DNA from: a virus
Length of the DNA stretch: 53,380 bases
Virus record (IMG/VR): IMGVR_UViG_3300045988_159805
Direction: 5' to 3' (one strand)
Below, piece after piece: positions 1 to 53,380 of the stretch. The notes under the pieces are model-generated. The model ran no database searches. It was not told the DNA's origin and worked only from the letters and a program-made list of their open reading frames with translations. How positions within the stretch are numbered: the first letter of the stretch is position 1; every line of letters starts with the position of its first letter. The position numbers and the translations under genes are program-made.

Positions 1-153
1 CACTGCTGCATCATGCCCGGTGATAACACCATCCATATCCACATCGCCCGGCGCATATGCTCCCTCAGCGCCGGCGCTCATGGCAGAAATGGGAAGTGCA
101 GACAGAGCCAGAACACCAGCTAGTACAGCGGAAATTGCCTTTCTCATTTTCAT
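1..153 (-). CDS. 5' part of secreted dockerin-repeat protein (start codon 151-153; runs off window start)
   Basis: ATG preceded by AAGGAGG (157-163, minus). Translation MKMRKAISAVLAGVLALSALPISAMSAGAEGAYAPGDVDMDGVITGHDAA is a signal peptide followed by a DxDxDG dockerin-type loop. Absent from the ORF track because there is no stop in the window. Confidence 0.7.
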   Translation of the reverse strand, partial: MKMRKAISAVLAGVLALSALPISAMSAGAEGAYAPGDVDMDGVITGHDAAV

Positions 154-166
154 ATGAATTCCTCCT

Positions 167-1042
167 TTAACCATTGTACACATATGTTACAGGGAATAAG
201 GTATCGATTTTATCATTTGTAATATCTTTACCTGCACCCTTTTGTGCAACGTATAACATCAACTCGTCTTTGTCATCTTCTTTAATCCATCCATCTTGTG
301 TAACATCTGCAACTGCTGCACACTTCAAAAAGGAATAATTTTTATACCAACTACTGTTTTTGTTTTTTAATTCTGCATCTAATTCAACTGTGCTTATCTT
401 ATTATCTTTTGCCTCAGCAACCATCTGCATCAAGTAGAAGATATCTGTTGTATCGACTTTATTGTTGCAGTTGATATCTCCTAATCTGACATACTCATTC
501 TGTGAAACCTTGACTGTTGCATCGGATGAACTAAAATCTTCATCAGGTTCATACCTATAATTATTGCTCGATTCACTTGGGCAACTGTAATCCACAAAAG
601 CAATCTTAAATTCATGTGTTCCTTTATCGTTCTTATCAATATCGTATTCGATATAATTTTCCAATACTCCGGAAGATGTTTTGCCCATCACACAAATGAG
701 AAAACTTTGATGATTTTCTTCATTATAGTAATAATTTGAAATTAATGCATCTTCAGGAGCAGAATATCTCGGGTCTTCTTGTGTGTGTTGTTTAGCCTTA
801 AATGCAGGGTCAGATTTAACTGCAATCGAATAGTTTGCAATACCTGGATTGTTTGTGATTTTTATTGTTAATCTGATTCTCGTATCAGATACCCTTGTGG
901 TGTACACTGTATACTCCATCTTGGTATTAAGACCATTGATGGTAAGCGCACTCGCCGGAACAGCCATTGCTCCGGACAGACCGGTTACGATTGCGCCAAC
1001 TGCCAGAACAGCAGCGGCTTTCGATAAAATCTTCTTTTTCAT
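167..1042 (-). CDS. secreted protein with C-terminal type-I dockerin module
   Basis: Trimmed from ORF 167..1252 to the internal start MKKKILSKAAAVLAVGAIVTG (signal peptide). C-terminus has two dockerin repeats (GDINCNNKVDTTDIFYLMQMVA; ADVTQDGWIKEDDKDELMLYVA). The gene is visibly AT-rich compared with its neighbours. Confidence 0.75.
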   Translation of the reverse strand: MKKKILSKAAAVLAVGAIVTGLSGAMAVPASALTINGLNTKMEYTVYTTRVSDTRIRLTIKITNNPGIANYSIAVKSDPAFKAKQHTQEDPRYSAPEDALISNYYYNEENHQSFLICVMGKTSSGVLENYIEYDIDKNDKGTHEFKIAFVDYSCPSESSNNYRYEPDEDFSSSDATVKVSQNEYVRLGDINCNNKVDTTDIFYLMQMVAEAKDNKISTVELDAELKNKNSSWYKNYSFLKCAAVADVTQDGWIKEDDKDELMLYVAQKGAGKDITNDKIDTLFPVTYVYNG

Positions 1043-1138
1043 ATCAATGAATCCCTTTCTAATCCTGTTTTTAGAAAAGCGCCTTTCTCTATCTTTAGTA
1101 TACACTATGATTTTCGAAAAGTCAATAGAAAAAGAAGA

Positions 1139-1201
1139 ATTCGACAAAATCTCGTGAACTTTTTTCCGACACATTTCGACATGGTTCGACAAAATTCGAC
1201 A
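1139..1201. promoter_or_regulatory. array of five TTCGACA motifs upstream of the 167-1042 gene
   Basis: TTCGACA/TCCGACA starts at 1139, 1166, 1175, 1185 and 1195. The last three are spaced exactly 10 bp apart. Confidence 0.4.
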
Positions 1202-1317
1202 AAACCAGGTTCTATTTATAGTATACGCTATTTCCCCGAAAATGTCAACCATTTTATGATGCGAACTTCAACAAAATATGACCATTCCTTTTGTGCATTT
1301 TGCAGAGCATCCGGAAC

Positions 1318-2202
1318 TCAGAAGTTTCCGGAAACGATCTGGTCGAACGTCAGCGGCATTCCTGCGCCGCCGTATGCGATATACACCATAAGATAGAACA
1401 GGTCGGTAGAGTCCACCGTGCCGTTCTTGTCAATGTCGCACGCCTCCGGAACGACCTCTGCCGGCGGCTCCTGTCCCACGGCACGCAGGGCGATGTAATA
1501 CATCAGATAAAAGGTGTCCGTGGCATCAATCTTGCCGCTGTTGTCCACGTCGCCCAGGGCATAGGGACGATACAGCAGGGAAATTTCACGGCTGACGTTC
1601 CAGTCCCCGTCATCTGTGATCTCCGACCGGGCAGAGGTGGCAGAGACCGGTGTGTCCATCCCGTCCGGGAATGTGACACTATAATAGTAGGTGCTGTTTC
1701 CCACCACCGATGCCTCCGACTTGGGGTCAGCGATGATGACGTTCTTGTCCTCGAACACAGCGTCGTCCGTTGCCGGCTCGCTGATGGTGACATTATAGAC
1801 AGACGCATACGTGCAGGTGAGCGCCTGGGTCGTGTATGTATTCCTGAACAGCGACGGATCCAGCGGCACTTCGTTGTAGTCCAGCAGCAGCACGTATTCC
1901 GTGATATCCGCATCTTTCGCCGGCGCTAAGTCCAGATCGTAGTAGACGGACGGCTTTTCGGAGGAATACTTGGTCACCTTGAGATGCACCGGATTGTCCT
2001 GCACCGATATGCTGATCCTGCCTGTGATCTGGCTTTCCGGGATGGGCTTTGTGCCGCCTGTGCCGGAGAGCCGGTCGCTTTTGTCCAGCTGGATGGTCTT
2101 TACCGTGGGCTGCTGCTCTTCAGCGGACGCAGCCCAGTACAGTCCCGGCATGGTGCAGCAGAGCGCTGCGGCAGTGATGCCTGCCAACAATTTCTGAAAC
2201 AT
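1318..2202 (-). CDS. secreted protein with C-terminal type-I dockerin module
   Basis: AAGGAGG RBS. N-terminal signal peptide MFQKLLAGITAAALCC. C-terminus GDVDNSGKIDATDTFYLMYYIA ... CDIDKNGTVDSTDLFYLMVYIA. Confidence 0.8.
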   Translation of the reverse strand: MFQKLLAGITAAALCCTMPGLYWAASAEEQQPTVKTIQLDKSDRLSGTGGTKPIPESQITGRISISVQDNPVHLKVTKYSSEKPSVYYDLDLAPAKDADITEYVLLLDYNEVPLDPSLFRNTYTTQALTCTYASVYNVTISEPATDDAVFEDKNVIIADPKSEASVVGNSTYYYSVTFPDGMDTPVSATSARSEITDDGDWNVSREISLLYRPYALGDVDNSGKIDATDTFYLMYYIALRAVGQEPPAEVVPEACDIDKNGTVDSTDLFYLMVYIAYGGAGMPLTFDQIVSGNF

Positions 2203-2214
2203 GGTACAGCCTCC

Positions 2215-2955
2215 TTAATACGGCATAGTGAACTGACTCACACGCCATGCGCCACGCTCCATGACCAGGGTGAAGGTGTCGGTCTGCTCTGAGGTGTCGC
2301 CGCTGTCCGGCTCTTCATAGGAGGCAGTGACGGAGAAGGTCAGCGTGCTGTCTGTGCTTGCGGTGAGCGCCGTCACCTTTGCGGAGACATAGGAGATATC
2401 GGCACCACGGTCGCCCAGTCTGCCGTAGAGCTTGTCGTCTACCATCTGGAACATTCCGTCGAAGTCGGATTCATGTCCGGACTGCGCAAAGACAGAATAG
2501 TATTCCGCCTCTGCCGCCTCGATGGAGTCGCAGCTGGTGATGCGCACATAGCCGTCCTCGGTGGTGTCGCTGTTGTCATAGGTGAAACAGTCGCTGGTGC
2601 AGCGATAGGTGTAATAGGTCTGGCAGGCGGTGTCGTAGATCTGCTGTGCCTGCGCCACCCACTGGTCGGCAGTCATGCCGGTGTCGCCGATGGTCTCCTG
2701 GCTCTGTGCCGCCGGAGCATCTGTGGTCTCGGCGGTGCTTTCCTCTTCCGATGCGGAGAGGTCGGTGTCCGTCTCGGCAGTTTCTGCCGCAGGCTCGGTC
2801 TCGGCGGTCTCTGCCGGAGCAGTGGTCTCGGCGGCGGTAGTTGCCGCATTCATGTCCACCTGGGTCTGGCTGCCGTCGGAAACGTCTGTACAGCCTGTCA
2901 TCAAAGCCGCCATGGTGCAGAGTGCAGCAAAGGCAGCCATCATTTTCTTTTGCAT
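2215..2955 (-). CDS. lipoprotein, unknown function
   Basis: Trimmed to MQKKMMAAFAALCTMAALMTGC (lipobox LMTGC) with a GGAG RBS. An acidic Thr/Ala/Glu-rich linker is followed by a globular C-terminal part. Confidence 0.7.
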   Translation of the reverse strand: MQKKMMAAFAALCTMAALMTGCTDVSDGSQTQVDMNAATTAAETTAPAETAETEPAAETAETDTDLSASEEESTAETTDAPAAQSQETIGDTGMTADQWVAQAQQIYDTACQTYYTYRCTSDCFTYDNSDTTEDGYVRITSCDSIEAAEAEYYSVFAQSGHESDFDGMFQMVDDKLYGRLGDRGADISYVSAKVTALTASTDSTLTFSVTASYEEPDSGDTSEQTDTFTLVMERGAWRVSQFTMPY

Positions 2956-3375
2956 GAAAACTCCTTTCACAAAAGGGCGTGTTTCTGTCACGATCCCGGT
3001 GCATTCCCCTCAGAGCGCTGCACAGCGTCCCCCTGCACCCGTGGATCTCCGCTGCACCAGCCAAAGCGTATCCCGGTGCAGTTACCCCTGTCCTCTATTA
3101 TACCACGGCTTTTCGGAAAAGGCAAGCATTTTCTGATGGAACAAACTGCGAGGTGTCCGGCGTTTTCATGGCGTGAATTTTTCATCGTAGGGTGAATGCT
3201 GTTCGCCCGTTGGGATGCCTTTTCTTTTTGGAAAAAGGTCGGGTCGATGTGGCTTGCTATCCTTGGTCAAGTCTGCCGTCGCCATTTCCGCTGGGCGACG
3301 GGCTGGGCATCGACCCCTACGGATTTCACGCTGCGAAATCCTGCAAGTCTGATTTTTCACACTATAATCAAAAAA

Positions 3376-3466
3376 GAAATAACCGCCCCAGAACTGCAAA
3401 ACTCGGACAGTTATTTCTAAAATAATCTTACCTTGGGAGCAGACCGTCTACTGGTATGCTCTTTCT
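3376..3466 (-). ncRNA. degenerate copy of the candidate antisense sRNA (see 3755-3840)
   Basis: Minus-strand promoter TTGACA(3496-3501)-17 nt-TATCAT(3473-3478). The body is near-identical to the 3798-3840 copy. The terminator stem is partly eroded. An upstream remnant ...IFHTIIKKE resembles the toxin C-terminus. Confidence 0.35.
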
Positions 3467-3561
3467 ACTTCTATGATACGCCGGAATGCTCTGTTTGTCA
3501 AGGGCTTTTGTGAAAAGGTTTTGCATCATGTGGGCGAACACTGCCCGTCTCTGTGGTAAAT

Positions 3562-3590
3562 TTGACAATTTTTGCAGAGTGTGGTATACT
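3562..3590 (+). promoter_or_regulatory. sigma-A type promoter for the small hydrophobic peptide gene
   Basis: TTGACA(3562-3567)-17 nt-TGgTATACT(3582-3590). Confidence 0.6.
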
Positions 3591-3655
3591 GGTTTTTGAG
3601 GGCATACCAATAACGGTAGGCGGTCTATTCCAGCTCCCGGAAGGGAGTGAGTAGT

Positions 3656-3763
3656 ATGGAATACGTAACTTGGTCAGATTTGATTCAGTACAGTATCCTG
3701 ATCGTTGCTATTATAGCAGTGATGCACGATATTTTCCATAACAACGACAACAAACGGAAATAA
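3656..3763 (+). CDS. 35-aa hydrophobic peptide, type-I toxin / holin-like toxin candidate
   Basis: Not in the ORF track (<60 aa). RBS GGAAGGGAG. Translation MEYVTWSDLIQYSILIVAIIAVMHDIFHNNDNKRK has one TM helix and a basic tail. It is followed by a bidirectional hairpin and a convergent promoter. Confidence 0.55.
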   Translation: MEYVTWSDLIQYSILIVAIIAVMHDIFHNNDNKRK

Positions 3764-3840
3764 CCGCCCCGACTGCTAAACCTGGGCGGTTATTCAAAAA
3801 CGCTATAAGGGAGCAGACCGTCTACTGGTATGCTCTTTCT
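3755..3840 (-). ncRNA. candidate cis-antisense sRNA (antitoxin-like) convergent with the peptide gene
   Basis: Minus-strand promoter TTGACA(3870-3875)-17 nt-TATAAT(3847-3852). The hairpin AATAACCGCCC...GGGCGGTTATT (3764-3797) plus a U-rich tract on the minus strand overlaps the 3' end of the peptide ORF. Confidence 0.45.
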
Positions 3841-4111
3841 ATTTCTATTATACGCCGGAATGCCCCGTTTGTCAAGGGCTTTTTTGTTGTTTGACAAATT
3901 GTGTGGTGTCCGGCGTTTCGATCGTGTAAATCTTTCCCTGTGCAATGTGATTGGAAACCCAGGGGCGAACGATGTTCGCCCCTACGGGTTTGTTTGCAAT
4001 GTGTTTTTATTGCAGGGACTTTTCAAAGATGCAGCATCCTAAACGCACTCCTCACCCCAAAACCAAAAAGCACGCAACCCCGGGAACTTCCCGAAACTGC
4101 GTGCAAATTCT

Positions 4112-4156
4112 TGGAGCTGTTAACCAGATTCGAACTGGTGACCTCTTCCTTACCAA
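4112..4156. repeat. att copy 1: 45-nt duplicate of the tRNA-Thr 3' segment (outer junction of the satellite-like element)
   Basis: Identical to 13398-13442 and 42353-42397. Imperfect similarity extends ~55 nt leftward through a terminator-like hairpin (4058-4105). Confidence 0.85.
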
Positions 4157-5094
4157 AGTGAAGAAACACCTTTTCAACTCTTTTCAATTCTGCTGAAACC
4201 AACGCATTTCCCGCACTTTTCCCGTTCCCGCCTGTTGAAATCTGTTGCCATCTGTAGTGCCCTAACCGGCTTTTAGTGCCCTCATAGTGTCCTCGCAGTG
4301 TCCTCGATCTGATCGGCGGTGCCTGCTGCATATCCCCGCAAAGGCGAACCCGCCCATTTTTGAGCAGCTTGCTTTGTGCGTGGTGAAATCCCGCAAAGGG
4401 GGCTATTGCTCATTTTTGAGTAATAGGTCTGACGGCAAGGCAGGCTCCACAGTCTAACCTAGCGTAAACCCGCCCCAGAAAAGCCCCGTGCTGCCCTCTG
4501 AGCCGTTCTGCCTGCTCTTTCGGAAAGGAACCAGAGGAAACGCAAGGTGGCTCTGCGGGGCTTGTGGAGGTGTCTATGTGTATTTCTGTGTACAAGCGGC
4601 TTTTCTGCTCTGCTGCCTTTTTGCGTGAGATCGGCACAGAATTGTGCCCACTCCACAAATTGCGGAGCGACACGAAACTACAACCCGTCAATTTGTCGCC
4701 CAGTCCCCAGCGACAAGGGCGTAACTCTGGCGGACACCCTGAAACGGGGTAGTGCAAAAGGGAGTAGCGAAACGCGACACCCTCGCAAAGGGTAGGAACG
4801 AAATTCCGCACCCTGTTCTGCTGACCGGAACCAGATTCCGTGCATCTGTCCAGAGCGGCAGCACGAAAAATATAAACTTCTGGATTTTTCAGAGGCATGC
4901 ACCCACGCAGAGAGCCTCTGTGCGGCTCTGTACGGTGTTTTCCTGTGCCGGTCGGGTGCTTTCCCGTGGAGCAGGACGGACGGCTTACAAGGGTGTACAG
5001 CGTGCGGAAATGTTGAGAAATGTTGAGGTTTTCAAAAAATACAAAAAAAAGGGCAGACGCTGCCGCCTGCCTTTTGTGTGTTGTGTCTTGATGC

Positions 5095-5568
5095 TCAGAG
5101 TTCCACAGGCAGTGTGGAAAGCTGCCGGAGCTTTTCCTGTGCTGCTGCCTGCTCTGCGTCGGTGAAATCCTTGTCAACATTGTTCGCCCGAAAGCGGTAA
5201 TAACACAGTATTTCTTCCCTTGTCTGCTGTGCCACACGGTACTGAACGGAAATAGGAACGCATGCACACACTTTCGGCGGCTGGTCGAATCCCCGCAGTT
5301 CTGCCGGAAACTTCCCACCATGGGCAAACCACAAAAACGTCTGCACTGCAACGGCGTTCGGAATATAGCAATGATGCGAATAATACACCTTTACGGTACG
5401 GAAAAGGAAAATGCGTAGCGTTTCATAGAGCATCTGAAAGCGGTCATGTCTGTAGCCGTATTCGGACGGCTGAAACGTCTTTGCTGCCTCTGTGTAGCAC
5501 CAGCAGAACAAAAGCCGCCGCTGCCGGTCTAGCTGGGTTTCTCTGTCCAGCTGCAAAATACTTTTCAT
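5095..5568 (-). CDS. hypothetical protein
   Basis: Trimmed to MKSILQLDRETQ with a GGAGGA RBS. A bidirectional hairpin terminator lies just downstream (5050-5085). Confidence 0.55.
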   Translation of the reverse strand: MKSILQLDRETQLDRQRRLLFCWCYTEAAKTFQPSEYGYRHDRFQMLYETLRIFLFRTVKVYYSHHCYIPNAVAVQTFLWFAHGGKFPAELRGFDQPPKVCACVPISVQYRVAQQTREEILCYYRFRANNVDKDFTDAEQAAAQEKLRQLSTLPVEL

Positions 5569-5695
5569 GTGTAGAAATTCCTCCTTGACATACACCAAAA
5601 AACGTGCTATAATCACTATCAAGCATTTTTTCAGTGCTTATGGTTTGGCTCTCCTGTGTTCCTTGGTCGGTTTTGCAGGAGGGCTTTTCTTTTGG

Positions 5696-5965
5696 TTATC
5701 GCTGGAGCAGGTCAAACGCCGCACTTGTTTCCAGCGATAAAGCCTCCGTACTGTGTTCTTTCAGCCACTGCACAAGCTTTGCGGTGGTCTGTTGTACATC
5801 TTCGCCGTCGTAGAGTTCCGGGTGTTGCAAGCGTGATTGCAAGCACCGGAGCTGCCACTTGTAATCGCTCATCATTTTCAATTCGATCACGGGCACGCCC
5901 TGTGCATATTCCTCCACCGTGTATGTTGTTCCGGCAATTGTGCACGTTTCTGCTGTCTGGTTCAT
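5696..5965 (-). CDS. hypothetical protein
   Basis: Trimmed to MNQTAETCTIAGTTY with a GAGGTGA RBS. Confidence 0.5.
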   Translation of the reverse strand: MNQTAETCTIAGTTYTVEEYAQGVPVIELKMMSDYKWQLRCLQSRLQHPELYDGEDVQQTTAKLVQWLKEHSTEALSLETSAAFDLLQR

Positions 5966-6071
5966 AGTATCACCTCGCTTTTTTGTTCCGCAAAAGCCGT
6001 TTCGGTTTTCTCCTGCTCTCTGGGTGAGTTTTCCGCTGCCTGTCGCTTTCACTGTCTATATTATATCATAC

Positions 6072-6165
6072 GTGTACAAGTATATCAATTGGCAGAATCA
6101 ACAAACTTGTACAAGTATATTTGGTGATTTTTATACTTGTACAAGTTCTTGAATTGTGGTATAAT
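6072..6165. promoter_or_regulatory. three palindromic CTTGTACAAG operators overlapping a TGnTATAAT promoter
   Basis: Operators at 6072-6084, 6106-6119 and 6132-6146. The -35 TTGTAC (6137-6142) lies inside the third operator, followed by a 17-nt spacer and the extended -10 TGgTATAAT (6157-6165). Confidence 0.6.
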
Positions 6166-6223
6166 ATTTGTAGAATAGGAGTGGTGTCTGTACAAAGCAC
6201 CCGTTTATAAAGGAGGAAAAACA

Positions 6224-6445
6224 ATGGCAGGAAACGCAAGCACAAGGGCTAAAAACAAATACGCCGCAAGTAACTATGATAGCCTTCGTATTGTTGTCCC
6301 CAAAGGCAGCAAAGCCATTATTAAAGCCGCCGCAGAACAAACCACGGGCGGCAGTATCAACGGATATGTAAAACACGCCATTAACGAACAGCTGAAAAAA
6401 GATGGTTTCACGGAGATGCAAAAGCAAGGCAACGACGAAGAATAA
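6224..6445 (+). CDS. small DNA-binding protein, ribbon-helix-helix-like (putative)
   Basis: AGGAGG RBS. Pattern NYDSLRIVVPKGSKAIIKAAAEQTTGGSINGYVKHAINEQL resembles RHH-type regulators of plasmids and IMEs. Confidence 0.5.
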   Translation: MAGNASTRAKNKYAASNYDSLRIVVPKGSKAIIKAAAEQTTGGSINGYVKHAINEQLKKDGFTEMQKQGNDEE

Positions 6446-6474
6446 GCCTGCTCCGTGGAAAAGAGGTGGAAACA

Positions 6475-6693
6475 ATGCCGATCAAGTATGACAAGCTAAT
6501 CAAACGTATGCAGGAAGCAGGCATTACAAGCTACACGATAAAACGGGATAAGATCATAGGGCAAGCAACGTATAAGAAAATCATGGAGGGCGGCGATATT
6601 GACACTAGAACAATCGCAAAACTCTGCAAAGTGCTACACTGTCAGCCCGGCGATCTCATGGAGTACACAGAGGAGGACAACGAGCAGGCATAG
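6475..6693 (+). CDS. XRE/Cro-type helix-turn-helix protein
   Basis: GAGGTGG RBS. Motifs GITSYTIKRDKIIGQATYKKI and IAKLCKVLHCQPGDLMEY are typical HTH_26/XRE-like. Confidence 0.6.
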   Translation: MPIKYDKLIKRMQEAGITSYTIKRDKIIGQATYKKIMEGGDIDTRTIAKLCKVLHCQPGDLMEYTEEDNEQA

Positions 6694-6760
6694 AACGAAA
6701 ACCGCATACCACACAAAAAGCCGACTGCACAGGGCACACACCCCGCAGCCGGCTTTTCTG

Positions 6761-7492
6761 CTATTCTCTGCACTGCTGCACAAGATCGAAACGATCTGGC
6801 AAGTATTCCATATGCTGCACAGCGTTCCACCGCTTGTGTGCTTGGTATTCCCGCCGCAGTTCTTGCAGCACCGAAGAACGCCGCAGCTCCTGCAAAGCTT
6901 TGCTTTTCTTGTTGGAAACATTCTGGTAAGTACAGCCCCACCGCTGGGCGATGTCCACGAGGGAAACACCTTGAAAGAAATACAGTTCAATCACTTCCCG
7001 CAGACGTTCCGGCAGTCTGTCCACTGCCTCATGCACAAGGCGGCTTTCTTCGTCCTGCTCCAGCTGAGATAATACCGCCGTTTCAATGTCTGTCCCCTTG
7101 TCTGGCAAGATGTCCGCAAGCGTTACCTTGCCTTCCTCTGACTGGTTCTTGATCGGCATATCCAAAGAGGCAGCCTCGTTCAGCGGCTCCCGTTTGGTGG
7201 AGCGTGTCCCCGTCAGCTCTGCAAGCAGCGTGTGGAACGGATAAGACAAGTAGCTGATGAACTTAATGCCTGTTTCCGGCTTGTACCCTTTGAGAGCACT
7301 CAGAAACGCCGTATAGCAGCCTTGCCGAATGTCCCATAGTTCCACGCCGCACTGCTGGAAAACGCTCTGGCGGGCGTTATAGGTTTGTTTGGCTTTCAAC
7401 CAGAGCAACGGCTTTACTTTCTCCCAGAGTAGGGGCACGAGTTCTTCGTTTTCCGGCTGTTGTGCCAGTGCCGCCAGCTGTTCATTTGTCAT
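6761..7492 (-). CDS. sigma-70 family RNA polymerase sigma factor-like protein
   Basis: Trimmed to MTNEQLAALAQ with a GGGAGG RBS. Region-4-like segment LPERLREVIELYFFQGVSLVDIAQRWGCTYQNVSNKKSKALQELR. Confidence 0.65.
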   Translation of the reverse strand: MTNEQLAALAQQPENEELVPLLWEKVKPLLWLKAKQTYNARQSVFQQCGVELWDIRQGCYTAFLSALKGYKPETGIKFISYLSYPFHTLLAELTGTRSTKREPLNEAASLDMPIKNQSEEGKVTLADILPDKGTDIETAVLSQLEQDEESRLVHEAVDRLPERLREVIELYFFQGVSLVDIAQRWGCTYQNVSNKKSKALQELRRSSVLQELRREYQAHKRWNAVQHMEYLPDRFDLVQQCRE

Positions 7493-7715
7493 TCCAGCAA
7501 CCTCCCTTTTCCGGAATACCCCCGCCCGTTCATTCTGCGATCTCCTGCACGGCATTGGGCTCCGGTCTTTTCATAGCCTGCTCCGTGGGGATTTTCACAC
7601 CCCCACGCTCTCCGGCTCACCTGCTCTCGTGCGTGCGTGTGACGATGTCAGTTTACGCCGCTTTTCTCGTTCTCCCGTGCGTGTGACGATGTCAACAAAC
7701 GTCAAAATAGGCTGT

Positions 7716-7937
7716 TCAGTCGATATCGAAGAACTTGTCACCTTCACGCAGTGAGATAGCAAGGCTTTCCCATTTTGTCCGTGCTACAAAAGAAGACGGA
7801 CACTCACAAATTACAACGTAGTCCTCATAGTCTACCATGACACCAACTATTTTTGTGCTGTCGTCAGGTGAGATCAGAACAACTTGCAAATTATCTGTGT
7901 TGAAAATTCTTCTCATTTGTTTGTTGATGATGTACAT
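7716..7937 (-). CDS. hypothetical protein
   Basis: GGAGG RBS directly upstream of the ATG. Confidence 0.5.
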   Translation of the reverse strand: MYIINKQMRRIFNTDNLQVVLISPDDSTKIVGVMVDYEDYVVICECPSSFVARTKWESLAISLREGDKFFDID

Positions 7938-7968
7938 AAAAAGTTACCTCCTAGTCGGTTTCTCTCGG

Positions 7969-8316
7969 TTAGTTCTCTGTTCGTTCCGTTTCCTGCAACG
8001 CATACAGCACCGCCTGCACAGTACGAATCCCGCCCCGCAGCTGTTGGCGTTCCTGCGGCTTGTCCTCCGGCTCTGCCTCTCGTTCCAGTCGCTCCAGATG
8101 TCCGCACAAGCTAAGCAAGTACGCCTGCCAGAACGCCACGGACTGCGGCTTGCGGCTTGCCAGAGCCTGCTCCACGTTCCGGAACGCTCCGGCATAGTAC
8201 GGGGCATCAGTGGGAATGTCGGCACGCTGGAGGGCTGCGGCGGCGGGGTTTGGCGGCGGAGCAGGCGGGGCAGCAGTTACGTTCAGCATCTCTTGAAACA
8301 CGTTTTGAAACTCCAT
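7969..8316 (-). CDS. hypothetical protein
   Basis: Trimmed to MEFQNVFQEML. The upstream part of ORF 7969..8508 is a translated repeat array. Confidence 0.45.
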   Translation of the reverse strand: MEFQNVFQEMLNVTAAPPAPPPNPAAAALQRADIPTDAPYYAGAFRNVEQALASRKPQSVAFWQAYLLSLCGHLERLEREAEPEDKPQERQQLRGGIRTVQAVLYALQETERTEN

Positions 8317-8341
8317 GAAATTCTCCGTTTCTTGAAAATTG

Positions 8342-8560
8342 TTCCCACACTTCCCACACTTTTTGAAAACCGCCGAAATTGCGTCGCTTTTTGCAATTTT
8401 CAGACTTCCCACACCCATTCCCACACCTTTCCCACACCCCCACAGTGAGGGAGAATGTGGGAAACTGCGGGAAACACCTTTTTTCATTTTCCCACACAGG
8501 AAAAGCACGCAATTTCGGTATGTTTTTTAAGTTTCAGCGGCTTTGTGGGAAGTGTGGGAA
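8342..8560. repeat. iteron cluster (TTCCCACAC x6 direct, GTGGGAA x3 inverted): putative replication origin of the element
   Basis: Direct copies begin near 8342, 8351, 8406, 8419, 8430 and 8489. Inverted copies are near 8456, 8545 and 8553. The cluster lies immediately downstream of the DUF3987 gene. Confidence 0.55.
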
Positions 8561-8566
8561 GCTTTT

Positions 8567-10324
8567 TTATAAATCTGCATATAAAAAGGGCGATGCGTAC
8601 ACAAGTTTTTTGTTCCCGGTGCAGACGGTTTGCAGCACATTTCGTTCTTCCAGCGTTTCCAGAATACCCCGGAACTGTTCCATGCTGCTTAATTCGCCGC
8701 CTTTTACTTTCATGTAAAAATCACGCTGCGGCAGATATGCAGCCCCTTTTTCCAGCGTATGCCGCACAAGGGCACACGTTACACGCTGCACCAGCTTTTC
8801 CTCTCGATTTTCTTCGGTCTGCATTTCTTTCAGTTTTTCACCGAAAAAGAATTGACATATCTGCACGGCACGGTCTGCGGTTTCGGCAGAGATCGGCGTG
8901 CACTGGTCATATCCCCACAACAGATGCAGCAGCCCGGCAATACGAATCAGCTTTCCACCGGCTTTTCCGGTATAAGCCGATTGCTTTTCCATAACATCAC
9001 CGGTTTGCATTGTGTTTTCAATCCATTGCAGATATTTTCCGAGATTGGAAGATTCGCTGCACAGTTCCTTTGCAAACCGCAGCACCGGCACTGCCTGCTC
9101 TTCCGGTCGTTCCATGTCCAGAAACTTCCGCAGGATTCCCTCGTAGATTTCACCGCCGGACAACTGAAAAATATCATTGTTGATCGCTTTTCGTGTGCCC
9201 GCCATTCTTTCGGGAACACAAAACAAGAAGCGTGCGATGCAGCCACGCCCCTGCAAATTCTGATTGGCAATGATGCGGTTATAGAGTTCCGGCTGCAACA
9301 TCAGACACATAGACAGCAGCGGACGCTCCAGCACCAGTTCCTCACGGGAAACACGGTTGACACGCACCGGCTCGGCGTTGTAAGCTTTCAGTACCAGTTC
9401 GGGGCTTTGGTTTTTGCCCTTGTCTGTATACCGCCCCGCCAGTATTTCCATAAAAGCGGCTTCTTCGGAAAAAATGCCGCCGTTCTCGCCGGATTCCAGC
9501 AGCTTTTTCGCCAGAGCCTCCGGCGTTGTATCATCAAATAAGCAATAGGGATTCCGTGGCGGTTTCTTCTCCGCCAGCTGTTCCTCTAGTCCGGTGATGT
9601 CGTCAACTGCTGTTGCAGCTTTTTCTTTGCTTGTGCAGCCTTTTTCCGCTGCCTCCAGCTGTTTCAGCAGCACCTTTCTCTCTGCCTTATATCGTGCTTT
9701 CTCTGCTTCATAGTCGCCCTTTACGTCGTTGTACCACTTGTAAAACGGCTTTAAGATCACTTTCTTGAACACCGGGCTTTTTCTTTCGCTGGGGTCTGCA
9801 ACAATGCCGATATACAAGCACAAATGCTGCTGGTAGCGGGTAGCGTCCGGATACTCCACTTTGTACTTCCCTTGTGTGCAGAGTGCCAGAGCCGCCAAAG
9901 CTGCCGGATAAACCATTTCACGCCGCACCTGCTCCTGCTTCGCCACATTATCCAGATACTCCTCAATCACTGGCGGAAACACGCCCGCAGGGAAAACCGG
10001 CTGCAGATCTTTCTCCTGCTGTTTTTCTGTGATTTTTTGCCAGCCGCCCTCGCTCATGACAGCATCGGCTCTTTCCATTGTCTTTTTGAGCAGGCTGCAA
10101 AGTTCCGGCGGAATTGCCTTTGCATCTACCAGCTTTGCCTGCGTCGCCTCCAGAAATTTCACAGCCTCCGCACTGCTTTTGCTGAAAAGTGCAGCGTGGC
10201 ACAGTGTGTGCAGTTCGCTTGCGATCGCCGCAGCCGGCAGCCCCTCAATATATCCCCGCCAGTTTCCTTGTGAGATCATATCCACATATTGCAAAAACAG
10301 CGGTTTTTCTTCTTTTGCTTTCAC
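8567..10324 (-). CDS. DUF3987 (YfjI-like) domain protein, putative replication/primase-helicase-type protein
   Basis: Segment GGIFSEEAAFMEILAGRYTDKGKNQSPELVLKAYNAEPVRVNRVSREELVLERPLLSMCLMLQPE matches my memory of the DUF3987 core. Confidence 0.6.
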   Translation of the reverse strand: MKAKEEKPLFLQYVDMISQGNWRGYIEGLPAAAIASELHTLCHAALFSKSSAEAVKFLEATQAKLVDAKAIPPELCSLLKKTMERADAVMSEGGWQKITEKQQEKDLQPVFPAGVFPPVIEEYLDNVAKQEQVRREMVYPAALAALALCTQGKYKVEYPDATRYQQHLCLYIGIVADPSERKSPVFKKVILKPFYKWYNDVKGDYEAEKARYKAERKVLLKQLEAAEKGCTSKEKAATAVDDITGLEEQLAEKKPPRNPYCLFDDTTPEALAKKLLESGENGGIFSEEAAFMEILAGRYTDKGKNQSPELVLKAYNAEPVRVNRVSREELVLERPLLSMCLMLQPELYNRIIANQNLQGRGCIARFLFCVPERMAGTRKAINNDIFQLSGGEIYEGILRKFLDMERPEEQAVPVLRFAKELCSESSNLGKYLQWIENTMQTGDVMEKQSAYTGKAGGKLIRIAGLLHLLWGYDQCTPISAETADRAVQICQFFFGEKLKEMQTEENREEKLVQRVTCALVRHTLEKGAAYLPQRDFYMKVKGGELSSMEQFRGILETLEERNVLQTVCTGNKKLVYASPFLYADL

Positions 10325-10340
10325 CGGCTCTCACCGCCTC

Positions 10341-10607
10341 TCACAGACGCACCGGCACAGGCTGAATGCCGGCGGTGTGCTGTTCAGGCGGGACGGTGTG
10401 GACATCGTCCCCTACAGCCTCGCAGTTCAAAAACGCCGCAAATTTCTCTTGGTTAATGAGGTAGCGGCTGCCGATCTTCACCGTAAAGGCTGCACCCCGC
10501 CGACTTCTCGCCAGTTTCCGCACAGCGTAGGACGAAAGCCCGAACGCTTTTGCTGTGGTGTCAATGCTTTCCATGTGGGGAACGGTATATGTAAAATCTT
10601 TATTCAT
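10341..10607 (-). CDS. excisionase-family / MerR-like HTH DNA-binding protein
   Basis: ESIDTTAKAFGLSSYAVRKLARSRRGAAFTVKIGSRYLINQEKFAAFL is a typical excisionase-type HTH. Confidence 0.6.
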   Translation of the reverse strand: MNKDFTYTVPHMESIDTTAKAFGLSSYAVRKLARSRRGAAFTVKIGSRYLINQEKFAAFLNCEAVGDDVHTVPPEQHTAGIQPVPVRL

Positions 10608-10624
10608 TGATTCATTCCTTTCTC

Positions 10625-10889
10625 TTGAAAACCTGCTCCGGATATGCTATAATAGGAGCAGGCTATTTTTGAATAGTCTATTTGAAATTTAACGTGCGAA
10701 ATGCACGGGCGTGTGTCTGTTGGTAGCGGGTACACGCCTTTTTCTTTTGCCTTGGTGGGTGTCTTGTAGTGTGCATGGTTTTTCTCTCGCTTTCTGCCGG
10801 TCGTTCCGAAATAGTGGCAAACAGTGGTGTCTCTCTGTTCGCTCTTTGTTCGTTGGGTTTTGCTTTCCATTTTTGGAAAGCGTTTTTTT
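10625..10889 (+). ncRNA. candidate ~230-nt transcript antisense to the cro-like/xis-like leader
   Basis: TTGAAA(10625-10630)-17 nt-TATAAT(10648-10653). Canonical terminator GCTTTCCA-TTTT-TGGAAAGC plus T7 (10862-10889). No convincing ORF or RBS lies between them. Confidence 0.4.
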
Positions 10890-11067
10890 ATGCCTGCTCT
10901 GCTTTTAGCTGGTCGATGGCGGCAAGCACCTTTGCAGCGTCTGCCTCACTCAACGGCTTTCGCAGCTTTCGGCTGAAATTGCCGTCATTGATTCCCAGCT
11001 TTTCCGCAATCTGCCACAGGCAAACGCCGTTCTGCTTTGCAAGCTGTTTTACTTCTGTTCCGGTCAT
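10888..11067 (-). CDS. 59-aa Cro-like HTH regulator
   Basis: Not in the ORF track. RBS AGAGGTGA. Translation MTGTEVKQLAKQNGVCLWQIAEKLGINDGNFSRKLRKPLSEADAAKVLAAIDQLKAEQA. Confidence 0.6.
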   Translation of the reverse strand: MTGTEVKQLAKQNGVCLWQIAEKLGINDGNFSRKLRKPLSEADAAKVLAAIDQLKAEQA

Positions 11068-11097
11068 GGTATCACCTCTTTTCCTTGCAACAACAAT

Positions 11098-11192
11098 ATT
11101 TTAGCATAAATAAGTTGAAAAGTCAACCCATAGAATAAAATAAACCATGTAAATATTTTTTGGTTGACAACAACAACAGAAAATGATATAAT
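11098..11192. promoter_or_regulatory. back-to-back divergent promoters of the element's genetic switch
   Basis: Minus strand: TTGACT(11121-11126)-17-TAAAAT(11098-11103). Plus strand: TTGACA(11164-11169)-17-TATAAT(11187-11192). Confidence 0.6.
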
Positions 11193-11251
11193 GCAATAGA
11201 AGAAATAAAATTGCAAAATAGATGATTTTTGCAGATAAGGTGGTTTTTATT

Positions 11252-11974
11252 ATGGCATTGACGATTTTTGCAGAGCGAATGAAACAAGCGAGAACCGGAG
11301 CAGGCATGAAACAGAATGAACTTGCAAAAGCTGTTGGCGTTACCCCGGCGACGATCTCAGCCTATGAAAAAGCAAGCACAGACGGAAACGGAAAAAATCC
11401 GACACTGGAAAACGCACAGAAGATTGCAAAGGCTCTCGGTGTTTCTCTTGATTGGATTTGCGGAAACGGTCAGCCCACACCGGACGACGTGACAAGCTTT
11501 TCTTTGCAGGACTACTTGAAAAGTGTTGCGATTGCTTTGTATGAAATGAGTGTGAAAAGCGAATACGACAAAGAAAACGGACACGCAACAATATACATTG
11601 AGAACCCGGCAATTGCTCTTTTTGTTACAAAAGTGCAGCAGCTGCTTTTCGTGTATAGGAGCGGAACGCTTACGAGGGAAATGTACAATGATTGTATAAA
11701 AAGACTTGTCACCGGATTTAAGGGGCATTGTTTTGACTTCGGAAATCTTTTGACAGAGGGAGAGGCGTTGGACGCTGAAAGTTCTGTTGATGACATGGTC
11801 TCAAATTACCCCGAAGTTATAGGGACTAGCAGCATTGAAACAACACTTCTTGACCGCTATAGTTCAAACAATGTGGGTAGAGAAGTAAATTTATTGATAG
11901 AGCCGGAATTTTGGCAGCACTACGAAGAACAGGAGGCGAACAACCATGCCCAACATCACACAACGGAAGAATAA
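11252..11974 (+). CDS. XRE-family repressor with C-terminal domain
   Basis: Trimmed to MALTIFAERMKQARTGAGMKQNELAKAVGVTPATISAYEK (classic XRE HTH). Co-directional with, and overlapping, the integrase gene. Confidence 0.75.
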   Translation: MALTIFAERMKQARTGAGMKQNELAKAVGVTPATISAYEKASTDGNGKNPTLENAQKIAKALGVSLDWICGNGQPTPDDVTSFSLQDYLKSVAIALYEMSVKSEYDKENGHATIYIENPAIALFVTKVQQLLFVYRSGTLTREMYNDCIKRLVTGFKGHCFDFGNLLTEGEALDAESSVDDMVSNYPEVIGTSSIETTLLDRYSSNNVGREVNLLIEPEFWQHYEEQEANNHAQHHTTEE

Positions 11975-13217
11975 AGCCGGCGAGGTGATCTCCTACCGAA
12001 TTCGTGTCAGCCGCGGCTACGACAGCGAGGGAAACAAGCTGAAACCCCACGAAATGACGTGGAAACCCAGCCCCAGCATGACACCCCGACAGGCGGAAAA
12101 AGAGGCACAGCGGCAGGCGTTGCTATTTGAGGAGCAGTGCAAAAACGGGCTTGCTGGTGATGCAAGCCGCATCACCCTTGCGGAATTTGTCCCGGTATAT
12201 CTGGAGCAGAAACAGCAGACACTTTCGCCGATGGTTCTTGAAATGTATTGCCGGGTAATCGATCAAAAAATACTGCCTGCTCTGGGACATCACAAAATAC
12301 AAGATCTTCGCCCAGTCCATGTGCAAGCATTTATCCAGCAGCTGTGCAGCATAGACAAGCGAAACCGGGACGGCTCAGACAGCGAAGAAAAGCTTTCGGC
12401 TGCCAGTGTCAAGCGGTATCTTACAGTGTTGCAGTCTATGTTAAAACTTGCCGTAAAGCGGCGGATTATCAGCGAGAACCCAGCACGGGCGGAGCTGCTG
12501 GACATACCGAAAGCCACTGCCCCGAAGATCGATATTTTCACCAAACAAGAGGCAGCTGTCATGCTGGAGGCACTGGAGCAGGAGCCGCTGCAATTTCAAG
12601 TGCTGATACAGCTTGCTATTATTACCGGTGCAAGACGTGGGGAGCTGGTGGCACTGCGATTTTCTGATATTGACCGGAAAACTCGCAAAATCACCATTGA
12701 ACGGGCTGCGATCAAGCGAACAGGTCAGCCGCCGGAGATCAAACCGCCGAAAGATTATGAAGTACGGAGCGTAACGGTTACGCCGGCGTGTATTGAACTT
12801 GTGGACAAACTGGAGCAGGAGAAACGGGCACAGCGGCGGGCTCTGGGCAGCTACTGGAACGAGGGCGGCTGGCTGTTTACACAGGAAAACGGGGACATGA
12901 TGAACCCGCAAACGCCCACAAAGCAATTTTCAAAGTTTCTGAAACGGCATGACTTCCCGCACCGGAAATTTCACGCACTGCGGCACACTTCGGCGACGCT
13001 GCTTTTATACGGCGGTGTTAGTCTGAAGCAGGTGCAGGGACGGCTCGGACATGGGGATATCGAAACCACAAACAAGTACCTGCATTGCTTGCAGGAGGCA
13101 GACGAGGAGGCGGCTTGCGTGCTGCAAAGTATGCTGACAGTCAGCCGAAAGCCCAAACCGGAGCAGGCACAGACAAAGGCAGCGGCAGAGCCAAAGCAGG
13201 CGAAAGCCGGGGCATAA
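11946..13217 (+). CDS. int: tyrosine site-specific integrase
   Basis: GGAGG RBS. N-terminal arm-binding-like MPNITQRKNKAGEVISYRIRV. C-terminal HALRHTSATLLLYGGVSLKQVQGRLGHGDIETTNKYLH. Confidence 0.9.
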   Translation: MPNITQRKNKAGEVISYRIRVSRGYDSEGNKLKPHEMTWKPSPSMTPRQAEKEAQRQALLFEEQCKNGLAGDASRITLAEFVPVYLEQKQQTLSPMVLEMYCRVIDQKILPALGHHKIQDLRPVHVQAFIQQLCSIDKRNRDGSDSEEKLSAASVKRYLTVLQSMLKLAVKRRIISENPARAELLDIPKATAPKIDIFTKQEAAVMLEALEQEPLQFQVLIQLAIITGARRGELVALRFSDIDRKTRKITIERAAIKRTGQPPEIKPPKDYEVRSVTVTPACIELVDKLEQEKRAQRRALGSYWNEGGWLFTQENGDMMNPQTPTKQFSKFLKRHDFPHRKFHALRHTSATLLLYGGVSLKQVQGRLGHGDIETTNKYLHCLQEADEEAACVLQSMLTVSRKPKPEQAQTKAAAEPKQAKAGA

Positions 13218-13220
13218 CAA

Positions 13221-13267
13221 AAGCCGCCGCAGGGTGCATGATACACCTTGCAGCGGCTTTCTTTTTG
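13221..13267 (+). terminator. intrinsic terminator after the integrase gene
   Basis: Imperfect ~16-bp stem AAGCCGCCGCAGGGTG/CACCTTGCAGCGGCTT followed by TTTCTTTTT. Confidence 0.5.
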
Positions 13268-13397
13268 TCGGATTTTGTTGGACTTTGCAGGGACTTTTCG
13301 AGGGCTTAGTGTCCTGATAGTGCCCTAAGCGTATTTCCCACCCTAAAACCAAAAAGCACGCAACCCCGGAAACTTCCCGAAATTGCGTGCAAATTCC

Positions 13398-13442
13398 TGG
13401 AGCTGTTAACCAGATTCGAACTGGTGACCTCTTCCTTACCAA
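13398..13442. repeat. att copy 2: shared junction between the satellite-like element and the prophage
   Basis: 45/45 identical to 4112-4156 and 42353-42397. It carries the same post-core AAAG as copy 1, where the tRNA copy has AAGG. Confidence 0.85.
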
Positions 13443-13568
13443 AGCATCTGTAAAAGTCAGAAGTATCACGAAAGCACGAGAGAAATGCGATAAAAACAGA
13501 CGGTGTCAAACAACTCAGATATAAAATAAAATGAGAAAAAATAATCCTAACGTCGTACTAGTGTCGTA

Positions 13569-14702
13569 CTATTTTTTATCCAATCCTAATAGTTTTCTAG
13601 TTGATTCTACATCGCTGTGAGCATATCGTTTCCGCAGCATTTGCAGATCAGCGTGCCCTAATACGTTTGCAACCGCAAAAAGATTTGCACCGCTGTTGAC
13701 CCACAGGGTAGCTCTTGTGTGTCGGAGTTCATGCGGTGTAAGCTTCGGGATATCTATCCCTTGTTCTGCATAAAATTCCTGCATATCACGCATGAATACA
13801 TTGTACCTTCTTTTCTGCCAGTTGCTTGGGGACTGTGGTTTTCCAGAATTATTTCCGAAAACATACTCACACTTGTGCGGACGAATCGACAATTTCTCAA
13901 TATCAGATTCTGTGATAGGAATGATACGTTCTCGAAAATCGTTTTTCAAATTTCCTGCAACAATTTCCACTTTTCCTGTGGCTGCATTTTTTACTTCTGC
14001 TACACCTCGCTGCACATGAAGTGTTAAAGCGCTGGAATCAATATCTTCCCACTTGATTCCAAGCAGCTCCGAACGGGTGATACCATACGACAACATCAAA
14101 ATGATTTCTAATCCGTATGGGTGCGTTTCTGCATAGCGTAAAACATAATCGCATTCTTCCGCTGTGTATGTGTGTTTTTCATGTTTCTTCACATTGCTTC
14201 GCAGACGGATATCATCACAGGGGTTTTTGTTGACAATATCGTTTTGTATCGCAGCGGCAAAAATTCGATGCAGCACCATTCTGTGGACTTTAAGGGTTTC
14301 CAAAGAATAAGCGTCCTGGTTTTGGTTAAAGTAGTTTTGAATGTCAATCTGCTTGATTCGGTTCATTCTTGCATTTTTGAAATATGGGATCAAATGCTTT
14401 TCAATTGTGTTTCTATAGTGCAGCTCATAGGTGCTGCCCTTAACCGTCCCTTTTAGAGACTCCAAAACCTTTTCAGCCCACACGGAAAAAGCAATGTCAT
14501 TTGACTGAGGTGTTTCTCCGGTGATGTCATACACAGCCTGATCTACTTTGAACTGTTCTGCTTTGGCTTTGGCAGCTTCCTTACTGATTTTACTGTAGAA
14601 TGATTTTCGGATTGGTCTGCCCATGGAATCACGTCCGACCGTGACTTTAACTTCATAAATGCCGTTTGCACGATTGGGCTTTTCCTTTTTCGGTCTGCCC
14701 AT
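13569..14702 (-). CDS. int: tyrosine site-specific integrase (prophage)
   Basis: HELRHTRATLWVNSGANLFAVANVLGHADLQMLRKRYAH. Sits at the prophage edge. Confidence 0.9.
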   Translation of the reverse strand: MGRPKKEKPNRANGIYEVKVTVGRDSMGRPIRKSFYSKISKEAAKAKAEQFKVDQAVYDITGETPQSNDIAFSVWAEKVLESLKGTVKGSTYELHYRNTIEKHLIPYFKNARMNRIKQIDIQNYFNQNQDAYSLETLKVHRMVLHRIFAAAIQNDIVNKNPCDDIRLRSNVKKHEKHTYTAEECDYVLRYAETHPYGLEIILMLSYGITRSELLGIKWEDIDSSALTLHVQRGVAEVKNAATGKVEIVAGNLKNDFRERIIPITESDIEKLSIRPHKCEYVFGNNSGKPQSPSNWQKRRYNVFMRDMQEFYAEQGIDIPKLTPHELRHTRATLWVNSGANLFAVANVLGHADLQMLRKRYAHSDVESTRKLLGLDKK

Positions 14703-14711
14703 GCAATCACC

Positions 14712-15395
14712 TCATTCCTCCATGCAATCATACAACGTTGCGCCGTTTATAACGGACAATAGCACTTTGTCACTGCTCATGTCATTCATTACATTGATGC
14801 AAATAGATGCGTTGATGCCATATTCTTTTGATTTTTCATATAGAGCATCGCTTGTTTGTTCTATACCAGACCGCAACTCATTCCATTTCTGAGTGTCCCC
14901 GGTCAGCTTGGACTTTGTCACATCTACAACGATGCCGTCTGCTGTCAGGTTGATCGTGTAATAATTCAGATCGCTGTCATACTGTACAGATACATCAGAC
15001 AACCCCTCTTGGTTTTGAAACGAATCTTCCAGAATACCCCGAAACAGTTCCGGAGAAATCACACCGCTGTCAGCCGGCTGTTCTGCTTGAGAACTGAACT
15101 GTGGCTTTACAGCAGCATCATTTTTGCTTTTTCCGTTAGAAAACAGCATACACAACGCTGTGATCACAGCGGCAACTACAACAATAACGACCAGACAGCC
15201 ACACCCGGCACCCACTTTTCGCCCTGACGAATGGTGGGTTTTTTTATGCCGTTTTTTCGACTTATCCCATTGCCAGTCATCCGGAATATTCGGAGCGATG
15301 AAGTCCGGCTGCGGAGCTGGGAATGCTTTGCCGCAGTTAGAACAGTGTTTTGCCGCATCCTCATTTTGCGCACCGCAACTCATACAGTATTTCAT
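14712..15395 (-). CDS. zinc-ribbon membrane protein (lysogeny-module accessory gene)
   Basis: MKYCMSCGAQNEDAAKHCSNCG zinc ribbon, followed by the TM helix GCGCLVVIVVVAAVITALCMLF and an extracellular domain. Confidence 0.6.
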   Translation of the reverse strand: MKYCMSCGAQNEDAAKHCSNCGKAFPAPQPDFIAPNIPDDWQWDKSKKRHKKTHHSSGRKVGAGCGCLVVIVVVAAVITALCMLFSNGKSKNDAAVKPQFSSQAEQPADSGVISPELFRGILEDSFQNQEGLSDVSVQYDSDLNYYTINLTADGIVVDVTKSKLTGDTQKWNELRSGIEQTSDALYEKSKEYGINASICINVMNDMSSDKVLLSVINGATLYDCMEE

Positions 15396-15413
15396 ATTTT
15401 ACCCCGTTTCATC

Positions 15414-15824
15414 TCAAAAAATCTTATCAAAATAGATCCAGCACGCTTTTCGCACCAGTTCTTCCGTCACATCGAAGTATTCTGCAAGTTGCCAAACTTC
15501 ACAATACCCTTTTTTCATAGCAATTTCCATTTCCTCTTTCGGAATCAGCTGTTCGCAAGCCCATCTGTTTGCACGGTATTCATGCCGGCTGACAAGATCG
15601 CAGCTGCTCCAACGATTGTAGAATGCACCTTGTGTGCAGTGCCCCAATTCATGAGCAAGTCTGGTCTTTTTTTCTGCATTGGTTGGCATTTCGCTGTCGT
15701 CCATGCCAATATAGCAATCAAAATCATCTGTCTGTATCGACAAGGATTTTGTCTTTGGAAGCGGAAACGGTATGACTTCTATATTTTCAACGTCTGCAAT
15801 ATGATATAGATCATCGAGGTTCAT
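15414..15824 (-). CDS. ImmA/IrrE-family metallopeptidase
   Basis: HELGHC (HExxH) motif. ATGA overlap with the upstream XRE gene. Confidence 0.75.
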   Translation of the reverse strand: MNLDDLYHIADVENIEVIPFPLPKTKSLSIQTDDFDCYIGMDDSEMPTNAEKKTRLAHELGHCTQGAFYNRWSSCDLVSRHEYRANRWACEQLIPKEEMEIAMKKGYCEVWQLAEYFDVTEELVRKACWIYFDKIF

Positions 15825-16180
15825 TTTTTATCCTTTCGCTTATTTTCCTCACGCAGCTTGACCATTTCAGCAAACTGCTTGACCTCTGCATACATTTCAT
15901 CGGTGATTCCCTCAGCACCGTGGAATAAGGCAAATTTGATGTCGTTTTCTGAAACTTCTTTTGAGTGGTCTGATTCCGAACCGCCAATCAAATATTCTAC
16001 AGTCACGCCAAAGTAATCTGCTATTCTTTTCACGGTTTCAATATCTGGCATTCTATTTCCAGTTTCCCACATGGCAACTGTACTTTTAGACACGGAAAGT
16101 GTTTCAGCTAAATCTTTTTGATAAATTCCATTTTGTTTTCGTAGTTTTTTTAGTTTATCGCCAATCATGATGTTCACCAC
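15821..16180 (-). CDS. XRE-family repressor (CI-like)
   Basis: LKKLRKQNGIYQKDLAETLSVSKSTVAMWETGNRMPDIETVKRIADYFGVTVEYL. Confidence 0.85.
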   Translation of the reverse strand: MVNIMIGDKLKKLRKQNGIYQKDLAETLSVSKSTVAMWETGNRMPDIETVKRIADYFGVTVEYLIGGSESDHSKEVSENDIKFALFHGAEGITDEMYAEVKQFAEMVKLREENKRKDKK

Positions 16181-16194
16181 CTGTGAATATTATA

Positions 16195-16331
16195 TCACAC
16201 ATTGTGACTTCGGTCAAGGAAATAAAGCTTGTTTTTGTGCAATATGTAGAAAAATCACAAAAAGTGATATTTGCATATTGACAGTTCACTTAAAGTGATT
16301 TATAATAAAATTGTCAGATCACGAAAAGTGA
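16195..16331. promoter_or_regulatory. immunity region: four TCAC-N5-GTGA operators and the rightward promoter
   Basis: Operators at 16195-16207, 16255-16267, 16286-16298 and 16319-16331. TTGACA(16278-16283)-17-TATAAT(16301-16306), with one operator in the spacer. Confidence 0.65.
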
Positions 16332-16351
16332 CTTTTATGTGAGGTGATAAT

Positions 16352-16600
16352 TTGACTGATATTAAAAAAATCCGTGAAAAGCGTGGAATTTCTCAAAAAG
16401 AACTGGCTGCAAAATTAAATGTATCTCCAAGCACAGTTTCTCAATGGGAAAATGGATTGAGGAATCCAAGCCTAGTAAATGTAAAACGAATGTCAAATAT
16501 TCTACACTGTACTACGGACGAAATTCTAAGCTCTGTTGTAGAGGAATTTGATGATTCTAAATTTCATGGAACTAAAACTGAAAAATGGATAGATAGCTGA
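16352..16600 (+). CDS. XRE-family Cro-like regulator (TTG start)
   Basis: GAGGTGA RBS. IREKRGISQKELAAKLNVSPSTVSQWENGLRNPS. Confidence 0.8.
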   Translation: MTDIKKIREKRGISQKELAAKLNVSPSTVSQWENGLRNPSLVNVKRMSNILHCTTDEILSSVVEEFDDSKFHGTKTEKWIDS

Positions 16601-16611
16601 AAGGAGTTTTT

Positions 16612-16833
16612 ATGAAGAACATGACTGATGAACAAGTAGAAATGGAGATTCAAAACCTTCGTGATTCTGACAATGTAAAGCTTGCACAGAGAGAGCAGCG
16701 AATCAAGTACAAACGCCGCCAGTATCTGTATCAACTTCGGTACTACGAAAAAAGAGGAAAGCAGCTTGCCGAACTTGGTGCAACACTGGAAAACTTAGAA
16801 GAATTTCTCTATGGGGAGGTAATTGAAGAATGA
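16612..16833 (+). CDS. hypothetical phage protein
   Basis: AAGGAG RBS. Charged helical protein. Confidence 0.5.
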   Translation: MKNMTDEQVEMEIQNLRDSDNVKLAQREQRIKYKRRQYLYQLRYYEKRGKQLAELGATLENLEEFLYGEVIEE

Positions 16834-17051
16834 ACAGGATTCCATACATCAAACCCGTATTCCTGTGCAATCCAGAGAAGAACACCATTTGCAACAAAGC
16901 CATTTGTCAATCCGGATGCCGGTACACAACACACCAGCAATTTGCACAGCTGGACAAGCACGGAAGTCCCATACAAGCGGACATTTTCAAGGAAGGAGCA
17001 GGACATGAAAGCAGAAGAAAAGATTCAATCATTTTTGGAACAGGACAATGA
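16830..17051 (+). CDS. hypothetical Cys-rich phage protein
   Basis: ATGA overlap with the upstream gene. Overlaps the next call by 47 nt, so one of the two boundaries is uncertain. Confidence 0.35.
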   Translation: MNRIPYIKPVFLCNPEKNTICNKAICQSGCRYTTHQQFAQLDKHGSPIQADIFKEGAGHESRRKDSIIFGTGQ

Positions 17052-17262
17052 AAAGATCTCCGAGATCATCGAAAAATACCCCAGACAAATCCCGGTTGCA
17101 GTTGTGGCAGATCTGTTTGGCTGCCATGCCGACAGCGTTCGCATGGCGTTGGAGCAATCCAGCGTGTTCGGTTTGGGATTCCGGCAGTCCGGCAAACTGA
17201 ACCGTGCTTTTGTAATTCCAACCGGCGTATTCGTTCGGTGGTATTTGGGGGTGTCTGCATGA
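17005..17262 (+). CDS. hypothetical phage protein
   Basis: Trimmed to MKAEEKIQSF with a GGAAGGAG RBS. Confidence 0.45.
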   Translation: MKAEEKIQSFLEQDNEKISEIIEKYPRQIPVAVVADLFGCHADSVRMALEQSSVFGLGFRQSGKLNRAFVIPTGVFVRWYLGVSA

Positions 17263-17450
17263 AGTGGATTGAATTGAACGACGGCGATCTAATAAATTTA
17301 GATGCTGTAGCGGTCATCATCGCCGGTGAAAAATCAAATAGAGTATGCTATGTCGCAGAAAGAGAGACAATAGCCGTAGAAATATTTGCTACGCATGAGC
17401 ATGTGGAATGCCGGATGCAACACCTGAAAGATCTGTTGTTGGAAAAATGA
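17259..17450 (+). CDS. hypothetical phage protein
   Basis: Trimmed to MKWIELNDGD. ATGA overlap with the upstream gene. Confidence 0.45.
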   Translation: MKWIELNDGDLINLDAVAVIIAGEKSNRVCYVAERETIAVEIFATHEHVECRMQHLKDLLLEK

Positions 17451-17525
17451 CACGCTGTCCTGAGCATGACGTAAAACCGCTCTCCACTGCCCCGAATGGG
17501 GCTACCCTCCATTTTTTATCTCCCC

Positions 17526-17752
17526 TATGCGGCGGTACTGGCAGCCGCCGCAAATACAGTGATGCAGTCATATCTGGGGAATGACAACCCCCAGACTGCC
17601 GGTGCAACTCCGGCACACTGCCCCAACATCTCCAATGTCATAGGTACTCCTTTCCGTGCGGCGGTATAGTACACCGCCGCAGATCGGGCGATGCAGTCAT
17701 GATGTGGGAATAATCACCCCACATCTTCCGGTGCAGCTCCGGAATGCCCTGC
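17526..17752 (+). ncRNA. two tandem ~100-nt three-hairpin units in a 480-bp ORF-free gap (structured RNA or origin)
   Basis: Unit A is 17526-17623 and unit B is 17654-17752. Hairpin 1 is GCGGCGG...CCGCCGC in both. Hairpin 2 covaries (TCTGGGG/CCCCAGA versus GATGTGGG/CCCACATC). Hairpin 3 is CCGGTGCA(A/G)CTCCGG. The strand is not established. Confidence 0.4.
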
Positions 17753-17938
17753 CATGCCCAGTTGCCGGCAGTCAGACAACGAACGGAATCCGTTGGCACA
17801 CACGCAACAGCGACCACAGGCGGCTTATTACCTGTAGCTGCACGGTTATATATCGTCCCGTGATTACACGATGGTGCTTCCGGTGCATTGAGCAGATCAG
17901 TGCACTTCCACAAATAAATCAAGGAAGGAGGAAAAGAA

Positions 17939-18175
17939 ATGGCTTTCTATTGTGAACAGGATTTCGTCACCGAAGAATGCCCGCACTGCGGCAAGGAAGT
18001 CACGGTATACTGGGACGAGGAGCAGGACGGACATGTCATGCACTGCCCATTCTGCGGTGAATCCATGCTGCTGTGCAGTATCTGTCCGGAAAGCAGCTGT
18101 GACTGGACAGAGAAACACGGCTGCAAGGTAGAACGAAAGGAGGTATCATCATGTCAAAACGATATTACTGGCTGA
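17939..18175 (+). CDS. small zinc-ribbon protein
   Basis: GGAAGGAGG RBS. CPHCG ... CPFCG ... CSIC motifs. Confidence 0.55.
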   Translation: MAFYCEQDFVTEECPHCGKEVTVYWDEEQDGHVMHCPFCGESMLLCSICPESSCDWTEKHGCKVERKEVSSCQNDITG

Positions 18176-18963
18176 AACTGAAAGAGGACTTCTTTCGAGA
18201 TAAGGTCATGAAGAAAATGCGGAAGATCGCAGGCGGTGACACCTATGTGGTCATCTATCTGAAAATGATGCTCATGTCCATTCAGACAGGCGGCGAACTC
18301 TACTTTGAGGGCATCGAAAACGACTTTGCAGACGAACTGGCACTTGCACTGGACGAAGATGAAGAAAACGTCAGAGTGGCACTTGGTTTCCTGATGCGTT
18401 CCGGAAAGCTGATTGAAAAAAGTAAATCAGTTTACTTTATGCCGGAAGCCAGTGAAGCCATTGGTTCAGAAAGCAGCAGTGCGGAAAGAGTACGGAAATT
18501 CCGTGAAAAACAGAAGCAGGAGCAACTGGAAGCAGAAGTTACTGTTGCAGTGCCCTGTACAGCAGAAACACCTGAACTGTTACAATGTAACACAGGAGAA
18601 ACGCCTTGCAACGTTACAGGTAACGTAGAGAAGAGTAGAGTAGAGAAGATAAGAGTAGATAAGAGGGAGAGTACAGGTGCACAGTCGGACAAGCCGACTG
18701 ACACACACCCTCCCAAAGCAAAACGATTTGTGAAACCGACTTTGGAAGAAATCAGAGCTTACTGTCAGAGCAGGCAGAATGGTGTAGATGCAGAACGCTT
18801 TTACGACTACTACGAATCCAACGGCTGGCGTGTGGGGAAATCTCCCATGAAAGACTGGAAAGCAGCCGTGAGAACGTGGGAGCGGAGTGAGTGGAACCGT
18901 GGAGGTGAAAAGTATGGAAGCAATTCAGAACCTGTTGCAGATCGCTGGGAAACAAAATTCTGA
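18151..18963 (+). CDS. phage replisome organizer-like protein
   Basis: N-terminus YYWLKLKEDFFRDKVMKKMRKIAGGDTYVVIYLKMML is typical of replisome-organizer N-domains. Conserved C-terminus EEIRAYCQSRQNGVDAERFYDYYESNGWRVG. Confidence 0.65.
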   Translation: MSKRYYWLKLKEDFFRDKVMKKMRKIAGGDTYVVIYLKMMLMSIQTGGELYFEGIENDFADELALALDEDEENVRVALGFLMRSGKLIEKSKSVYFMPEASEAIGSESSSAERVRKFREKQKQEQLEAEVTVAVPCTAETPELLQCNTGETPCNVTGNVEKSRVEKIRVDKRESTGAQSDKPTDTHPPKAKRFVKPTLEEIRAYCQSRQNGVDAERFYDYYESNGWRVGKSPMKDWKAAVRTWERSEWNRGGEKYGSNSEPVADRWETKF

Positions 18964-19705
18964 TGCCGGAATCACACCGGAATCCTATGACAAGATGCGG
19001 TGTGACTGGTACAATCAATCACGGGGCAGCCTTACCGGATATGATTGCCCTAAGTGCCGGAACAAGGGCAGCATCGCCTACTTGCAGGACGGCGTAGAAA
19101 TGCACCGTATCTGTGAGTGCATGGCGATCCGGCAGAATCAGTCCAACATCACACAGTCCGGACTGGCAGAAACGATACGCACCAAAACATTTGATGCATA
19201 TCAGTGCAAAGAAGACTGGCAAACTGCACTGAAAGAAAACGTGATGCACTATGCTGAAAAGAACCGTCCGCAATGGCTGTATATCGGCGGACAAAGCGGA
19301 GCAGGCAAAACGCATCTGTGTACAGCTGTCTGTGGTGTCCTGCTCCAGAGAGGACTGCAAGTGCGGTATGAGATGTGGCAGACAATTTTTCGCGATCTAA
19401 GCCAATTTGCTACCAGACAGGAACGTTTTCATCAGCTGACACAGGCACAAGTGCTGTACATAGACGACTTCCTGAAGCCGATCGGCGGCAATGTCAGTGA
19501 TACAAATCCAAAAGAAATCAGCATTGCGTTTGAGCTGCTGAACGAACGGTACACTCGAAACATGGTCACAATTATTTCCAGTGAACGTATCTTCCGTGAC
19601 CTGCTTGCGGCGGACAAGGCGTTGGCAGGACGTATCAAGGAACGCTGCGGCGGATATCTGTTCGCGATAATGAGAAGTGACGAAAAGAATTGGAGATTGA
19701 GGTGA
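18914..19705 (+). CDS. DnaC/IstB-like AAA+ helicase loader
   Basis: Trimmed to MEAIQNLLQ with a GGAGGTG RBS. Walker A GGQSGAGKTH. Walker B VLYIDDF. Confidence 0.75.
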   Translation: MEAIQNLLQIAGKQNSDAGITPESYDKMRCDWYNQSRGSLTGYDCPKCRNKGSIAYLQDGVEMHRICECMAIRQNQSNITQSGLAETIRTKTFDAYQCKEDWQTALKENVMHYAEKNRPQWLYIGGQSGAGKTHLCTAVCGVLLQRGLQVRYEMWQTIFRDLSQFATRQERFHQLTQAQVLYIDDFLKPIGGNVSDTNPKEISIAFELLNERYTRNMVTIISSERIFRDLLAADKALAGRIKERCGGYLFAIMRSDEKNWRLR

Positions 19706-19709
19706 CGGC

Positions 19710-20426
19710 ATGAAAGTATTGATTGCGTGCGAAGAATCCCAGAGGGTATGCACAGAATTTCGGCGGCTTGGACACGAAGCATACAGCTGTGACGTGCAGG
19801 AGTGTTCCGGTGGCCATCCGGAGTGGCATGTTGTAGAAGACGCTCAGCAAATGCTTGAAAATGACATCGTGATTGTTACACTGGATGGCAAAACGCATTT
19901 TATTGACAAGTGGGATTTGATGATAGCACACCCACCGTGTACTTATCTCAGCAAATCTGGCGGAAATCGGTTGCGAATCAACGGAGTGCTACAGCAACAG
20001 CGGTATGAGCAGGGTTGCAAAGCCGCAGAGTTTTTTATGCGTTTTTACCATGCAAATTGCGAAAAAATAGCAATTGAAAATCCGATACCCATGAAGATTT
20101 TCAACTTGCCGAAGTACGATCAGATCATACAGCCCTGCTTTTTTGGCGATCCATGGCTTAAAACAACCTGCCTATGGCTAAAAGGATTGCCAAGGCTTAT
20201 TCCAAGCAATCCTGTTACGCCAACTGGCCGGTGGGTAAACTGCACCGATCACAGAAAAATTAAGAAAAATGACAGCTGGCACAAAAGTGGCGTAAAAAAA
20301 GCAAAGGACAGGGCAAAAACATTTTTGGGAATTGCAAACGCAATGGCAAGCCAGTGGGGCGGCAAAGATGATGCTGTGCGGCAGCTGATCTTTGACATGG
20401 AGCAGGAGAATGACAATGGAATTTGA
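19710..20426 (+). CDS. DNA cytosine-C5 methyltransferase-like phage protein
   Basis: HPPCTYLS (PC motif) followed by IENP (ENV-like motif). No clear FxGxG AdoMet motif was seen, so activity is uncertain. Confidence 0.45.
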   Translation: MKVLIACEESQRVCTEFRRLGHEAYSCDVQECSGGHPEWHVVEDAQQMLENDIVIVTLDGKTHFIDKWDLMIAHPPCTYLSKSGGNRLRINGVLQQQRYEQGCKAAEFFMRFYHANCEKIAIENPIPMKIFNLPKYDQIIQPCFFGDPWLKTTCLWLKGLPRLIPSNPVTPTGRWVNCTDHRKIKKNDSWHKSGVKKAKDRAKTFLGIANAMASQWGGKDDAVRQLIFDMEQENDNGI

Positions 20427-20853
20427 TATCCGATTCGATCCACCACGATCTACAGCCCAGGAAAAGCAATATGCAGTCCGAAATGGCAGAGTCGTTGTCT
20501 ACGAAACGGCGAACGCAAAAGCTGCGAAACAGCTGCTACGGCTGGTACTTGCACCGTATACGCCCAGGAATCCGCTGACTGGAGCTGTTGCACTGTATGT
20601 CACATGGCGATTCCCGTACAAAGGAAAGACGCACGTTGACGGCGAGTATAAGACCACCCGACCGGACACGGACAATCTAAACAAGGCGCTAAAGGATGTC
20701 ATGACCGATCTGGGATACTGGAAAGATGATGCCCTGGTTGCCAGAGAACACATCGAAAAGATCTGGCACAAGGAACATCCTGGAATTTACGTGCGAATTG
20801 TGGACATATCAGAAGCAATGGCATTAAGCCCAAAAGGACAAGAAAGGTGGTAA
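20416..20853 (+). CDS. rusA: RusA-family Holliday junction resolvase
   Basis: RPDTDNLNKALKDVMTDLGYWKDDALV is the RusA catalytic Asp region. The start (20410 or 20416) was chosen by RBS spacing. Confidence 0.7.
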   Translation: MEFDIRFDPPRSTAQEKQYAVRNGRVVVYETANAKAAKQLLRLVLAPYTPRNPLTGAVALYVTWRFPYKGKTHVDGEYKTTRPDTDNLNKALKDVMTDLGYWKDDALVAREHIEKIWHKEHPGIYVRIVDISEAMALSPKGQERW

Positions 20854-20854
20854 C

Positions 20855-21676
20855 ATGGGAAAACTGGTAGAACATCTGATGCGGTGTGCAGTATGCGGTG
20901 CTGTTCCGAAAATATCAGATACTGTGAATATTGACAATGTCCCTAACCCTAAGCATTGTTACAGGCTGTTTTGCAGCAAATGTGGAATCTGGGGAAATCG
21001 ATTCGAGAATAAGTATAGGGCTTGTCTGGACTGGAACAAGCGGCAAATAGAAAACGAGGACGGCGAGAAACCAATAAAGAATCTAGGTGAAAAACTGAGT
21101 CCGTGCCCGTTTTGCGGCAGAAAGATGGTTTTTTACAGGGAAACGCACACGAACAAATACGGAAAGCAAGTTGTACAGCAGTATTATTTGCATGAAGATT
21201 ATGACATTTATCACGAAGAAAACTGCATATTGGACGAAATCAATATGCCCTTTGTCATTGGAGCAGGAGACGCAAACCCAGACGCTGGATATATCGGAGA
21301 ATATGCTGAAAAATGGAACAGACGATGGGATTACAAATGGAGAACCAACTTGAAAATCAAAAGTCCGCTTGCAAATATCTCCGGTTTGTGTTGCGTGCAT
21401 TGTGATCACAAAGATGAATACATCATCGAACTGCAAGAGGAAAATGAGAAGTTAAAGCGGCTGCTGAAAATGGCAGCTGATGAACTCGAAGAAAAAATGA
21501 ATAATCTATGTGAAGTGACAAGCTACTGTTCAACGTATTCGGCTTGTACGCAATGTTTGTATTCCTACGTCTGTGCAGATAAGGAAAATTATGTTGAAGC
21601 TGCACGCTGGATACATATGGACGAAGTTGATAAGCTGCTGAATGCAAAAAATGGTGACCTAGGAGAACAATCATGA
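20855..21676 (+). CDS. protein with two Lar-like zinc-ribbon (restriction-alleviation-type) modules
   Basis: CAVCGAVPK...CSKCGIWG...ACLDWNKRQ and CPFCGRKMVFY...AEKWNRRW. Confidence 0.5.
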   Translation: MGKLVEHLMRCAVCGAVPKISDTVNIDNVPNPKHCYRLFCSKCGIWGNRFENKYRACLDWNKRQIENEDGEKPIKNLGEKLSPCPFCGRKMVFYRETHTNKYGKQVVQQYYLHEDYDIYHEENCILDEINMPFVIGAGDANPDAGYIGEYAEKWNRRWDYKWRTNLKIKSPLANISGLCCVHCDHKDEYIIELQEENEKLKRLLKMAADELEEKMNNLCEVTSYCSTYSACTQCLYSYVCADKENYVEAARWIHMDEVDKLLNAKNGDLGEQS

Positions 21677-21870
21677 CAGCACCATGCAAGAACTGTCCGG
21701 AACGTGAAATCGGCTGTCATAGTATGTGTGACCGATATATCCGGTACGCAAAACAGCGTGAGAAGATACGGGAGAATCGAAAGCAGGAGCAGCTTGCAGA
21801 CCCGACCGTATTTCTCGCAGAATCCGCCAGAAAAGTAAAATGGGATCTGTACAAGAAACGGAGGAAATGA
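21673..21870 (+). CDS. small Cys-rich phage protein
   Basis: CKNCPEREIGCHSMC motif. ATGA overlap with the upstream gene. Confidence 0.45.
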   Translation: MTAPCKNCPEREIGCHSMCDRYIRYAKQREKIRENRKQEQLADPTVFLAESARKVKWDLYKKRRK

Positions 21871-21871
21871 C

Positions 21872-22027
21872 ATGGCGAAAAAGAAACCGCAGAAAGGCAC
21901 ACTGAACTGGTGCATCAAGCAGGCAGCTGCCTATGGTGTAAGCTACGGAAGATACATGGCAGAATATTACGAACGAGATATGCAGAAAGGAGCAGGCAAA
22001 TGCTGCAAGAAGAATTCAAAAGACTGA
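21872..22027 (+). CDS. 51-aa hypothetical protein
   Basis: Not in the ORF track. GGAGGAAA RBS. Translation begins MAKKKPQKGTLNWCIKQAAAYGVSYGRYMAEYYERD. Overlaps the next gene by 28 nt. Confidence 0.3.
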   Translation: MAKKKPQKGTLNWCIKQAAAYGVSYGRYMAEYYERDMQKGAGKCCKKNSKD

Positions 22028-22311
22028 CGGACAAGCCGTTCACAGAAGAAGAATTTGAGAAGATCCATTACGTGTACATTTTTTACCCCGGCATTGTGAC
22101 ACATGCGGACATCGCTCTGATCTGGGCAATCGGCGGAATCCGCCTGATTGAGGACATGCTTCCCACAGCCCGAAAGATCGATGAAGCAGAACAGCGAGTG
22201 CAGGCAGCAAGGACAAGGTATGAAACTGCGAAAGAACACCTGAACGCTGTACTTTCCGGAGAAACCGAAGCATACCCGACCACAACAGAAGAAATCATGG
22301 TGCGGAGGTGA
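22000..22311 (+). CDS. hypothetical phage protein
   Basis: Trimmed to MLQEEFKRLTDKPF with an AAAGGAG RBS. Confidence 0.5.
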   Translation: MLQEEFKRLTDKPFTEEEFEKIHYVYIFYPGIVTHADIALIWAIGGIRLIEDMLPTARKIDEAEQRVQAARTRYETAKEHLNAVLSGETEAYPTTTEEIMVRR

Positions 22312-22318
22312 ATGCGGT

Positions 22319-22468
22319 ATGGGACAGATGACATTGATCCTTGTGCTGCTGATTCCGAGCGGACTGCTGATTGCAAAATATTTGAGCAGAGCAGGCTGGA
22401 ACAAGGCGGCACTTGCTCTGCTTGGGGCGACTGTGATGCTTGGGTTGGCTGCACTGTTGTGGGGGTGA
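22319..22468 (+). CDS. 49-aa two-TM membrane peptide
   Basis: Not in the ORF track. GGAGGTG RBS. Translation MGQMTLILVLLIPSGLLIAKYLSRAGWNKAALALLGATVMLGLAALLWG. Confidence 0.4.
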   Translation: MGQMTLILVLLIPSGLLIAKYLSRAGWNKAALALLGATVMLGLAALLWG

Positions 22469-22469
22469 G

Positions 22470-22760
22470 ATGATGGTAATGTCAAGCCAAATCCGAATGA
22501 GGTGTTCCATATGCGGCAAGCAGTATCAGATTGAGCGTAAGTTGTTTTGCTACTATGCGGCAGACCAGATTTTTTTCTTGCTGCAATTGCGGCATATCTG
22601 GAACAACCACAGGGATTGCATTTCTTGTATGAGAAAGTTTGTCCTGCAATTTATCCGGGAAGTCACACTGTATGCGCTGATTCAAATCTGGGATATTGTA
22701 ACCGGAATTGCATGGTTGCTTTTGACTCCATTTGCGAAACTTCGGGAACTGTTGAGGTGA
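22470..22760 (+). CDS. hypothetical phage protein
   Basis: Trimmed to MMVMSSQIRMRCSICGKQY. Hydrophobic C-terminus. Confidence 0.35.
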   Translation: MMVMSSQIRMRCSICGKQYQIERKLFCYYAADQIFFLLQLRHIWNNHRDCISCMRKFVLQFIREVTLYALIQIWDIVTGIAWLLLTPFAKLRELLR

Positions 22761-22764
22761 GATA

Positions 22765-23148
22765 ATGAGTGAAATTAAATTGAAACTATGCCCATTCTGC
22801 GGCGGAGAAGCAAAACTCAGAAGAATAAACGGCAGGATAGCTTACGTTGAATGCTCAAAATGTTGTACTGAAACAAATCATTTTGAAATGTCTGTAGAAT
22901 ATTGCGCAAACGAGAAAGCCGCTGAAGCGTGGAATCAGCGAACAAACGAACTATCAGAAAGTACAACGCCGATACATGCAAAAAATCTAAGTCTTGCATC
23001 ACCATATGACAGATTTTGTTGTTCCAACTGTGAGATTGAGTTAGAAGATTGGGCAAGAACAAGATACCACCATGACATTGACGATCAAGGGCGCTATGAG
23101 TATGAATTCCGTTACTGCCCGAATTGTGGCGCAAAGATTGAGGAGTGA
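22765..23148 (+). CDS. Lar-family restriction alleviation-like protein
   Basis: LKLCPFCGGEAKLRRINGRIAYVECSKCCTETNHFE...KAAEAWNQR is the classic Lar-family pattern. A second CxxC...CPNCG ribbon lies C-terminally. Confidence 0.65.
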   Translation: MSEIKLKLCPFCGGEAKLRRINGRIAYVECSKCCTETNHFEMSVEYCANEKAAEAWNQRTNELSESTTPIHAKNLSLASPYDRFCCSNCEIELEDWARTRYHHDIDDQGRYEYEFRYCPNCGAKIEE

Positions 23149-23152
23149 AGCT

Positions 23153-23302
23153 ATGACCAAGATCAACGCCACGCAAATACTGCCAATCGCCATGATCCTG
23201 CTAGACGTTGGTGCAGCGGCAGTGTGTCTGTGGCACAGGGACTACAGACGAGTTGTCTACTGGGTTGCGGCAGCGGTTCTGAATGTGACAGTGACATTTT
23301 AA
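23153..23302 (+). CDS. 49-aa membrane peptide
   Basis: GAGGAG RBS. Translation MTKINATQILPIAMILLDVGAAAVCLWHRDYRRVVYWVAAAVLNVTVTF. Confidence 0.4.
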   Translation: MTKINATQILPIAMILLDVGAAAVCLWHRDYRRVVYWVAAAVLNVTVTF

Positions 23303-23321
23303 CGCAATCGAAGGGGGTAAA

Positions 23322-23858
23322 ATGAAAACAGCCATTATAATTATTATCACTGTCTTTACAACGTTATTTTGTGTTTTCTCAGCCACAGCTGACTACTGTG
23401 ATCTAACCCAAGAAGAGTACGAAAAAAGAATGGAAAAAAATTTTTCTCGTGGTTTGGAATTGGGTTATGCACAAGGAAAGCAGGAAGCAATGAAGATTAC
23501 ACCCAAAGAGCAGGCCGGAGGTGAAGCCATGACACAGGAACAGGCAAAGAAAAAAGAATGGCTGCAACGCTGCCTGCACGAAACACAGAAGCTGGAAGCC
23601 ATGACGATGTGTGGCAAGTATACAGAAACAGAATGTTCCCAGACAGAGCAGGTCGTACAGCAGACACAGCAAGAGATCAAGTGTTGCATTGCCGCTCTAA
23701 ACAATCCAGAACTGGAAGCTGTGCTGATTCGGCGGTACATTGTGTTCCAAAGCTGGGAACAGATTGCAGAGGAAATGCACTACTCTGTCCGGACGATACT
23801 ACGCCGCCACACAGACGCTTTGGAAAAGTTGTCACTGAATGGCACTTGCTGTCATTGA
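23322..23858 (+). CDS. late-gene activator-like protein (sigma-70 region-4 / ArpU-RinA type) with N-terminal TM extension
   Basis: C-terminus LEAVLIRRYIVFQSWEQIAEEMHYSVRTILRRHTDALEKL. An in-frame internal start at 23529 with a GGAGGTG RBS would give a 109-aa soluble form. Confidence 0.55.
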   Translation: MKTAIIIIITVFTTLFCVFSATADYCDLTQEEYEKRMEKNFSRGLELGYAQGKQEAMKITPKEQAGGEAMTQEQAKKKEWLQRCLHETQKLEAMTMCGKYTETECSQTEQVVQQTQQEIKCCIAALNNPELEAVLIRRYIVFQSWEQIAEEMHYSVRTILRRHTDALEKLSLNGTCCH

Positions 23859-23944
23859 ATGGCAGTCCTGTTTTGTGTATAATGAGAATAGAAACCAAGA
23901 TACCGGTACGGAAACGTGCCGGTATTTGTGTTAGGAGGATTACA

Positions 23945-24235
23945 ATGCAGGCGTTTGCAGAATCGTTCTACAAGTCCCGTGCATGGCGTGAATGCCGTGA
24001 TGCGTATGCCGCATCAGTAGGCGGACTGTGTGAACCTTGCCTTGCACGAGGGCTGCACACTGCCGGTGTGATCGTACACCACAAGGTGCATCTGACACCG
24101 GACAATATCCATGATCCAGCTGTGTCCTTGTGCTGGGACAACTTGCAGCTGGTCTGTCGTGACTGTCATGCCGCACTGCACGGCGGCAAACGTTGTCGCA
24201 TCAATGCAGACGGCAGCGTTTCGGCTCGCTGGTAG
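23945..24235 (+). CDS. HNH endonuclease (packaging-associated)
   Basis: AGGAGG RBS. VHHKVHL...NLQLVCRDCHAALH. Sits immediately upstream of the terminase genes. Confidence 0.8.
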   Translation: MQAFAESFYKSRAWRECRDAYAASVGGLCEPCLARGLHTAGVIVHHKVHLTPDNIHDPAVSLCWDNLQLVCRDCHAALHGGKRCRINADGSVSARW

Positions 24236-24344
24236 TCCCCCCTATTCTGAAATTTGAGATACCCTCTTGGAGACCGATGGGTGGAGGTCAATTTTCCTCT
24301 CCATGCGTGCGTAAGGGGTGTGTCCGGAAAGGAGATGTCCGAAA

Positions 24345-24680
24345 GTGACCGTAAAGAACCGAATCCGAAAAGAAAACGCAAGACTGCTGAAACTATATGC
24401 TGCCCTGCCTGCCAACAAGTTGGAGATCGTCACGCCGCTGATCCAGAATGCAGCGTTCTTGAAAGTCACGCTGGAAGATCTGCAAACTGAGATCAACAAT
24501 CAAGGCTGTGTGGACACCTACCAGAACGGCAAGGAACAATCCGGCAAGAAAGCCAGTGCGGAAATCTCCGCCTACAACACGTCTCTGAAAAATTACACCA
24601 CGATCATTGAGAAGCTGGACAAGATGCTGCCGCCGGAACAGAAGAAATCCAAGCTGGACGCATTTACAAATGACGAATGA
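24345..24680 (+). CDS. terS: putative terminase small subunit (GTG start)
   Basis: Call rests on position and size. AAAGGAG RBS. Overlaps the TerL start. Confidence 0.55.
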   Translation: MTVKNRIRKENARLLKLYAALPANKLEIVTPLIQNAAFLKVTLEDLQTEINNQGCVDTYQNGKEQSGKKASAEISAYNTSLKNYTTIIEKLDKMLPPEQKKSKLDAFTNDE

Positions 24681-26325
24681 CATTTACGCCTACTATCAGC
24701 AAATCGAAGACGGCACGATCCCAGTTGGCGAATGGGTACGGCTGGCGTATCGCTATGTGATACATGGATTGGAAAGCGGCGAATTTACCTTTGACCAAAA
24801 GAAAGCTTCTCGTGCGATTCGGTTCATTGAAAGTTTCTGCCACCACAGTGAGGGTTCACTTGCACCGCAGCTGCTCCGGCTGGAACTGTGGCAGCGTGCT
24901 TGTGTTTCGGTCATCTTCGGCATTCTGGATCACAATGGCAACCGGCAGTTTCGGGAAGTTCCGATTGTTGTCGGGCGGAAAAACGGTAAGACACTGTTTT
25001 TATCCGGCATTGCTGTGTACTGTCTATTCATGGACGGTGAATATGGTGCCCGTATATTTTGCGTTGCTCCCAAGCTGGATCAGGCAGATATTGTCTATCA
25101 CGATATTTGGCAGACCATTTCCAGCGAACCGGAACTAATGGATCTGATCAAGCGGCGTAAGTCTGACTACTATGTGGAATCCACCAACAGCAGCGTCAAG
25201 AAAATTGCATTTAACGCTAAGAAGTCTGACGGATTCAATCCGCATCTGGTCATCTGTGATGAGATTGCAAGCTGGCCTGGAGATACCGGATTGAAACAGT
25301 ACGAGGTCATGAAGTCCGCATTTGGAGCCAGACGGCAGCCGCTGTTGCTGAGTTGTTCAACCTCTGGATACGTCAATGACGGCATTTATGATGAACTGAT
25401 CAAGCGGTGTACCCGATTTCTGAAAGGTGACAGCAAGGAAAAACGGCTGTTTCCCCTGCTGTACATGATCGATGACATTGAGAAGTGGAACGACATCAAC
25501 GAACTGCGAAAATCTAACCCGAATCTGGGTGTATCTGTTTCAGTAGATTATATGCTGGAAGAAATCGCAGTTGCAGAGGGCAGCTTGTCCAAGAAAGCGG
25601 AATTTCTTACGAAATACTGCAACATCAAGCAGTCCAGTTCTCAGGCATGGTTAAATGCAACGGCGGTGGAACACGCCTGCGGAAAGCCGCTGCATCTGGA
25701 AGACTTCCGGGGCAGCTATTGCGTTGCCGGCGTAGACTTGTCACAGACCACAGACTTGACAGCGGCAACGATCGTCATTGAAAAAGGCGGTGTGCTGTAT
25801 GTGTTTGCAAAGTTCTGGCTGCCGCCGGAAAAGCTGGAGGAAGCCACTGCACGGGACGGTGTTCCCTATCAGATCTATGTGCAGCGTGGCTTGCTGGAAC
25901 TGTCCGGCGAAAACTTTGTGGATTACCATGACTGCTACCGTTGGCTATGCGATATGATCGAACAGTATGAGATCTATCCGCTAATGGTGGGATACGACCG
26001 CTATTCTGCACAGTATCTGATTCAGGACTTGAAAACGTATGGATTCTGCACCGATGATGTGTATCAGGGTGACAACCTTTATCCGGTGCTGTTGGAAATG
26101 GAAGGACTGTTCAAGGACAAAAAAATTTGCATCGGTGACAATGACCTGTTAAAGCTGCATCTGCTGAATGCAGCAATCAAAATGAACAACGAACGAGGAC
26201 GGGGCAAACTGGTAAAGCTGTCTGCCAACGCACACATTGACGGCTGTGCGGCTCTGGCAGATGCCTTCACTGTCCGGCAGAAATACTACGACCAATACGG
26301 CATACAGCTACAGAACGGAGCGTGA
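24670..26325 (+). CDS. terL: terminase large subunit
   Basis: Trimmed to MTNDIYAYYQQIEDG. Walker-like VVGRKNGKT, then ICDEIASW, and a nuclease-half pattern CVAGVDLSQTTDLTA ... GYDRY. Confidence 0.85.
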   Translation: MTNDIYAYYQQIEDGTIPVGEWVRLAYRYVIHGLESGEFTFDQKKASRAIRFIESFCHHSEGSLAPQLLRLELWQRACVSVIFGILDHNGNRQFREVPIVVGRKNGKTLFLSGIAVYCLFMDGEYGARIFCVAPKLDQADIVYHDIWQTISSEPELMDLIKRRKSDYYVESTNSSVKKIAFNAKKSDGFNPHLVICDEIASWPGDTGLKQYEVMKSAFGARRQPLLLSCSTSGYVNDGIYDELIKRCTRFLKGDSKEKRLFPLLYMIDDIEKWNDINELRKSNPNLGVSVSVDYMLEEIAVAEGSLSKKAEFLTKYCNIKQSSSQAWLNATAVEHACGKPLHLEDFRGSYCVAGVDLSQTTDLTAATIVIEKGGVLYVFAKFWLPPEKLEEATARDGVPYQIYVQRGLLELSGENFVDYHDCYRWLCDMIEQYEIYPLMVGYDRYSAQYLIQDLKTYGFCTDDVYQGDNLYPVLLEMEGLFKDKKICIGDNDLLKLHLLNAAIKMNNERGRGKLVKLSANAHIDGCAALADAFTVRQKYYDQYGIQLQNGA

Positions 26326-26329
26326 GTAC

Positions 26330-27508
26330 ATGGGGCTGTTTCAAAAATTATGGGGCAATCGTCCATCGAAATCCACTGCGGCAGCTGCATCGTATTTCCG
26401 CACACTGACCGGATATGCACCGGTATTCACCAACTGGCACGGGTGCCTATACGAATCGGCACTTGTGCGGTCTGCTATTGATGTCCGGGCAAGGCACATT
26501 TCCAAACTGAAAGCAGACATCATGGGCACGGCAAAGCCCAAGCTGCGGACAAGACTGAAACAAAGCCCAAACGAGTGGCAGACATGGGGACAGTTTCTCT
26601 ATCGCCTGTCCACCATTCTGGATATGCAGAATACGGCGTTTATTGTCCCTGTGTTCGGATCATACGATGAAATCACCGGATACTATCCAGTTCTTCCGTC
26701 ACAGTGCAGCATCATTGATGTACACAGCGAACCGTTTCTGCGGTATCGGTTTTCATCCGGGGAAACAGCAGCGGTGGAACTTCTCAGCTGTGGGATACTG
26801 ACCAAATTTCAGTATCAAGACGATTTCTTCGGCAGCAGCAATGCAGCCCTGACTCCGACCATGGAGCTGATCCACTTGCAGAATCAGGCAATCACCGAAG
26901 CAGTCAAAAACAGCAACACCTACCGGTTCATGGCGAGAATCAACAATTTCACCAAACCGGAAGATCTTGCAAAGGAGCGAAAGCGATTCTCACGGGAGAA
27001 TTTTGAAGCGGACGGCGGCGGAATCCTGCTGTTTCCAAACACCTACAGCGACATCAAGCAGCTGTCCCAAACGTCCTACACGGTAGACAAAGAGCAGGCG
27101 GCACAGATCCAGAACAACGTATACAGCTATTTTGGCGTGAATGAAGATGTGCTGCAAAGCAAGGCATACGGCGATGCGTGGCAGGCGTTCTACGAGGGCT
27201 GCATAGAACCGTTTGCCATACAGTTTTCCGATGTGATGACGCAATGCGTCTACACACCTGTGGAACGCACCAACGGGAACGGTATCATGCTGACATCTAA
27301 CCGGCTGCAATATATGTCCACCACAGAAAAGCTGAAAGTGGCATCTCAGATGATGGACAGAGGTGTCTTTTCCGTCAATGAAGTTCGTGAGATATTCAAC
27401 GCAGCACCAGTGGAAGGCGGCGATGTCCGCACCATTCGTGGCGAATATAAACGCACAGAGGAACTGGAAGATGCCGAAGAAAACCAGAAAGACGAGGTGG
27501 AGCAATGA
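26330..27508 (+). CDS. portal protein (HK97 family-like)
   Basis: Trimmed to MGLFQKLWGN. Call rests on size and its position between TerL and the protease. Confidence 0.8.
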   Translation: MGLFQKLWGNRPSKSTAAAASYFRTLTGYAPVFTNWHGCLYESALVRSAIDVRARHISKLKADIMGTAKPKLRTRLKQSPNEWQTWGQFLYRLSTILDMQNTAFIVPVFGSYDEITGYYPVLPSQCSIIDVHSEPFLRYRFSSGETAAVELLSCGILTKFQYQDDFFGSSNAALTPTMELIHLQNQAITEAVKNSNTYRFMARINNFTKPEDLAKERKRFSRENFEADGGGILLFPNTYSDIKQLSQTSYTVDKEQAAQIQNNVYSYFGVNEDVLQSKAYGDAWQAFYEGCIEPFAIQFSDVMTQCVYTPVERTNGNGIMLTSNRLQYMSTTEKLKVASQMMDRGVFSVNEVREIFNAAPVEGGDVRTIRGEYKRTEELEDAEENQKDEVEQ

Positions 27509-28170
27509 CAGAACAGGAAATGGAACAGCTGATGCAGCGGCTCAGCGCCGGACGGGAATACCGGCTGATGCAGAGCTTTTCCGTGCGCAGCAATTCCAAT
27601 GATGATTCCGGCATGATCGCAGACGGCTATGCAACAACATTCAATCAACCATATCTGCTGTATGATTTTGGTGATTACAAGGTCTATGAACAGATCGACA
27701 GCAGAGCATTTGATGATTGCGATATGTCTGACGTGATCATGCAGTATGACCACAGGGGCAGAGTGTTTGCCAGAACGTCAAACAAGACACTGGAACTCAA
27801 CCCGGACAACATCGGGCTGTATTTTCGGGCAGATCTGTCCGGTACGACCATCGGCAATCAGCTGTACGAGGAAATCAATGGTGGCTATACGACAAAAATG
27901 TCGTTTGGATTTGTAGTAGGCGAACAGAAATCGGAGTATGTGGAGGACAAGGAACACAACACTGTCACGGTGACACGGACTATCACAAAAATCCGAAAGC
28001 TGTACGATGTCAGTGCAGTATCTATCCCTGCCAATGATGCCACACAGATCAGTGCACGCAGTATCTCTGACGGATTGATCAGAGAGATTGCGGCGGAGCG
28101 CAAAAAAGCACTGGATCACATACGCAAACGAAAGAAACTGGAACTCAAACTAAGACTTATGGAGGTATGA
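27505..28170 (+). CDS. prohead serine protease (HK97 / S78-like)
   Basis: DGYATTFNQPY...VIMQYDH...GLYFRADL...MSFGF pattern. Confidence 0.8.
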   Translation: MTEQEMEQLMQRLSAGREYRLMQSFSVRSNSNDDSGMIADGYATTFNQPYLLYDFGDYKVYEQIDSRAFDDCDMSDVIMQYDHRGRVFARTSNKTLELNPDNIGLYFRADLSGTTIGNQLYEEINGGYTTKMSFGFVVGEQKSEYVEDKEHNTVTVTRTITKIRKLYDVSAVSIPANDATQISARSISDGLIREIAAERKKALDHIRKRKKLELKLRLMEV

Positions 28171-28173
28171 GAT

Positions 28174-29355
28174 ATGACACCGGAAGAAATCAGAGCATTG
28201 ACTATTGAGGGCGTAGAGCAGCGTATTGCGGCGATCCGCACTGAGATGGAATCCGAGAGCGCCGACATTGACGCACTGACAAGCGAGGTGGACGCACTGG
28301 AAGCACGGCGTACACAGCTGCATGACATGGCACAGCGCCGGGCGCAGCTGAGAAATCGTGTTGCGGCAGGCACGGAGGGTACTGTCACCAGATCGTTCCC
28401 GTCTGACAGCACCGGCACGCCGGAGCAGTCTTACAATCGCAACAGCCCGGAATACCGCACAGCATGGCTGAAAAACATGGCCGTGCGTGACGGTGTGCAT
28501 CTGCTGGGCGAAATGACCAAGCAGGAACGTGCGGCATATACCATGACTACTGCAAACACAGCTGCACCTGTCCCGACAGAGATCATGAACCGCATTGTTG
28601 ACCTGGTACAGTCGTCTACTGCAATCTATTCCGATGCTACCAAGTCCGGCATGACAAGCGGTTTTGCAATTCCCCGAATCAAGTCTATCAAACAGGGTGA
28701 TGCCAAAGAAACTGCCGAAGGCGTGGCAAACGATGACGAACAGGACACATGGGATCAGCTGTCTCTGGACGGCGTAGAGATCAAAAAGCATCTGGTCATC
28801 ACCAGAAAGATGACATGGCAGTCTATTGCTGCATTTGAAACATGGATCGCAGAACATCTGGCACGGCGTATCGGTAATGCAAAGGACAAGCGCTGCATCA
28901 CACAGCTGGACAGCACCACCTATGGCATTGATACTGACAATGTGCTGACCGATCAGGCATACGATGATGCGGCAATTCGTGGTATTATGGCAAAGGTCAA
29001 GGAAGAAGGCGTAAGATGCGTCTATGCCAACAGCAACACCGTGTGGAACGGTTTGTTTGGCATTCAGGACGCAAACAAGCGACCGATCTTCCTGCCGGAT
29101 CAGACAGGTGATCCTAAAATTGCAGGCTATATCTACGGTGCAGCTGTCAAGATCGATGAGAATGTAGCGGATAATACCGCTTATGTCGGTGTACCGTCCA
29201 GTCTGTTGGCGAACAATTTCGAGGAACTGTACATCTCCAATCAGCAGGAAGCAAAGACGTTCAACACTGTCGTTGGCGGTTATTCCCTGTTTGATGCCGG
29301 TCTGGAAAATCCCAAGGCATTTGTCAAGGTAACATTCAAAACCACTGGCGAATAA
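28174..29355 (+). CDS. major capsid protein (HK97 fold family)
   Basis: N-terminal coiled-coil delta-like region followed by the capsid body. Position after the protease. Confidence 0.85.
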   Translation: MTPEEIRALTIEGVEQRIAAIRTEMESESADIDALTSEVDALEARRTQLHDMAQRRAQLRNRVAAGTEGTVTRSFPSDSTGTPEQSYNRNSPEYRTAWLKNMAVRDGVHLLGEMTKQERAAYTMTTANTAAPVPTEIMNRIVDLVQSSTAIYSDATKSGMTSGFAIPRIKSIKQGDAKETAEGVANDDEQDTWDQLSLDGVEIKKHLVITRKMTWQSIAAFETWIAEHLARRIGNAKDKRCITQLDSTTYGIDTDNVLTDQAYDDAAIRGIMAKVKEEGVRCVYANSNTVWNGLFGIQDANKRPIFLPDQTGDPKIAGYIYGAAVKIDENVADNTAYVGVPSSLLANNFEELYISNQQEAKTFNTVVGGYSLFDAGLENPKAFVKVTFKTTGE

Positions 29356-29368
29356 GGAGTGATGCACC

Positions 29369-29659
29369 ATGGCAATGCTGGATAAGGCAAAGTTGTCACT
29401 GCGTGTCTGCACCGATGCGTTTGACGATGAAATCCTAGATCTGATCGCAGCGGCAAAGCTGGATTTGGGCATTGCCGGTGTATCAGAAACCGAAGAAACA
29501 GACCATCTGGTCAGTCGTGCCATTGTCACCTACTGTCGGATGAATTTCGGACAGCCAGACGATTACGACCGACTGAAAGCATCCTACGATGAACAAAAGG
29601 CGCAGCTGTCCATGGCTACCGGATACACAGATTGGAGGGATTCGATTGGATCGCAGTGA
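29369..29659 (+). CDS. head-tail connector (gp6-like)
   Basis: LSLRVCTDAFDDEILDLIAAAKLDLGIAGV is typical of the gp6-like family. Confidence 0.65.
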   Translation: MAMLDKAKLSLRVCTDAFDDEILDLIAAAKLDLGIAGVSETEETDHLVSRAIVTYCRMNFGQPDDYDRLKASYDEQKAQLSMATGYTDWRDSIGSQ

Positions 29660-29957
29660 TGTGCTGACACTGATCCGGCAGAATATCTCCAAAGGTGCAG
29701 ACGGCATCCAGAAACAGCAGGACGAATCCAAGCGGCAAGTATTCTGCAATGTGTCCAGCGTATCCGGTACGGAGTGGCTGGAAGCCGGCAGGAACGGCAT
29801 TAAGCCGGAATACCGGTTCACCGTATTCGCGCCGGACTATGCCGGCGAAACAGTCTGTGAGTACAACGGCAGCCGCTACAGCGTGTACCGAACATATCAG
29901 GGCAAAAACGACACACTGGAACTGTATGTCAAAAAGAAAGGCGGTGTACAGCCATGA
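29646..29957 (+). CDS. head closure / head-tail adaptor protein (TTG start)
   Basis: GGAGGGA RBS. Pattern VFCNVSSVSGTEWLEAG...YRFTVF...YNGSRYSVY. Confidence 0.6.
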   Translation: MDRSDVLTLIRQNISKGADGIQKQQDESKRQVFCNVSSVSGTEWLEAGRNGIKPEYRFTVFAPDYAGETVCEYNGSRYSVYRTYQGKNDTLELYVKKKGGVQP

Positions 29958-30367
29958 GCCATATGAAAGGCAGCGTCAACTACGGACAGGTAGCTGATGA
30001 AATCGCACAGATTCTGGCAGACTACGGCGATCATGCTGTAAAGGTGCTGAACGAAGAAGCCGAAAAATCCGGTGAAGCCTGCGCAAAGGCACTGCGGAAA
30101 AGTTCCCCGAAAGGCGGATCAAAGCGGAAACCGTACCGAAACGGCTGGACGTGCAAACTGGTAGACCGCAGAGGAACTGGCAGTCTGATCAAGACGGCAG
30201 TTGTCCACAACAAAAATAAGCCGCAGATTGCCCACCTGCTGGAATACGGGCATGCAAAAAGGAACGGCGGCAAAGTGGACGGCACCCCACACATCAGACC
30301 GGCAGAAGCAGAATACACAGAAGAATTTATGGATGCCGTAAAGCGGCGATTGGAGAACGGATCATGA
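29954..30367 (+). CDS. HK97 gp10-family tail-completion protein
   Basis: IAHLLEYGHA motif. ATGA overlap with the upstream gene. Confidence 0.6.
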   Translation: MSHMKGSVNYGQVADEIAQILADYGDHAVKVLNEEAEKSGEACAKALRKSSPKGGSKRKPYRNGWTCKLVDRRGTGSLIKTAVVHNKNKPQIAHLLEYGHAKRNGGKVDGTPHIRPAEAEYTEEFMDAVKRRLENGS

Positions 30368-30693
30368 CCTATGCATCTATCAAGGATTTGCTTGACGAAA
30401 TCGGTCTGCCATACACCTATGATCACTGGGACACGGAATCCGTGCCCGAATTGCCGTGGATTGTATTTACCTATCCGGGACGAGATGATTTTGTGGCAGA
30501 TGATGGCATCTATCAAAAGATTATATCTCTACAGATTGATCTGTACACGGATCAAAAAGACCTGCAAGCAGAAGCAATGGTGGAACAGGTGCTGGAACAG
30601 AACGGCATTGTGTACACCAAGGAAGAAACCTATATCGCATCGGAAAAGATGTATGAAATCACATACGAAACGGAGCTGATTATCAATGGCTAA
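30364..30693 (+). CDS. tail terminator-position hypothetical protein
   Basis: Assigned by gene order only. Confidence 0.4.
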   Translation: MTYASIKDLLDEIGLPYTYDHWDTESVPELPWIVFTYPGRDDFVADDGIYQKIISLQIDLYTDQKDLQAEAMVEQVLEQNGIVYTKEETYIASEKMYEITYETELIING

Positions 30694-31282
30694 TACCAAT
30701 ACCCCAAACAAAGTGAAATACGGTTTGGAAAACGTTGTCTATGCCAAAAAGACAGTGAGCGAAGCAGGAGAAATCACCTATGCAACACCGGTCAAAATTC
30801 CGGGTGCTGTCAACCTGTCCATGGATGCCAACGGCGAACCGGAGAACTTCTACGCAGATGACGGCGTGTATTTCGTTATCAATAACAACAACGGCTATGA
30901 TGGTGATCTGGAAATTGCAATGATTCCGGAGTCATTTGCTACAGACATCCTGAATCAGACCAAGGACAAGAATGGCGTGCTGATCGAGAATGCTGATGCA
31001 CAGCTGGAAGAGTTTGCACTTGGATTCCAGTTCAAGGGCGACCGTAAGCACATCCGACACTGGCTGTACAATTGCAGTGCTTCCCGTCCGTCTGTGGCAG
31101 GCAAGACCACAGAAGCCACAAAGACACCGCAGACAGATACGCTGAAATTGTCTGCAACACCGTTGCCGAACGGATTGGTAAAGTGCCGTTCCGGTTCTGA
31201 AACCACTGCTGACGTATACAATGGCTGGTTTGGCAAAGTATACATGCCCGACACAACCACGGAGGTACAGACGACAGAATGA
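30686..31282 (+). CDS. major tail protein
   Basis: Position before the chaperone/TMP genes and size of 198 aa. Confidence 0.65.
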   Translation: MANTNTPNKVKYGLENVVYAKKTVSEAGEITYATPVKIPGAVNLSMDANGEPENFYADDGVYFVINNNNGYDGDLEIAMIPESFATDILNQTKDKNGVLIENADAQLEEFALGFQFKGDRKHIRHWLYNCSASRPSVAGKTTEATKTPQTDTLKLSATPLPNGLVKCRSGSETTADVYNGWFGKVYMPDTTTEVQTTE

Positions 31283-31716
31283 ATGTAAAAATTGATAAGG
31301 GCATGACCAAGGAAATCATGATTGATGGTGTTCCGGTACTGTTCCGTGCAGATGCGTCTATCCCCCGTCTGTATCGTATCCACTTCGGGCGTGACGTTTT
31401 TGCAGATATGGGAGAATTGATAAAGCAGGTTGCACCGAATAAAAACGTAGAAGAAATCGCAAAGCAGAATCCGGAAGAACTGGAAAAGAGCGTAGACTTC
31501 GGCGAAATGAATACGGAAGCACTGGAAAATATTGCGTATATCATGGCATATCACGCTGATCGAGAAAATACAGCGGACAATATTGAGGACTGGCTTGCAC
31601 AGTTTGGCATTATGTCTTTGGTAAGTGTTTTGCCGCAGATTCTGGAACTGTGGGGAATCAACACACAGTCCACCTCAGATGTAAAAAAAAAGAAAGACCC
31701 ATTGACCGAGAAATAA
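31279..31716 (+). CDS. tail assembly chaperone (gpG-like)
   Basis: Acidic protein directly upstream of the TMP gene. Contains an A9 slippery run near its 3' end. Confidence 0.7.
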   Translation: MNVKIDKGMTKEIMIDGVPVLFRADASIPRLYRIHFGRDVFADMGELIKQVAPNKNVEEIAKQNPEELEKSVDFGEMNTEALENIAYIMAYHADRENTADNIEDWLAQFGIMSLVSVLPQILELWGINTQSTSDVKKKKDPLTEK

Positions 31717-31877
31717 ATACCGCATTGTTTCTCCTGCGGTGTACGCAAATGGGACTGAATATGACAGATCTAAGTCTGCTGACCATCGGCATGGTGAGTG
31801 ATATGATAATAGAATCCTTGAACGATTCTTACGATTATCCTAGCCTTGCGGTGCAGGCAGACTTTGATGCTTTTTAG
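31650..31877 (+). CDS. -1 frame extension of the chaperone (gpGT-like fusion via frameshift at 31683-31689)
   Basis: Slippery A AAA AAA in the zero frame. The -1 frame stays open to 31877. Confidence 0.6.
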   Translation: MGNQHTVHLRCKKKERPIDREINTALFLLRCTQMGLNMTDLSLLTIGMVSDMIIESLNDSYDYPSLAVQADFDAF

Positions 31878-31888
31878 GATGTGAAATC

Positions 31889-34696
31889 ATGGCAGGAAAC
31901 GGAAATCAAAAGATTCGTGGCATTACAATTGAACTGGACGGTGATGCGTCTGGTTTGATGAAATCGCTGTCTGACATTGGAAAAAGCCTGCGATCTACGC
32001 AGTCACAGCTGAACGATGTCAACAAGCTGCTAAAACTGGATCCCGGCAATATGGAACTCATTGCACAAAAACAGCGGTATCTGGGTGAAATGACAGAACA
32101 AACCGCAGAAAAGCTGGAAAAGCAAAAAGAAGTTCTTGCACAGCTGAAAGAGCAGGCGGCAAAAGGTGTAGACAATACAGATCAGCAAAACGCCATGCAG
32201 CGTGAAATTATTCAGACAACGAAATCTCTGGAAAAGCTGAAAGATGATCTGCGGAATCTGGACAGTGGCAGCAGTGTCAATGAAATTACAGAGGATATGC
32301 GTGATGTGGAGCAATCCGCAGAACGTGCTGCACAAAGCATATCAGAAATGGATAATGCCGCAGAGCCGGCAGCAGACAGTATGCAGGACATGGCCGATGC
32401 CGCTGACAAGATGCAGGAAAGCATTGGCGAAGCTGGAGAAACGCTGAAAAGCAGTGCATTTATGGACGCATCTGAAAAACTGTCCGGCGTGGCAGATAAA
32501 ATCGTGGAAATTGGTAAAGCGTCTATGGACGAATTCAATGAAACGGAAAATGCCACCAGAAAAGCGGTATCCTACTTTGGAGAAACAGGAACGGCAGCAG
32601 AAGAAACAGCAGACATTATCCAAGATGTATATGGCAATGGTGTTGGTGACAGCATGGACACCGTGGCAGATTCTGTGATTACAGTTAAGAAGAACTTTGA
32701 AGATCTGTCCAAGGCAGACCTCACACATCTGACTGAGATCGGAACCACACTGGAAGAATCCTATGGGATTGACCTGTCAGAAACCATGCGTGGTGTCAAC
32801 AGCCTAATGGAGCAGTTTGGTCTGACATCAGCCGAAGCCCTTGACTACGTGGTAAAAGGCACACAGAACGGCCTGGACAAGACGGATGAACTAGGCGATA
32901 ATCTGTCTGAATATGCCGGGAAGTTTGCACAGGCAGGATATTCCGCAGGTGAGTATTTCCAGCTGCTGAACAATGGCCTTGACAATGGCGCATACAACCT
33001 GGATAAGGTCAATGACGCAATCAACGAGGTTACAAACCGCATTGCAGACGGCACAATTGAAAGAAACCTGGATTCCTACTCTGACCGTACCAAGCAGTTT
33101 TTTGAAGCGTGGAAGAATGGGAACGGCACACAAAAGGACGTTATTGACAGCATTGTCAACGATATTAGCAATGCCACCACACAACAAGACAAGCTAAATC
33201 TTGCTACAACAGCGTTTGGCACAATGGCGGAAGACGGCAGCCTGAAATTTATCACCGCACTGACATCTGTTGGGGATACATACAAAGATGTTACAGGTGC
33301 GGCCACAGAATTTTACAATCAGTCTACTACCCCGGCACAGCTGCTGGAATCAAATCTCCGAACATTGCGTCAGGCACTTGTCCCCGTTGGCGAAGCACTT
33401 ATGACTGGATTGAATACAGTCCTGCCGCCAATAACTACGGCAGTCAAATTTTTAGCAACAATTTTTGGAGCAATGCCAGATTCCATGAAAGCTTTTGTTG
33501 CAATACTCGCTGGGCTAATTGTTGCTATGGCGAAAATTGCACCGATCATTACCGCCATATCTGTAGCCAATACTGCACTTAACATCTCACTTGGCCCGGT
33601 GCTGCTGATTATTCTGGCAATTGCGGCGGCCATCGCTGCGGTGATTGCTGTTGTAAAACACTGGGATGAAATCAGTGCGTGGCTGTCTGACACATGGAAC
33701 ACGCTTGCAGAAGATGCACAAATTACCTGGGACAACATCTCCACATTCTGGTCTGACACCTGGGACACCATCAAGGAAAAATCATCCAGTACATGGGACA
33801 GCATTTCTGAGGGTGCATCCATCTTCTGGGACAACTTCCTGACATTCTGGACGAATTGCGGCATAGGCATATACAACAGCACTGTCACAGCCTGGACAAA
33901 CACCAAGACATGGCTGTCAAACACCTGGAGCAGCATGGTCACATTCGGTGCATCCTCATTCCTGACACTGCGCAGCAATATCAGCAACACCTGGAACGCC
34001 ATAAGGTCGCATACATCAGCAACCTGGAACAATGTCAAGTCCACCATCTCCAACGCTATGAGCAATGCGTACAGCACCGTTTCCAGCCGTGCATCGTCCA
34101 TGTATAGCGCAGCATCCACTCAGTTCAGCAACATCGTCAGCAGTGCCGCATCTGCGGCTGTAGGCGTGTATAACCACATTTACAGCGGATTTGAAAATGC
34201 ATGGAGCTATATCACAGGACTCCCGGCAAAGGCGTTCCAGTGGGGCAGCGATCTGATTGACGGATTTGTCGGCGGCATTGAAAACTTCATTCACAAAGTG
34301 CATGATGCTGCCAGTGAAGTGGCTAGCATCATCACGCAGTATATCCACTTTTCCCGTCCGGACATCGGACCGTTGCGAGACTATGAAAAGTGGATGCCGG
34401 ATATGATGCAGGGACTGGCAGACGGTATCCGACAGAATCAGTATCTTGTTGCCAATGCCATGCAGGGGCTTGCGTCCACGATGACAATTGCCGCACCGAA
34501 CATCCAGAACAGCGCTCAGAGCGTTTCTGTAGACATGAGCGGTGTTTCCGCAGAAATTCGTTCAGCACTTACCACAATGCAATCTGGTGTCGATACGGGC
34601 AGCATTATCATTCCTGTGTACCTTGACGGCAGTAAGATCTATCAGGCAGTTGTCACGCAGGAACAGCGCATGAAATACCGTTCCGGAGGACGTTAA
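31889..34696 (+). CDS. tape measure protein
   Basis: 935 aa with coiled-coil N-terminal part, TM-like central helices and Trp-periodic repeats (TWD/TWN/TWS). Confidence 0.85.
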   Translation: MAGNGNQKIRGITIELDGDASGLMKSLSDIGKSLRSTQSQLNDVNKLLKLDPGNMELIAQKQRYLGEMTEQTAEKLEKQKEVLAQLKEQAAKGVDNTDQQNAMQREIIQTTKSLEKLKDDLRNLDSGSSVNEITEDMRDVEQSAERAAQSISEMDNAAEPAADSMQDMADAADKMQESIGEAGETLKSSAFMDASEKLSGVADKIVEIGKASMDEFNETENATRKAVSYFGETGTAAEETADIIQDVYGNGVGDSMDTVADSVITVKKNFEDLSKADLTHLTEIGTTLEESYGIDLSETMRGVNSLMEQFGLTSAEALDYVVKGTQNGLDKTDELGDNLSEYAGKFAQAGYSAGEYFQLLNNGLDNGAYNLDKVNDAINEVTNRIADGTIERNLDSYSDRTKQFFEAWKNGNGTQKDVIDSIVNDISNATTQQDKLNLATTAFGTMAEDGSLKFITALTSVGDTYKDVTGAATEFYNQSTTPAQLLESNLRTLRQALVPVGEALMTGLNTVLPPITTAVKFLATIFGAMPDSMKAFVAILAGLIVAMAKIAPIITAISVANTALNISLGPVLLIILAIAAAIAAVIAVVKHWDEISAWLSDTWNTLAEDAQITWDNISTFWSDTWDTIKEKSSSTWDSISEGASIFWDNFLTFWTNCGIGIYNSTVTAWTNTKTWLSNTWSSMVTFGASSFLTLRSNISNTWNAIRSHTSATWNNVKSTISNAMSNAYSTVSSRASSMYSAASTQFSNIVSSAASAAVGVYNHIYSGFENAWSYITGLPAKAFQWGSDLIDGFVGGIENFIHKVHDAASEVASIITQYIHFSRPDIGPLRDYEKWMPDMMQGLADGIRQNQYLVANAMQGLASTMTIAAPNIQNSAQSVSVDMSGVSAEIRSALTTMQSGVDTGSIIIPVYLDGSKIYQAVVTQEQRMKYRSGGR

Positions 34697-34697
34697 G

Positions 34698-35054
34698 ATG
34701 CTAGGAAAATATATCACACTGAACGGCGTACAGCTGCCGAACCCACAGAAATGGAAAGAAAGCCACGATGTAGTAGAGAACAGCAAGGAAACCGAAGCAG
34801 GAACTACCGCAACGATCATCACACGATATGACAAGCTGAGCGTATCCGTAAGCTATCAGTGCAGCTCTGCATTTGCAAACCAATTGTACTCTCTGAGTAT
34901 CAAAGATACGCTGACAATGCAGCTGAAAGGCGATACAAAAGAAAGCCGCACGGTCATGATCCGGGATTTTGAAAAGTCCCTGGAAAGCGGATCAGAACGA
35001 ACCGCCGGGACAGATGGCCTGTGGAACGTAAGCTTTTCCATTCAAGAAATATAA
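34698..35054 (+). CDS. tail component (distal-tail position)
   Basis: Assigned by gene order only. Confidence 0.4.
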   Translation: MLGKYITLNGVQLPNPQKWKESHDVVENSKETEAGTTATIITRYDKLSVSVSYQCSSAFANQLYSLSIKDTLTMQLKGDTKESRTVMIRDFEKSLESGSERTAGTDGLWNVSFSIQEI

Positions 35055-35070
35055 CGGGAGGTGCTGTGCC

Positions 35071-37233
35071 GTGTATACGGTATCGAAAGAATACAAGGAA
35101 GCGATGAAGCAGCCGGTGCAGCACTTCCGGATCCGTGGCACGATTGACAACACCATGGGGACGGTACTGGAATTTACCGAAAAGAATATTCTGCAATTCC
35201 GCACTGCCAATCAATGCACCGACTCCGGAACGATCAAGATCGGCGGCGTATACGTCGGAGAACTGTCTGCTGCATTTACAGGACTTCCTGCCTGGTTTCA
35301 ATGGAATCCATACCGGCAAGGAACGATCATCAAGGCGTATGTGTCACGACTCCTGCCGTCTGGGCAGTGGGAAGAGATCCCATTGACACCCTATACTATG
35401 TCCACCATGGAGCGCACCGCCTTTGGGTGGGAAACAGTCGCCTATGACAATATGTCCAAACTGGACAAGACATATGACGGCTACGCCTTTGCCGGCAGCA
35501 TCTACAACATGGCAACTCTGGCTTGCAGTTTGTGCGGCATTGAGTTCGGCATGACCCAGATGGAAGTGCAGGCACTGCCAAACGGGAACTACAACTATTT
35601 CGCCATGTATCCAGAGAACGACATCGGCACATATCGGGATGTGATCTCCTATCTGGCACAGCTTGTGGGTGGATTTGCCACCATTAACCGGGACGGAAAG
35701 CTTGTGTTTCGCTGCTTTTCTACTGCCGCCACAGACACCATTACAAGCGATTGCCGCCTTACCGGGGCAAAGTTCTCCAACTTCAAAACAGAATACAACC
35801 GTATCACCTGTTATGACAAAGTGCAGAACCGTCAGCTGTACCGTGATGTGCCGATACTGGTCGGCACATACATGGATCTTGGGACAAATCCATTTTTGCA
35901 ATACGGATTGCAGGAATGGAAACTGGACACGCTGAAAACCATTCTGTATGCACTATCTAGCTACAGCACAGAATCCACCCCGGGAGACCCGGCACACGCC
36001 CTGCATTATACACCGTTTTCTGCATCCATGTTTTCTGATCCGGCGTATGATCTTGGGGATGTGATCGAGTTCACCGGTGGAATTGCACCGGATAACAATC
36101 TAGGCTGCATCATGTCCTATACCTGGACGTACAACGACGAATACGAAATATCCGGATTCGGCAGCGATCCAGTATCAGACTGGGCAAAGTCTGCCGAAGA
36201 TAAAGCAATCAGCGGCATCGGCGCATCTCTGGACGCACAGCAGATGCACTACTACAACTACACCAACGCCGCCCGGATCCTGATCGGCGACAATAGCCAG
36301 AAAACCGTGGTTAGTCTGCGGTTCGTATCATCAAAAACAACACAGATCAATTTCTTTGCGGAAATCAAGCTGCAAGCAGAAACCACAGAAACAGATACAG
36401 ATGACCAGTACATCTGCACGGACGGCATCCTGACTGCCGCCTACTATCTGGGAAGTGAAGAAATCGGCAGAGTTCGTCCGCAGTGGACATTGCAGGACGG
36501 TGTGCATACCCTGCACCTGTTCTTCCACTTTTCCGTGTCCGGCACGACCACCGAGGAATTTTCCGTGCGGTTCTATACCCAGGACTGCACGATCACCATT
36601 GATGCAGAATCACTCAACGCCACCATGGAAGGCACATTCCTTGCCGGAGAAGGCACATGGGACGGCATTATCTCTGCGGAAGACTTCCTGGACACGCCTA
36701 TTTTCACCGATCCGGCAGATATGAAAATGCACATCAAGCAGACTACAGTATCCGAAAGCCGACAAAATCCGGTTACCACGGGCATCACGGACAAGATCAC
36801 ATTGTCCGTTACAGCAACGGAAATGACGTTCGGCAGTATTTCAGAATCGATCTCCAACTCTCTGGCAGATACTCGTTTCCTGATCGATGCCAAGAACAAC
36901 AAAGGCACATACGACAACAGCATTACAATTTCTGACGGCGTATATCAGCTGTCAGATCAGTCTGTATCCGGCTGCATTCAAAAGACTGCCGATCTGTCTG
37001 ACAGCAGCATTACCGGCATTACATCTCTGGAATGCACCTACACCGGGCTGGTATCTGTCCAGTACAGCTACGATGGCAGCACATGGACAGAGCAGGCAGC
37101 TATGGCAGACTTCCTGCAAACAGACCTTGACGCACTCTACAGCGGCATGACCACAGCCAGAACAATTGCCCTGCGCATATGGCTGGAGGGCAACGCCACG
37201 CTTAAAGAATTTGCAATCAACTACACGCTATAA
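35071..37233 (+). CDS. tail-associated / baseplate protein (GTG start)
   Basis: GGGAGGTG RBS. Assigned by size and position after the TMP gene. Confidence 0.5.
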   Translation: MYTVSKEYKEAMKQPVQHFRIRGTIDNTMGTVLEFTEKNILQFRTANQCTDSGTIKIGGVYVGELSAAFTGLPAWFQWNPYRQGTIIKAYVSRLLPSGQWEEIPLTPYTMSTMERTAFGWETVAYDNMSKLDKTYDGYAFAGSIYNMATLACSLCGIEFGMTQMEVQALPNGNYNYFAMYPENDIGTYRDVISYLAQLVGGFATINRDGKLVFRCFSTAATDTITSDCRLTGAKFSNFKTEYNRITCYDKVQNRQLYRDVPILVGTYMDLGTNPFLQYGLQEWKLDTLKTILYALSSYSTESTPGDPAHALHYTPFSASMFSDPAYDLGDVIEFTGGIAPDNNLGCIMSYTWTYNDEYEISGFGSDPVSDWAKSAEDKAISGIGASLDAQQMHYYNYTNAARILIGDNSQKTVVSLRFVSSKTTQINFFAEIKLQAETTETDTDDQYICTDGILTAAYYLGSEEIGRVRPQWTLQDGVHTLHLFFHFSVSGTTTEEFSVRFYTQDCTITIDAESLNATMEGTFLAGEGTWDGIISAEDFLDTPIFTDPADMKMHIKQTTVSESRQNPVTTGITDKITLSVTATEMTFGSISESISNSLADTRFLIDAKNNKGTYDNSITISDGVYQLSDQSVSGCIQKTADLSDSSITGITSLECTYTGLVSVQYSYDGSTWTEQAAMADFLQTDLDALYSGMTTARTIALRIWLEGNATLKEFAINYTL

Positions 37234-37243
37234 AGGAGGACAC

Positions 37244-38650
37244 ATGCTGAAAGGAAAAACAGAATTGATCCTAACCGATGTCCGCACCGGATCACAGGAA
37301 AAAGTGTTGGAACATAACATGGTGACCAATGCTCTGTCAGATATTTTCCGGCAGGAAGGCTACATGAAAGACTGCGGCGTGATGTACAGCAGCATCGGAC
37401 AGCCGCTGTACACGTCCCTGCTGGGCGGCATTTTGCTGTTTGACACAGCACTGGAAGAAGATGCGTCCAAGTACTATGCGCCGCCGGGTGTGCGTCTGAC
37501 GGCATCTGGCGTGTATGGTATCAAGAATACCGTCAACAGCCTGCTTCGGGGAGATTATAATAGCGAGGAATCCAGGTTGGACTTAGATGCAAAAACCATG
37601 AAGTATGTCTATGATTTCCCCACGTCCAAAGGAAACGGCAAAATTGCAAGCGTATGCCTAACGTCAAAGTGGGCTGGATTCGATGGATATGGAGCAGCTG
37701 AAAACAACTATACCACAAGCGGCGATCAGTCCGGGAGCTTGTTGTACTCACTGGGCGGCAGCCGATACATGGCACACAATGGGGAATATACCATTGCCAT
37801 AGACGAAAAAAACGATGTGATGTACTCTGTCGCATTTGAAAAAAATCCAGAGTCCACCTCGTATGATTATAAAATCATCGTTTATAAGCGCTGGGCAAAT
37901 TTGAAGAATATCACAATTCTCCGGAACATCTACAGCTATCATCCACTAATGGAAAAAGTGGAACTGTCAACCGATAATTTCTATTCTTATTATTCGTCTA
38001 TAAACTATGATCGAATCAGCAATGCGATTTATGTTGTGGTCAACAACACCAGCAGCACTATTGGTTCCGGAAAAAACATTATTATATACTGCATCCCCCT
38101 AGATACGCTTAAACTGACTAAGATGTTAGTCACAAACACAACAGGCACATCCATTGTGCCGGCTAACTGCTATGTGTACAACGGATATTTGTATTGTTTC
38201 AAAAGCGATGCTGTATATAAAATCAGATTATCTGCAAGTGGTGATGTCACAAGGATGTCAACCCCGTCAAACTTCCAGCCGGTCTACACCAAGTGCATTT
38301 TTGAGCGCAATGGATTGATCTATGCTCCATACACATTCGGCGGCAGCAATGACCATAAAAATTATGCCATCATTGACACGGAGAAAAATATTGTTCTGTC
38401 CACCAATTGCCGTTCCGGCACATATACATATACTGGCGAATGGCAGATTGCGCCAATTATCGGAAATGACATCATGCTGTTCAAAAACGTCTATCGAAAT
38501 TCCGAACCGGAAACAGGGACATTCCAGATGCAGACGAATTACCTCGCCACCATCAATAATCTGTCCACACCGATCACAAAGACGGCGGCACAAACCATGA
38601 AGGTGATCTACACTATATCGGAGGGAGAACCGGATGCAGATACAGTATAA
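37244..38650 (+). CDS. tail/baseplate-associated hypothetical protein
   Basis: Trimmed to MLKGKTELILTD with an AAGGAGG RBS. Confidence 0.45.
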   Translation: MLKGKTELILTDVRTGSQEKVLEHNMVTNALSDIFRQEGYMKDCGVMYSSIGQPLYTSLLGGILLFDTALEEDASKYYAPPGVRLTASGVYGIKNTVNSLLRGDYNSEESRLDLDAKTMKYVYDFPTSKGNGKIASVCLTSKWAGFDGYGAAENNYTTSGDQSGSLLYSLGGSRYMAHNGEYTIAIDEKNDVMYSVAFEKNPESTSYDYKIIVYKRWANLKNITILRNIYSYHPLMEKVELSTDNFYSYYSSINYDRISNAIYVVVNNTSSTIGSGKNIIIYCIPLDTLKLTKMLVTNTTGTSIVPANCYVYNGYLYCFKSDAVYKIRLSASGDVTRMSTPSNFQPVYTKCIFERNGLIYAPYTFGGSNDHKNYAIIDTEKNIVLSTNCRSGTYTYTGEWQIAPIIGNDIMLFKNVYRNSEPETGTFQMQTNYLATINNLSTPITKTAAQTMKVIYTISEGEPDADTV

Positions 38651-40781
38651 CGGAAAAAGCAAAATTCTGCGGCGCATTGTGGCGTTGGTCAACCGGTCAC
38701 AGAATGTCGCACTGCGGCAGGACAACACCGACAAGAACACGCTGTACTGGACAGGTCTGGACGGCGTGGAGATCACTGTAAACATCCCGTCCGGAGCCGT
38801 GGAAGTAGATACGGAACTGTCCGAAACAAGTACCAATCCGGTGGAGAATCAGGCAATCACCAAAGAACTCGCTCAAAAAGCCGACAAATCCGTTATCCCG
38901 ACTGTAGGAGACGGCGTGCTGTCTGTGCAGCGTAACGGTAAGAGCGTGGGGACGTTTTCCGCAAATGCAGCAAAGGACACGGCTGTCAACATTTCCGTGC
39001 CAGAGAAGGTGTCTGAACTGGAAAACGATGCAGGCTACGGAACATACACCAAGCCCACTACAGGTATCCCCAAAAGCGACCTTGCAAGCGGTGTGCAGGC
39101 AAGTCTGGGTAAGGCAGATACAGCACTGCAAAAGCATCAGGACATCAGCGGTAAACTGGACAAAACCGGCGATGCAAGCAGCACCACCGCTTCATTTGCC
39201 GCAGCATCTTCCAGAGAAAATGTCAAGACTGGTGAAAAGCTGTCTGTGTTATTTGGGAAAATTGCGAAATGGTTCACCGATTTAAAAGCGGTGGCGTTTT
39301 CTGGGAGCTATAAAGATTTGTCGGATAAGCCCACGATACCAGACATTTCCGGTAAGCAAGACAAGCTGACTGCCGGCACAAACATCACCATCATCGGCAG
39401 CACCATCAGCGCAAAAGACACGACCTACGGCAATGCGTCGGCTAGTGTGGCTGGGCTGATGAGTGCGGCGGACAAAAGTAAGCTGGATGGGATTAATCTA
39501 GTACGATACCTGCGTTATAACGCTGCCGGGGGAATGATCAAAGGCACCTGGTATAAATTCGCTAGTTTTAATTGTACGCGATATTACAATTATTCAACTG
39601 CGATTTTTGTCGCTGGATTCAGATATGATGTCATGGGATTGTTTCGGATTACGGCAGGCAATGCGCAGGGAAAACCTGTGGCATCAAGAGTTTATATTTC
39701 AAACATAACCGGAGATTTACGAGGAATTGTCGGATACATCATAAATGGGAATACAGTAAATTTCTTCCTGAAACCAGGAACTGGCATGTACGGCTATGTT
39801 GCCAGAATTGGCGCAACGGCTGAAACCGGTGATTTTATAACACAAACCGATTTAGTTGCAGCGACCACGGAGGAAGCAGCAAGTATTGTCCCATTTACAG
39901 CAGCTGGCACAGATGTTGCATTTTCAAATCATTCCAATGAAACTGACAAAATATCAAATGGAACATTGCGATCTGGGTTCTATGTAAATGCTGCGGTCAA
40001 TTCTACGTCTGGCTACACATGGTTTCGCATGGCAACATGCAAAATATCTGGCGCATACGAAACCGTTAACACTACATTTTTGATAACCAATGGAATGACT
40101 GGTCAGGGTCTGCTATCGTGCGGTATCAGAAACGGCGGTACTGGAAAAACTGTGGAATCGTGTACGCTAGTTTTTTCGGCCAGAAACGGAAGCAGTGTTC
40201 CGCCCGGAATGTTTCGCATTGTTGCCATAAATAGCGATACGGGCGTAACATATGAACTGTGGGGACAGATAACTGCTAGATGGTATGGCGTTAGATACAC
40301 TGTTTTGGACGAACGAAATATTAGCGGTGGAAAGTATAACAATTGGAAACTAGAATCGCATTCAGACGCTGATGCAAAAACCGCACCCACAACAGGTAAT
40401 TATTATGTAAATTCCACAGATACGTCAATTGCCACCACCCTCACTGACTCCGGCTGGGTAGCCATGACACTGGGATCCTATGCTGCATCTGGCACTGTAC
40501 AATACCGTACCTATGGCAATCAGATCACGATCACTGGAAAAGTTGTATTGAAATCCGAAATTAGAACAAATTATCACGCACCACAATCAATCGCAAATAC
40601 AAAACTGGATTTTTCCAAAATCAAAGGCTGTTCTGGATTTGGGCGTTCATCGACCGGAACAGGCGTATATGTTCAAGCAACTCGATTTGGTGATGATAAT
40701 ATTATTGATGTGTTCTCAATCGACAGTAACATTGCCGCTGGTGCTACGCTGTATTTTACGATCACCGGATTTATTGACTAG
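38634..40781 (+). CDS. tail fibre / receptor-binding protein
   Basis: Fibre-type motifs SVAGLMSAADKSKLDGI and AFSGSYKDLSDKPT. The C-terminal half is more AT-rich. Confidence 0.65.
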   Translation: MQIQYNGKSKILRRIVALVNRSQNVALRQDNTDKNTLYWTGLDGVEITVNIPSGAVEVDTELSETSTNPVENQAITKELAQKADKSVIPTVGDGVLSVQRNGKSVGTFSANAAKDTAVNISVPEKVSELENDAGYGTYTKPTTGIPKSDLASGVQASLGKADTALQKHQDISGKLDKTGDASSTTASFAAASSRENVKTGEKLSVLFGKIAKWFTDLKAVAFSGSYKDLSDKPTIPDISGKQDKLTAGTNITIIGSTISAKDTTYGNASASVAGLMSAADKSKLDGINLVRYLRYNAAGGMIKGTWYKFASFNCTRYYNYSTAIFVAGFRYDVMGLFRITAGNAQGKPVASRVYISNITGDLRGIVGYIINGNTVNFFLKPGTGMYGYVARIGATAETGDFITQTDLVAATTEEAASIVPFTAAGTDVAFSNHSNETDKISNGTLRSGFYVNAAVNSTSGYTWFRMATCKISGAYETVNTTFLITNGMTGQGLLSCGIRNGGTGKTVESCTLVFSARNGSSVPPGMFRIVAINSDTGVTYELWGQITARWYGVRYTVLDERNISGGKYNNWKLESHSDADAKTAPTTGNYYVNSTDTSIATTLTDSGWVAMTLGSYAASGTVQYRTYGNQITITGKVVLKSEIRTNYHAPQSIANTKLDFSKIKGCSGFGRSSTGTGVYVQATRFGDDNIIDVFSIDSNIAAGATLYFTITGFID

Positions 40782-40790
40782 GAGGTAATT

Positions 40791-41195
40791 ATGAAAGAAA
40801 CAATCTGCACAGTCGTCGGAGTTGTCGGCAGCTTTGTCGCATGGCTGTTCGGCGGATGGGACACAGCACTGGCAACGCTGCTGATCTTTATGGCGGTAGA
40901 CTATGTGACAGGGCTGATTGTCGCAGCTGCCGGAAAATCGCCGAAGGGCAAGCTGTCCAGCAAGATCGGCTGGAGAGGACTTGCCAAAAAGTGTGTTGTG
41001 CTGCTGCTGGTTCTGGTAGCGGCACAGCTGGACGTGGTTCTCGGCATGGACTATGTGCGTGCAGGCGTGTGTGTTGCGTTTCTGTGCAATGAGGTGATTT
41101 CCATTTTGGAAAACGCCGGCTTGATGGGCGTACCGCTGCCGGCGGCACTGAAAAACGCTGTGGAATTACTGCAATCGAAAGGAAAAGGTGAATGA
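40791..41195 (+). CDS. holin (phage_holin_4 / TcdE-like)
   Basis: FGGWDTALATLLIFMAVDYVTGLIVAA ... GWRGLAKKCVVLLLVLV. Confidence 0.75.
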   Translation: MKETICTVVGVVGSFVAWLFGGWDTALATLLIFMAVDYVTGLIVAAAGKSPKGKLSSKIGWRGLAKKCVVLLLVLVAAQLDVVLGMDYVRAGVCVAFLCNEVISILENAGLMGVPLPAALKNAVELLQSKGKGE

Positions 41196-42082
41196 GTATG
41201 AAAGGAATCGATGTATCGAAGCATCAAGGCAATGTGAACTGGTCGCATGTCAAGGCAGACGGTGTGAAGTTTGCCATTATCCGTGCGGGCTACGGCAAGC
41301 AGGCATCGCAGAAAGACACGCAGTTTGAAGCCAACTACACCGGCTGCAAGTCACAGGGCATCCCCTGCGGTGCATACTGGTACAGCTACGCTGCCACGCC
41401 GGCAGAGGCAAAGCAAGAAGCTGCTGTTTGCCTGAGCGTTATCAAGGGCAAGACATTCGAGTACCCCGTGTATTTTGACATCGAGGAGCCAAGCGTGCTT
41501 GTAAAGGGCAAGGCAGCCTGCACCGCCATTGCAAAGGCATTTTTGGAAGCCGTAGAACAGGCAGGCTATTTTGTGGGAATTTACTCCAGCAAAGTACATC
41601 TGGAAAACTGCATCACAGAAGAGTTGCGGGCACGGTATGCTGTCTGGGTGGCACACTACGGCGTGGATAAGACCACCTACCACGGACAGTACGGCATCTG
41701 GCAGAAGTCCAGCACAGGCAAGGTGAGCGGCATTCGGGGCAATGTGGACATGAACGAGTGCTACACGGACTACCCGGCAGCCATCCGCAAGAAAGGGCTG
41801 AACGGGTTCAAGGCTGTCCAGACCGCAGCAACAGCGAAGCCGGCACAGGCGAAGTCCTGGAAGAAAGGTCAGGCGGTGCACATCGGCAGCAATGTACCAC
41901 TGTTCGCCAACGAAACTACTACCACACCCGCTGCCCGACTGACTGCCGGAACGTACTACATCTACGACGGCGTGCCTTGTAAGCTGGGACGGTATCGTGT
42001 TACTACTACGGCGGCTTCCTGCGGTAAGACACCAGTCGGGAAGTATGTCACAGGGTATGTGTCGTGGGATAATTTCAAGTAA
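41192..42082 (+). CDS. endolysin: GH25 muramidase plus C-terminal binding domain
   Basis: GIDVSKHQGNVNWSHVKADGVKFAIIRAGYG ... YWYSYA ... DIE. Confidence 0.8.
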   Translation: MSMKGIDVSKHQGNVNWSHVKADGVKFAIIRAGYGKQASQKDTQFEANYTGCKSQGIPCGAYWYSYAATPAEAKQEAAVCLSVIKGKTFEYPVYFDIEEPSVLVKGKAACTAIAKAFLEAVEQAGYFVGIYSSKVHLENCITEELRARYAVWVAHYGVDKTTYHGQYGIWQKSSTGKVSGIRGNVDMNECYTDYPAAIRKKGLNGFKAVQTAATAKPAQAKSWKKGQAVHIGSNVPLFANETTTTPAARLTAGTYYIYDGVPCKLGRYRVTTTAASCGKTPVGKYVTGYVSWDNFK

Positions 42083-42103
42083 CACAGAAATGATAATCTG
42101 ATG

Positions 42104-42238
42104 CAAATAACGAAAAAACCGGCAGTACAAAACAGAAAATCTTCTGCGCAAATAACGAAAAAACCGGCAGTACAAAACAGAAGATCTTCTGCGCAAATAA
42201 CGAAAAAACCGGCAGTACAAAACAGGAAACCTCCTGCT
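42104..42238. repeat. 3 x 45-bp tandem repeat at the prophage right end
   Basis: Units begin at 42104, 42149 and 42194 (CAAATAACGAAAAAACCGGCAGTACAAAACAGnAnnnCTnCTGCG). Only the last unit is completed into a hairpin. Confidence 0.8.
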
Positions 42239-42255
42239 GTACTGCCGGTTTTTTT
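42209..42255 (+). terminator. intrinsic terminator after the lysis genes
   Basis: Stem CCGGCAGTACA/TGTACTGCCGG followed by T7. Confidence 0.7.
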
Positions 42256-42352
42256 GTACCGAAATTGTCGTACTAAGTGTCGTACTACTGTTTTTTCATA
42301 AAACCAAAAAGCACGCAGTCCCGGCATACCGCCGGAGCTACGTGCAAATTCT

Positions 42353-42428
<76 letters not shown>

Positions 42429-42640
42429 ATTTGATTTTGTTTGTTTTTGTCGTTTTGGGCGACTCAACGTATATTATTATAGCACAGATATGGGGACTTG
42501 TCAACGCTTTTTTTGACTTCCGAAAAAAGAAAAATCATGCGGATTGAAACTTTACTTTCTTTCTCGAATCATTGCAAAACAGCATAAAGTCAGAACTATA
42601 ATATATCAAAAACAAATCCGGCATTTTCTCCTTATGCCGC

Positions 42641-42676
42641 AAAAAAACGCCGCCGGGCGGTGATGCCCGATGGCGT
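42641..42676 (-). terminator. terminator after the VanY-like gene
   Basis: GC-rich hairpin ACGCC...GGCGT followed on the minus strand by T7. Confidence 0.5.
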
Positions 42677-42693
42677 TTCCTGGTTTATCCGAT

Positions 42694-43800
42694 TCATTCG
42701 CAGGTGACAATATATCCGCTGATGTTGTCGCCGGATGCGGTATAGGTCTTGCCGGGGATGGTCACATCCACATCGTTTGTGCCGCCGATGCCCACATAGA
42801 ATACCTTATACTGCTTTCCGTCCGCTGTGATCTCCAGCGGATTTGCCGGGGTGTAGCTGTGGATCTTGTCCACATACTCTTCCAGGCACAGCTTGTGTTC
42901 TGTCATGTAAACAGCGTGGGGAACGCCCACATAGCGGAAGGTATAGCTGCGGCTGTCCTCGCCGGTCTTTTCTTCCTTGCCGTCCGGATAGCGCACCACA
43001 AAGCCGTACTCTGCGGCGTGTTCAGCGATCCAGCTGTACTGCGGATATTTCTCCGCATTATAATAGTCCGAAGTGCCGTCTCCGAAGTTGATCTTCAGAT
43101 TAAAGCTTCTGCCGCTGTGATAGTCGGATGTGCCGCCTTTGAAGTCGGTGCTGCCGTCTGCATACCGTGCATCCTGGTCTGCCTTGTCCCGATAGCCGCT
43201 GAATACCTGCATTCCGCTCAGTCCGGTCTCCTTTTCAAATGCCGCCATCATCTCGTTCAGATGCTGGATCGTCTCAGCGTCCAGCTGGACTTCCATATCG
43301 CTGACGCTGTAGGAACTGTTCCGGTTCTCATAGACACTTTTGAGTTTCGGGTCGCCAGTGGGGAAATCGTAGGAGTGATCTTTGTTAATAAGGATCAGAT
43401 CGCCCTTGTTCACGCCCTTGGCAGCCAGTGTGATCTGCTTGCCGTCGGTCAGACTGCTTTCCTCTGCCTGCGTTGTCTTTGTGGTGTCCGTAGCCACATC
43501 CGGTGCGTCGGTCTGGGTATCCTTTTCGCTGTTTTCAACCTTTTCGGCAGAAGTAGTCGCTGTTGCCACCGGTGTGCTGCCGGACTCCTCCGGGGACTTC
43601 CGGCGCTGGCAGCTGTGGAAACACAGTGCGCCGATCAGCAGGACGATCAGCAGAAACGGTACGCCCACCGCAGCGATGCGGTCCAGCCGGAGCTTGCGTT
43701 TTCTGGCGTGGCTGCCTCCTTTTCTGGCTGCTTTTTTATCCACATCCGGTTTCGGGGATGGTTCTTTTGCATGACTGATCGGTTTTTTCGGTTCGCTCAT
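42694..43800 (-). CDS. VanY / M15-family D-alanyl-D-alanine carboxypeptidase-like protein, membrane-anchored
   Basis: TM helix VGVPFLLIVLLIGALCF. Motifs SGYRDKADQ, SDYHSGRSFN and YTFRYVGVPHA are VanY-type. Confidence 0.7.
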   Translation of the reverse strand: MSEPKKPISHAKEPSPKPDVDKKAARKGGSHARKRKLRLDRIAAVGVPFLLIVLLIGALCFHSCQRRKSPEESGSTPVATATTSAEKVENSEKDTQTDAPDVATDTTKTTQAEESSLTDGKQITLAAKGVNKGDLILINKDHSYDFPTGDPKLKSVYENRNSSYSVSDMEVQLDAETIQHLNEMMAAFEKETGLSGMQVFSGYRDKADQDARYADGSTDFKGGTSDYHSGRSFNLKINFGDGTSDYYNAEKYPQYSWIAEHAAEYGFVVRYPDGKEEKTGEDSRSYTFRYVGVPHAVYMTEHKLCLEEYVDKIHSYTPANPLEITADGKQYKVFYVGIGGTNDVDVTIPGKTYTASGDNISGYIVTCE

Positions 43801-44070
43801 GACAGATGTTCCTTTCTTTGCAGAATTGCCGCATCAGCGCCTGCTGTGCATTTTCTGCGCACAATAAGCCGGCGGTCTGTCCAAATCCGAAATCCATTCC
43901 GGAGCGGATGCGGCAGTGCTTTCATTATACCATATTCCCCGAAGATTTTCAAGTCAAATTTTGTCGTATCCGGAAAAGCGGTTTCCCGGCGCAGCGCAGG
44001 GGCGTGCCTTTCAGACACTCCGGCGGGAGAGCCGCAGCAGGGGAGTCGTTTTTTGCATCCGCATTTTCAC

Positions 44071-44099
44071 TTGACAAAACCAGGAAAGCGTGGTATACT
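44071..44099 (+). promoter_or_regulatory. promoter of tRNA-Leu
   Basis: TTGACA(44071-44076)-17-TATACT(44094-44099). Confidence 0.65.
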
Positions 44100-44129
44100 T
44101 AGTTGTACGTTCTTTCCCACAGATATTTT

Positions 44130-44212
44130 GCGGATGTGGTGAAATTGGCAGACACGATAGATTTAGGTTCTATTGCTCCGGCGTGCAGGTTCAAGTCCTG
44201 TCATCCGCACCA
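44130..44212 (+). tRNA. tRNA-Leu (anticodon TAG), long variable arm, CCA encoded
   Basis: Acceptor GCGGATG/CATCCGC. Anticodon stem ATAGA/TCTAT with loop TTTAGGT. Confidence 0.85.
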
Positions 44213-44217
44213 GAACA

Positions 44218-44267
44218 AAACGCTCAGAAATGACGCAGCTGCGTTGTTTCTGAGCGTTTCTTTTTTT
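44218..44267 (+). terminator. intrinsic terminator after tRNA-Leu
   Basis: Stem AAACGCTCAGAAA/TTTCTGAGCGTTT followed by a T-run. Confidence 0.75.
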
Positions 44268-44663
44268 GTGCCGGGGGCTGTCCTTTATTTGTCCTTTATG
44301 CAGGCAGTTTGTCCGGATTTGTTGAAATTAAGCAGAAAAAACGGAAAATTTTTTCTATAAAGCGTTCTGAATTAGGCGGCAAAGTATTGCTGTTTTATAC
44401 CGAGTTTTTCACATTCTTCATCTTGTCTTATATTTATGGAGCATATCCATAGCATACTGAGAGGACTCTTAAAAACCTAGTATTTCTCCTTTGTGTAATT
44501 CATTGTATATTCAAAGTATGATACTTCAGTTGTGCAGTCTTATGCAGTTAATTTATTTATAGTATATAACACATTATTTTAGTTTTACATTTGCTTTGAG
44601 CAGATTGCATAAATTTTAAGGTGACGATTCTACATAAGCTGTTAGAAAATGTAAATATATGTA

Positions 44664-44692
44664 TTGACATTTCTAGGGCAATGTGGTATACT
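44664..44692 (+). promoter_or_regulatory. promoter of the island operon
   Basis: TTGACA(44664-44669)-17-TGgTATACT(44684-44692). Confidence 0.65.
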
Positions 44693-44813
44693 TAATTTGA
44701 TAAATAAAGTTGGAATTATATTGGACTTTTGTATAAAGTGCATAAAATTAAAACTGTAATCGTTAGCTTGTTTATACTATTTGAATTAAAATAATGTGAG
44801 AGGAATGATTAAA

Positions 44814-47375
44814 ATGATAGTGTACAAAATAGCTGCAATTCCAGATATCACTCTAAGCAAATATCAGGCCTATGCAGAATCAGGCGTTGAGGGCATGATA
44901 AAAACACAACTGCAATTCATTCGAATGGTGCATAGAATTATTGCGTTGGACCGTATTCATGTACACTATATTTTTGATTATGATCCAGAAAAAAGTTTAG
45001 GCAATCGTTTGAGCATTTATATTGCGTTTTCAAAAGAAAATGACACCGCATCTGTCATTGAAGAAAAGCTAAAGAAGATTGTACTTTCATCAAATATTTC
45101 GAAGTACTTCTTCTTTCAGGAAGTCTCTGATGATTTAATTCCATCTAAAGAATACGTGTATCGGTCTGTTCTGTATAAAAAAGAGCGCTCTTTAGACGTA
45201 AATGTTGGAGAACAGACGCAAAAATTTTATGTTGTTCCAAATTGGGAAATTAACGAGGAAGCTCGTTTGTATAACTTGATTACATTAATGGCATCTCTGA
45301 ATGAGCGTTGTTGCTATTGCGTTGATTTTGGAGTTCCGCTTAATATCGTAGAAGATGTACATAAAAGTTTTGAAAAGCCTTTGAGCTTTTTGAGGAACTA
45401 TTCAACTCAAGATGGTCCTGCACTTAGTGATGCTAAAAAAAGTCAAAAAAATCGAAGAGATCCTAATGTTGATGAAGTTATAAAACAATATGAGGACTGG
45501 ATAAAAAAAGTTGATACTTCGTTAGTATATCGCTGTAGGATACAATCACTTTCGGACAGCAGTTCTACTAGTATAATCCTTTTGAATGCGGTTATAACGG
45601 AATCAATTGAAAGTGGAAATGCAGCTACAAAATTAGAAAAAGGAAGTTTTACGCCTTTCTCAAATTGGAATAGCTATCCAGAAGGGTATCATCTTGGAAA
45701 TGCACCAGTTTCTTTACAGGACTGGACAACTACATTTACAGTTGAAGAACTTTGTGCATTTACGTGCTTACCTGTTTTGTATGATGGAGAAACGGTTGAG
45801 ATACCAAAAGAAACCGCAATGGTGGCTGAAACTAGTGGCATCTATTTAGGCAATGACAATAATCTTCATGAGATAATGATCCCGGAAAAGATGTTAGTGA
45901 AACATATGTTCGTTTGCGGCGTGCCTGGATCAGGAAAAACCAACACAATGCTGCATTTGGCAAACAGCCTGTGGAAGAAAAAAATACCTTTTCTTGTTTT
46001 AGAGCCAGCTAAGAAAGAGTATCGGGAATTATCGTTATTTCAAATTCCGGAATTACTGATTTTTTCTCCTTCGGCAAATACAAATTTTCCGTTAGAAATC
46101 AATCCCTTTGAGTTTCCTAAGGGATTGACCTTGTCAGAACATATTGAAAGTTTGTGTAAAGTATTTGAAGGCGCTTTTCCTATGCCGTCGCCTTCTCCCA
46201 AAATACTGAGTACTTCTATTCAGGCTGTTTATGAAAAGCATGGATGGAGTTATAAAGATGTAAACACAGGTACTAAAGAATACCCTACATTATCTGAATT
46301 GTATAAGCAATTCGAAGAAGAAATGTCCAAGACATCATATGATGGGGAAATGAAGGGCAATGTGCAGGCAGTTCTTCAAGTGCGAATAGGAAGTCTGCTG
46401 GAACGTGAACGCAAAGAAATTTTTGATGTAAAAAAATCTGTGATTGACCCGGAAGAATGGCTCACAAAACCAATTATTATTGAGTTGGAGTCTTTAGGTG
46501 AGGGCCCTGCAAATTTCGTAACACTTTTATTGTGTACATTGATAAGAGAAACGTTAAAGGCAGATCCTTTGAAGGAAAAGGAAAAGAAGATACGTCACGT
46601 TATTTTTATCGAAGAAGCACATAATTTAATTGCTCAAAAGGCACAGGTCGATGCAGAAGATTCTAACCCCAAAATAGCGGCTACTGCATTTATTGTTAAA
46701 ATGCTTGCAGAAGTACGTGCATTAAGAGAAGGAATTATTATTGCAGATCAGCTGCCAACGGCTATGGCGCCGGAAGTTATAAAAAACACGAATATTAAAT
46801 TGGTCCATCGTTTAACATCGGGCGATGACAGAGAATTGGTTGGCAGCACAATGTCGGCTAGTCCGTTGCAAATGGAGAATATGGCTACATATCTCCCTGG
46901 ACAAGCGTTATTTAGCTACGAAAAGTTGTTAAAACCATTTGAAATGCGAGTTTGCACGGTAGAAGAACATGGAGAAAAAACTCCAAATGACAAAGAATTG
47001 TTTGAAATCATGCAGAAAAAACCTGGATTTAGCAACTTGCAGAAAAGAAGAGTCAATAATGCGTTTGATGCTTTGAAAAAAGAAACAGATCGATTATATA
47101 AAGAAGAAACAGATATGATTGAGGAACTGTTTCGAAGTGAAGAAAATAAAAGAATATCCAGGTCAGTTGCAAAGCCGTATTTAGAATCTTGTTCGAATAT
47201 TTTTGTTGAAATCATGAAAAAGCAAAATGAAATCGATATAGAATATCAAAAACTATTTAGTGAAATTGATTTCTTAGATCAAGGAATATTTACGGATTAT
47301 TATGTCGTAAATAGAAGTATTGGACAGAGATTTAAGAAGGCGTATGGTGCGTTTTGTTCTAGATTAAACGGCTAA
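44814..47375 (+). CDS. HerA/FtsK-superfamily (DUF87-like) ATPase with a large unassigned N-terminal domain
   Basis: Start chosen by AGAGGA spacing. Walker A FVCGVPGSGKTNT. Walker B HVIFIEEAHNL. Downstream GIIIADQLPTAMAPEVIKNTNIKLVHRL is typical of HerA-like ATPases. The first ~370 aa have no motif I recognise. Confidence 0.7.
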   Translation: MIVYKIAAIPDITLSKYQAYAESGVEGMIKTQLQFIRMVHRIIALDRIHVHYIFDYDPEKSLGNRLSIYIAFSKENDTASVIEEKLKKIVLSSNISKYFFFQEVSDDLIPSKEYVYRSVLYKKERSLDVNVGEQTQKFYVVPNWEINEEARLYNLITLMASLNERCCYCVDFGVPLNIVEDVHKSFEKPLSFLRNYSTQDGPALSDAKKSQKNRRDPNVDEVIKQYEDWIKKVDTSLVYRCRIQSLSDSSSTSIILLNAVITESIESGNAATKLEKGSFTPFSNWNSYPEGYHLGNAPVSLQDWTTTFTVEELCAFTCLPVLYDGETVEIPKETAMVAETSGIYLGNDNNLHEIMIPEKMLVKHMFVCGVPGSGKTNTMLHLANSLWKKKIPFLVLEPAKKEYRELSLFQIPELLIFSPSANTNFPLEINPFEFPKGLTLSEHIESLCKVFEGAFPMPSPSPKILSTSIQAVYEKHGWSYKDVNTGTKEYPTLSELYKQFEEEMSKTSYDGEMKGNVQAVLQVRIGSLLERERKEIFDVKKSVIDPEEWLTKPIIIELESLGEGPANFVTLLLCTLIRETLKADPLKEKEKKIRHVIFIEEAHNLIAQKAQVDAEDSNPKIAATAFIVKMLAEVRALREGIIIADQLPTAMAPEVIKNTNIKLVHRLTSGDDRELVGSTMSASPLQMENMATYLPGQALFSYEKLLKPFEMRVCTVEEHGEKTPNDKELFEIMQKKPGFSNLQKRRVNNAFDALKKETDRLYKEETDMIEELFRSEENKRISRSVAKPYLESCSNIFVEIMKKQNEIDIEYQKLFSEIDFLDQGIFTDYYVVNRSIGQRFKKAYGAFCSRLNG

Positions 47376-47394
47376 AGAGAAAGGAATGATAGAT

Positions 47395-47877
47395 ATGGCT
47401 GGAAATAAAAGCTTAGAAACCAGAAAAAACAAGGTGAGTGAAATCGGCAAAAATATTGAAAAAAAGTCAGAAAGACTTTCAGAATTGCAGGAGGCTAAAG
47501 AGGCTGCAAGAGAATGGAGAATGCAAATAGAAAACAATGAAAATTTAGACGAAGAAGAAAGAAAGCAGGCAAGTGAAGTCTCAAACGAAAGATATGAAGC
47601 AATTTCAAAAGAAGCCTCAGAAGTTTCTAGTGAGGTAGGAGAAGACTTAAAAGAATTAGAAGATCTTAGAAATGAAACAAATGAATCGCTGGAAGCAGCT
47701 CAAAATGCGAAAAGTTCTGAAGATGATCTGGTAAGAACTTGCTCTGAACATGGGATTATTGTTCCAAAATCTAAGAGCTTAGACAGCAATATAAGAGGAA
47801 ATGAAAATCTGTTAAATGAAATAATTGAAAAAATGGGAAATGCAGAAGATATTGCAACTAAATTGGGTACTTTGTGA
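47395..47877 (+). CDS. acidic coiled-coil protein
   Basis: Glu/Lys-rich heptad-like sequence. The start is 47386 or 47395. Confidence 0.55.
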   Translation: MAGNKSLETRKNKVSEIGKNIEKKSERLSELQEAKEAAREWRMQIENNENLDEEERKQASEVSNERYEAISKEASEVSSEVGEDLKELEDLRNETNESLEAAQNAKSSEDDLVRTCSEHGIIVPKSKSLDSNIRGNENLLNEIIEKMGNAEDIATKLGTL

Positions 47878-47895
47878 AATGAATCTTTTTCTGCA

Positions 47896-48558
47896 ATGAC
47901 GTTCACAGAGAGAATGTCTTCTATGTTAAACCCGGATGTTTTATCTGCTGCAATAAAAGAACAGCAAAGCGCAGAAGATACAGGTTCTTATGGACGTTTG
48001 AAAAGAGATCAGAACATATGGAATCCGGATGGAAAGATCTCATCTGACCAGAACTCGCACACTTTGGGGGAAAAGACATTTCAAAGAGCATATTCAGATA
48101 TAAAAGTTGCAAAAGGAAATGCGACTGAGGAAGCGGTTTGTTATTCCCTAAAGGATCAGTTCTCTTCAATTGAAACACAGAGAAAAATAGATCTGGAAAA
48201 AAACACCTATACCAAATCGGATATCATAGCAACCCATGCAAATCAAAATATTCAGATCGGGGATATCTCTATAAAAGAAGGAGAGTCTATGGGTGTTGAA
48301 GTTAAGTGCGGAGAAGCGGCGTATCTTTCATCTCAAATATCGCACATTGATAAGCAATTAAGTGGATTTGATGTTTATGAAAGACAAGACGAATCTGTAA
48401 AGTTTCACAAGGTCGTTATGGTAACAGCAGACTACTATCAAATGTCAGATTCTTCAAAGGGACATCTGAATGATGTTGTGAAAAGTCACAATGCGTGTAT
48501 TCATGTTCTTCCATTTTTTGCAAATGACATAACGCAGACGATGGCGAGAATGGAATAA
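47896..48558 (+). CDS. hypothetical protein, possible PD-(D/E)xK nuclease fold
   Basis: Candidate core ...KSDIIATH...(27 aa)...GVEVKCG (D...ExK). The RBS is weak and the start is uncertain. Confidence 0.45.
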   Translation: MTFTERMSSMLNPDVLSAAIKEQQSAEDTGSYGRLKRDQNIWNPDGKISSDQNSHTLGEKTFQRAYSDIKVAKGNATEEAVCYSLKDQFSSIETQRKIDLEKNTYTKSDIIATHANQNIQIGDISIKEGESMGVEVKCGEAAYLSSQISHIDKQLSGFDVYERQDESVKFHKVVMVTADYYQMSDSSKGHLNDVVKSHNACIHVLPFFANDITQTMARME

Positions 48559-48590
48559 TAAAAATAATCAATAAGGAGGCTTTTTTATTT

Positions 48591-50384
48591 ATGGGATTAT
48601 TAGATTTAGCAGGAAAAGCAATTGGTGGTGCGGTGAATTTCACAGCAAGTGTAGCAAAAGAAGCGTATGATGCCTCAGTGGAGGATAAAATCGCACAAGA
48701 AACAAGTACCTCTGTAGATTCAGTTACAAATTCAATTGTGCAAATGCGATCCAATTGGACGGCTGCTGCAAATGACGTGAAAAAAAGAAAAGCAGAGGAA
48801 CTTTATCAGGAAGGCTTAAAAAAAGCCACGCATCAAATAACTGAATTTATTGGAACGACAGGCGTCAGAACAAAAGCATTTAATCTATATTATAGATTCT
48901 TAACCAATAATGCAGAACTTAGCGAATTAGCAAAATATGTGGATGGAATTTATAATGCTGTCCTGGACAAAGAAGAATCGTCTTACTTAAAAAAAGCACA
49001 GGAAAGTTCAGAATATAAAACTATATTTAACGAAGTACAAAAATCTTGGGTCAACGAAATAAAAAATGTGATTACGGAAAATCTAAAGGGAAACGACGTA
49101 TTATGCCACACTGACAAACAAGACAAAAGAATACCTTTTGTGGGAATATCAATGTTCTTAATAGATGGTTTCTATCTTTTCTTATTGCTGAAAAAAATCA
49201 CAAACGATTTTAAGTACGATGATATGATGGAAATAGTCTCCACATATTGCAAACGAAATCTGTATCTACTGAATGCGCTTTCAGAAAATGAATATGGAGA
49301 TTTTAATATTAACATAGGAGATAAACTTCTGGATGATGGACACACCTATGCTGCTATGGCAAAAGATGCAGTTATAGAAGCAAGACAGCATTTATCTGAC
49401 AATGAAACCGGATTTTTTGAAGGAATGAAAAAGTACTTGATTCCTTCACTTATAGAAAACACGAGTGTAAACCTTTGGCACTATGCAATGCAAAAACCGT
49501 TTGATCAAAAAAAGTTTAACGATGCAGTCGAAAATCGAAATTTCTTTACAGCAACGGCAGGAAATGATTTTGAAGTTGTTTTGGCGGAACTATATGTAAA
49601 AAACCAATTGGGTGGAAGTGAGCTTGTTCTTCAAAACCTAGATGAGATTTTGAAAGAGGCATCAGTTTCTAATCCCGGATATGCAAGAAGCCTATGCTCT
49701 TTTCTTGCATGGATGGAATGCTATGATCTTGAGTATGAAGTTTTGAAACGAACTGTGGCAAATAAAATCCAACTGTCAGAAGAAATGCAAAAGCGTTTAT
49801 CGTTCCTGGCTGACGGCGGAAAAACAGCGGCAATTAAAATATATCATGTGGATGATCCATCTGCATTTTGCTTTGACACACATTCACTTGAATGGGGTAG
49901 TGCTGAATTTGAAATGCTGTTTCGTAAGCTAAAAGCAAGCAACACAAAATTGGATTATGCACTTGTTATAAAAGGGTGGCATAAACCTTTTCCCATTCAG
50001 TATGGAAAGAAATTTCATATTGAAGCGTTAGAGCGAGAATTTGAAAATCTTTTGTCAGATTTTAGCGGAGAGGTTCTTTTAGAAAAAAAATCTGCCCATG
50101 CTCTGAATGTAAACAACATGAATTATGATACGTCATATGTTTTTCATTTTACTTCTGAACGAAATCGTGGTGTAAATGTTCTGTTTGAATGCGAGAAATT
50201 CGGACGTAATTTACAACTGAATATTCTAGTTACATTTTTACCAGACAGTGATATGAGTTATGATGATATGTTGCAGTATGCACTGTCAGCAAAAGACAGC
50301 GTTTATGTAAAAAGTTTCCTGGAATCAATTTTGCAGGCAATTGATTCTTCATTGACCGCAAATTCTGCATCGATTTATGACTAA
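48591..50384 (+). CDS. 597-aa protein of unknown function, paralogue of 51152-52978
   Basis: AAGGAGG RBS. Alignable by eye with the last gene, e.g. FLAWMECYDLEYEVLKR versus ALAWMELYDIELMVLKK, and FHFTSERNRGVNVLFECEKFGRNLQLNILV versus FHFISERNRCISMLFHAEKFGKNLNITILT. Confidence 0.65.
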   Translation: MGLLDLAGKAIGGAVNFTASVAKEAYDASVEDKIAQETSTSVDSVTNSIVQMRSNWTAAANDVKKRKAEELYQEGLKKATHQITEFIGTTGVRTKAFNLYYRFLTNNAELSELAKYVDGIYNAVLDKEESSYLKKAQESSEYKTIFNEVQKSWVNEIKNVITENLKGNDVLCHTDKQDKRIPFVGISMFLIDGFYLFLLLKKITNDFKYDDMMEIVSTYCKRNLYLLNALSENEYGDFNINIGDKLLDDGHTYAAMAKDAVIEARQHLSDNETGFFEGMKKYLIPSLIENTSVNLWHYAMQKPFDQKKFNDAVENRNFFTATAGNDFEVVLAELYVKNQLGGSELVLQNLDEILKEASVSNPGYARSLCSFLAWMECYDLEYEVLKRTVANKIQLSEEMQKRLSFLADGGKTAAIKIYHVDDPSAFCFDTHSLEWGSAEFEMLFRKLKASNTKLDYALVIKGWHKPFPIQYGKKFHIEALEREFENLLSDFSGEVLLEKKSAHALNVNNMNYDTSYVFHFTSERNRGVNVLFECEKFGRNLQLNILVTFLPDSDMSYDDMLQYALSAKDSVYVKSFLESILQAIDSSLTANSASIYD

Positions 50385-50402
50385 TAAGAAGGTGATGTTA
50401 AA

Positions 50403-51134
50403 ATGAATGAAGAAAGAACACTGACAAAAGAACAGCAGCAGGCATTTGAAGAGATGCTTCAAGAAAAAACCTATTGCGGTGATGCGTTTTCAGCTTTTCG
50501 CTTGTTCACTAATTATTTGAAGGGAACAAATGGGTTCCGAAAAGATCCAGACAAGGCGTTTGAATATTTGAAAATCTCATCAGACTTAGGCTATCCACAC
50601 GCAATTAACCTTCTGAAATTGTTGTATAGTGGAAATGACTTGTATGGCTTAAAAATTGAACGTGATTTAAGAAAACGAATAGAGTGCCTTGAAAAATTAA
50701 GTGTTGCAGATCAACTCTTTGATTTTTCGACTGTGACGGAAGAAGAGCGAAATGAATTTTACCAGATGGAGTGGAATGCTCTGGCTGAACTAGGGCGGTT
50801 ATATATACTTGATTCTACTTTATATGAGGAAGATAACTATAAAGGTTATTGCCTTTCATTGTATGTAGCAGGACAGAAAGGAACACCAGAGTCGTTGTGT
50901 ATGCTGGGCTACTATTTTGATTGTTACAGACCTCCACAGTATGTACCATCGAATACCTTATTAAAAAAACGTGGGAATCTGGGAACTGCATTATATTACT
51001 ATGAGTGCGCAATCAATACAGATAATTCTAAGTATGCTAATCTTGCTTTAGAGCAGTATAATCGATTGGCAGAACAAATTAATGTGAGCGAAGGCAGAAC
51101 CGAAGAAAATATGATTCCATATTACAGAAGATAA
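50403..51134 (+). CDS. Sel1-like (SLR/TPR-type) repeat protein
   Basis: GFRKDPDKAFEYLKISSDLGYPHAINLLKLLYSG and further degenerate SLR units. Confidence 0.55.
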   Translation: MNEERTLTKEQQQAFEEMLQEKTYCGDAFSAFRLFTNYLKGTNGFRKDPDKAFEYLKISSDLGYPHAINLLKLLYSGNDLYGLKIERDLRKRIECLEKLSVADQLFDFSTVTEEERNEFYQMEWNALAELGRLYILDSTLYEEDNYKGYCLSLYVAGQKGTPESLCMLGYYFDCYRPPQYVPSNTLLKKRGNLGTALYYYECAINTDNSKYANLALEQYNRLAEQINVSEGRTEENMIPYYRR

Positions 51135-51151
51135 AGAAAAGAGGAAAAGAA

Positions 51152-52978
51152 ATGCTGGCATTTATTTTAATTGTAGGTGTATTAATTGCAATATACTTTA
51201 TTGTGAATAGTCAAAAAAGAAAAAAAGAGGAAGAACAGCGCCGATTAGAAAATGAACGAATAGCAAGAGAACAGCAAGAACAGGAAGCAAAACGTCTTGA
51301 GGCAGAGCGCATAGCAAAAGAAAAAAAGGAATTTGCCGAGGCAAAACATAAAGAATATGCGGATGTTCTAAGTGAACTTTATGATATGGGAATGAAAGAT
51401 GAAAATACATTTATCTCAACGGATGAACCGGCGTATAAAAAATTTATTTCTTGTCGGGAAAGTGCAATGCAACAGAAGGAAACAATGCAAATTTGGGGTG
51501 AGGAATACAAAAAATTTATTACAACGATCGACGATGATATAAAAAGTGAGATTTCAAGTATCGCTGCCCATTATCAAAGAATGCTTTTATCAGTACGCAT
51601 TGAATGGATCACTAGATATTTGAAAATCGTAAAGCTTGTTGTAAACACAAACGATTATGATGATACAATTCAAAAATTAAAAGAAACAGCAAAAACACTA
51701 AATCTTTTTTTGGAAAGTACATATTATATCGATCAACCATTCAATGACGAGCGTAATAGCTATGAATACGGCGTTTTTCATTTTTTGGAAGATAGTAGCG
51801 ATGAGGAAGTACGTCCAGAAGATTTATCAGCAGAAATATTAAGTTCAGATATGGATAAAGCTGAAGAACATTTCTCACAATTATATGAAATCGGAAAGGA
51901 AAAAGGTGTCAATTTCCAGATATACAAATCTTTGGCTGAATATATAACAGACGTTGACTATAGAAATAGTGCTATAGCGATGTGGTGCTTTGCTGCTAAT
52001 AAACCATTTGATGTTTCCAAATTTGAAAAGGCTTGTAAAATTTCTTCGTGGTATATAAGCTATGATGAAATTCAGTCCTTAGAGGTAATGATTGTACGGA
52101 TATACAACTGGAAATCTATTGGCGGCGCAAATGTTGTCAAGGAATATAGTCGAGATATTTTGAATTGGGTAGAGGAAACTGCGCAGTATTTCTCAGACCA
52201 AAAAACTGGGGAAAAGTATGGTTCATTAGTTTTCTACCATTTTGTATCTGCACTTGCATGGATGGAATTGTATGATATTGAATTGATGGTTTTGAAAAAA
52301 CTTGTAGATCTAAAAGTACAGCTCTGGGAAGATGCACAGGAACGTTTGAAATTTTTATCTTCTGGTGGTACAGCAAACGTACAGATTTATACGCCTGTAG
52401 AAAATGTCTTTTCGTTTGATACAAGTGCTGCTGAATGGAAGGATAATGAGATTGATGTATTCTTTAGAAAGATAAAAATGAAAAACATTCCATTGGAATA
52501 TTCTCTCGTTCGGAAAAAATGGACAAAAACATATCCGTTACAAACTGGACAGGAATATAGTGCAGATGCTCTGTATGCAGAATTTAGCAAGATGGTAGAC
52601 GATTTTGATGGAGAAGTAACGCTGACTCGAGAAGATGCAGTAGCTTTGAACACAAAAAATGTAAGATATTCTGATGCAATGATCTTTCATTTTATTTCCG
52701 AGAGAAATCGTTGTATTTCAATGCTGTTTCACGCAGAGAAATTTGGAAAAAATCTAAACATTACAATATTGACACTATTCACACCAGAAAAGAATGTTCC
52801 GGTTGAAGATCTTGAACGTTATGCCATTGCGATTAAAAATAATGTATACGCAGAGAGTTTTCAGGAATCAATTTTGGAATCTTTAGATAGGATTTTGAAA
52901 GTACAAACAGAAGCATATGAAGATACAACAACTACAAATGAAAATGCAGAAGTTGATTTCAGTGGATTTTTCGATTAA
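51152..52978 (+). CDS. 608-aa membrane-anchored coiled-coil protein, paralogue of 48591-50384
   Basis: N-terminal TM helix MLAFILIVGVLIAIYFIV, then an EEQRRLENERIAREQQEQEAKRLEAERIAKEKKE coiled coil. The C-terminal ~350 aa are homologous to the fourth gene. Confidence 0.65.
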   Translation: MLAFILIVGVLIAIYFIVNSQKRKKEEEQRRLENERIAREQQEQEAKRLEAERIAKEKKEFAEAKHKEYADVLSELYDMGMKDENTFISTDEPAYKKFISCRESAMQQKETMQIWGEEYKKFITTIDDDIKSEISSIAAHYQRMLLSVRIEWITRYLKIVKLVVNTNDYDDTIQKLKETAKTLNLFLESTYYIDQPFNDERNSYEYGVFHFLEDSSDEEVRPEDLSAEILSSDMDKAEEHFSQLYEIGKEKGVNFQIYKSLAEYITDVDYRNSAIAMWCFAANKPFDVSKFEKACKISSWYISYDEIQSLEVMIVRIYNWKSIGGANVVKEYSRDILNWVEETAQYFSDQKTGEKYGSLVFYHFVSALAWMELYDIELMVLKKLVDLKVQLWEDAQERLKFLSSGGTANVQIYTPVENVFSFDTSAAEWKDNEIDVFFRKIKMKNIPLEYSLVRKKWTKTYPLQTGQEYSADALYAEFSKMVDDFDGEVTLTREDAVALNTKNVRYSDAMIFHFISERNRCISMLFHAEKFGKNLNITILTLFTPEKNVPVEDLERYAIAIKNNVYAESFQESILESLDRILKVQTEAYEDTTTTNENAEVDFSGFFD

Positions 52979-53053
52979 AGCCGATGTATAACACATAAAA
53001 TCGCTCTAAAATACTGGCTATAGTCGCCATAAAACAACGATACACATTAAATC

Positions 53054-53083
53054 ATGAGCAGGAGAAAATCCTGCTCATTTTTT
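53054..53083 (+). terminator. intrinsic terminator of the island operon
   Basis: Stem ATGAGCAGGA/TCCTGCTCAT followed by T5. Confidence 0.75.
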
Positions 53084-53104
53084 GTCAATTTTCCAAAAAA
53101 ACCA

Positions 53105-53133
53105 TTGACAAACCAAATCAAAAGTGCTACAAT
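53105..53133 (+). promoter_or_regulatory. promoter of the terminal dockerin gene
   Basis: TTGACA(53105-53110)-17-TACAAT(53128-53133). Confidence 0.55.
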
Positions 53134-53227
53134 AAAAATAGATAAAAATCCCCGTGAAACCGGGAAAATTTATCTAAGAAAGGGAAAAACGGAGCGTGTG
53201 AACGCTCTCACCGAAAGGAGTATTTTT

Positions 53228-53380
53228 ATGAAAATGAGAAAGGTAATTTCAACCGTACTGGCAGGTGTGCTGGCATTGTCCGCACTTCCCATTTCTGCCA
53301 TGAGCGCCGGCGCTGAGGGAGCATATGCGCCGGGCGATGTGGATATGGATGGTGTTATCACCGGGCATGATGCAGCAGTG
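53228..53380 (+). CDS. 5' part of secreted dockerin-repeat protein (runs off window end), paralogue of the 1-153 gene
   Basis: AAAGGAG RBS. Translation MKMRKVISTVLAGVLALSALPISAMSAGAEGAYAPGDVDMDGVITGHDAAV. Confidence 0.7.
   Translation, partial: MKMRKVISTVLAGVLALSALPISAMSAGAEGAYAPGDVDMDGVITGHDAAV

Follow-up and report, generated by a model that had tools for sequence, protein, structure and literature searches.

Organization of the locus and its integration site

The window analysed here, meaning the whole stretch of DNA examined, is the 53,380-nt IMG/VR record IMGVR_UViG_3300045988_159805, and it contains an element of approximately 9.3 kb from the gut bacterium Ruminococcus bromii. The element is bounded by a 121-nt direct repeat (93% identity, spacing 9286), and its features are listed in Table 1. 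An exact 45-nt core that corresponds to the 3′ end of tRNA-Thr(ggt) occurs in three places: in each of the two repeats and in the intact tRNA-Thr gene, which, seen from the element, stands past a complete 28.9-kb HNH/terminase prophage. The preliminary description had placed a discrete 9.2-kb element at 4157-13397, coordinates that begin where the left core ends and stop where the middle core starts, and the 121-nt repeats and the gene families bear out both this element and the gene order described for it. The att core that the element was said to have in common with the adjacent complete HNH and terminase prophage was also confirmed, as the exact 45-nt core is present in both. Empty sites in other strains consist of one tRNA-Thr and one core, and strains without the element have a flanking VanY protein identical to that of carriers. 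Integration into the 3′ end of tRNA-Thr via the element's own tyrosine integrase is directly supported, and the data support a discrete, site-specifically integrated element that varies among strains, some carrying it and others not.

Table 1. Features of the element and its surroundings (positions in the 53,380-nt window)
Feature	Position	Strand	Remarks
Distal att repeat	4038..4158		Displaced tRNA-Thr 3′ end (core 4112-4156) and post-tRNA terminator (4070-4104)
Non-coding arm, ~0.9 kb	4159..5090		Conserved in relatives
157-aa cargo protein	5095..5568	-	Invariant N- and C-termini, hypervariable centre (alignment of homologues)
Sigma-70-type promoter and structured RNA of ~80 nt with terminator	5585..5700	+	Antisense to the 89-aa/157-aa gene spacer
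89-aa protein	5696..5965	-	Upstream partner of the 157-aa gene; 94-95% identity in L009 and L014
Back-to-back cargo promoters	6060..6176		6088-6060 (-), 6138-6165 / 6149-6176 (+); three ACTTGTACAAGT palindromes (repeat family D8)
Two small regulator genes	6224..6693	+	Exchangeable cargo slot; toxin-antitoxin-like
Ribbon-helix-helix-like protein, 73 aa	6224-6445	+	phrog_13890 E 5e-14
HTH_26 protein, 72 aa	6475-6693	+	HTH_26 E 1e-11
Sigma-70-family factor, 243 aa	6761..7492	-	TIGR02937 70 bits (cut-off 43); phrog_351 E 6.5e-20
Two 18-nt exact direct repeats, GACATCGTCACACGCACG	7632..7693	-	44 nt apart, upstream of sigma gene
73-aa protein	7716..7937	-	61-100% identity, close relatives only
115-aa helical protein	7969..8316	-	Sole conserved uncharacterised gene downstream of the putative origin
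Iteron cluster, putative replication origin	8342..8560		Nine GTGTGGGAA, both orientations, directly past the helicase stop codon
DUF3987 helicase, 585 aa	8567..10324	-	Putative replication initiator; PF13148 E 7e-73; phrog_2373 'DNA helicase' E 1e-63
HTH_17/excisionase-like protein, 88 aa	10341..10607	-	Candidate Xis/AlpA-like
Antisense RNA, ~95 nt	10625..10748	+	Opposite the Xis-like/helicase operon leader; promoter, three hairpins, terminator
Cro-like HTH protein, 59 aa	10888..11067	-	Gene 1 of leftward operon; phrog_17740 E 3e-11, weak HTH matches
XRE-family repressor	11222..11974	+	HTH_3 E 1e-16; probable start codon 11252
Tyrosine integrase, 423 aa	11946..13217	+	Phage_integrase E 6e-24
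Proximal att repeat	13324..13444		Core 13398-13442; border common to element and prophage
Neighbouring prophage, complete, 28.9 kb	~13445-42352		HNH/terminase type
Intact tRNA-Thr(ggt)	42353..42428	-	Integration target; third core copy (42353-42397)

Regulatory switch and replication module

Read from the right end, the integrase and repressor genes lie on the plus strand and are followed on the minus strand by the divergent Cro-like, Xis-like and DUF3987 genes, the iterons, small ORFs and the sigma gene. Facing consensus promoters are located at 11098-11126 (minus strand) for the Cro-like gene and at 11164-11192 (plus strand) for the repressor, and a phage-type switch, in which an XRE repressor stands opposite a Cro-like gene with these promoters between them, is directly supported. 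The repressor consists of an N-terminal HTH_3 domain and a C-terminal domain of ~165 aa that is swapped among relatives. At least four unrelated types of this C-terminal domain occur across the family, and elements that are otherwise 95-98% identical carry unrelated types, a diversity that resembles that of the SaPI Stl repressors. The Cro-like protein has 81-96% identity in most relatives and 47% in L003. The Xis-like protein is 72-97% conserved family-wide and gave weak matches (HTH_17, 22.7 bits with a cut-off of 27; phrog_16129 excisionase, E 4e-4).

The DUF3987 helicase is without a primase domain, and its helicase motifs P-S-E-R-K-S, DDTTPE and RGxxxRF are all conserved. A DUF3987 protein has been shown experimentally to be a 5′-3′ helicase of the replication machinery of mobile genetic elements (PMC11724360), and DUF3987 is a marker of the PICMI satellites (PMC10803314). 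Seven of the nine iterons are exact, no other exact copy occurs in the window, and the observed number was matched in none of 100 shuffles. The position of the cluster is conserved among relatives, and the iteron covaries with the helicase, TGTGGGAA being replaced by TGTGGGTA in the distant relative L021 (43% helicase identity). The promoter of the antisense RNA is TTGAAA-17-TATAAT, and the RNA has a terminator and a fold z-score of -3.4; promoter and terminator are kept in five relatives (L003, L009, L014, L019 and L021), with one compensatory base pair only. The PICI-like layout that had been proposed, with integrase and repressor opposite Cro, Xis and replication genes, was upheld, the putative iteron origin lying directly after the helicase gene and the Xis match being weak.

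The 115-aa protein is present at 52-95% identity in all relatives and has 136 homologue clusters. It had no match in Pfam and nothing was found in BFVD or by hhalign. Its AlphaFold model has a pLDDT of 75, and the best PDB fold match was the HK97 small terminase, a likeness that was not significant (E 0.68, TM 0.40).

Sigma factor, cargo genes and non-coding regions

The sigma factor is complete, with a TIGR02937 match spanning regions 2 and 4; its assignment as a region-4-only protein was rejected because both regions are covered. The gene is missing from L001 and L008, whose helicases are 97-98% identical, while in L066 and L071 it occurs in split form; as judged from these sequences it is an accessory gene rather than a conserved part of the family. 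Allowing ≤3 mismatches, the window contains just two matches to the GACATCGTCACACGCACG repeat upstream of this gene, against 0 expected. The 73-aa protein encoded at 7716..7937 was without a family match in Pfam, PHROGs and NCBIfam.

In relatives, the cargo slot is occupied by HicAB and an Arc-like gene, by ParE, or by an RHH-like gene and a 134-aa gene. The ACTTGTACAAGT palindromes in the cargo promoters are probably operators and are distinct from the iteron cluster at 8342-8560. The family search returned no match for the 89-aa protein. The 157-aa protein has 25 homologue clusters and no match in Pfam, PHROGs, NCBIfam or PADLOC, and its AlphaFold model (pLDDT 85) is all-helical and had no significant PDB match. 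The promoter antisense to the spacer of these two genes is perfect (TTGACA-17-TATAAT with a TG extension), the RNA has a fold z-score of -5.1, and the segment 5577-5741 is 96% conserved although the downstream genes differ. The non-coding arm is conserved at 83-94% identity in relatives with differing adjacent cargo genes. It contains no credible ORF, the ORF calls there being inconsistent among relatives, and it had no match in Rfam or to phage records. The arm is a candidate location for integrase/Xis arm sites beside att and for a cis site for transfer.

The element family in Ruminococcus

The family is common in R. bromii and its relatives, and its members integrate at tRNA-Thr, tRNA-Pro and other sites. 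The core (integrase, Cro-like, Xis-like, DUF3987 and 115-aa proteins) and the size of 7-12 kb are kept down to 43% helicase identity, and at tRNA-Pro and elsewhere this core is combined with different integrases and bordered by perfect 48-nt repeats. The exchange of integrase, repressor and toxin-antitoxin-like cargo as modules among relatives is directly supported. The insertion site of one relative lies inside the major capsid gene of a phage, an observation that was counted for a satellite reading. No close relative was found standing alone in IMG/VR, and this counts against such a reading. Neither circular nor concatemeric forms were in evidence; terminal overlaps of contigs were only 12-17 nt, as expected from assembly breaks inside the att repeat.

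These data bear on two explanations in which the element has lost its mobility or its phage genes. A decayed prophage remnant from which the structural genes were lost would account for the phage-type integrase, switch and helicase and for the several genes with PHROG matches, but relatives whose helicases are as little as 43% identical still have this compact size and set of genes, with the repeats intact at several att sites. No structural gene has left a pseudogene fragment, and there is no DNA similarity to deposited phages; we consider this origin highly improbable. That the island is mostly immobile and passed on vertically, retained for its toxin-antitoxin/defence cargo and sigma factor and carrying mobility genes as relics, seems unlikely. 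Such an island would fit the record of the exact integrase protein, found in 2472 index blocks of the collection and at one site throughout in the long contigs read, the sigma gene that is broken in some copies, and the prophage that invariably lies between element and tRNA. It is at odds with the empty sites in strains with identical VanY, with the occurrence of the core beside other integrases and perfect repeats at other sites, and with core ORFs that are all intact and a helicase and iterons that are conserved.

Relationship to the adjacent prophage

The prophage encodes an integrase, ImmA/CI, replication proteins, HNH, TerL, portal, protease, major head protein, tape measure and endolysin. 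Beyond att, nothing is shared between the element and the prophage: the best blastn match was 25 nt within coding sequence, the integrases are 21% identical, and the repressors have only the HTH in common. A cos-like sequence shared with the prophage, which the preliminary description had suggested looking for, was not found by blastn, and no cos- or pac-like sequence was common to the element and either the prophage or any deposited phage. All four states of site occupancy (empty, element only, prophage only, both) were observed among R. bromii contigs. Among the 24 longest contigs carrying the element's integrase, 22 had the element but not the prophage, and in 11 of 19 contigs the prophage was present and the element absent. 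At doubly occupied sites the prophage was always between the tRNA and the element, which fits an old, rarely moving resident.

If the element were a satellite of this HNH/terminase prophage, it would be induced by it and packaged via a shared cos as three ~9.3-kb copies per 28.9-kb head. Tandem placement at one att core and an element of about one-third of the prophage length (9.29 versus 28.9 kb) are in agreement with this scheme. However, members of the family measure anything from 7.4 to 11.7 kb, which leaves no fixed one-third ratio, and around relatives at tRNA-Pro and elsewhere no prophage was present within 6-10 kb. Taken with the occupancy counts, the sequence held in common only at att, and the divergent integrases and repressors, this makes the scheme very unlikely, and the claim that the adjacent prophage is a potential helper was not supported. 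We regard the prophage as occupying this tRNA hot spot independently of the element.

A further point in favour of that scheme concerns the sigma factor. PHROG families 36 and 248 are matched by the sigma factor, by the region-4-only regulators of relatives and by a prophage activator gene that sits just upstream of HNH/terminase. This overlap is a lead favouring the earlier suggestion that the sigma factor could redirect late transcription; against that suggestion, the gene is not conserved in the family.

Missing functions and possible transfer without a helper

No ORF of the element matched capsid, tail, lysis, terminase, relaxase or T4SS families in Pfam, PHROGs and NCBIfam, in agreement with the gene content first described. 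The same databases gave no terS, capsid-size/morphogenesis or packaging-interference genes. As none was found, the element is credited with only three of the five components that make up the PICI core, the other two being missing, and on PICI criteria it is classed as "type C". A relaxase, the detection of which was to have argued for a mobilisable element, was searched for and none was detected.

A phage-independent integrative element, moved by conjugative mobilisation through an oriT alone, its own relaxase being absent, or by natural transformation, with the switch controlling just excision and copy number, is a possibility that deserves some weight. No packaging function was found, the conserved 0.9-kb arm could hold an oriT, and many mobilisable elements reportedly lack a relaxase. 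Nevertheless, relaxase, coupling protein and T4SS are absent from the approximately ten family members examined, the combination of an iteron/helicase replicon and a replaceable repressor of the Stl kind is characteristic of satellites and not of mobilisable elements, and a phage capsid gene is the target of one relative.

Comparison with known satellites

The element is similar to SaPIs and other Gram-positive PICIs in size class, in having the integrase beside att, the repressor opposite a Cro/Str-like gene and an Xis-like gene, in the helicase-type initiator with an iteron origin (putative here) directly downstream, and in its repressor diversity between near-identical islands, far-end accessory genes and lack of tail and lysis genes. 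It differs in lacking terS, capsid-size and packaging-interference genes and a separate primase, in its DUF3987-type helicase, and in having a complete sigma-70-family gene as well as an antisense RNA at the leader of the operon. Its att is also used by a prophage, unlike in classical PICIs, and this was counted against the satellite reading. With P4-like satellites it shares an integrase, an AlpA-type regulator and a replication protein at its own origin. P4-like satellites encode a late-gene activator of the helper (Delta) and have RNA-based immunity, both of which are functional analogies to the element. In contrast, the element lacks psu, delta, sid and epsilon homologues and a primase domain, and its sigma factor bears no relation to Delta and is not conserved among family members.

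The 'type C' PICI-like islands of S. thermophilus (StCI) are phage-induced, and both phage induction and competence transfer have been shown experimentally (PMC13376191), the latter speaking for phage-independent movement. As with these 'type C/D PICI' islands (PMC13376191), the element belongs to a Firmicute, has direct-repeat borders, an integrase, regulatory and replication genes, an incomplete PICI marker set and defence-type cargo, belongs to a family with several integration sites and integrase types, and is common in strains without a complete prophage. Its host class is Clostridia, and the likeness is one of description rather than protein comparison. The PICMIs of Vibrionaceae (PMC10803314) are similar in their reduced gene content without capsid-remodelling genes and in the marker set of integrase, AlpA-like HTH (PF12728) and DUF3987 'primase'. 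However, their defining features are a fis regulator gene and integration at fis, neither of which the element has, and they have Gram-negative hosts and virulent helper phages, whereas the element has an XRE/Cro switch. AgaPP/AgaPH (PMC11724360) are also integrase-bearing and tRNA-adjacent, and their DUF3987 protein is a shown 5′-3′ helicase for element replication, but they pair PriCT-DUF3987 with a primase-polymerase and carry Argonaute; primase-polymerase, PriCT and Argonaute are all absent here.

Proposed biology of the island

The PICI-type satellite of the preliminary description stood in its layout, iterons and lack of structural genes, and was not supported in its helper link or by any terS, capsid-size or packaging-interference gene. 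Our preferred reading, to which we give about an even chance, is a site-specific integrative island that is PICI-like, putatively able to self-replicate and probably phage-responsive, a minimal 'type C PICI'/StCI-like satellite. The repressor would hold the leftward operon silent until a trigger sensed by its replaceable C-terminal domain frees the operon; by analogy with SaPI Stl, this trigger would most probably be a protein made by a phage that infects the cell or is induced in it. Expression of the Cro-like, Xis-like and helicase proteins would then allow the island to excise and to replicate from the iterons with host primase and polymerase, and the conserved antisense RNA opposite the operon leader may damp expression much as copy control does in plasmids. 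A helper capsid, reached by way of a cis site within the non-coding arm of 0.9 kb, could carry the island to a new cell, or its DNA could be set free at lysis. Its cargo would probably stabilise the island or interfere with phage.

Boundaries and gene content of the element

The window derives from Ruminococcus bromii, and a copy of the helicase gene of the element with 98% identity is present in an R. bromii genome assembly. The element is bounded by a 121-nt direct repeat, and an exact 45-nt core that corresponds to the 3′ end of tRNA-Thr(ggt) occurs three times in the window, together with a sole intact copy of this tRNA (see table). The positions of the cores and the single intact tRNA indicate a tandem array that consists of chromosome, att, the 9.3-kb element, att, a 28.9-kb prophage and tRNA-Thr.

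The preliminary description had proposed an element in which an integrase and an XRE repressor are transcribed divergently from Cro-like, Xis-like and DUF3987 genes, followed by iterons, small ORFs and a sigma-70-like factor. This element and its gene order were borne out in all parts, including the att repeat, the gene families and the iterons. The leftward operon starts with the gene of a 59-aa HTH (Cro-like) protein that matches phrog_17740. A leader of 280 nt separates it from the genes of an 88-aa protein, which is matched weakly by HTH_17 (22.7 bits, under the Pfam cut-off of 27) and excisionase profiles, and of a 585-aa DUF3987 protein. Downstream of the iterons are a 115-aa ORF, a 73-aa ORF, two exact 18-nt repeats and the sigma-70-family gene. 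The 18-nt direct repeats (GACATCGTCACACGCACG) lie 44 nt apart directly upstream of the sigma gene, and no further copies were found in the window or, within it, in the prophage.

Cargo genes occupy the left third of the element. A ribbon-helix-helix (RHH)-like gene and an HTH_26 gene are located on the plus strand, and three ACTTGTACAAGT palindromes overlap the back-to-back promoters ahead of them; these palindromes are putative operator-like sites in the cargo promoters, distinct from the iterons. The minus strand carries an 89-aa gene and a 157-aa gene, and the approximately 0.9 kb between the latter and att contains no credible ORF. In an alignment of the 157-aa protein family (A3), the ends are invariant (N-terminal MKSILQLDRExQLDRxRR, C-terminal FTxxEQxxAxxKLxxLxxxPxxL) and the centre is hypervariable. 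The model of this protein is a confident helical bundle (pLDDT 85) for which no structural match was found. In some relatives the 157-aa gene comes after a 66-aa gene, a layout like that of a toxin-antitoxin (TA) pair.

When all element ORFs of at least 59 aa were searched against Pfam, PHROGs and NCBIfam, none matched a capsid, tail, lysis, terminase, relaxase or T4SS family, in agreement with the preliminary description, which had listed all of these but terminase as missing. Rfam searches yielded only two tRNAs and noise (gathering threshold for the whole window, E-value threshold for 3000-6300), the PADLOC match to defence systems was limited to the generic HTH of the repressor, and megablast of the whole element against phage and plasmid collections gave no match.

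Positions of features of the element and its surroundings in the window
Feature	Position	Strand	Remark
Duplicated 78-nt segment of the TA-like locus	3435-3512, 3809-3886		Locus at 3435-3886
Promoter of the 35-aa ORF	3562-3590
35-aa hydrophobic ORF	3656-3763		MEYVTWSDLIQYSILIVAIIAVMHDIFHNNDNKRK; followed by a terminator
Perfect promoter converging on the 35-aa ORF	3875-3847	-
121-nt direct repeat	4038-4158, 13324-13444		93% identity; spacing 9286 nt
Exact 45-nt core	4112-4156, 13398-13442, 42353-42397
14-mer sites (exact and near)	8505-8518 (-), 13377-13390 (+), 4091-4104 (+), 8373-8386 (+)		CCGAAATTGCGTGC
157-aa cargo gene	5095-5568	-
Segment with the structured RNA of about 80 nt	5585-5700	+
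Three palindromes	6068-6156		ACTTGTACAAGT
18-nt direct repeats	7632-7693	-	GACATCGTCACACGCACG
Iteron cluster	8342-8560	both	GTGTGGGAA
Antisense RNA, about 95 nt	10625-10748	+	Promoter (10625-10653), three hairpins, terminator; opposite the Xis-like/helicase operon leader
Divergent near-consensus promoters	11098-11126 (-), 11164-11192 (+)		Switch region
XRE repressor	11222-11974	+	Right end, beside the integrase
Tyrosine integrase	11946-13217	+	PF00589, E 6e-24
Prophage ORF directly upstream of HNH/terminase	23322-23858	+
Intact tRNA-Thr(ggt)	42353-42428	-
Low-GC block	44800-53380		Right of tRNA-Leu(tag)

Chromosomal surroundings

In the chromosomal flank to the left of att, a 35-aa hydrophobic ORF has its own promoter and a terminator, and a perfect minus-strand promoter converges on it. 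The layout of this locus resembles that of a type I TA locus. A 78-nt segment of it is duplicated, and similar copies are found elsewhere in R. bromii contigs (186-516 and 14135-14487 of contig L003). Ahead of its element, at 11-929, contig L003 also carries a pair of complete tRNA-Thr(ggt) genes with 843 nt between them, and this spacer is the type I TA-like repeat that lies to the opposite side of the element in the window; the tRNA-Thr region itself has thus been rearranged among strains. At the other end of the window, a low-GC block (33-38%, versus about 45-52% nearby) codes for a DUF87/HerA-like ATPase and five unannotated proteins. Strains with an identical VanY, the flanking chromosomal protein, lack this block (contigs L076-L078 and L080), which identifies it as a second variable island of the window.

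Replication module and structured RNAs

The replication module is the best-supported part of the element. The 585-aa protein matches DUF3987 with an E-value of 7e-73 and the PHROG 'DNA helicase' with 1e-63, and its motifs P-S-E-R-K-S, D-D-T-T-P-E and R-G-x-x-x-R-F are intact and align with distant DUF3987 proteins. One member of this family has been demonstrated to be a 5′-3′ helicase with a role in replicating its integrative element (PMC11724360), and helicase activity is predicted from the family for the protein in the window. Sequence searches found no solved structure for the helicase. Because no primase domain was detected in the element, we infer that priming is provided by the host.

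Directly after the helicase stop codon are nine GTGTGGGAA repeats in both orientations, and all seven exact copies of GTGTGGGAA in the 53-kb window fall inside this cluster, whose position is kept in every relative. In contig L021, a relative with a 43% identical helicase, eight copies of TGTGGGTA stand in place of TGTGGGAA. A repeat that changes with the helicase is the pattern expected if the initiator recognises its own origin. Exact copies of a 14-mer, CCGAAATTGCGTGC, occur in the iteron/origin region and also within the stem of the terminator in the integrase-side att arm, and near-copies occur in the other att arm and the origin, giving 6 matches versus 0.6 expected. The 14-mer is a candidate common protein-binding site that may couple excision with replication.

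Five relatives of distinct sequence, among them those with a helicase identity of 43-64%, retain the promoter and terminator of the antisense RNA opposite the operon leader; the covariation signal is thin and amounts to a single compensatory pair in six sequences. By analogy with plasmid copy control, this RNA would act as a counter-transcript that limits the expression of the replication operon. The promoter of this RNA lies within a palindrome, CCTGCTCC ... GGAGCAGG, in which a relative (contig L019) has compensating changes. A second RNA of approximately 80 nt runs antisense to the spacer that separates the 89-aa and 157-aa cargo genes; it is strongly structured (z-score -5.1) and is driven by a perfect consensus promoter (TTGACA-17-TATAAT, with a TG extension). 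Conservation of this segment is 96% despite differing downstream genes, and the RNA may be an RNA antitoxin or a regulator.

The adjacent prophage

The prophage encodes an integrase, an ImmA/CI-type repressor, a replication organiser and loader, a methylase, RusA, an activator upstream of the terminase, HNH, TerL, portal, protease, major head protein, tape measure and endolysin. The preliminary description had regarded it as a potential helper, and this was not borne out, as the two share no sequence beyond att and occupy the site in all four states. The integrases are 21% identical, and the repressors have the HTH alone in common. A cos-like sequence common to the element and the prophage, for which the preliminary description had suggested a search, was rejected, as blastn with a word size of 7 gave chance-level matches; att aside, the best was 25 nt inside coding sequence. 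The 1.5-kb left arm of the element had no match among 50,697 phage records.

The contigs used to assess occupancy are non-random samples; among the 24 longest that carry the exact integrase of the element, the element is directly beside tRNA-Thr and VanY with no prophage in 22, and both are present in two. Contigs with the exact VanY include sites that are empty (one tRNA-Thr and one core), sites with the element only (two cores at a distance of 9.1-9.3 kb) and sites occupied by the prophage. For the exact prophage integrase, the matches listed comprise 11 contigs with the prophage alone and eight with both. All four occupancy states are represented, with no sign of dependence. At doubly occupied sites the prophage is always on the tRNA side, which indicates that it arrived after the element. 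The common att core here reflects a tRNA hot spot, and we consider it very improbable that the adjacent prophage is a specific helper of the element.

Sigma factor and phage-related regulators

The 243-aa sigma-70-family protein matches TIGR02937 with 70.1 bits (cut-off 42.9) over profile positions 8-163 of 165 and contains regions 2 and 4, with Sigma70_r4 and r4_2 exceeding their Pfam cut-offs. Its gene is present in the window and in contigs L003, L009 and L014, replaced by a region-4-only regulator in L017 and L023, split in L066 and L071, and missing from L001 and L008; this patchy distribution indicates an accessory gene.

Directly upstream of HNH/terminase, the prophage carries an ORF that matches Sigma70_r4 and DUF1492 weakly and is probably the late-gene activator. 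This ORF and the regulators of L017 and L023 match phrog_36 and phrog_248 ('transcriptional regulator/activator'), as does the sigma factor of the window more weakly. These proteins have a region-4-type DNA-binding domain in common, from which common target promoters do not follow; the finding bears on the suggestion in the preliminary description that the sigma-like factor could redirect late transcription of the helper or the element.

A relative within a phage capsid gene

Contig L023 (IMG/VR UViG_3300029488_000034) contains an 11.7-kb family member at about 921 to 12636, with a 65% identical helicase. It encodes an integrase, XRE, a Cro-like and an excisionase-like protein, and DUF3987; a 149-aa ORF takes the place of the one for the 115-aa protein, and a phrog_36 regulator and a zeta toxin pair are also present. 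Just within each end of the element is a copy of a 21-nt direct repeat, TGGCACTATTCTGGCACTAAA. The element interrupts a major head protein gene, so that its N-terminal and C-terminal parts lie on either side, and head protease and head-tail adaptor genes flank the split gene in the correct order. When rejoined, the halves give 398 aa that align to a Ruminococcus phage major head protein (NatCom_23091) in a single alignment over 99% of the length with 76% identity. This single case shows direct physical interplay between the element family and phages. A phage flank was also considered for L021, a second relative, and rejected, as the flank had no phage-like matches in PHROGs. Beyond the split capsid gene of L023, at 13279-15098, a truncated plus-strand head-tail adaptor ORF overlaps converging minus-strand ClpP-protease and portal genes, which suggests that this phage head module has undergone a further rearrangement or insertion.

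Distribution and modularity of the family

Helicase homologues with 44-100% identity are numerous in gut metagenomes, and the exact integrase of the element is indexed in thousands of metagenome-collection blocks. In every contig examined, the helicase lies in a 7-12-kb element with an integrase, XRE, the 59-aa and 88-aa proteins, DUF3987, iterons, a member of the 115-aa family and variable cargo, and no structural or conjugation genes were found in these members. In IMG/VR, single-protein patterns found no close relatives, and a profile search returned one relative, L023, beside phage head genes, plus many distant phage helicases.

Family modules (integration sites, repressors, cargo and the sigma gene) are reassorted. 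At tRNA-Pro(cgg) sites, the same core is accompanied by a 71-73% identical integrase, with perfect 48-nt repeats as boundaries. Repressor C-terminal domains are unrelated among elements that are otherwise 95-98% identical, and the repressor type of the window was found again (56%) in the most distant relative. The cargo slot contains HicAB plus Arc-like, ParE, RHH-like plus a 134-aa gene, zeta toxin, or the genes of the window. In the literature searched, we found no description of this element family, or of satellites or comparable islands in Ruminococcus or other Clostridia.

Comparison with known satellites

The element is real, has precise boundaries, moves at the population level and is replication-competent by every sequence criterion, and it is very probably an active or recently active integrative replicon. 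The preliminary description had called it a phage-satellite-like (PICI-type) element; the layout, the integrase and replication modules and the lack of structural genes are in line with this, while no small terminase or capsid-morphogenesis gene was found and the att site is also that of a prophage.

PICIs are defined by five core components as used by SatelliteFinder (PMC10085698). The integrase and the primase-replicase with its origin, represented by DUF3987 and the iterons, are present. For the regulation module (alpA/merR/stl), the XRE gene faces the Cro-like gene in a Stl/Str-like layout and the HTH_17 match is sub-cut-off. The two remaining components are missing: no element ORF matched a small terminase (terS) in Pfam, PHROGs or NCBIfam, and no capsid family for morphogenesis or size redirection was found. 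Structure prediction, by which the preliminary description had hoped to reveal terS-like or small-capsid functions, gave no significant match for the 115-aa or the 157-aa model. The gene of the 115-aa core protein is the only conserved one downstream of the origin that has no assigned function. The top PDB matches of its model (pLDDT 75) were HK97 small terminase chains, which were not significant (E 0.68, TM 0.40), and nothing was found in BFVD, by hmmsearch against PDB sequences or by hhalign against the prophage ORF in the terS position; this protein was therefore rejected as evidence of a hidden terS and is a lead only. As in classical PICIs, tail, holin, structural and lysis genes are lacking. 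Classical PICI att sites are not known to be used by prophages, whereas here the neighbouring prophage occupies the same tRNA-Thr core. The element would work like a minimal PICI, but the lack of terS and capsid-morphogenesis genes and an att site in common with a prophage mean that it is not a PICI by membership.

It is also not a PICMI, cfPICI, P4-like satellite or relaxase-bearing IME. A PICMI has an integrase, AlpA, a DUF3987/DUF5906 primase and a Fis regulator and integrates at fis (PMC10803314); the element shares the integrase, DUF3987 and a weak AlpA-like match, but it has no Fis-type PF02954 and its site is tRNA-Thr. Unlike cfPICIs, it has no capsid, portal or head-tail connector genes within 4159-13323. 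A relaxase, which in the preliminary description would make the element a mobilisable IME, was not found by family searches of the element or in the precomputed Pfam lists of its relatives, a search by which a relaxase-less oriT is undetectable.

Whether the element responds to phage in the manner of satellites is evenly balanced. Its layout, self-contained replicon, Stl-like repressor diversity, TA-like cargo and family constancy speak for it, as does the precedent of the 'type C PICI' islands of S. thermophilus, which are induced by phage (PMC13376191). Against it are the two missing core components, the lack of cos mimicry in our searches, the lack of an independent record of the free element in IMG/VR, and the lack of evidence for circular forms. 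Logan contigs of 9450, 8829 and 8826 nt end inside the att repeat and were rejected as free circles, because assembly breaks at the repeat would give the same overlaps of only 12-17 nt.

Our data also allow a fuller scenario, which we consider unlikely. The family would be a gut Ruminococcaceae satellite group without any packaging or capsid genes, in which interchangeable repressor domains would sense phage and the DUF3987/iteron origin would be checked by the antisense RNA. In some members, the sigma factor or region-4 regulator, related to a phage late-gene activator, would switch on the late operon of a helper, and at least one lineage would split a phage major capsid gene.

If the element is not phage-responsive, it is a warning that finding a PICI-like gene order next to a prophage does not demonstrate a helper relationship. 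R. bromii plays a key part in starch degradation in the human gut. If the element is phage-responsive, the satellite lifestyle would be extended to a major group of strict anaerobes, and the replaceable repressor, the iteron/helicase replicon, the antisense RNA and the exchangeable TA cargo would constitute a compact, testable system, four parts that could influence phage sensitivity and gene flow in the gut.

Follow-up and report, generated by a model that had tools for sequence, protein, structure and literature searches.

An AT-rich, strain-variable island of a gut Ruminococcus-like bacterium encodes a VirB4/HerA-like ATPase and a predicted nuclease and is probably a conflict system with an exchangeable effector

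We analysed a stretch of 53,380 nucleotides (IMG/VR virus record IMGVR_UViG_3300045988_159805), in the following called the window, and found that it contains an accessory island of about 8.8 kb (44273..53081, + strand) with six genes, here named g1 to g6. With a probability of roughly 85% the island is a conflict system in which the effector can be swapped, and the family to which it belongs probably fights phages or rival bacteria. For comparison 71 non-redundant genome loci were analysed, and the recurrent neighbour families of 79 loci were scanned with Pfam.

The island replaces a 93-nt spacer of island-free strains. Two metagenome contigs (L093 and L097) represent the empty site: window position 44272 is joined to 53081 via this GC-rich 93-nt spacer, and the flanks are 98–99% identical to the window. 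The contigs L080, L094, L095, L096, L098 and L099 contain the island. Island-carrying and island-free contigs belong to one species, a gut Ruminococcus-like bacterium, and because the island is missing from some contigs and present in others we regard it as a presence/absence accessory island. The GC content inside the island is 0.33–0.38 (about 0.35) compared to about 0.46–0.55 upstream. A preliminary description of this DNA had claimed a sharp AT-rich break that ends at a terminator as well as horizontal acquisition of the operon, and both are borne out by the drop in GC content, by the empty-site contigs, which place the ends at 44273 and 53081, and by the strain-variable occurrence of the six genes. 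A tRNA-Leu(tag) gene (44130–44212) and its terminator (44218–44259) lie next to the island. The tRNA-Thr gene is occupied in tandem by two elements, one of them a complete prophage, and a 57-nt att core is present there three times, confirming the proposed doubly occupied phage integration hot spot. Direct repeats flanking the island, att sites or target duplications at its ends were not found. An Rfam scan identified only two tRNAs, and nucleotide matches to plasmids or phages were not found.

According to the ORF calls the six co-directional ORFs form one operon with intergenic gaps of 10, 18, 32, 18 and 17 nt, as had been described. The likely start of g1 is the ATG at 44814, preceded by the Shine-Dalgarno sequence GAGAGGAA. 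At 44664..44692 (+ strand) TTGACA and TATACT, 17 nt apart and with a TG extending the -10 element, form a promoter-like site that matches the sigma-70-like consensus in 11/12 positions. It had been described as driving the operon; what stands is the consensus match of the motif, and in total the region has no more promoter-like sites than expected from shuffling. An intrinsic-terminator-like hairpin followed by a T-run (53054..53078, + strand), likewise a consensus match, is located just inside the right end of the island.

The first gene, g1 (44814..47375, + strand), encodes an 853-aa cytoplasmic ATPase whose N-domain (residues 1 to ~360) is predicted to be VirB4-NTD-like and is followed by a P-loop domain of the DUF87/HerA class (~360–715) and a C-terminal helical tail. 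It matches Pfam DUF87 (PF01935) at 1.4e-10 with 42.1 bits, above the cut-off of 23.2. The Walker A motif GVPGSGKT with K375 (45918..45941, + strand) and the Walker B motif IFIEEAH with E600/E601 (46602..46622, + strand) are invariant in alignments of 25 and 56 homologues, and the ADQ (644–646) and KLVHRL (662–667) motifs are also invariant across homologues, in accordance with the HerA/FtsK signature recognised earlier. The g1 family comprises more than 1700 full-length homologues, and a TM scan found no TM segment in 81/81 members. The best PADLOC match of g1 was mad8 (2.7e-16, 58 bits), covering the ATPase domain only; PADLOC HerA models matched at ≤38 bits. Among the NCBIfam models CedD matched at 2e-19, far under the model cut-off, and HerA_antiphage reached 18.7 bits with a cut-off of 800. 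The likeness to MADS, the methylation-associated defence system with an eight-gene mad operon, is confined to the generic P-loop domain, and since the other mad genes and the methyltransferase are absent from the island this system was rejected. The Dnd 'HerA-FtsK capture' systems were also rejected as a description of the family.

The N-domain of g1 had previously been considered unrecognisable, a view that the structure prediction does not support. The AF2 model is confident (pLDDT 84.7), and Foldseek matched it significantly only to seven TrwK/VirB4 chains (E 2e-4 to 6.5e-4, probability 0.98–1.0) with modest TM-scores of 0.33–0.39; EccE3 was absent from the best 50 matches. Judging from this model the N-domain is similar to VirB4, the ATPase of type IV secretion systems, with neither a HerA-like N-terminus nor a sign of a HAS-barrel. 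VirB4/TrwK have the same two-part plan as g1, namely a ~360-aa N-terminal domain and a C-terminal FtsK/HerA-superfamily ATPase, and by analogy to VirB4 a partnership of g1 with small bitopic membrane proteins is plausible. At the sequence level, however, g1 has no VirB4 match in PDB or Pfam: neither CagE_TrbE_VirB nor AAA_10 was matched, and the g1-family profile found nothing among PDB sequences at 0.01, neither VirB4 nor HerA. The best match of the same profile at E≤10 was an unnamed 'DNA helicase' (0.13).

The resemblance to VirB4 raises the question whether the island could be a remnant or cargo of a conjugative T4SS, in which g1 would serve an ICE or IME as VirB4 motor and g2–g6 would encode divergent parts of the mating channel. 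Bell et al. considered conjugation among the options for an EccE3-HerA ATPase of similar kind (PMC11090510, section 10). Furthermore, two related modules (L001 and L107) are located within an element inserted in feoB together with a serine recombinase and an integrase, and in L001 a TraG/VirD4-like gene is found 5 kb away on the opposite strand. This TraG-like gene is the only T4SS gene in the precomputed annotation of the displayed loci, and T4SS or conjugation genes (VirB3/6/8, TcpC-like, coupling protein, relaxase) were not found among the Pfam-scanned recurrent neighbours of the 79 loci. The island of the window contains no integrase or recombinase and no oriT-type or att repeats, and the operons of the family carry toxins and nucleases. 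Together with the missing Pfam matches this makes a conjugative origin very improbable.

The second gene, g2 (47386..47877, + strand), encodes a 163-aa coiled-coil partner (family c3) that is acidic as claimed before (pI 4.63, 24% D+E); no Pfam family was found for it. A small helical protein of ~160 aa adjoins the ATPase in 50/71 de-duplicated loci, or in 56/71 when unclustered neighbours of 140–200 aa are included. WXG100 did not match any of 51 small helical proteins, leaving this identity unsupported.

The product of g3 (47896..48558, + strand) is a 220-aa effector and predicted PD-(D/E)xK-type nuclease with the residues E78, D109, E135-x-K137 and Q154. Its possible D...ExK core had been noticed before and holds up as a motif: in the family of 55 homologues, read from 27 that were aligned, D109, E135, K137, G139, Y143, H150 and Q154 show no variation, with K73, G74, E78 and T106 almost fully conserved. 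Homologues of g3 are located directly downstream of g1-family ATPases in three other operon types, one of which contains a WYL regulator and a dynamin-like GTPase. A Pfam match was found neither for g3 nor in a scan of ten homologues, the family profile gave nothing meaningful among PDB sequences, and PADLOC and NCBIfam gave no match at E≤1. HHalign detected no relation of g3 to the c2 toxin family of distant relatives. The protein is a stand-alone nuclease-type domain of 220 aa without an N-terminal trafficking handle, and the gap of 32 nt between g3 and g4 contains no immunity ORF.

Two of the remaining genes encode paralogues of a large-protein family, termed c1. The soluble-type member g4 (48591..50384, + strand, 597 aa) has an MGLLD N-terminus, a helical N-part and a conserved C-terminal domain of ~330 aa, while the membrane-anchored g6 (51152..52978, + strand, 608 aa) has a TM helix at its start (residues 1–19), with a KRKK stretch and then a coiled coil behind it. 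The TM scan and an identity of 36% over 336 aa (E 2e-69) agree with the earlier claims of an N-terminal anchor on one of the two proteins and of their paralogy. From the positive-inside rule the bulk of g6 is predicted to be cytoplasmic. Most c1 members have 1–2 N-terminal TM helices. Searches with g4 as a single sequence and with a profile of 34 sequences found an identical set of 11 close proteins, and its AF2 model, based on a 12-sequence alignment, is moderate (pLDDT 76). The C-terminal alpha/beta domain of g4 weakly resembles the SRPBCC/START fold (Foldseek, PDB and viral libraries); because these matches are not significant (E 0.05–0.1), the resemblance is a weak lead only. HHalign showed no relation of c1 to other neighbour clusters. 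One c1 member has a sensor-like LRR N-region. When reading the alignment by eye we noticed short conserved hydrophobic tails at the C-termini of c1 proteins, and relatives that have a dedicated Lgt-like gene tend to have c1 proteins with a lipobox-like Cys motif. Between the two paralogues lies g5 (50403..51134, + strand), encoding a 243-aa Sel1/TPR-like repeat protein that pairs with g4-type proteins; this pair recurs in L006, L007, L011 and L107–L109. The Sel1 assignment of the preliminary description is not reached by the score of g5 itself (28.3 bits, cut-off 30.7), but in 16 loci the neighbours homologous to g5 match Sel1 strongly. At E≤1 neither g4 nor g5 matched PADLOC or NCBIfam, and g6 gave chance-level matches only.

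Comparison of the loci revealed that the conserved core consists of the ATPase and the ~160-aa helical protein; in the clade of the window the large c1 protein is constant as well. Judged by the sequences, the position following g2 is a slot for exchangeable effectors, occupied here by the putative PD-(D/E)xK-type nuclease g3, and the Sel1 protein and the second c1 paralogue are accessory parts. The six-gene composition, earlier taken as a unit, is therefore one variant of a large modular family. The operon of L107–L109 (ATPase, c3, HExxH peptidase and c12, g4-type, Sel1, g6-type) is colinear, but with a different effector; in relatives a c12 gene follows HExxH effectors in the place where an immunity gene would be expected. 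The module is found in integrase/recombinase and IS contexts and in L004 adjoins an MmeI R-M system. In viral contigs only 5–6 loci were detected among 2.9 million, and because of this rarity the family is not a phage gene set.

In the close relatives L007, L025 and L074 the locus consists of ATPase, small helical protein, c1 and Sel1, and an enzymatic effector is missing. These loci would be compatible with a role in the cell envelope outside of any conflict, in which the ATPase would extract, insert or remodel c1 proteins at the expense of ATP and the nuclease or peptidase would be an incidental passenger. VirB4 dislocates pilin and could serve as precedent, and the lipobox correlation and the hydrophobic tails of c1 described above point in the same direction. 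Such a role is nonetheless improbable, since polymorphism within the species, AT-rich foreign composition and mobile contexts typify accessory conflict genes and since the slot repeatedly recruits toxins and immunity genes.

Among named systems the searches of PADLOC, NCBIfam and Pfam returned only generic ATPase models and the weak Sel1 match, in line with the earlier statement that no described system fits. In a literature search no paper describing the six-gene operon or its family was found, and the paper on DO-GTPase systems does not mention the family. HerA-effector pairs (Sir2-HerA and DUF4297-HerA, i.e. Gao_Her/Nezha) and HerA-NurA likewise have a gene for a DUF87/HerA-class hexameric ATPase beside a nuclease-type effector, and the pairs are also carried as accessory-island cargo. 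DUF4297 is a PD-(D/E)xK-type nuclease. The effector of the window is different from DUF4297, Sir2 and NurA, with no Sir2 or DUF4297 match in g2–g6 in PADLOC or Pfam, and the modelled N-domain is VirB4-like, with no sign of the HAS-barrel of HerA. The window operon further adds a coiled-coil partner, the membrane-anchored c1 protein and Sel1, and the slot of the family also takes peptidases and polymorphic toxins.

Related cassettes have been mentioned in passing as McrBC-type add-ons: Bell et al. 2024 (PMC11090510, section 10) describe an EccE3-HerA ATPase with a small helical protein on TerY-P/Type III-A CoCoNuT loci, the ATPase domain being VirB4-like and the N-domain EccE3-like instead of VirB4, as well as cassettes of EssC-like, WXG100 and coiled-coil-D-ExK-nuclease genes on TerY-P and CoCoNuT loci (footnote; Zhang et al. 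2012, PMC3482391). Compared by description only, the EccE3-HerA cassettes share the VirB4-like ATPase domain, the large N-domain and the small helical protein with our family, and the CoCoNuT/TerY-P cassettes have in common with it a TM-less EssC-like ATPase as well as effectors of the coiled-coil plus D-ExK nuclease type with a small acidic protein encoded behind them. The window operon, however, lacks vWA/TerY-P, McrBC and EssC-like genes and contains c1 and Sel1, which those descriptions omit. Anantharaman et al. 2012 is reportedly a further source for TerY-P-attached EssC-like/nuclease cassettes. The distant g1 relatives L027, L050 and L077 adjoin genes for TerY-P-type vWA, PP2C phosphatase and kinase proteins, and TerY-P-type modules are treated as defence-linked (PMC11090510, section 9).

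T4SS or T7SS surroundings, which according to the preliminary description would speak against a defence island, were found in part: distant relatives carry EssC-like FtsK ATPases and polymorphic toxins. In these relatives the slot holds c2/c36 coiled-coil toxins; their N-terminal coiled coil (~150 aa) is conserved, and their C-terminal domains vary, including Endonuclease_NS_2 (7.5e-28), Gln_amidase (Gln deamidase, 3e-14), Colicin-DNase/WHH, ADPrib_exo_Tox (ADP-ribosyltransferase) and peptidases. Small variable ORFs follow the toxins, with YezG-like immunity in 2/10 sampled (1.5e-15 and 1.6e-7), and L077 contains tandem toxin-adaptor cassettes. FtsK/EssC-like ATPases occur in 20/71 loci; type B operons contain genes for T6SS-like FHA, Ser/Thr kinase and ClpB-like proteins, and Lgt-like and other membrane proteins (DUF2752) recur. 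The helical handle with a variable toxin domain, the small helical partner, the downstream immunity gene, the FtsK-family ATPase and the FHA/kinase regulators resemble T7SSb LXG systems such as YeeF-YezG.

These observations, together with the exclusive match of the g1 N-domain to VirB4/TrwK and the TM helices of c1, suggest toxin export as a possible, if somewhat doubtful, alternative. The VirB4-like ATPase would dock on a membrane-anchored c1 ring and export g3 via the adaptor g2 in order to kill competitors. This would give the polymorphic toxins of gut Clostridia a new pathway of trafficking, comparable to that of EssC with Lap partners and LXG toxins in T7SSb. In its favour, polymorphic toxin systems often use toxins of the REase fold (PMC3482391). 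However, relatives show no LXG/WXG100 match, their small helical proteins included, and no EsaA/EssA/EssB; their FtsK-like ATPases lack FHA domains and, unlike EssC, are without TM segments in 20/21 cases, and the defining ATPase is VirB4/HerA-like. In the window operon no T7SS parts were found with Pfam, PADLOC or NCBIfam. Export is also at odds with the missing immunity gene and trafficking domain of g3, the lack of a polytopic channel protein, the predicted cytoplasmic location of most of c1 and the absence of an obvious membrane protein from type B operons. That the ATPase family even constitutes a new type of secretion system of Gram-positive gut anaerobes, in which motor, c1 ring and coiled-coil adaptor would bring exchangeable polymorphic toxins into competitors independently of known T4SS and T7SS, is rather unlikely in our estimate, as is the accompanying idea that the window island is a minimal version exporting a nuclease.

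As mechanism of the conflict system we tentatively favour intracellular defence by a gated nuclease. Here, g6, with g4 and g5, would hold the ATPase hexamer at the inner face of the membrane, and the ATPase would prevent g3, complexed with g2, from acting. When incoming foreign DNA is engaged by the HerA/FtsK-type motor, or upon another trigger, the motor would spend ATP to deploy the g3 nuclease, resulting in restriction or abortive infection as for HerA-DUF4297, HerA-Sir2 and HerA-NurA. The lack of an immunity gene beside g3 agrees with gating of the effector within the cell as opposed to its export. Defence is supported by the position of the strain-variable island beside a tRNA and a prophage hot spot. 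It is also supported, as far as sequence comparisons go, by the intact invariant Walker motifs and the matches of g1 to PADLOC defence HerA models, by g3-like putative nucleases with their invariant PD-(D/E)xK signature behind ATPases of the same family in three operon types, and by the effector swap within the colinear operon of L107–L109. The TerY-P-type modules beside distant relatives, the sensor-like LRR member of c1, the mobile contexts, the MmeI R-M neighbour and the rarity of the family in viral contigs add to this support. On the other side, the exported-type polymorphic toxins, YezG-like immunity and tandem cassettes of distant relatives would point to export. VirB4, in the modelled structure the only significant match of the g1 N-domain, is a secretion-system ATPase and would likewise speak against defence, as do the recurrent Lgt-like and membrane proteins of relatives and the lack of an enzymatic effector in L007. 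Of the earlier proposal of a defence/conflict island the conflict context is thus retained, whereas for defence itself toxin export is a serious rival.

The question is directly testable because natural island-plus and island-minus strains, obvious predicted catalytic residues (K375 of g1; D109, E135 and K137 of g3) and colinear operons with swapped effectors exist. Three new protein families are defined, namely the c1 proteins, the small helical adaptors and the putative nucleases related to g3, and the predicted likeness to VirB4 may provide a first structural handle on the N-domain of g1. The family is abundant in Bacillota of the human and animal gut and the rumen, many of its loci are located in variable islands, and it is absent from the PADLOC defence catalogue. 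If the defence reading is true, it would represent a new class of membrane-associated, HerA/VirB4-driven anti-phage systems with plug-in effectors; if export is true, it would be a new route of toxin delivery shaping the competition between gut strains.

The six ORFs of the operon are co-directional and tightly spaced, with intergenic gaps of 10, 18, 32, 18 and 17 nt. They encode, in order, an ATPase (g1), a coiled-coil protein (g2), a nuclease-like protein (g3), a large protein (g4), a Sel1-like protein (g5) and a second large protein (g6). The most likely start of g1 is the ATG at 44814, which has the Shine-Dalgarno sequence GAGAGGAA upstream and yields 853 aa. Both this arrangement and the sharp compositional break claimed in the preliminary description were borne out: GC content changes from ~0.46–0.55 to 0.33–0.38 exactly across the island stretch. 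By motif match alone, a near-consensus promoter-like site was located at 44664–44692 and terminator-like hairpins at 44218–44259 and 53054–53078; a tRNA-Leu(tag) gene occupies 44130–44212. Screening metagenome contigs for the tRNA-Leu terminator gave seven same-species contigs. In the contigs L093 and L097 the flanks are 98–99% identical to the window and position 44272 is joined to 53081 via a 93-nt GC-rich spacer. The island is present in L080, L094, L095, L096, L098 and L099. Since both empty-site and occupied contigs were found, the stretch 44273–53081 represents a discrete accessory island of ~8.8 kb whose presence varies within one species; the island is real and cleanly bounded. Neither flanking repeats nor a recombinase of its own were found for this stretch.

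The doubly occupied phage integration hot spot also proved to be real: two tandem integrated elements reside at a tRNA-Thr gene (42353–42428), spanning 4100–42397. The first (4157–13442, ~9.3 kb) encodes, among others, a DNA helicase of phage type. The second (13443–42340, ~29 kb) is a complete siphovirus-type prophage with integrase (13569–14702), terminase, portal, capsid, tape measure and endolysin genes. A 57-nt att core, present three times (4100–4156, 13386–13442 and 42341–42397), overlaps the 3’ end of the tRNA-Thr. The island is retained in strains that are missing one element or both, and is therefore not part of the prophage. Dockerin genes mark the host as a cellulosome-bearing, Ruminococcus-like bacterium. 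The next gene on the right-hand side of the island (53229–53380) has at its start both a signal peptide and a repeat of dockerin type (DVDMDGVITGHDA), fitting a cellulosomal Ruminococcus host. A 490-aa ORF on the plus strand (42670–44142) lies opposite a VanY-like gene (42694–43800, minus strand) and extends into tRNA-Leu; in this GC-rich DNA it is almost certainly an antisense artefact.

More than 1700 homologues of the ATPase were detected at E≤0.001. The best 120 of these are nearly all full length (~850–880 aa) and stem mainly from gut and rumen metagenomes; the few named sources among them are Lachnospiraceae, Oscillospiraceae, Eubacterium and Olsenella. For 74 genome loci and several metagenome loci ORFs were called and neighbors clustered, and neighbors were counted in 71 de-duplicated loci with a full-length ATPase. 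A small helical protein of ~160 aa is adjacent to the ATPase in 50 of the 71 loci (56 when unclustered neighbors of 140–200 aa are included). Members of the large-protein family of g4 and g6 (c1) are encoded on the same strand as the ATPase in 34 loci, and 34 loci have an effector of the families c2/c36 nearby. FtsK/SpoIIIE-like ATPases (20/71), Sel1 proteins (17/71) and Lgt-like membrane proteins (12/71) are further neighbors.

In the window clade (ATPase identity >50%) the gene order is ATPase, g2 family (c3), effector, accessory genes and c1. To the extent of the contigs, L006 and L080 repeat the arrangement of the window. Three loci (L107–L109) are colinear with it and encode ATPase, c3, an HExxH peptidase plus a small protein (c12), a g4-type protein, Sel1 and a g6-type protein. 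Nuclease and peptidase-plus-partner are hence alternative fillings of one slot. Nucleases resembling g3 also occur in three other operon types, directly 3’ of ATPases that fit the g1 family model (1e-69 to 1e-88); one of these types additionally carries a WYL regulator and a dynamin-like GTPase.

In the Pfam scan g1 matched DUF87/HerA only, above the cut-off of that model (1.4e-10). With PADLOC, mad8 scored 58 bits and several HerA models ≤38 bits, and with NCBIfam CedD reached 70 bits vs a cut-off of 600. Alignments of 25 and 56 sequences show no variation in Walker A (K375), Walker B (E600/E601), ADQ and KLVHRL, and the N-terminal 360 residues are likewise well conserved in them. No match at E≤0.01 was obtained with the g1 profile against all PDB sequences, and no TM segment was found in g1. 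The AF2 model of residues 1–364 is confident (pLDDT 84.7, pTM 0.80), and its sole significant Foldseek matches were seven TrwK/VirB4 chains of the R388 type IV secretion system (E 2e-4 to 6.5e-4, probability 0.98–1.0, TM-scores 0.33–0.39). Together with the DUF87/HerA match, this model-based similarity indicates a predicted VirB4-like architecture with a HerA/DUF87-like motor. That the operon is a leftover of a conjugation apparatus, to which such a motor could belong, is extremely unlikely; it did not classify as a T4SS, nor as Gao_Her, MADS or T7SSb.

For g2, an acidic coiled-coil protein with a pI of 4.63, no family match was found. Among 1.8 billion representative proteins g3 has 55 homologues. 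Their alignment shows D109, E135, K137, G139, Y143, H150 and Q154 to be invariant and K73, G74, E78 and T106 nearly so; the family pattern ‘KGxxxE ... TKPD ... ExK ... Q’ is that of a classical PD-(D/E)xK enzyme. Neither Pfam nor the PDB sequence search gave a supporting match for g3, which we regard as a predicted PD-(D/E)xK nuclease with a fold deduced from the motif. In some homologues the nuclease domain is fused to an HExxH domain and helical N-regions. The proteins P0142, P0144, P0151 and P0156 combine in one polypeptide a g3-type domain with an HExxH domain of the kind filling the slot in other operons, and in L081 such a fusion protein again directly follows a DUF87 ATPase.

The paralogy proposed for g4 and g6 was confirmed (36% identity across 336 aa, E 2e-69). 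The N-terminal part of c1 proteins is variable: most members have 1–2 TM helices and a coiled coil, the g4 type a soluble ‘MGLxD’ form. One member (L042:943–2700) has BspA-type leucine-rich repeats (LRR_5, 6.7e-40) instead of the helical N-region, which hints at a variable recognition module. The conserved C-terminal domain (~330 aa) matches no known family. The model of g4 is moderate (pLDDT 76), and a likeness of its C-terminal alpha/beta domain to SRPBCC/START reached only E 0.05–0.1 and was discounted. By eye, many c1 C-termini, including that of g6 (52940–52978), have a short hydrophobic tail (GFFD, IFS, PVF, PIF) preceded by a linker that is acidic or of low complexity, and such an end might serve as a peptide for docking to the Sel1 protein or the ATPase; g5 is homologous to proteins with strong Sel1 matches. 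In the relatives L001, L008, L012–L015, L019, L021 and L022 an Lgt-like gene (Pfam LGT 3.8e-32) is located immediately 5’ of the c1 gene. Where it is present, c1 proteins tend to have two TM helices and, between them, a lipobox-like [LIV][SA][SGA]C. This motif, a pattern of our own, occurs in 9 of 13 c1 proteins with an Lgt-like neighbor vs 0 of 24 without, and suggests a putative private lipidation of c1 in Lgt-bearing relatives. A membrane function unrelated to conflict seems quite improbable for the window operon.

Distant operons (ATPase ~40% identical) are larger. Their c2 and c36 effectors have a coiled coil of ~150 aa in common at the N-terminus (HHalign probability 98%); the domain at the other end is Endonuclease_NS_2, glutamine-deamidase, Colicin-DNase/WHH, ADP-ribosyltransferase or peptidase. 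Small variable ORFs usually lie 3’ of these effectors, and 2 of 10 tested were YezG-like immunity proteins above the Pfam cut-off; in L077 effector-adaptor cassettes are arranged in tandem. The FtsK/SpoIIIE-like ATPases encoded in these operons have no TM segments in 20 of 21 cases. Other genes code for ClpB-like AAA+ proteins, FHA proteins and Ser/Thr kinases, and PP2C, vWA and kinase genes form the TerY-P pattern; there are also Ter-type ATP-grasp and HAD enzymes, a radical-SAM enzyme, DUF2752 and membrane proteins resembling Lgt. The operon class we call type C (L039, L041, L045, L047, L049, L059) comprises the ATPase, a coiled-coil toxin, an FtsK-like ATPase and, at the 3’ end, a small TM protein, two uncharacterized proteins and a radical-SAM activase-like enzyme (Fer4_12, 5e-27). 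Joined operons of TerY-P type are found in L027, L077 and L050. The last, from the cultured Butyrivibrio sp. AC2005, has ~18 genes: SpoVK-like AAA+, two kinases, vWA, PP2C, Zn_peptidase_2, Ter-type ATP-grasp and HAD enzyme, then ATPase, toxin, adaptor, FtsK-like ATPase, a second vWA and Sel1.

These relatives closely match the layout of polymorphic toxin systems: toxins vary behind a conserved N-terminal handle, immunity genes occur and cassettes are found in tandem. Both of their ATPase types come from families of secretion motors, and membrane components are seen repeatedly. Parsimony would give the motor of the window operon the same task, and export of a toxin is a possible, somewhat doubtful reading there; the window operon itself did not classify as a polymorphic toxin system. 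Tentatively, we prefer intracellular defence that, by analogy, may work like HerA-DUF4297, HerA-Sir2 or HerA-NurA, because g3 has neither an immunity gene nor a trafficking handle, g3-like nucleases are always encoded next to the ATPase, relatives are accompanied by a WYL regulator and TerY-P-type modules, and a channel-type membrane protein is absent, the bulk of c1 being predicted cytoplasmic. The motor g1 would be docked at the membrane by g6, with g4 and g5; together with g2 it would restrain the nuclease g3, which may be deployed on incoming DNA or upon an infection signal. Of the original proposal of a defence island the observations stand, while defence is plausible rather than established, and toxin export explains them nearly as well; the two are close readings.

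No experimental or dedicated computational description of the ATPase family or operon was found in the literature searched. Anantharaman et al. reportedly linked a ‘type VII/Esx-like’ apparatus to TerY-P in 2012. Add-ons to Type III-A CoCoNuT/TerY-P loci have been described that contain an ‘EccE3-HerA’ ATPase, whose ATPase domain is VirB4-like, together with a small helical partner; EssC-like/WXG100 cassettes encoding a coiled-coil D-ExK nuclease and, in addition, a small protein resembling DNA mimics were described as well (Bell et al. 2024, PMC11090510, section 10). Mobile T7SS-like YueA-type ATPases, in which the middle domain alone is active, have also been reported (Zhang et al. 2012, PMC3482391). 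The window operon has the ATPase type in common with these published cases, as well as the small helical partner and a nuclease of the D-ExK theme; unlike them it is devoid of vWA/TerY-P, McrBC and EssC-like genes and adds c1 and Sel1 proteins.

The module occurs in varied settings: in an element splitting feoB with adjoining tyrosine and serine recombinases, following an rve transposase (four distinct surroundings), between housekeeping genes, and next to a prophage as well as an MmeI R-M gene. In L001, L107 and L108 the system is cargo of the feoB-splitting element with its serine recombinase and tyrosine integrase; FeoB_C/Gate lies on one side and, in L001, FeoB_N on the other. The module is rare in viral contigs and present on some plasmids, e.g. 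on one from Priestia, where three hypothetical genes represent it. Strain-level presence or absence, foreign composition and mobile contexts fit accessory conflict genes, and we assign a probability of roughly 85% to a modular conflict system in general. Its constant parts are the VirB4/HerA-like ATPase motor and the small helical partner, to which the window clade adds the large, usually membrane-tethered c1, and one slot accepts different toxic enzymes. The island carries a previously undescribed variant of ATPase-driven conflict systems from a large unnamed family, and the operon in cultured Butyrivibrio sp. AC2005 is a possible experimental entry point.

Follow-up and report, generated by a model that had tools for sequence, protein, structure and literature searches.

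A VirB4-like ATPase of the FtsK/HerA superfamily whose relatives adjoin toxin and immunity genes: possible motor of an undescribed toxin-export system

The DNA analyzed here, referred to below as the window, is the whole 53,380-nucleotide stretch of the IMG/VR virus record IMGVR_UViG_3300045988_159805. One of its genes, here gene A, encodes an 853-amino acid ATPase of the FtsK/HerA superfamily that is predicted to share the two-domain architecture of VirB4. In gut bacteria, relatives of this gene adjoin toxin and immunity genes that can be swapped, a context more suggestive of an undescribed machine for toxin export than of a HerA enzyme in phage defence, and we consider it close to an even chance that gene A is the motor of such a toxin or protein export system. 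The features on which the argument is built are the following.

44130-44212, plus strand: tRNA-Leu(TAG) found by ARAGORN, upstream edge of the low-GC island
44218-44259, plus strand: terminator-like hairpin after tRNA-Leu (terminator scan), also at that edge
44664..44692, plus strand: promoter-like TTGACA-17-TATACT with TG extension, ~120 nt 5' of the ATPase start codon
44814..47375, plus strand: gene A, 853-aa ATPase of VirB4-like architecture (ORF, Pfam, alignment, AF2, Foldseek)
44814..45833, plus strand: N-terminal domain of gene A (residues 1-340), alpha/beta, with a predicted VirB4-NTD-like fold (AF2 and Foldseek)
45840..46958, plus strand: RecA-like ATPase core of gene A (residues ~343-715; Pfam DUF87, Foldseek, invariant motif residues)
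46989..47372, plus strand: C-terminal helical tail of gene A (residues ~726-853), variable in sequence (AF2 secondary structure)
47386..47877, plus strand: gene B, 163-aa acidic helical protein, conserved partner of A, starting 10 nt past the A stop
47896..48558, plus strand: 220-aa orphan in a variable 'cargo' position (homologue search and alignment)
48591..50384, plus strand: gene C1, 597 aa, member of the ~600-aa partner family without N-terminal TM helix (homology)
50403..51134, plus strand: 243-aa Sel1-repeat protein (Pfam Sel1, 2.5e-06, 28.3 bits, just below the 30.7-bit cutoff)
51152..52978, plus strand: gene C2, 608 aa, membrane-anchored member of the C family (homologues, alignment, TM scan)
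53054..53078, plus strand: terminator-like hairpin followed by a T-run at the end of the operon (terminator scan)

Gene A is the first of a low-GC operon of six genes that adjoins tRNA-Leu and lies outside the neighbouring prophage. The genes follow one another, with gaps of 10-32 nt, in the order ATPase, 163-aa helical protein, 220-aa orphan, 597-aa protein, Sel1 protein and 608-aa membrane-anchored paralogue. The GC content of the operon is 35% against ~50% in the flanks, the drop being located just past the tRNA-Leu and its hairpin, and the operon is a horizontally acquired one, inserted beside tRNA-Leu. The promoter-like site agrees with the consensus at 11 of 12 positions and is tied best among the 37 sites of the region; it is to be taken as a consensus match only, since sites are in total no more numerous than expected from shuffled sequence. 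The same locus occurs, without prophage, in contig L001, and the proposal that the operon is prophage cargo was rejected on two grounds, its position outside the prophage and the existence of an otherwise 99.7% identical contig without the 38-kb insert. A 490-aa ORF at 42670-44142 (plus strand) was discarded as the shadow of a minus-strand VanY gene.

The longest ORF at the locus of gene A extends from 44796 to 47375 (GTG start, 859 aa), and translation from the ATG at 44814, the likely start because 25 homologues begin at that residue, gives the 853-aa product. Chance can be discarded as the origin of this ORF, since 1708 database proteins match it at E ≤ 1e-3, the best 120 listed being mostly full-length (~850-870 aa). 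The preliminary description, made from the sequence alone, had placed a HerA-like ATPase core here, and a P-loop ATPase of the FtsK/HerA superfamily is confirmed: the only Pfam match is DUF87, 'Helicase HerA, central domain', at residues 358-576 (E 1.4e-10, above cutoff), and both Walker motifs are intact. Walker A, GVPGSGKT, occupies residues 369-376 (nt 45918-45941) and Walker B, VIFIEEAH, residues 596-603 (nt 46599-46622), so that the motifs stand as first read while the starts then given, 45917 and 46598, were each one base early. Residues G369, G372, G374, K375, T376, E600 and E601 are invariant in the alignment of 26 family members and equally so in a second set of 61. DUF87 is found in 26 of 26 relatives and FtsK_SpoIIIE in 14 of the 26. 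The family is narrow, mostly confined to anaerobic gut and rumen Bacillota with some Actinomycetota; the genera and families over which it is spread include Ruminococcus, Blautia, Faecalibacterium, Lachnospiraceae, Erysipelotrichaceae, Olsenella and Gardnerella. Its members carry the labels 'hypothetical', 'DUF87' or 'ATP-binding' only.

On either side of the core, sequence libraries are silent, as had been anticipated: residues 1-345 match nothing in Pfam even at E ≤ 10, and neither the N-terminal region nor the tail is recognised by any library (for the N-domain, Pfam, NCBIfam, PHROGs and PADLOC). Among PDB sequences, neither the protein by itself nor profiles of the full-length family, the N-domain and the C family retrieved anything more than weak P-loop matches. 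The N-domain is nevertheless well conserved, with 33 invariant columns over 87 sequences, and rare, its profile matching only 232 clusters in a set of 1.84 billion representatives; the listed proteins of near-full length (about 790-1520 aa) have it at or near the N-terminus. The C-terminal ~130 aa are poorly conserved in the alignment, and the AF2 model places helices there at 737-774, 783-815, 823-835 and 838-852.

The AF2 model of the N-domain is confident (pLDDT 89.1, pTM 0.88), as is the full-length model (pLDDT 89.8). When the former was compared with the PDB by Foldseek, 13 matches reached E ≤ 0.02, and every one of them is TrwK/VirB4 from plasmid R388 (probability 0.77-1.0, TMq 0.34-0.46, lowest E 1e-4), the next matches having E > 0.1. 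HerA chains are missing from the 50 matches listed for the model of residues 1-345. The best match of the full-length model is again TrwK, chain 7o42_A (E 1.9e-14, 880 columns, TMq 0.38), and TrwK alone aligns with gene A from end to end, the remaining PDB matches spanning 400-710 columns. Those of 405-496 columns (SIR2-HerA, DndH-C and the VirB4 C-domain) fall on the ATPase core and fit it well, with an rmsd of 4-7 Å; the longer HerA alignments have an rmsd of 15-17 Å. The core superimposes on the VirB4 C-domain of Thermoanaerobacter (4ag5; TMt 0.74-0.76, rmsd 4.3-4.8 Å) and on DndH-C (7es4; TMt 0.72), and it also matches HerA (4d2i, 8wod, 8sub) at E ~1e-13. The global TM-scores of gene A against TrwK/VirB4, 0.35-0.46, fall below 0.5, indicating that the placement of the subdomains differs or that the likeness is remote.

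For the N-domain of gene A the predicted fold is therefore that of the N-terminal half of VirB4, and the modelled protein consists of this domain, an FtsK/HerA RecA-like core and a variable helical tail, that is, a VirB4-type two-domain architecture at fold level only. The N-domain had earlier been suggested to be a fused sensor or effector, with a HAS barrel or an end-to-end VirB4-type alignment named as the findings that would speak against it. The sensor or effector is not borne out, the model matching the TrwK/VirB4 N-terminal domain only; no HAS barrel is found by Pfam; the end-to-end alignment exists for the fold and not for the sequence models; and the architecture, which would have been new with such a domain, has the same two-domain layout as VirB4. 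The VirB4 models TIGR00929 VirB4_CagE, PF03135 CagE_TrbE_VirB and AAA_10 are absent from gene A and 26 relatives, and PDB sequence searches with the family profiles bring up no VirB4. Genes for T4SS partners (VirB3/6/8 analogues, coupling protein, relaxase) form no conserved cluster in 94 neighbourhoods, namely the window and the 93 related loci fetched for comparison, and Pfam and NCBIfam find no such domains in the window neighbours. Therefore, the architecture of gene A is a known one, and its family and operon are not.

Pfam, NCBIfam, PHROGs and PADLOC gave, on all five neighbours of gene A, only Sel1 and coiled-coil noise, the latter being all that gene B returned. Homologues of gene B lie immediately 3' of A in L002-L005 at 31-34% identity (tblastn); its cluster, cluster 4, is present in 26 loci and an equivalent 163-aa cluster, cluster 2, in 40. 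The 220-aa orphan has no library matches at all (Pfam, NCBIfam, PHROGs, PADLOC), and its family comprises 8 database clusters only. It may be a nuclease of the PD-(D/E)xK type, a candidate assignment drawn solely from three residues, D109, E135 and K137, that are invariant in 4 homologues. It has neither a recognisable toxin domain nor a small ORF behind it; in related loci the same cargo position is occupied by HExxH toxin-domain proteins, and the window's protein would likewise act as a toxin. Gene C1, unmatched in every library and among PDB sequences, is 33-35% identical to the ~600-aa gene of L002-L005 and 36% identical to C2 across 336 aa. C2 combines a TM helix at its N-terminus with a coiled coil rich in K, R and E and a conserved C-terminal domain of ~330 aa, and none of its 26 homologues has a Pfam domain; in the TM scan, 1-2 N-terminal helices are seen in most C proteins. 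LRR proteins inside the C cluster were rejected as clustering artefacts. Sel1/TPR proteins are a recurrent accessory (clusters 20 and 5, in 5 and 16 related loci). B and C accompany A across genera. A C homologue (P0293) and an A homologue (P0102) share one contig, as confirmed in L007, and the C/A pairs P0281/P0019, P0286/P0084 and P0294/P0010 have longest contigs of equal size, consistent with shared contigs.

The functional argument comes from the related loci, where relatives of gene A co-occur with a ~160-aa helical protein to which the close subfamily adds the ~600-aa protein. The proteins of 'cluster 0' are present in 54 of the 93 loci; their long forms share a conserved helical N-terminus without signal peptide and end in at least 18 C-terminal types. 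Among the C-terminal Pfam domains are Gln_amidase (7 members, best E 1.9e-16), Endonuclea_NS_2 (3.6e-24), WHH, Colicin-DNase, ADP-ribosyltransferase (ADPrib_exo_Tox) and metallopeptidases. A small downstream ORF co-varies with the type of toxin: HExxH with cluster 6, Gln_amidase with cluster 23 and type 2 with cluster 47. In polymorphic toxin systems a conserved N-terminal trafficking region is followed by variable C-terminal toxin domains and a downstream cognate immunity gene (Zhang et al. 2012, PMC3482391), and by their sequences the sister loci, not the window, appear to have these hallmarks. The 163-aa partner of the sister loci (cluster 2) aligns with the toxin N-termini (hhalign probability 94%, E 1.4e-7), to which it is, on this profile comparison, evidently homologous; for gene B the same comparison is weak (55%), and against cluster 2 gene B reaches 28%. 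An FtsK-type ATPase is encoded in 34 loci, its best NCBIfam matches being the T7SS proteins EssC and EccC (1.6e-29 and 1.2e-26); a single ATPase domain is recognisable in it, TM helices are lacking, and its score is 102 bits against the EssC cutoff of 778. The C family shows no relationship by hhalign to the FtsK-like or other sister-locus families. Closer to the window, in its own subfamily, standalone HExxH proteins align with the toxin domain at the C-terminus of the long toxins, and the same small ORF still follows them. In the window operon itself no toxin domain, small immunity-like ORF or EssC-like ATPase is recognisable, so that its link to toxins is drawn from the homologous loci that carry them.

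Taking these observations together, we propose the following mechanism. The ATPase would oligomerize, as VirB4 and HerA do, and its VirB4-like N-domain would dock it onto the membrane-anchored C protein. Hydrolysis of ATP would then power the export or delivery of the small helical proteins and of the cargo or toxins that they escort, by analogy with effector export through T7SS or T4SS. More tentatively, at rather less than even odds, the family may define a specialised system for secretion or delivery, hitherto unrecognised, in Gram-positive anaerobes of the gut. It would have a VirB4-shaped motor, to which larger versions add an EssC-like ATPase, and polymorphic toxins without signal peptide would be exported with ~160-aa helical escorts via, or at, membrane-anchored ~600-aa proteins; the window would represent the minimal version with a single ATPase. 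Interbacterial antagonism in gut Bacillota is currently credited mainly to T7SSb/LXG toxins and bacteriocins. Were the proposal true, a second ATPase-driven route would offer new toxins, immunity proteins and export signals for study, and the VirB4 two-domain architecture would have been recruited outside conjugation.

The main rival, somewhat unlikely in our judgement, is anti-phage defence of the HerA type, the setting with which the preliminary description had compared gene A. An ATPase hexamer would scaffold and activate the neighbouring proteins, namely the putative 220-aa nuclease, the C proteins and, in other loci, the toxins, as intracellular abortive-infection effectors, the small downstream ORFs being antitoxins. 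The core does match the SIR2-HerA, DUF4297-HerA and TdpA structures (E 1e-13 to 1e-10), PADLOC gives modest matches to mad8 (2.6e-16) and HerA (1.3e-10), and the operon forms a low-GC island at a tRNA. Relatives adjoin integrases or recombinases (clusters 7 and 12 are frequent), one lies inside an Olsenella prophage beside an MmeI-type restriction-modification gene, and others are on viral contigs; such surroundings fit an anti-phage role equally well. Defence systems, too, can place variable effector domains on a conserved scaffold. However, a HAS barrel is missing by Pfam (none at E ≤ 1 in gene A or at E ≤ 0.01 in 26 relatives), and neither Pfam nor PADLOC detects NurA, SIR2 or DUF4297 in the window neighbours, which also match no PADLOC defence family. 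With the NCBIfam model HerA_antiphage, gene A obtains 18.7 bits where the cutoff is 800. The polymorphic-toxin signature (Gln_amidase, WHH, Colicin-DNase) with a co-varying downstream ORF per toxin type, the EssC-like second ATPase and the membrane-anchored partners also argue against defence, as does the finding of relatives on just 4 of 2.9 million viral contigs (IMG/VR) and in 2 phage records. Should defence be the true function, gene A would belong to a defence system of the HerA superfamily in which both the N-domain and the effectors are new, and under either reading all the parts are at present annotated as 'hypothetical', 'DUF87' or 'ATP-binding'.

It is improbable that gene A is a membrane translocase of DNA or nucleoprotein, acting like CedB/CedD or FtsK, for example in DNA uptake, exclusion of incoming DNA or chromosome or plasmid handling, with no relation to toxin export. 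The best NCBIfam match is indeed the DNA-translocating ATPase CedD (1.9e-19, residues 342-709), in line with the DndH-C and HerA structural matches, the FtsK_SpoIIIE matches of the 14 members and the membrane anchor of partner C; but CedD is matched with 69.7 bits where the cutoff is 600, and along the ATPase core alone, no gene for a DNA-binding domain, nuclease, pilin or channel was recognised, and the dominant conserved context is one of protein toxins and immunity genes. In Gram-positive conjugation systems, VirB4 is paired with an FtsK-like coupling protein. That gene A is a true VirB4 of a divergent or degenerate conjugative T4SS on an integrative element, with the sister-locus FtsK-like ATPase as coupling protein, is very improbable: VirB4 alone shares the fold end to end, integrases and recombinases are frequent neighbours and a truncated TraG/T4CP gene lies near the relative in L002, but, besides the missing VirB4 models, (i) the 30 matches listed from tblastn against 72,556 plasmids are hypothetical, DUF87, ATP-binding or unannotated, none an annotated conjugation ATPase, (ii) conjugative plasmids make up 6 of 58 matching plasmid records, (iii) relaxase, VirB6, VirB8/TcpC and cell-wall hydrolase are absent from the conserved operon in the 94 neighbourhoods, and (iv) the compact operon is kept across phyla together with toxin cassettes.

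Gene A can be compared with the systems that it resembles. TrwK/VirB4 of R388 (PDB 7o42, 7o43, 8rtb, 8rtd) is the sole solved protein matching both halves and has a comparable length, about 800-850 aa, whereas gene A has an extra helical tail of ~125 aa and no detectable sequence similarity to VirB4 models. Its setting also differs: in place of VirB3, VirB6, VirB8, T4CP and relaxase genes it has a 160-aa helical protein and a ~600-aa single-pass membrane protein. The HerA proteins of SIR2-HerA (Nezha), DUF4297-HerA, TdpAB and archaeal HerA-NurA have the ATPase superfamily and DUF87 in common with gene A, match its structure over ~400-500 columns (E 1e-14 to 1e-10) and are likewise encoded on mobile islands; gene A differs from them in its 340 N-terminal residues, predicted to be VirB4-like instead of a HAS barrel, in its neighbours and in lying far under the cutoffs of the curated HerA models. 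Profile matches to MADS (mad8, 2.6e-16), Dnd (DndH, 4.2e-4) and Ced (CedD, 1.9e-19) are restricted to the ATPase core, and PADLOC and NCBIfam point to no partner from the mad, dnd or ced systems in the window neighbours. The likeness to Type VIIb secretion concerns the sister loci, not the window: they have an EssC/EccC-like FtsK ATPase, helical proteins homologous to toxin N-termini and immunity-like ORFs, the same genetic logic as LXG toxin export. Against this, none of the 46 cluster 0 toxin-cluster proteins, scanned together with the window's 220-aa protein as a 47th sequence, has a WXG (WXG100) or LXG Pfam domain, no EsaA/EssA/EssB-like genes or conserved polytopic channel protein were recognised in the related loci, and the window's subfamily has no EssC-like gene; to our knowledge, no described T7SS includes a VirB4-like ATPase. 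The literature searched contains no description of this ATPase family or operon, and what comes closest is a mention of ATPases resembling VirB4 and EssC that are attached to CoCoNuT loci of Type III-A (PMC11090510). Full-length matches to gene A are found among the predicted structures of BFVD, in gp156 and gp155 of Bacillus phage G, S5MSQ0 of Bacillus phage JL and A7KUX5 (E 9.7e-22, 4.2e-20 and 6.9e-16; ~880-1000 columns; proteins of 802-913 aa). Their sequence identity to gene A is 12-14%, and they indicate that its two-domain architecture is present in large Bacillus phages.

The longest open reading frame at the ATPase gene (44796-47375, GTG start) would encode 859 amino acids. Since 25 homologues in the family alignment A1 begin at the same residue, the ATG at 44814 is the likely start, giving the 853-aa protein, here called A, of the preliminary description. 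The Walker A (GVPGSGKT, residues 369-376, nt 45918-45941) and Walker B (VIFIEEAH, residues 596-603, nt 46599-46622) motifs lie within one base of where they were first placed, and their residues are unchanged across 26 and across 61 family members; the reading frame and ATPase motifs are thus confirmed. The sole Pfam match is DUF87 ('Helicase HerA, central domain'; residues 358-576, E 1.4e-10), and the claim that the N-terminal region has no recognisable motif holds as well, residues 1-345 alone matching nothing in Pfam even at E ≤ 10.

The A family has many members, consistently of full length. At E ≤ 1e-3, 1708 database proteins match; the best 120 are mostly full length (~850-870 aa), belong to MAGs of Lachnospiraceae, Oscillospiraceae, Eubacterium and Olsenella and, if named at all, are called 'DUF87' or 'ATP-binding'. 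Conservation of the N-domain equals that of the ATPase, with 33 invariant columns in 87 sequences, and its profile finds only 232 clusters (E ≤ 1e-3) among 1.84 billion representative proteins. Among the matches listed it lies at or near the N-terminus of near-full-length proteins (about 790-1520 aa), shorter matches look like fragments, and neither a C-terminal location nor a full-length protein too short to include the ATPase was seen. On 72,556 plasmids, tblastn matches to A cover the ATPase core only, with one exception; the 30 listed are DUF87, ATP-binding, hypothetical or unannotated proteins, mostly of actinomycetes. The exception is a full-length relative of 963 aa (27% identity, 82% coverage) on the Priestia megaterium plasmid pN447-3.1 (L094, 8261-15186), in a group of three genes with products of 140, 963 and 1135 aa, each labelled 'hypothetical protein'; no NCBIfam model was matched by the 1135-aa product.

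An AlphaFold2 model of the N-domain (residues 1-345, 87-sequence alignment) reached a pLDDT of 89.1 and a pTM of 0.88. Its top 13 Foldseek matches in the PDB are all TrwK/VirB4 chains of the R388 type IV secretion system (E 1e-4 to 1.7e-2, probability 0.77-1.0, TMq 0.34-0.46), followed by ferredoxin-like chlorite dismutase/HemQ and Cas6 at E > 0.1. The full-length AlphaFold2 model (pLDDT 89.8), too, has TrwK as its best PDB match (7o42_A, E 1.9e-14), in an alignment of 880 columns; an end-to-end alignment with a VirB4-type ATPase, named beforehand as an observation that would refute the initial reading, is therefore found, at the level of the fold only. The remaining PDB matches span only 400-710 columns. 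Those of 405-496 columns (SIR2-HerA, DndH-C, VirB4 C-domain) fit well, with an rmsd of 4-7 Å, and correspond to the ATPase core; DndH-C gives a TMt of 0.72 and the Thermoanaerobacter VirB4 C-domain 0.74-0.76 (rmsd 4.3-4.8 Å). Longer alignments, to Sulfolobus HerA and some TdpA chains, have an rmsd of 15-17 Å. The tail of A (residues 726-853) is variable in sequence and modelled as long helices. Taken together, the models point to the two-domain architecture of VirB4 plus a helical tail, a likeness in which global TM-scores stay below 0.5. No sign of a HAS barrel or of an enzymatic effector domain was seen in A, and the proposal of a new architecture, a HerA-like ATPase with a fused sensor or effector, gives way to the match of the N-domain model with TrwK/VirB4. 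The predicted structures of Bacillus phage G gp156 and gp155 (BFVD G3MBM2 and G3MBM1), of S5MSQ0 from Bacillus phage JL (misnamed 'Lipid A export ... Msb') and of A7KUX5 also resemble the model of full-length A (E 1e-14 to 1e-21), so that a VirB4-like architecture would be present in large Bacillus phages too.

Judged by sequence, A is neither VirB4 nor HerA. The VirB4/CagE, AAA_10 and HAS-barrel models are matched neither by A nor by 26 relatives, the HerA_antiphage and CedD models score 18.7 and 69.7 bits on A against cutoffs of 800 and 600, respectively, and family profiles searched against PDB sequences found nothing.

In the window A opens an operon of six same-strand genes separated by gaps of 10-32 nt. 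The operon and the region preceding it are organized as follows:

42353-42428, minus strand: tRNA-Thr
42694-43800, minus strand: VanY-type carboxypeptidase
44130-44212: tRNA-Leu
44218-44259: terminator-like hairpin, upstream end of the operon
44664-44692: near-consensus promoter-like site, upstream end of the operon
44814-47375, plus strand: A, ATPase, 853 aa
47386-47877, plus strand: B, acidic helical protein, 163 aa
47896-48558, plus strand: orphan, 220 aa, unmatched in any library
48591-50384, plus strand: C1, 597 aa, of the ~600-aa partner family, without N-terminal transmembrane (TM) helix
50403-51134, plus strand: Sel1-repeat protein, 243 aa
51152-52978, plus strand: C2, 608 aa, with N-terminal TM helix, K/R/E-rich coil and conserved ~330-aa C-terminal domain
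53054-53078: terminator-like hairpin, downstream end of the operon

C1 and C2 share 36% identity across 336 aa. At their C-terminus, C-family proteins share a conserved acidic stretch and, after it, a tail that is hydrophobic or acidic (…YDD…FFD, FVE or IIE; window 50340-50381 and 52930-52975, columns ~740-765 of the C-family alignment A5), a possible signal for recognition by the ATPase. The 220-aa orphan occupies the slot held by standalone HExxH proteins in relatives. Its family comprises 8 database clusters and has no known domain; the invariant D109, E135 and K137 would be compatible with a PD-(D/E)xK nuclease, without proving it.

These results show a tight operon that has been horizontally acquired. 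The prophage in the window includes a holin gene at 40791 and a GH25 endolysin gene (41192-42082), and 3' of it follow tRNA-Thr, the VanY gene and tRNA-Leu. Past tRNA-Leu the GC content falls from ~50% to ~35% and is low up to 52999, the last position profiled. The D-Ala-D-Ala carboxypeptidase (368 aa, NCBIfam vanY 2.6e-34), also called VanY in the related locus L001, is the real gene here, a plus-strand 490-aa frame (42670-44142) being its shadow. L001 is 99.7% identical to window 42300-51112 and joins this segment straight to window 948-4156, about 38 kb of the window being missing; as the locus is kept without this insert, the operon is not prophage cargo. A 57-bp direct repeat is present in three copies (4100-4156, 13386-13442 and 42341-42397; 100% and 98% identical) and overlaps the 3' end of tRNA-Thr. 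The repeats and the directly joined flanks in L001 suggest a tandem of two integrated elements at tRNA-Thr, the first ~9 kb long (4157-13442) and the second the ~29-kb prophage (13443-42340). Just downstream of the endolysin gene, at the prophage end adjoining the att repeat, lies a 45-bp tandem repeat (42103-42237; 3.0 copies, 94% matches).

Neighbouring frames were clustered over 94 neighbourhoods, the window and 93 related loci (L001-L009, 80 species genomes and 4 IMG/VR contigs). Genes of the related loci are simple ORF calls with a minimum of 50-60 aa, a threshold at which small immunity genes could escape detection. Most hosts are Bacillota of the gut and rumen (Ruminococcus, Blautia, Faecalibacterium, Butyrivibrio, Dorea, Catenibacterium, Erysipelotrichaceae), with some Actinomycetota (Olsenella, Atopobiaceae, Gardnerella vaginalis). 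The A-type loci form three subfamilies. In subfamily (i), that of the window, A (850-880 aa) is followed by B (~160 aa), a variable slot and C (~600 aa), sometimes duplicated and usually anchored by one or two N-terminal TM helices; a standalone HExxH protein (158-242 aa), a ~80-aa ORF and an Lgt-like membrane protein are often found in the slot. The B and C partners were confirmed by tblastn (31-40% identity), and the longest contigs of the C homologues P0281, P0286, P0293 and P0294 match in length those of the A homologues P0019, P0084, P0102 and P0010, consistent with C and A lying on common contigs, as confirmed for P0293 and P0102 in L007. In this Olsenella MAG (5703-14840) the A-B-C operon lies inside a prophage, flanked by phage structural genes and a resolvase on one side and by an MmeI-type restriction-modification gene on the other, and the variable slot is taken by another B-like coiled-coil gene, longer than the first (291 aa). 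In some sister loci A is preceded by an AAA_2 ATPase of the ClpB/Cdc48 type (~608 aa; cluster 13; L038, L040, L046, L061-L063), and where C directly follows A, a small DUF2752 protein with two TM helices comes after C (cluster 16; L035, L037, L042, L052, L058, L067).

The Lgt-like gene (prolipoprotein diacylglyceryl transferase, PF01790, cluster 8) is found in L002 (14099-16824), L012, L014, L016-L018, L020, L023, L025 and L026, and only where C has two TM helices around a Cys-rich, lipobox-like loop (e.g. FISCS, IVSCG, FLSCG). A strict C.C..C pattern occurs in 4 of 10 distinct C proteins with the gene in their locus and in 0 of 25 without it; by eye, a looser Cys-rich, lipobox-like segment is present in all 10. 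This suggests dedicated lipidation of C in such loci. The C proteins of the window show neither of these features.

In subfamily (ii) A measures 970-1010 aa, and after it come a helical protein of 163 aa, a protein of 470-660 aa, an ORF of ~72-84 aa, an FtsK/SpoIIIE ATPase of ~1180 aa and finally three small proteins, of which one has a TM helix; subfamily (iii), with A of about 1330 aa, has the same partners in another order. An eight-gene sister operon from Gardnerella vaginalis 1-004-1 (L085, 9977-20634) encodes the VirB4-like ATPase (~980 aa), the 163-aa helical protein, a Gln-deamidase polymorphic toxin, a 71-aa ORF, a 1187-aa EssC-like FtsK ATPase, a 118-aa TM protein and two unknowns of 151 and 361 aa. 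Similar operons are found in L043, L049, L050, L056, L074 and L093, and the strains are cultured.

A helical N-terminus without signal peptide is common to the 470-800-aa proteins of subfamilies (ii) and (iii), whose C-termini are of at least 18 different types. By Pfam these include the papain-fold toxin Gln_amidase (seven members, best E 1.9e-16), Endonuclea_NS_2 (3.6e-24), WHH, Colicin-DNase, ADP-ribosyltransferase and several metallopeptidases. The small ORF directly downstream tracks the toxin type: cluster 6 accompanies HExxH, cluster 23 Gln_amidase and cluster 47 type 2. This co-variation is the signature of polymorphic toxin/immunity systems as defined in PMC3482391, where a VirB4-type route is not mentioned. 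In hhalign the 163-aa partner of the sister loci shows homology to the toxin N-termini (94%, E 1.4e-7), and their FtsK-type ATPase scores best with T7SS EssC (1.6e-29) and EccC (1.2e-26), far below the cutoffs. The standalone HExxH proteins of the window's subfamily can be aligned with the toxin domain at the C-terminus of the long toxins (e.g. L051 residues 401-626) and keep the downstream cluster-6 ORF. The A family is thus shown to be linked throughout to polymorphic toxins, immunity-like ORFs and an EssC-like ATPase; for the window's subfamily, a functional tie to toxin export would follow from homology and synteny, nothing in the window itself indicating it.

We propose, at somewhat short of an even chance, that the ATPase docks on membrane-anchored C and powers export. 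In the model, A would oligomerise, as VirB4 and HerA do, and its VirB4-like N-domain would dock onto the cytoplasmic part of C, the bulk of which is suggested to be cytoplasmic by the K/R-rich stretch past the TM helix. A would then drive the export of helical adaptors paired with cargo, analogous to the export of Lap/LXG by T7SSb and of effectors by T4SS. There is a substantial chance, still a minority one, that the family marks an unrecognised secretion system. The main rival, a HerA-type abortive-infection system with the ATPase as scaffold for intracellular effectors, is rather unlikely: the placement on islands, near integrases, in a prophage and beside a restriction-modification gene speaks for it, as do the PADLOC matches to HerA and mad8, whereas the toxin/immunity co-variation, the N-terminal regions of the toxins, the presence of an EssC-like partner and the lack of a HAS barrel and of effector partners speak against it. 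That A is a DNA translocase is improbable, and that it is a relic conjugation ATPase highly improbable.

Full-text literature open without subscription yielded no account of the A family or its operon; the nearest text concerns Type III-A CoCoNuT loci with VirB4-like and EssC-like ATPases attached (PMC11090510). With respect to known systems, A would resemble VirB4 in shape and working but departs from it in sequence and gene context; from HerA it differs in the HAS barrel, the partners and the scores, and from T7SS in that the core genes of the latter are not recognisable with A. We rate A as a new family of VirB4 architecture, in a new type of operon.

Follow-up and report, generated by a model that had tools for sequence, protein, structure and literature searches.

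Paralogous proteins of an unnamed family, one with and one without a transmembrane anchor, encoded in a six-gene operon with a VirB4/HerA-like ATPase

The fourth and sixth genes (g4, 597 aa; g6, 608 aa) of a six-gene plus-strand operon are true ancient duplicates, which have diverged and are both intact within the one operon. The operon lies in the window, i.e. the whole 53,380-nucleotide stretch of viral DNA that was analysed (IMG/VR record IMGVR_UViG_3300045988_159805). The best explanation of the pair, to which slightly less than even confidence is given as a whole, is that the six genes constitute a horizontally acquired machine, a conflict system borne on a mobile genetic element (MGE) and acting in phage or MGE defence, of which g4 and g6 would be the paralogous subunits.

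Paralogy of g4 and g6

The initial annotation had pointed to long, colinear blocks alignable by eye between the two proteins, and all six peptides quoted there were found in the translations of g4 (48591-50384, + strand) and g6 (51152-52978, + strand). Pairwise BLASTP alignment gave 120 identities in 336 columns (36%; 58% positives; E=2e-69), spanning residues 276-597 of g4 and 258-591 of g6, a similarity far above chance level. When profiles of 10 g4 orthologues and 11 g6 orthologues were compared (hhalign), 439 columns were aligned with E=5.9e-69 and a probability of 100%, the limits of homology being residues 142-592 in g4 and 111-586 in g6. The N-termini do differ, as had been proposed, and the profile comparison confines the unrelated part to the first ~110-140 residues. 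All 36 positions that are invariant in the family alignment are kept in both proteins, and the distance between the g4 and g6 clades is about that between separate single-copy lineages (30-36% identity).

g6 displays the common architecture of the family. Its residues 1-22 (51152-51217, +) form an N-terminal TM helix with a Kyte-Doolittle 19-residue mean of 2.76, after which 16 K/R and 16 D/E occur in 56 residues; the highly charged helical or coiled-coil linker so recognised by charge count occupies residues 23-75 (51218-51376, +), and the family core, delimited by hhalign and the invariant columns, residues 109-590 (51476-52921, +). The TM helix and charged coil ascribed to g6 at the outset are thus borne out. 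The protein beyond the TM helix is predicted to be cytoplasmic, since basic residues follow the helix (positive-inside rule). Hydropathy across the operon revealed only one further TM-like segment, the non-conserved residues 181-201 of g4.

The family core of g4 (residues 139-597; 49005-50381, +) comprises a helical domain and a C-terminal alpha+beta domain (hhalign; AlphaFold pLDDT 84.0). The internal hydrophobic stretch remarked on earlier, IPFVGISMFLIDGFYLFLLL (residues 181-201; 49131-49193, +), does reach a hydropathy of 2.0 in the window, but it is not a conserved TM segment: the equivalent segment in 7 of 10 orthologues has a hydropathy of just 1.2-1.5 with D/E/K inside, its counterpart in the alignment with g6 is a helix that is not hydrophobic, and the g4 AlphaFold model places it with confidence as a helix within the helical domain. 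The description of g4 as soluble-looking is likewise correct only in part. The protein is TM-less, but a Gly-rich hydrophobic/amphipathic N-terminal segment (MGLLDLAGKAIGGAVNF; mean hydropathy ~0.9, hydrophobic moment ~1.3) is conserved in all g4-type proteins, and in g4 it covers residues 1-20 (MGLLDLAGKAIGGAVNFTAS; 48591-48650, +). The N-termini can be arranged in a series from MGFLVFVGMIIG (locus L039, a real TM segment) through MGFFSSLIGGAAGL (L013) and MGLLGNLIGGAFGL (L014) to g4 of the window, and the sequence of the g4 N-terminus suggests a decayed TM anchor or a membrane-binding helix. The proposal of duplicated, diverged components in one operon is upheld in its essentials, as the paralogy is significant and one copy is TM-anchored whereas the other has no TM anchor.

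Searches with the family core

For the C-terminal domain, no match to a common, characterised family emerged. Searches of Pfam-A 2025, NCBIfam 20.0, PHROGs v4 and PADLOC 2.0 gave no family match to the g4/g6 core; no library match of either protein was better than E=0.01, those present lie outside the core, and PADLOC returned one weak match for g6 (E=0.061). None of 19 family members matched Pfam at E<0.02. In the PDB, phmmer and profile searches of the core reached E=0.088 and 0.64 at best, and Foldseek with the g4 model found no match at E<=0.001 in the PDB or BFVD. The C-terminal alpha+beta domain of this model shows consistent weak matches to START/Bet v 1 (SRPBCC) proteins, namely PYL1, polyketide cyclases and Ara h 8 (probability up to 0.97); however, their E values are 0.04-0.2 (best 0.043), TMt is 0.23-0.43, rmsd is 6-15 A, and a sequence signal is absent. 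With 271 clusters among 1.84 billion representatives, the family is rare, and it is nearly absent from the phage and plasmid collections searched. Its N-terminal modules vary, and include TM segments, putatively lipidated 2-TM modules, amphipathic helices, S1 and RCC1.

Operon organization and partner genes

A tRNA-Leu(TAG) gene (44130-44212, +; ARAGORN), followed by a terminator hairpin at 44218-44259 (terminator scan), marks the left edge of a low-GC island, where GC drops from ~0.50 to ~0.35; the GC of the operon is 0.34-0.37 as against ~0.50 in the flank. A putative sigma-70-type promoter, a near-consensus match only, is located at 44664-44692 (+), with TTGACA, a 17-nt spacer and TG-extended TATACT (11 of 12 consensus matches). 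The operon ends at an intrinsic-terminator-like hairpin (53054-53078, +; 10-bp stem, then a T run), 3' of which another promoter-like site occurs at 53105-53133. The consensus-like promoter, the terminator and the GC contrast suggest that the six genes form one transcription unit.

The first gene, g1 (44796-47375, +), is an 859-aa ORF, the protein probably starting at a Met six codons downstream of the ORF start (853 aa), and encodes a P-loop ATPase of the VirB4/HerA/DndH clade. Its match to Pfam DUF87 (PF01935; E=1.4e-10, 42.1 bits, cut-off 23.2) and its fold place the central domain, and hence g1, in the FtsK-HerA superfamily, and the Walker A motif GVPGSGKT is invariant across 60 homologues. 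The AlphaFold model (pLDDT 78.8) adds an alpha/beta domain of ~330 aa at the N-terminus and a helical coil of ~120 aa at the C-terminus, and a hydropathy scan detected no TM segment. Foldseek gave 79 matches at E<=0.001, those listed being VirB4, HerA, DndH and TrwB ATPases. Matches to VirB4, DndH, SIR2-HerA, TdpAB and DUF4297-HerA range in E from 1e-10 to 1e-5, with the DndH C-domain and Thermoanaerobacter VirB4 at TMt 0.63-0.66.

The product of g2 (47386-47877, +; 163 aa) is an acidic coiled-coil protein of conserved position, having only weak coiled-coil-type matches in the libraries searched, those in PADLOC being to JetC and LmuB (best E=7.7e-5). g3 (47896-48558, +; 220 aa) occupies a variable cassette position and has no family match in Pfam-A, NCBIfam, PHROGs or PADLOC. 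An alignment of three orthologues shows conserved E78/E79, D109 and E135-x-K137, a motif that resembles, by eye only, that of a putative PD-(D/E)xK nuclease. g5 (50403-51134, +; 243 aa) encodes a probable Sel1-like repeat protein, as judged from a match to Pfam Sel1 (PF08238; E=2.5e-6, 28.3 bits, slightly under the cut-off of 30.7), and is the constant neighbour of g4-type genes; its similarity to the Sel1 gene of locus L024 is weak and repeat-type (E=7e-5). PADLOC gave no match for g3, g4 or g5.

Related loci and duplication history

In all loci with readable upstream DNA (~25 architectures), the family gene lies downstream of a ~860-aa g1-type ATPase and a ~160-aa coiled-coil g2, usually with a variable toxin-like cassette between g1/g2 and the family gene. 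The same synteny was recovered when starting from g1 homologues, including one branch whose g1 is only 41.5% identical. g2 adjoins g1 in nearly all of these loci, always downstream except in L027, which has two g2 copies upstream. The cassette position is elsewhere occupied by an HExxH protein with a small partner, a GH-E nuclease (L014; PF14410, 38.3 bits, cut-off 25), a coiled-coil/TM protein, or nothing. The HExxH proteins, whose motif occurs in most loci, have no family match, and their genes always precede a small gene of ~70-86 aa. Most loci belong to Firmicutes of the gut and rumen and reside on integrative elements, in the company of integrases, serine recombinases, a relaxase and TraG, and feoB is split by insertions. 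The neighbouring genes are ordinary MGE cargo, with no enrichment in known defence genes.

The common state is a single TM-anchored copy per operon, so that the two copies occur together in only some of the loci. In the phylogeny, the g4-type proteins form one derived, monophyletic clade within the family (100% support). The family has duplicated at least three times independently; L025 carries a TM+TM pair, and L027 a TM-anchored copy with a TM-less copy starting MGLF. A Sel1 gene follows every member of the clade of g4 and L039, and never a g6-type copy.

This distribution bears on whether the two copies work together. The two copies may plausibly form a heteromeric platform at the membrane for the ATPase, which would be consistent with the three or more independent duplications, the retention of the 36 invariant positions in both copies and the strict g4-Sel1 linkage. 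Such a heteromer is not essential to the machine, as most operons work with a single copy. Alternatively, g4 with g5 and g6 could be independent adaptors, each forming a homo-oligomer with the ATPase and thereby providing two input specificities or locations. Three loci (L013, L039 and L041) have a g4-clade protein with Sel1 and no g6-type copy, so g4 and Sel1 may act alone, like a portable two-gene module; the g6 type stands alone in most loci, and the separation of the two clades, equal to that of single-copy lineages, also agrees with this alternative. However, the re-emergence of pairs in L027 and L025 suggests a recurrent advantage of having two different copies in one assembly, and independent adaptors are considered unlikely. 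The sensor/effector split between g4 and g6 that had been suggested finds no support: neither copy has a recognisable effector domain, and the obvious effector position is that of the swappable, toxin-like gene 3.

Proposed function and comparison with known systems

In the favoured explanation, a mobile conflict system, g6 would tether the assembly at the cytoplasmic face of the membrane, and g4 with its Sel1 adaptor would join g6 through the shared core into a mixed oligomeric platform, which would dock or regulate a hexameric g1. The variable N-terminal modules of the family may set the localisation or the sensed input. The ATPase would engage incoming DNA at the membrane and license the gene-3 toxin, here a putative PD-(D/E)xK-like nuclease, with phage or MGE defence as the outcome. 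The lack of enrichment in defence genes around the loci and the scarcity of the family in phage and plasmid collections weigh against this explanation.

Among known systems, the operon resembles HerA-scaffolded defence (SIR2-HerA, DUF4297-HerA/Nezha) and DndFGH/TdpAB: g1 is an ATPase of the HerA/DndH clade (Foldseek E 1e-7 to 1e-5; DndH C-domain at TMt 0.66), it is carried on mobile DNA, and a small effector-like protein is encoded alongside by a gene of its own. The operon differs from them in the extra N-terminal domain and C-terminal coil of g1, in the absence of SIR2, DUF4297, NurA and Dnd partners from the operon (PADLOC scan), and in having as signature partners a membrane-anchored protein of an unannotated family and a coiled-coil protein. 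Assignment to SIR2-HerA, DUF4297-HerA or HerA-NurA was rejected, as g2-g6 match no partner-domain model and g1 scores 18.7 bits with HerA_antiphage (NCBIfam) against a cut-off of 800. MADS was also rejected, because only g1 matches a mads model (mad8, its best PADLOC match, 2.7e-16) and g2-g6 match none.

The top Foldseek match of g1 over its full length is R388 TrwK/VirB4 (E=1.5e-10, 830 aligned columns), and this modelled likeness would fit an export machine equally well. The operon may accordingly be compared with a toxin-export apparatus for interbacterial antagonism, in which g1, docked on bitopic g6 and g4, would export the gene-3 toxin, the small gene after HExxH toxins would encode an immunity protein, and the helical g2 would act as a chaperone or in targeting. 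In keeping with this, the genes for HExxH proteins are always followed by a small partner gene, an arrangement known from toxin-immunity pairs, and a dedicated LGT and a lipobox-like motif among the family loci point to envelope-directed biology. A type IV secretion system (VirB4 on bitopic VirB3/VirB8) similarly has a soluble two-domain ATPase encoded beside single-pass membrane proteins. A type VIIb system (EssC ATPase, bitopic EssB, LXG toxins with helical partners and immunity genes) shares with the operon an ATPase of the FtsK/HerA superfamily and a bitopic protein whose cytoplasmic domain is large, along with small helical proteins and an exchangeable toxin that is in some cases followed by a small partner.

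The operon, however, lacks a polytopic or VirB6-like channel, a VirB8 (NTF2) fold, a pilin, a peptidoglycan (cell-wall) hydrolase, and WXG100 and LXG domains; the fold search matched the g4/g6 core to no type IV component, and g1 has a single ATPase domain without TM or FHA domains. g1 falls under every type IV and type VII family threshold: it has no CagE_TrbE_VirB or AAA_10 match, TrwB_AAD_bind reaches just E=0.055, and FtsK_SpoIIIE stays at 13.2 bits, the cut-off being 24, so both secretion systems were rejected as assignments. Moreover, gene 3 has no secretion signal, the nuclease-type cassettes (window, L012, L005, L014) have no adjoining small immunity gene, and g6 is predicted to lie largely in the cytoplasm. 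Toxin export is, on balance, a doubtful explanation.

A role in the life cycle of the mobile element (DNA translocation, transfer, exclusion or maintenance), in which g6-family proteins would keep g1 at the membrane as a DNA pump, is very unlikely: six loci (five distinct: L004, L006, L008/L018, L019, L049) do carry the operon on ~13-kb elements beside a TraG-type coupling protein, Replic_Relax, an M48 peptidase and integrases, and g1 weakly matches the DNA-translocating ATPases CedD (2e-19), TrwB and FtsK (E ~0.06), but the CedD score is 69.7 bits where the cut-off is 600, a transfer module would not be expected to have an exchangeable toxin cassette, and the operon also occurs without transfer genes nearby (window, L010, L021, L024, and L025 among metabolic genes).

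Conclusions

Taken together, a membrane-tethered conflict system, acting in defence or toxin delivery and previously undescribed, is most likely. A fuller picture can be offered only tentatively, as a possibility: a self-contained system of gut and rumen Firmicutes, in which the VirB4/HerA-like ATPase would be held at the inner face of the membrane by a family of new fold, the TM copy, the relic-TM copy and the Sel1 adaptor would form a heteromeric sensing platform, swappable nuclease or metallopeptidase toxins would be unleashed on infection or exported, and the dedicated LGT of the family would carry out the lipidation of a polytopic protein at an internal Cys. If true, such lipidation would be an unusual use of LGT.

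Public data contain over 1,300 sequence clusters of the g1-type ATPase, whose annotation does not go beyond 'DUF87' or 'ATP-binding protein', and the partner family has no name, domain model or structural relative; the operon variant of the window itself recurs in hundreds of gut assemblies. If it acts in defence or toxin delivery, the system would represent, for human-gut Clostridia, an additional type that is tethered to the membrane, driven by a HerA/VirB4 ATPase and equipped with modular effectors; these bacteria are under-represented in defence-system discovery. The repeated, independent pairing of anchored and unanchored copies provides a concrete handle on how the machine is assembled.

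Paralogy of g4 and g6 and the shared core

The fourth and sixth genes of the operon (g4, 48591-50384; g6, 51152-52978) encode paralogous proteins, an observation that is real and statistically overwhelming. The peptide blocks quoted for the pair in the initial annotation, made from the sequence alone, are all found in the two proteins, and pairwise BLASTP returns 36% identity over 336 residues (E=2e-69). When the orthologue sets are compared profile against profile, the homologous region grows to 439 columns (residues 142-592 of g4 and 111-586 of g6; E=5.9e-69), which confines the differences to the first ~110-140 residues and bears out the reported dissimilarity of the N-termini. The TM helix and charged segment described for g6 are present as a strong N-terminal helix (hydropathy 2.76) followed by a charged linker. 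The internal hydrophobic stretch of g4 proved not to be a conserved membrane segment: outside the window its hydrophobicity is shared by the two nearest relatives alone, its counterpart in the g6 alignment is an ordinary helix, and the AlphaFold model confidently shows it as a helix within the helical domain.

g4 and g6 share a region of ~450 residues (here the core). Neither g4, g6 nor any of 19 core-family members matched a family in Pfam, NCBIfam, PHROGs or PADLOC, and PDB sequence and profile searches with the core family gave nothing significant. Nineteen sequences went into the model of g4 residues 139-597, which is confident (pLDDT 84.0) and consists of a helical domain with an alpha+beta domain after it. 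Foldseek of this model against PDB and BFVD returned zero matches at E<=0.001, the sole pattern being a weak, consistent resemblance of the C-terminal domain to START/Bet v 1-type folds (E 0.04-0.2, TMt <=0.43). The core family, the signature subunit of the operon, is new to databases. It is also rare: word-based searches gave 11 and 26 clusters, and an exhaustive profile search of 1.84 billion representatives recovered 271 at E<=0.001. Where the source is named it is a MAG, from Oscillospiraceae, Ruminococcus, Fimimorpha, other Clostridia or Olsenella, and in one case a bin labelled Alistipes; human gut metagenomes supplied several contigs, among them exact copies of genes in the window. The g6 core had no tblastn match among PLSDB plasmids and INPHARED phages, and a scan of IMG/VR for the family yielded a single contig. 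Within the family the core stays constant while the N-terminus varies, the N-terminal module being swapped elsewhere for RCC1 repeats or an LGT domain; one member carries an internal insert of the L7/L12 C-terminal domain.

Operon and its setting in the window

g4 and g6 belong to one operon of six closely spaced ORFs on the + strand, preceded by g1 (44796-47375), g2 (47386-47877) and g3 (47896-48558) and separated by g5 (50403-51134), the whole being bracketed by a near-consensus promoter (44664-44692) and a terminator hairpin (53054-53078). The GC content is 0.34-0.37 across the last 9 kb of the window, as against ~0.50 in the preceding prophage-like region, and a tRNA-Leu lies just 5' of the operon. 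No att-like direct repeats joining this tRNA to the far end of the island were found, the repeats present being short chance ones and two promoter copies.

The DNA immediately before the island (38634-42082) resembles the late and lysis region of a prophage, with ORFs for 715-aa tail-fibre-like, 134-aa holin-like membrane and 296-aa endolysin-like proteins, these putative functions being read from translations. It is followed by a tRNA-Thr (42353-42428, - strand) and a VanY-domain gene (42694-43800, - strand; Pfam E=1.8e-11). Between the endolysin gene and the tRNA-Thr (42101-42301), ORFs on both strands carry a three-fold repeated peptide (ITKKPAVQNRK...), which indicates a ~48-nt tandem DNA repeat. 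Past the operon terminator, a gene at 53229-53380 with its own consensus promoter (53105-53133) encodes a signal-peptide-like N-terminus and then a dockerin-like DVDMDGVIT motif, which suggests a cellulosome-bearing Ruminococcus or Oscillospiraceae as host.

Conserved locus order and mobile context

About 25 distinct loci (L-numbers) were compared, entered through g4, g6, the family profile and, independently, g1 homologues. The conserved order is a ~860-aa ATPase (g1), a ~160-aa coiled-coil protein (g2) and a variable cassette (g3), then an optional g4-type gene with a Sel1-repeat gene (g5), an optional LGT paralogue and a TM-anchored family member. Wherever the upstream DNA could be read, the linkage to the ATPase is obligate, and it is kept even in a distant branch in which the ATPase is only 41.5% identical.

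The loci sit on integrative elements, next to tyrosine integrases and serine recombinases, and a TraG, Replic_Relax and M48 module often adjoins the operon. feoB has been interrupted by such an element in two cases (L006 and L008/L018). These ~13 kb elements, flanked by FeoB_C and FeoB_N fragments (L006, 1188-2015 and 15384-16466; L008, 322-1161 and 15824-16927), contain a serine recombinase, a tyrosine integrase, the operon, an M48 peptidase, and TraG-like and Replic_Relax proteins. In L036 (5886-13983) the same six genes are fragmented into numerous short ORFs, through either pseudogenisation or assembly errors; L046, a 2.1-kb contig joining a g6 core nearly identical to the window's to an unrelated TM-less N-terminus of ~100 residues, could be a variant or a chimera.

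In 5 distinct loci (L001, 12543-15247; L008, 9228-11920; L010, 8281-10902; L016, 4360-7088; L017, 8878-11416) the gene immediately upstream of the g6-type one encodes a dedicated paralogue of LGT (prolipoprotein diacylglyceryl transferase). All five g6-type proteins have two TM helices and 2-6 cysteines at the N-terminus, and four of them a lipobox-like [FIL][LIC]SC at residues ~31-34, a motif present in none of seven loci lacking LGT. The protein P0046 is a direct fusion of LGT to the family.

History of the duplication

Most loci carry a single TM-anchored copy and no Sel1 gene, which answers in the negative whether both copies always co-occur. Neighbour-joining trees (40-100 bootstraps, midpoint rooting), which leave the deep branching among single-copy lineages unsettled, place the g4-type proteins in one clade (100% support), and a Sel1-repeat gene lies immediately 3' of each g4-type gene. 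The nearest outgroup (55% support) is the single-copy pair L039 and L041, whose protein has a real TM helix (MGFLVFVGMIIG...) and is also followed by a Sel1 gene. A strict rule that the Sel1 gene accompanies TM-less copies was therefore rejected, the association being with the clade rather than with loss of the helix. From the L039/L041 helix the N-terminus grades through MGFFSSLIGGAAGL (L013) and MGLLGNLIGGAFGL (L014) to MGLLDLAGKAIGG of the window, on which basis that of g4 may be read as a decayed anchor, perhaps still membrane-binding.

In-situ duplication and import of a g4-Sel1 module could each account for the double arrangement, and the trees do not separate them. Two other duplications are independent of it: L025 has two sister TM-anchored copies (100% support) where its near-identical relative L015 has one, and L027 has, both within a distant subfamily, a TM-anchored copy and a TM-less copy starting MGLFGF with an S1 domain, 47% identical.

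In the operon of the distant subfamily (L027, 103-7231; L028) the ATPase is preceded by two g2-like coiled-coil genes, a separate cassette gene is absent, and one family copy has an S1 RNA-binding domain; downstream lies a DUF2752 gene and, in L028, also a TM7S3/TM198-like multi-TM gene. In a separate lineage (L024, 6490-7098; L029, 4677-5291; L050, 4677; L051, 33) the sole copy is TM-less, 575 aa long and starts M[AVT]KGF[FL]KGLWD. Its ~203-aa Sel1 protein, encoded upstream of the ATPase and not after the family gene, has only weak, repeat-level similarity to g5.

ATPase and cassette, and the role of the system

The g1 product scores above the Pfam DUF87/HerA threshold and reaches no equivalog threshold; its family exceeds 1,348 clusters, named 'DUF87' or 'ATP-binding protein' only. 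PDB sequence searches with g1, g3 and g4, and profile searches with g1, gave nothing significant. The g1 model (pLDDT 78.8) matches R388 TrwK/VirB4 over its whole length (Foldseek E=1.5e-10), VirB4 and DndH C-terminal domains at TMt 0.63-0.66, and HerA of the SIR2-HerA and DUF4297-HerA defence complexes and TdpAB at E 1e-7 to 1e-5.

Position 3 is a swappable cassette with five states (47896-48558 in the window; equivalents in L001, L004, L006, L014, L020 and L013). The window, L012 and L005 encode a 220-aa protein with conserved E, D and ExK residues; most loci, an HExxH protein followed by a 68-86-aa partner; L014, a GH-E HNH nuclease (38.3 bits against a cut-off of 25); L020, a coiled-coil protein with a Gly-zipper TM tail; and in L013 the position is empty. 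A hidden ~80-aa partner gene in the window was rejected, tblastn finding no copy. This variation, set in the general polymorphic-toxin framework of Zhang et al., points to position 3 as the probable effector or toxin slot, which counts against the proposed division of g4 and g6 into sensor and effector.

The initial interpretation holds for diverged duplicates of one machine, and lapses for the internal TM segment, the sensor/effector split and constant pairing. The recurrent emergence of two differing copies, both retaining all invariant positions, suggests co-assembly, and g4 and g6 plausibly form a heteromer. By the positive-inside rule the g6 core would lie in the cytoplasm; the Sel1 protein may serve as an adaptor of g4, and the three together would hold the ATPase hexamer at the membrane or regulate it there.

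A role in defence or conflict is most likely. A PADLOC scan of ten cargo genes from the neighbourhood gave no defence-island signal, and this lack of enrichment in known defence genes keeps the defence reading provisional. Export of the gene-3 toxin by the operon is a serious rival, since VirB4 is the best full-length fold match of g1 and immunity-like partners accompany the HExxH proteins; however, neither a channel protein in the operon nor a secretion signal was found, and nuclease-type cassettes have no immunity gene beside them. Service in element transfer is less likely, as the operon carries toxin-like genes and occurs without transfer genes in the window, L025, L010, L021 and L024. None of the described systems tested includes this operon, and literature searches returned the polymorphic-toxin framework and no description of it. 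The operon is best placed among conflict modules built on HerA/VirB4 ATPases, as a new variant.
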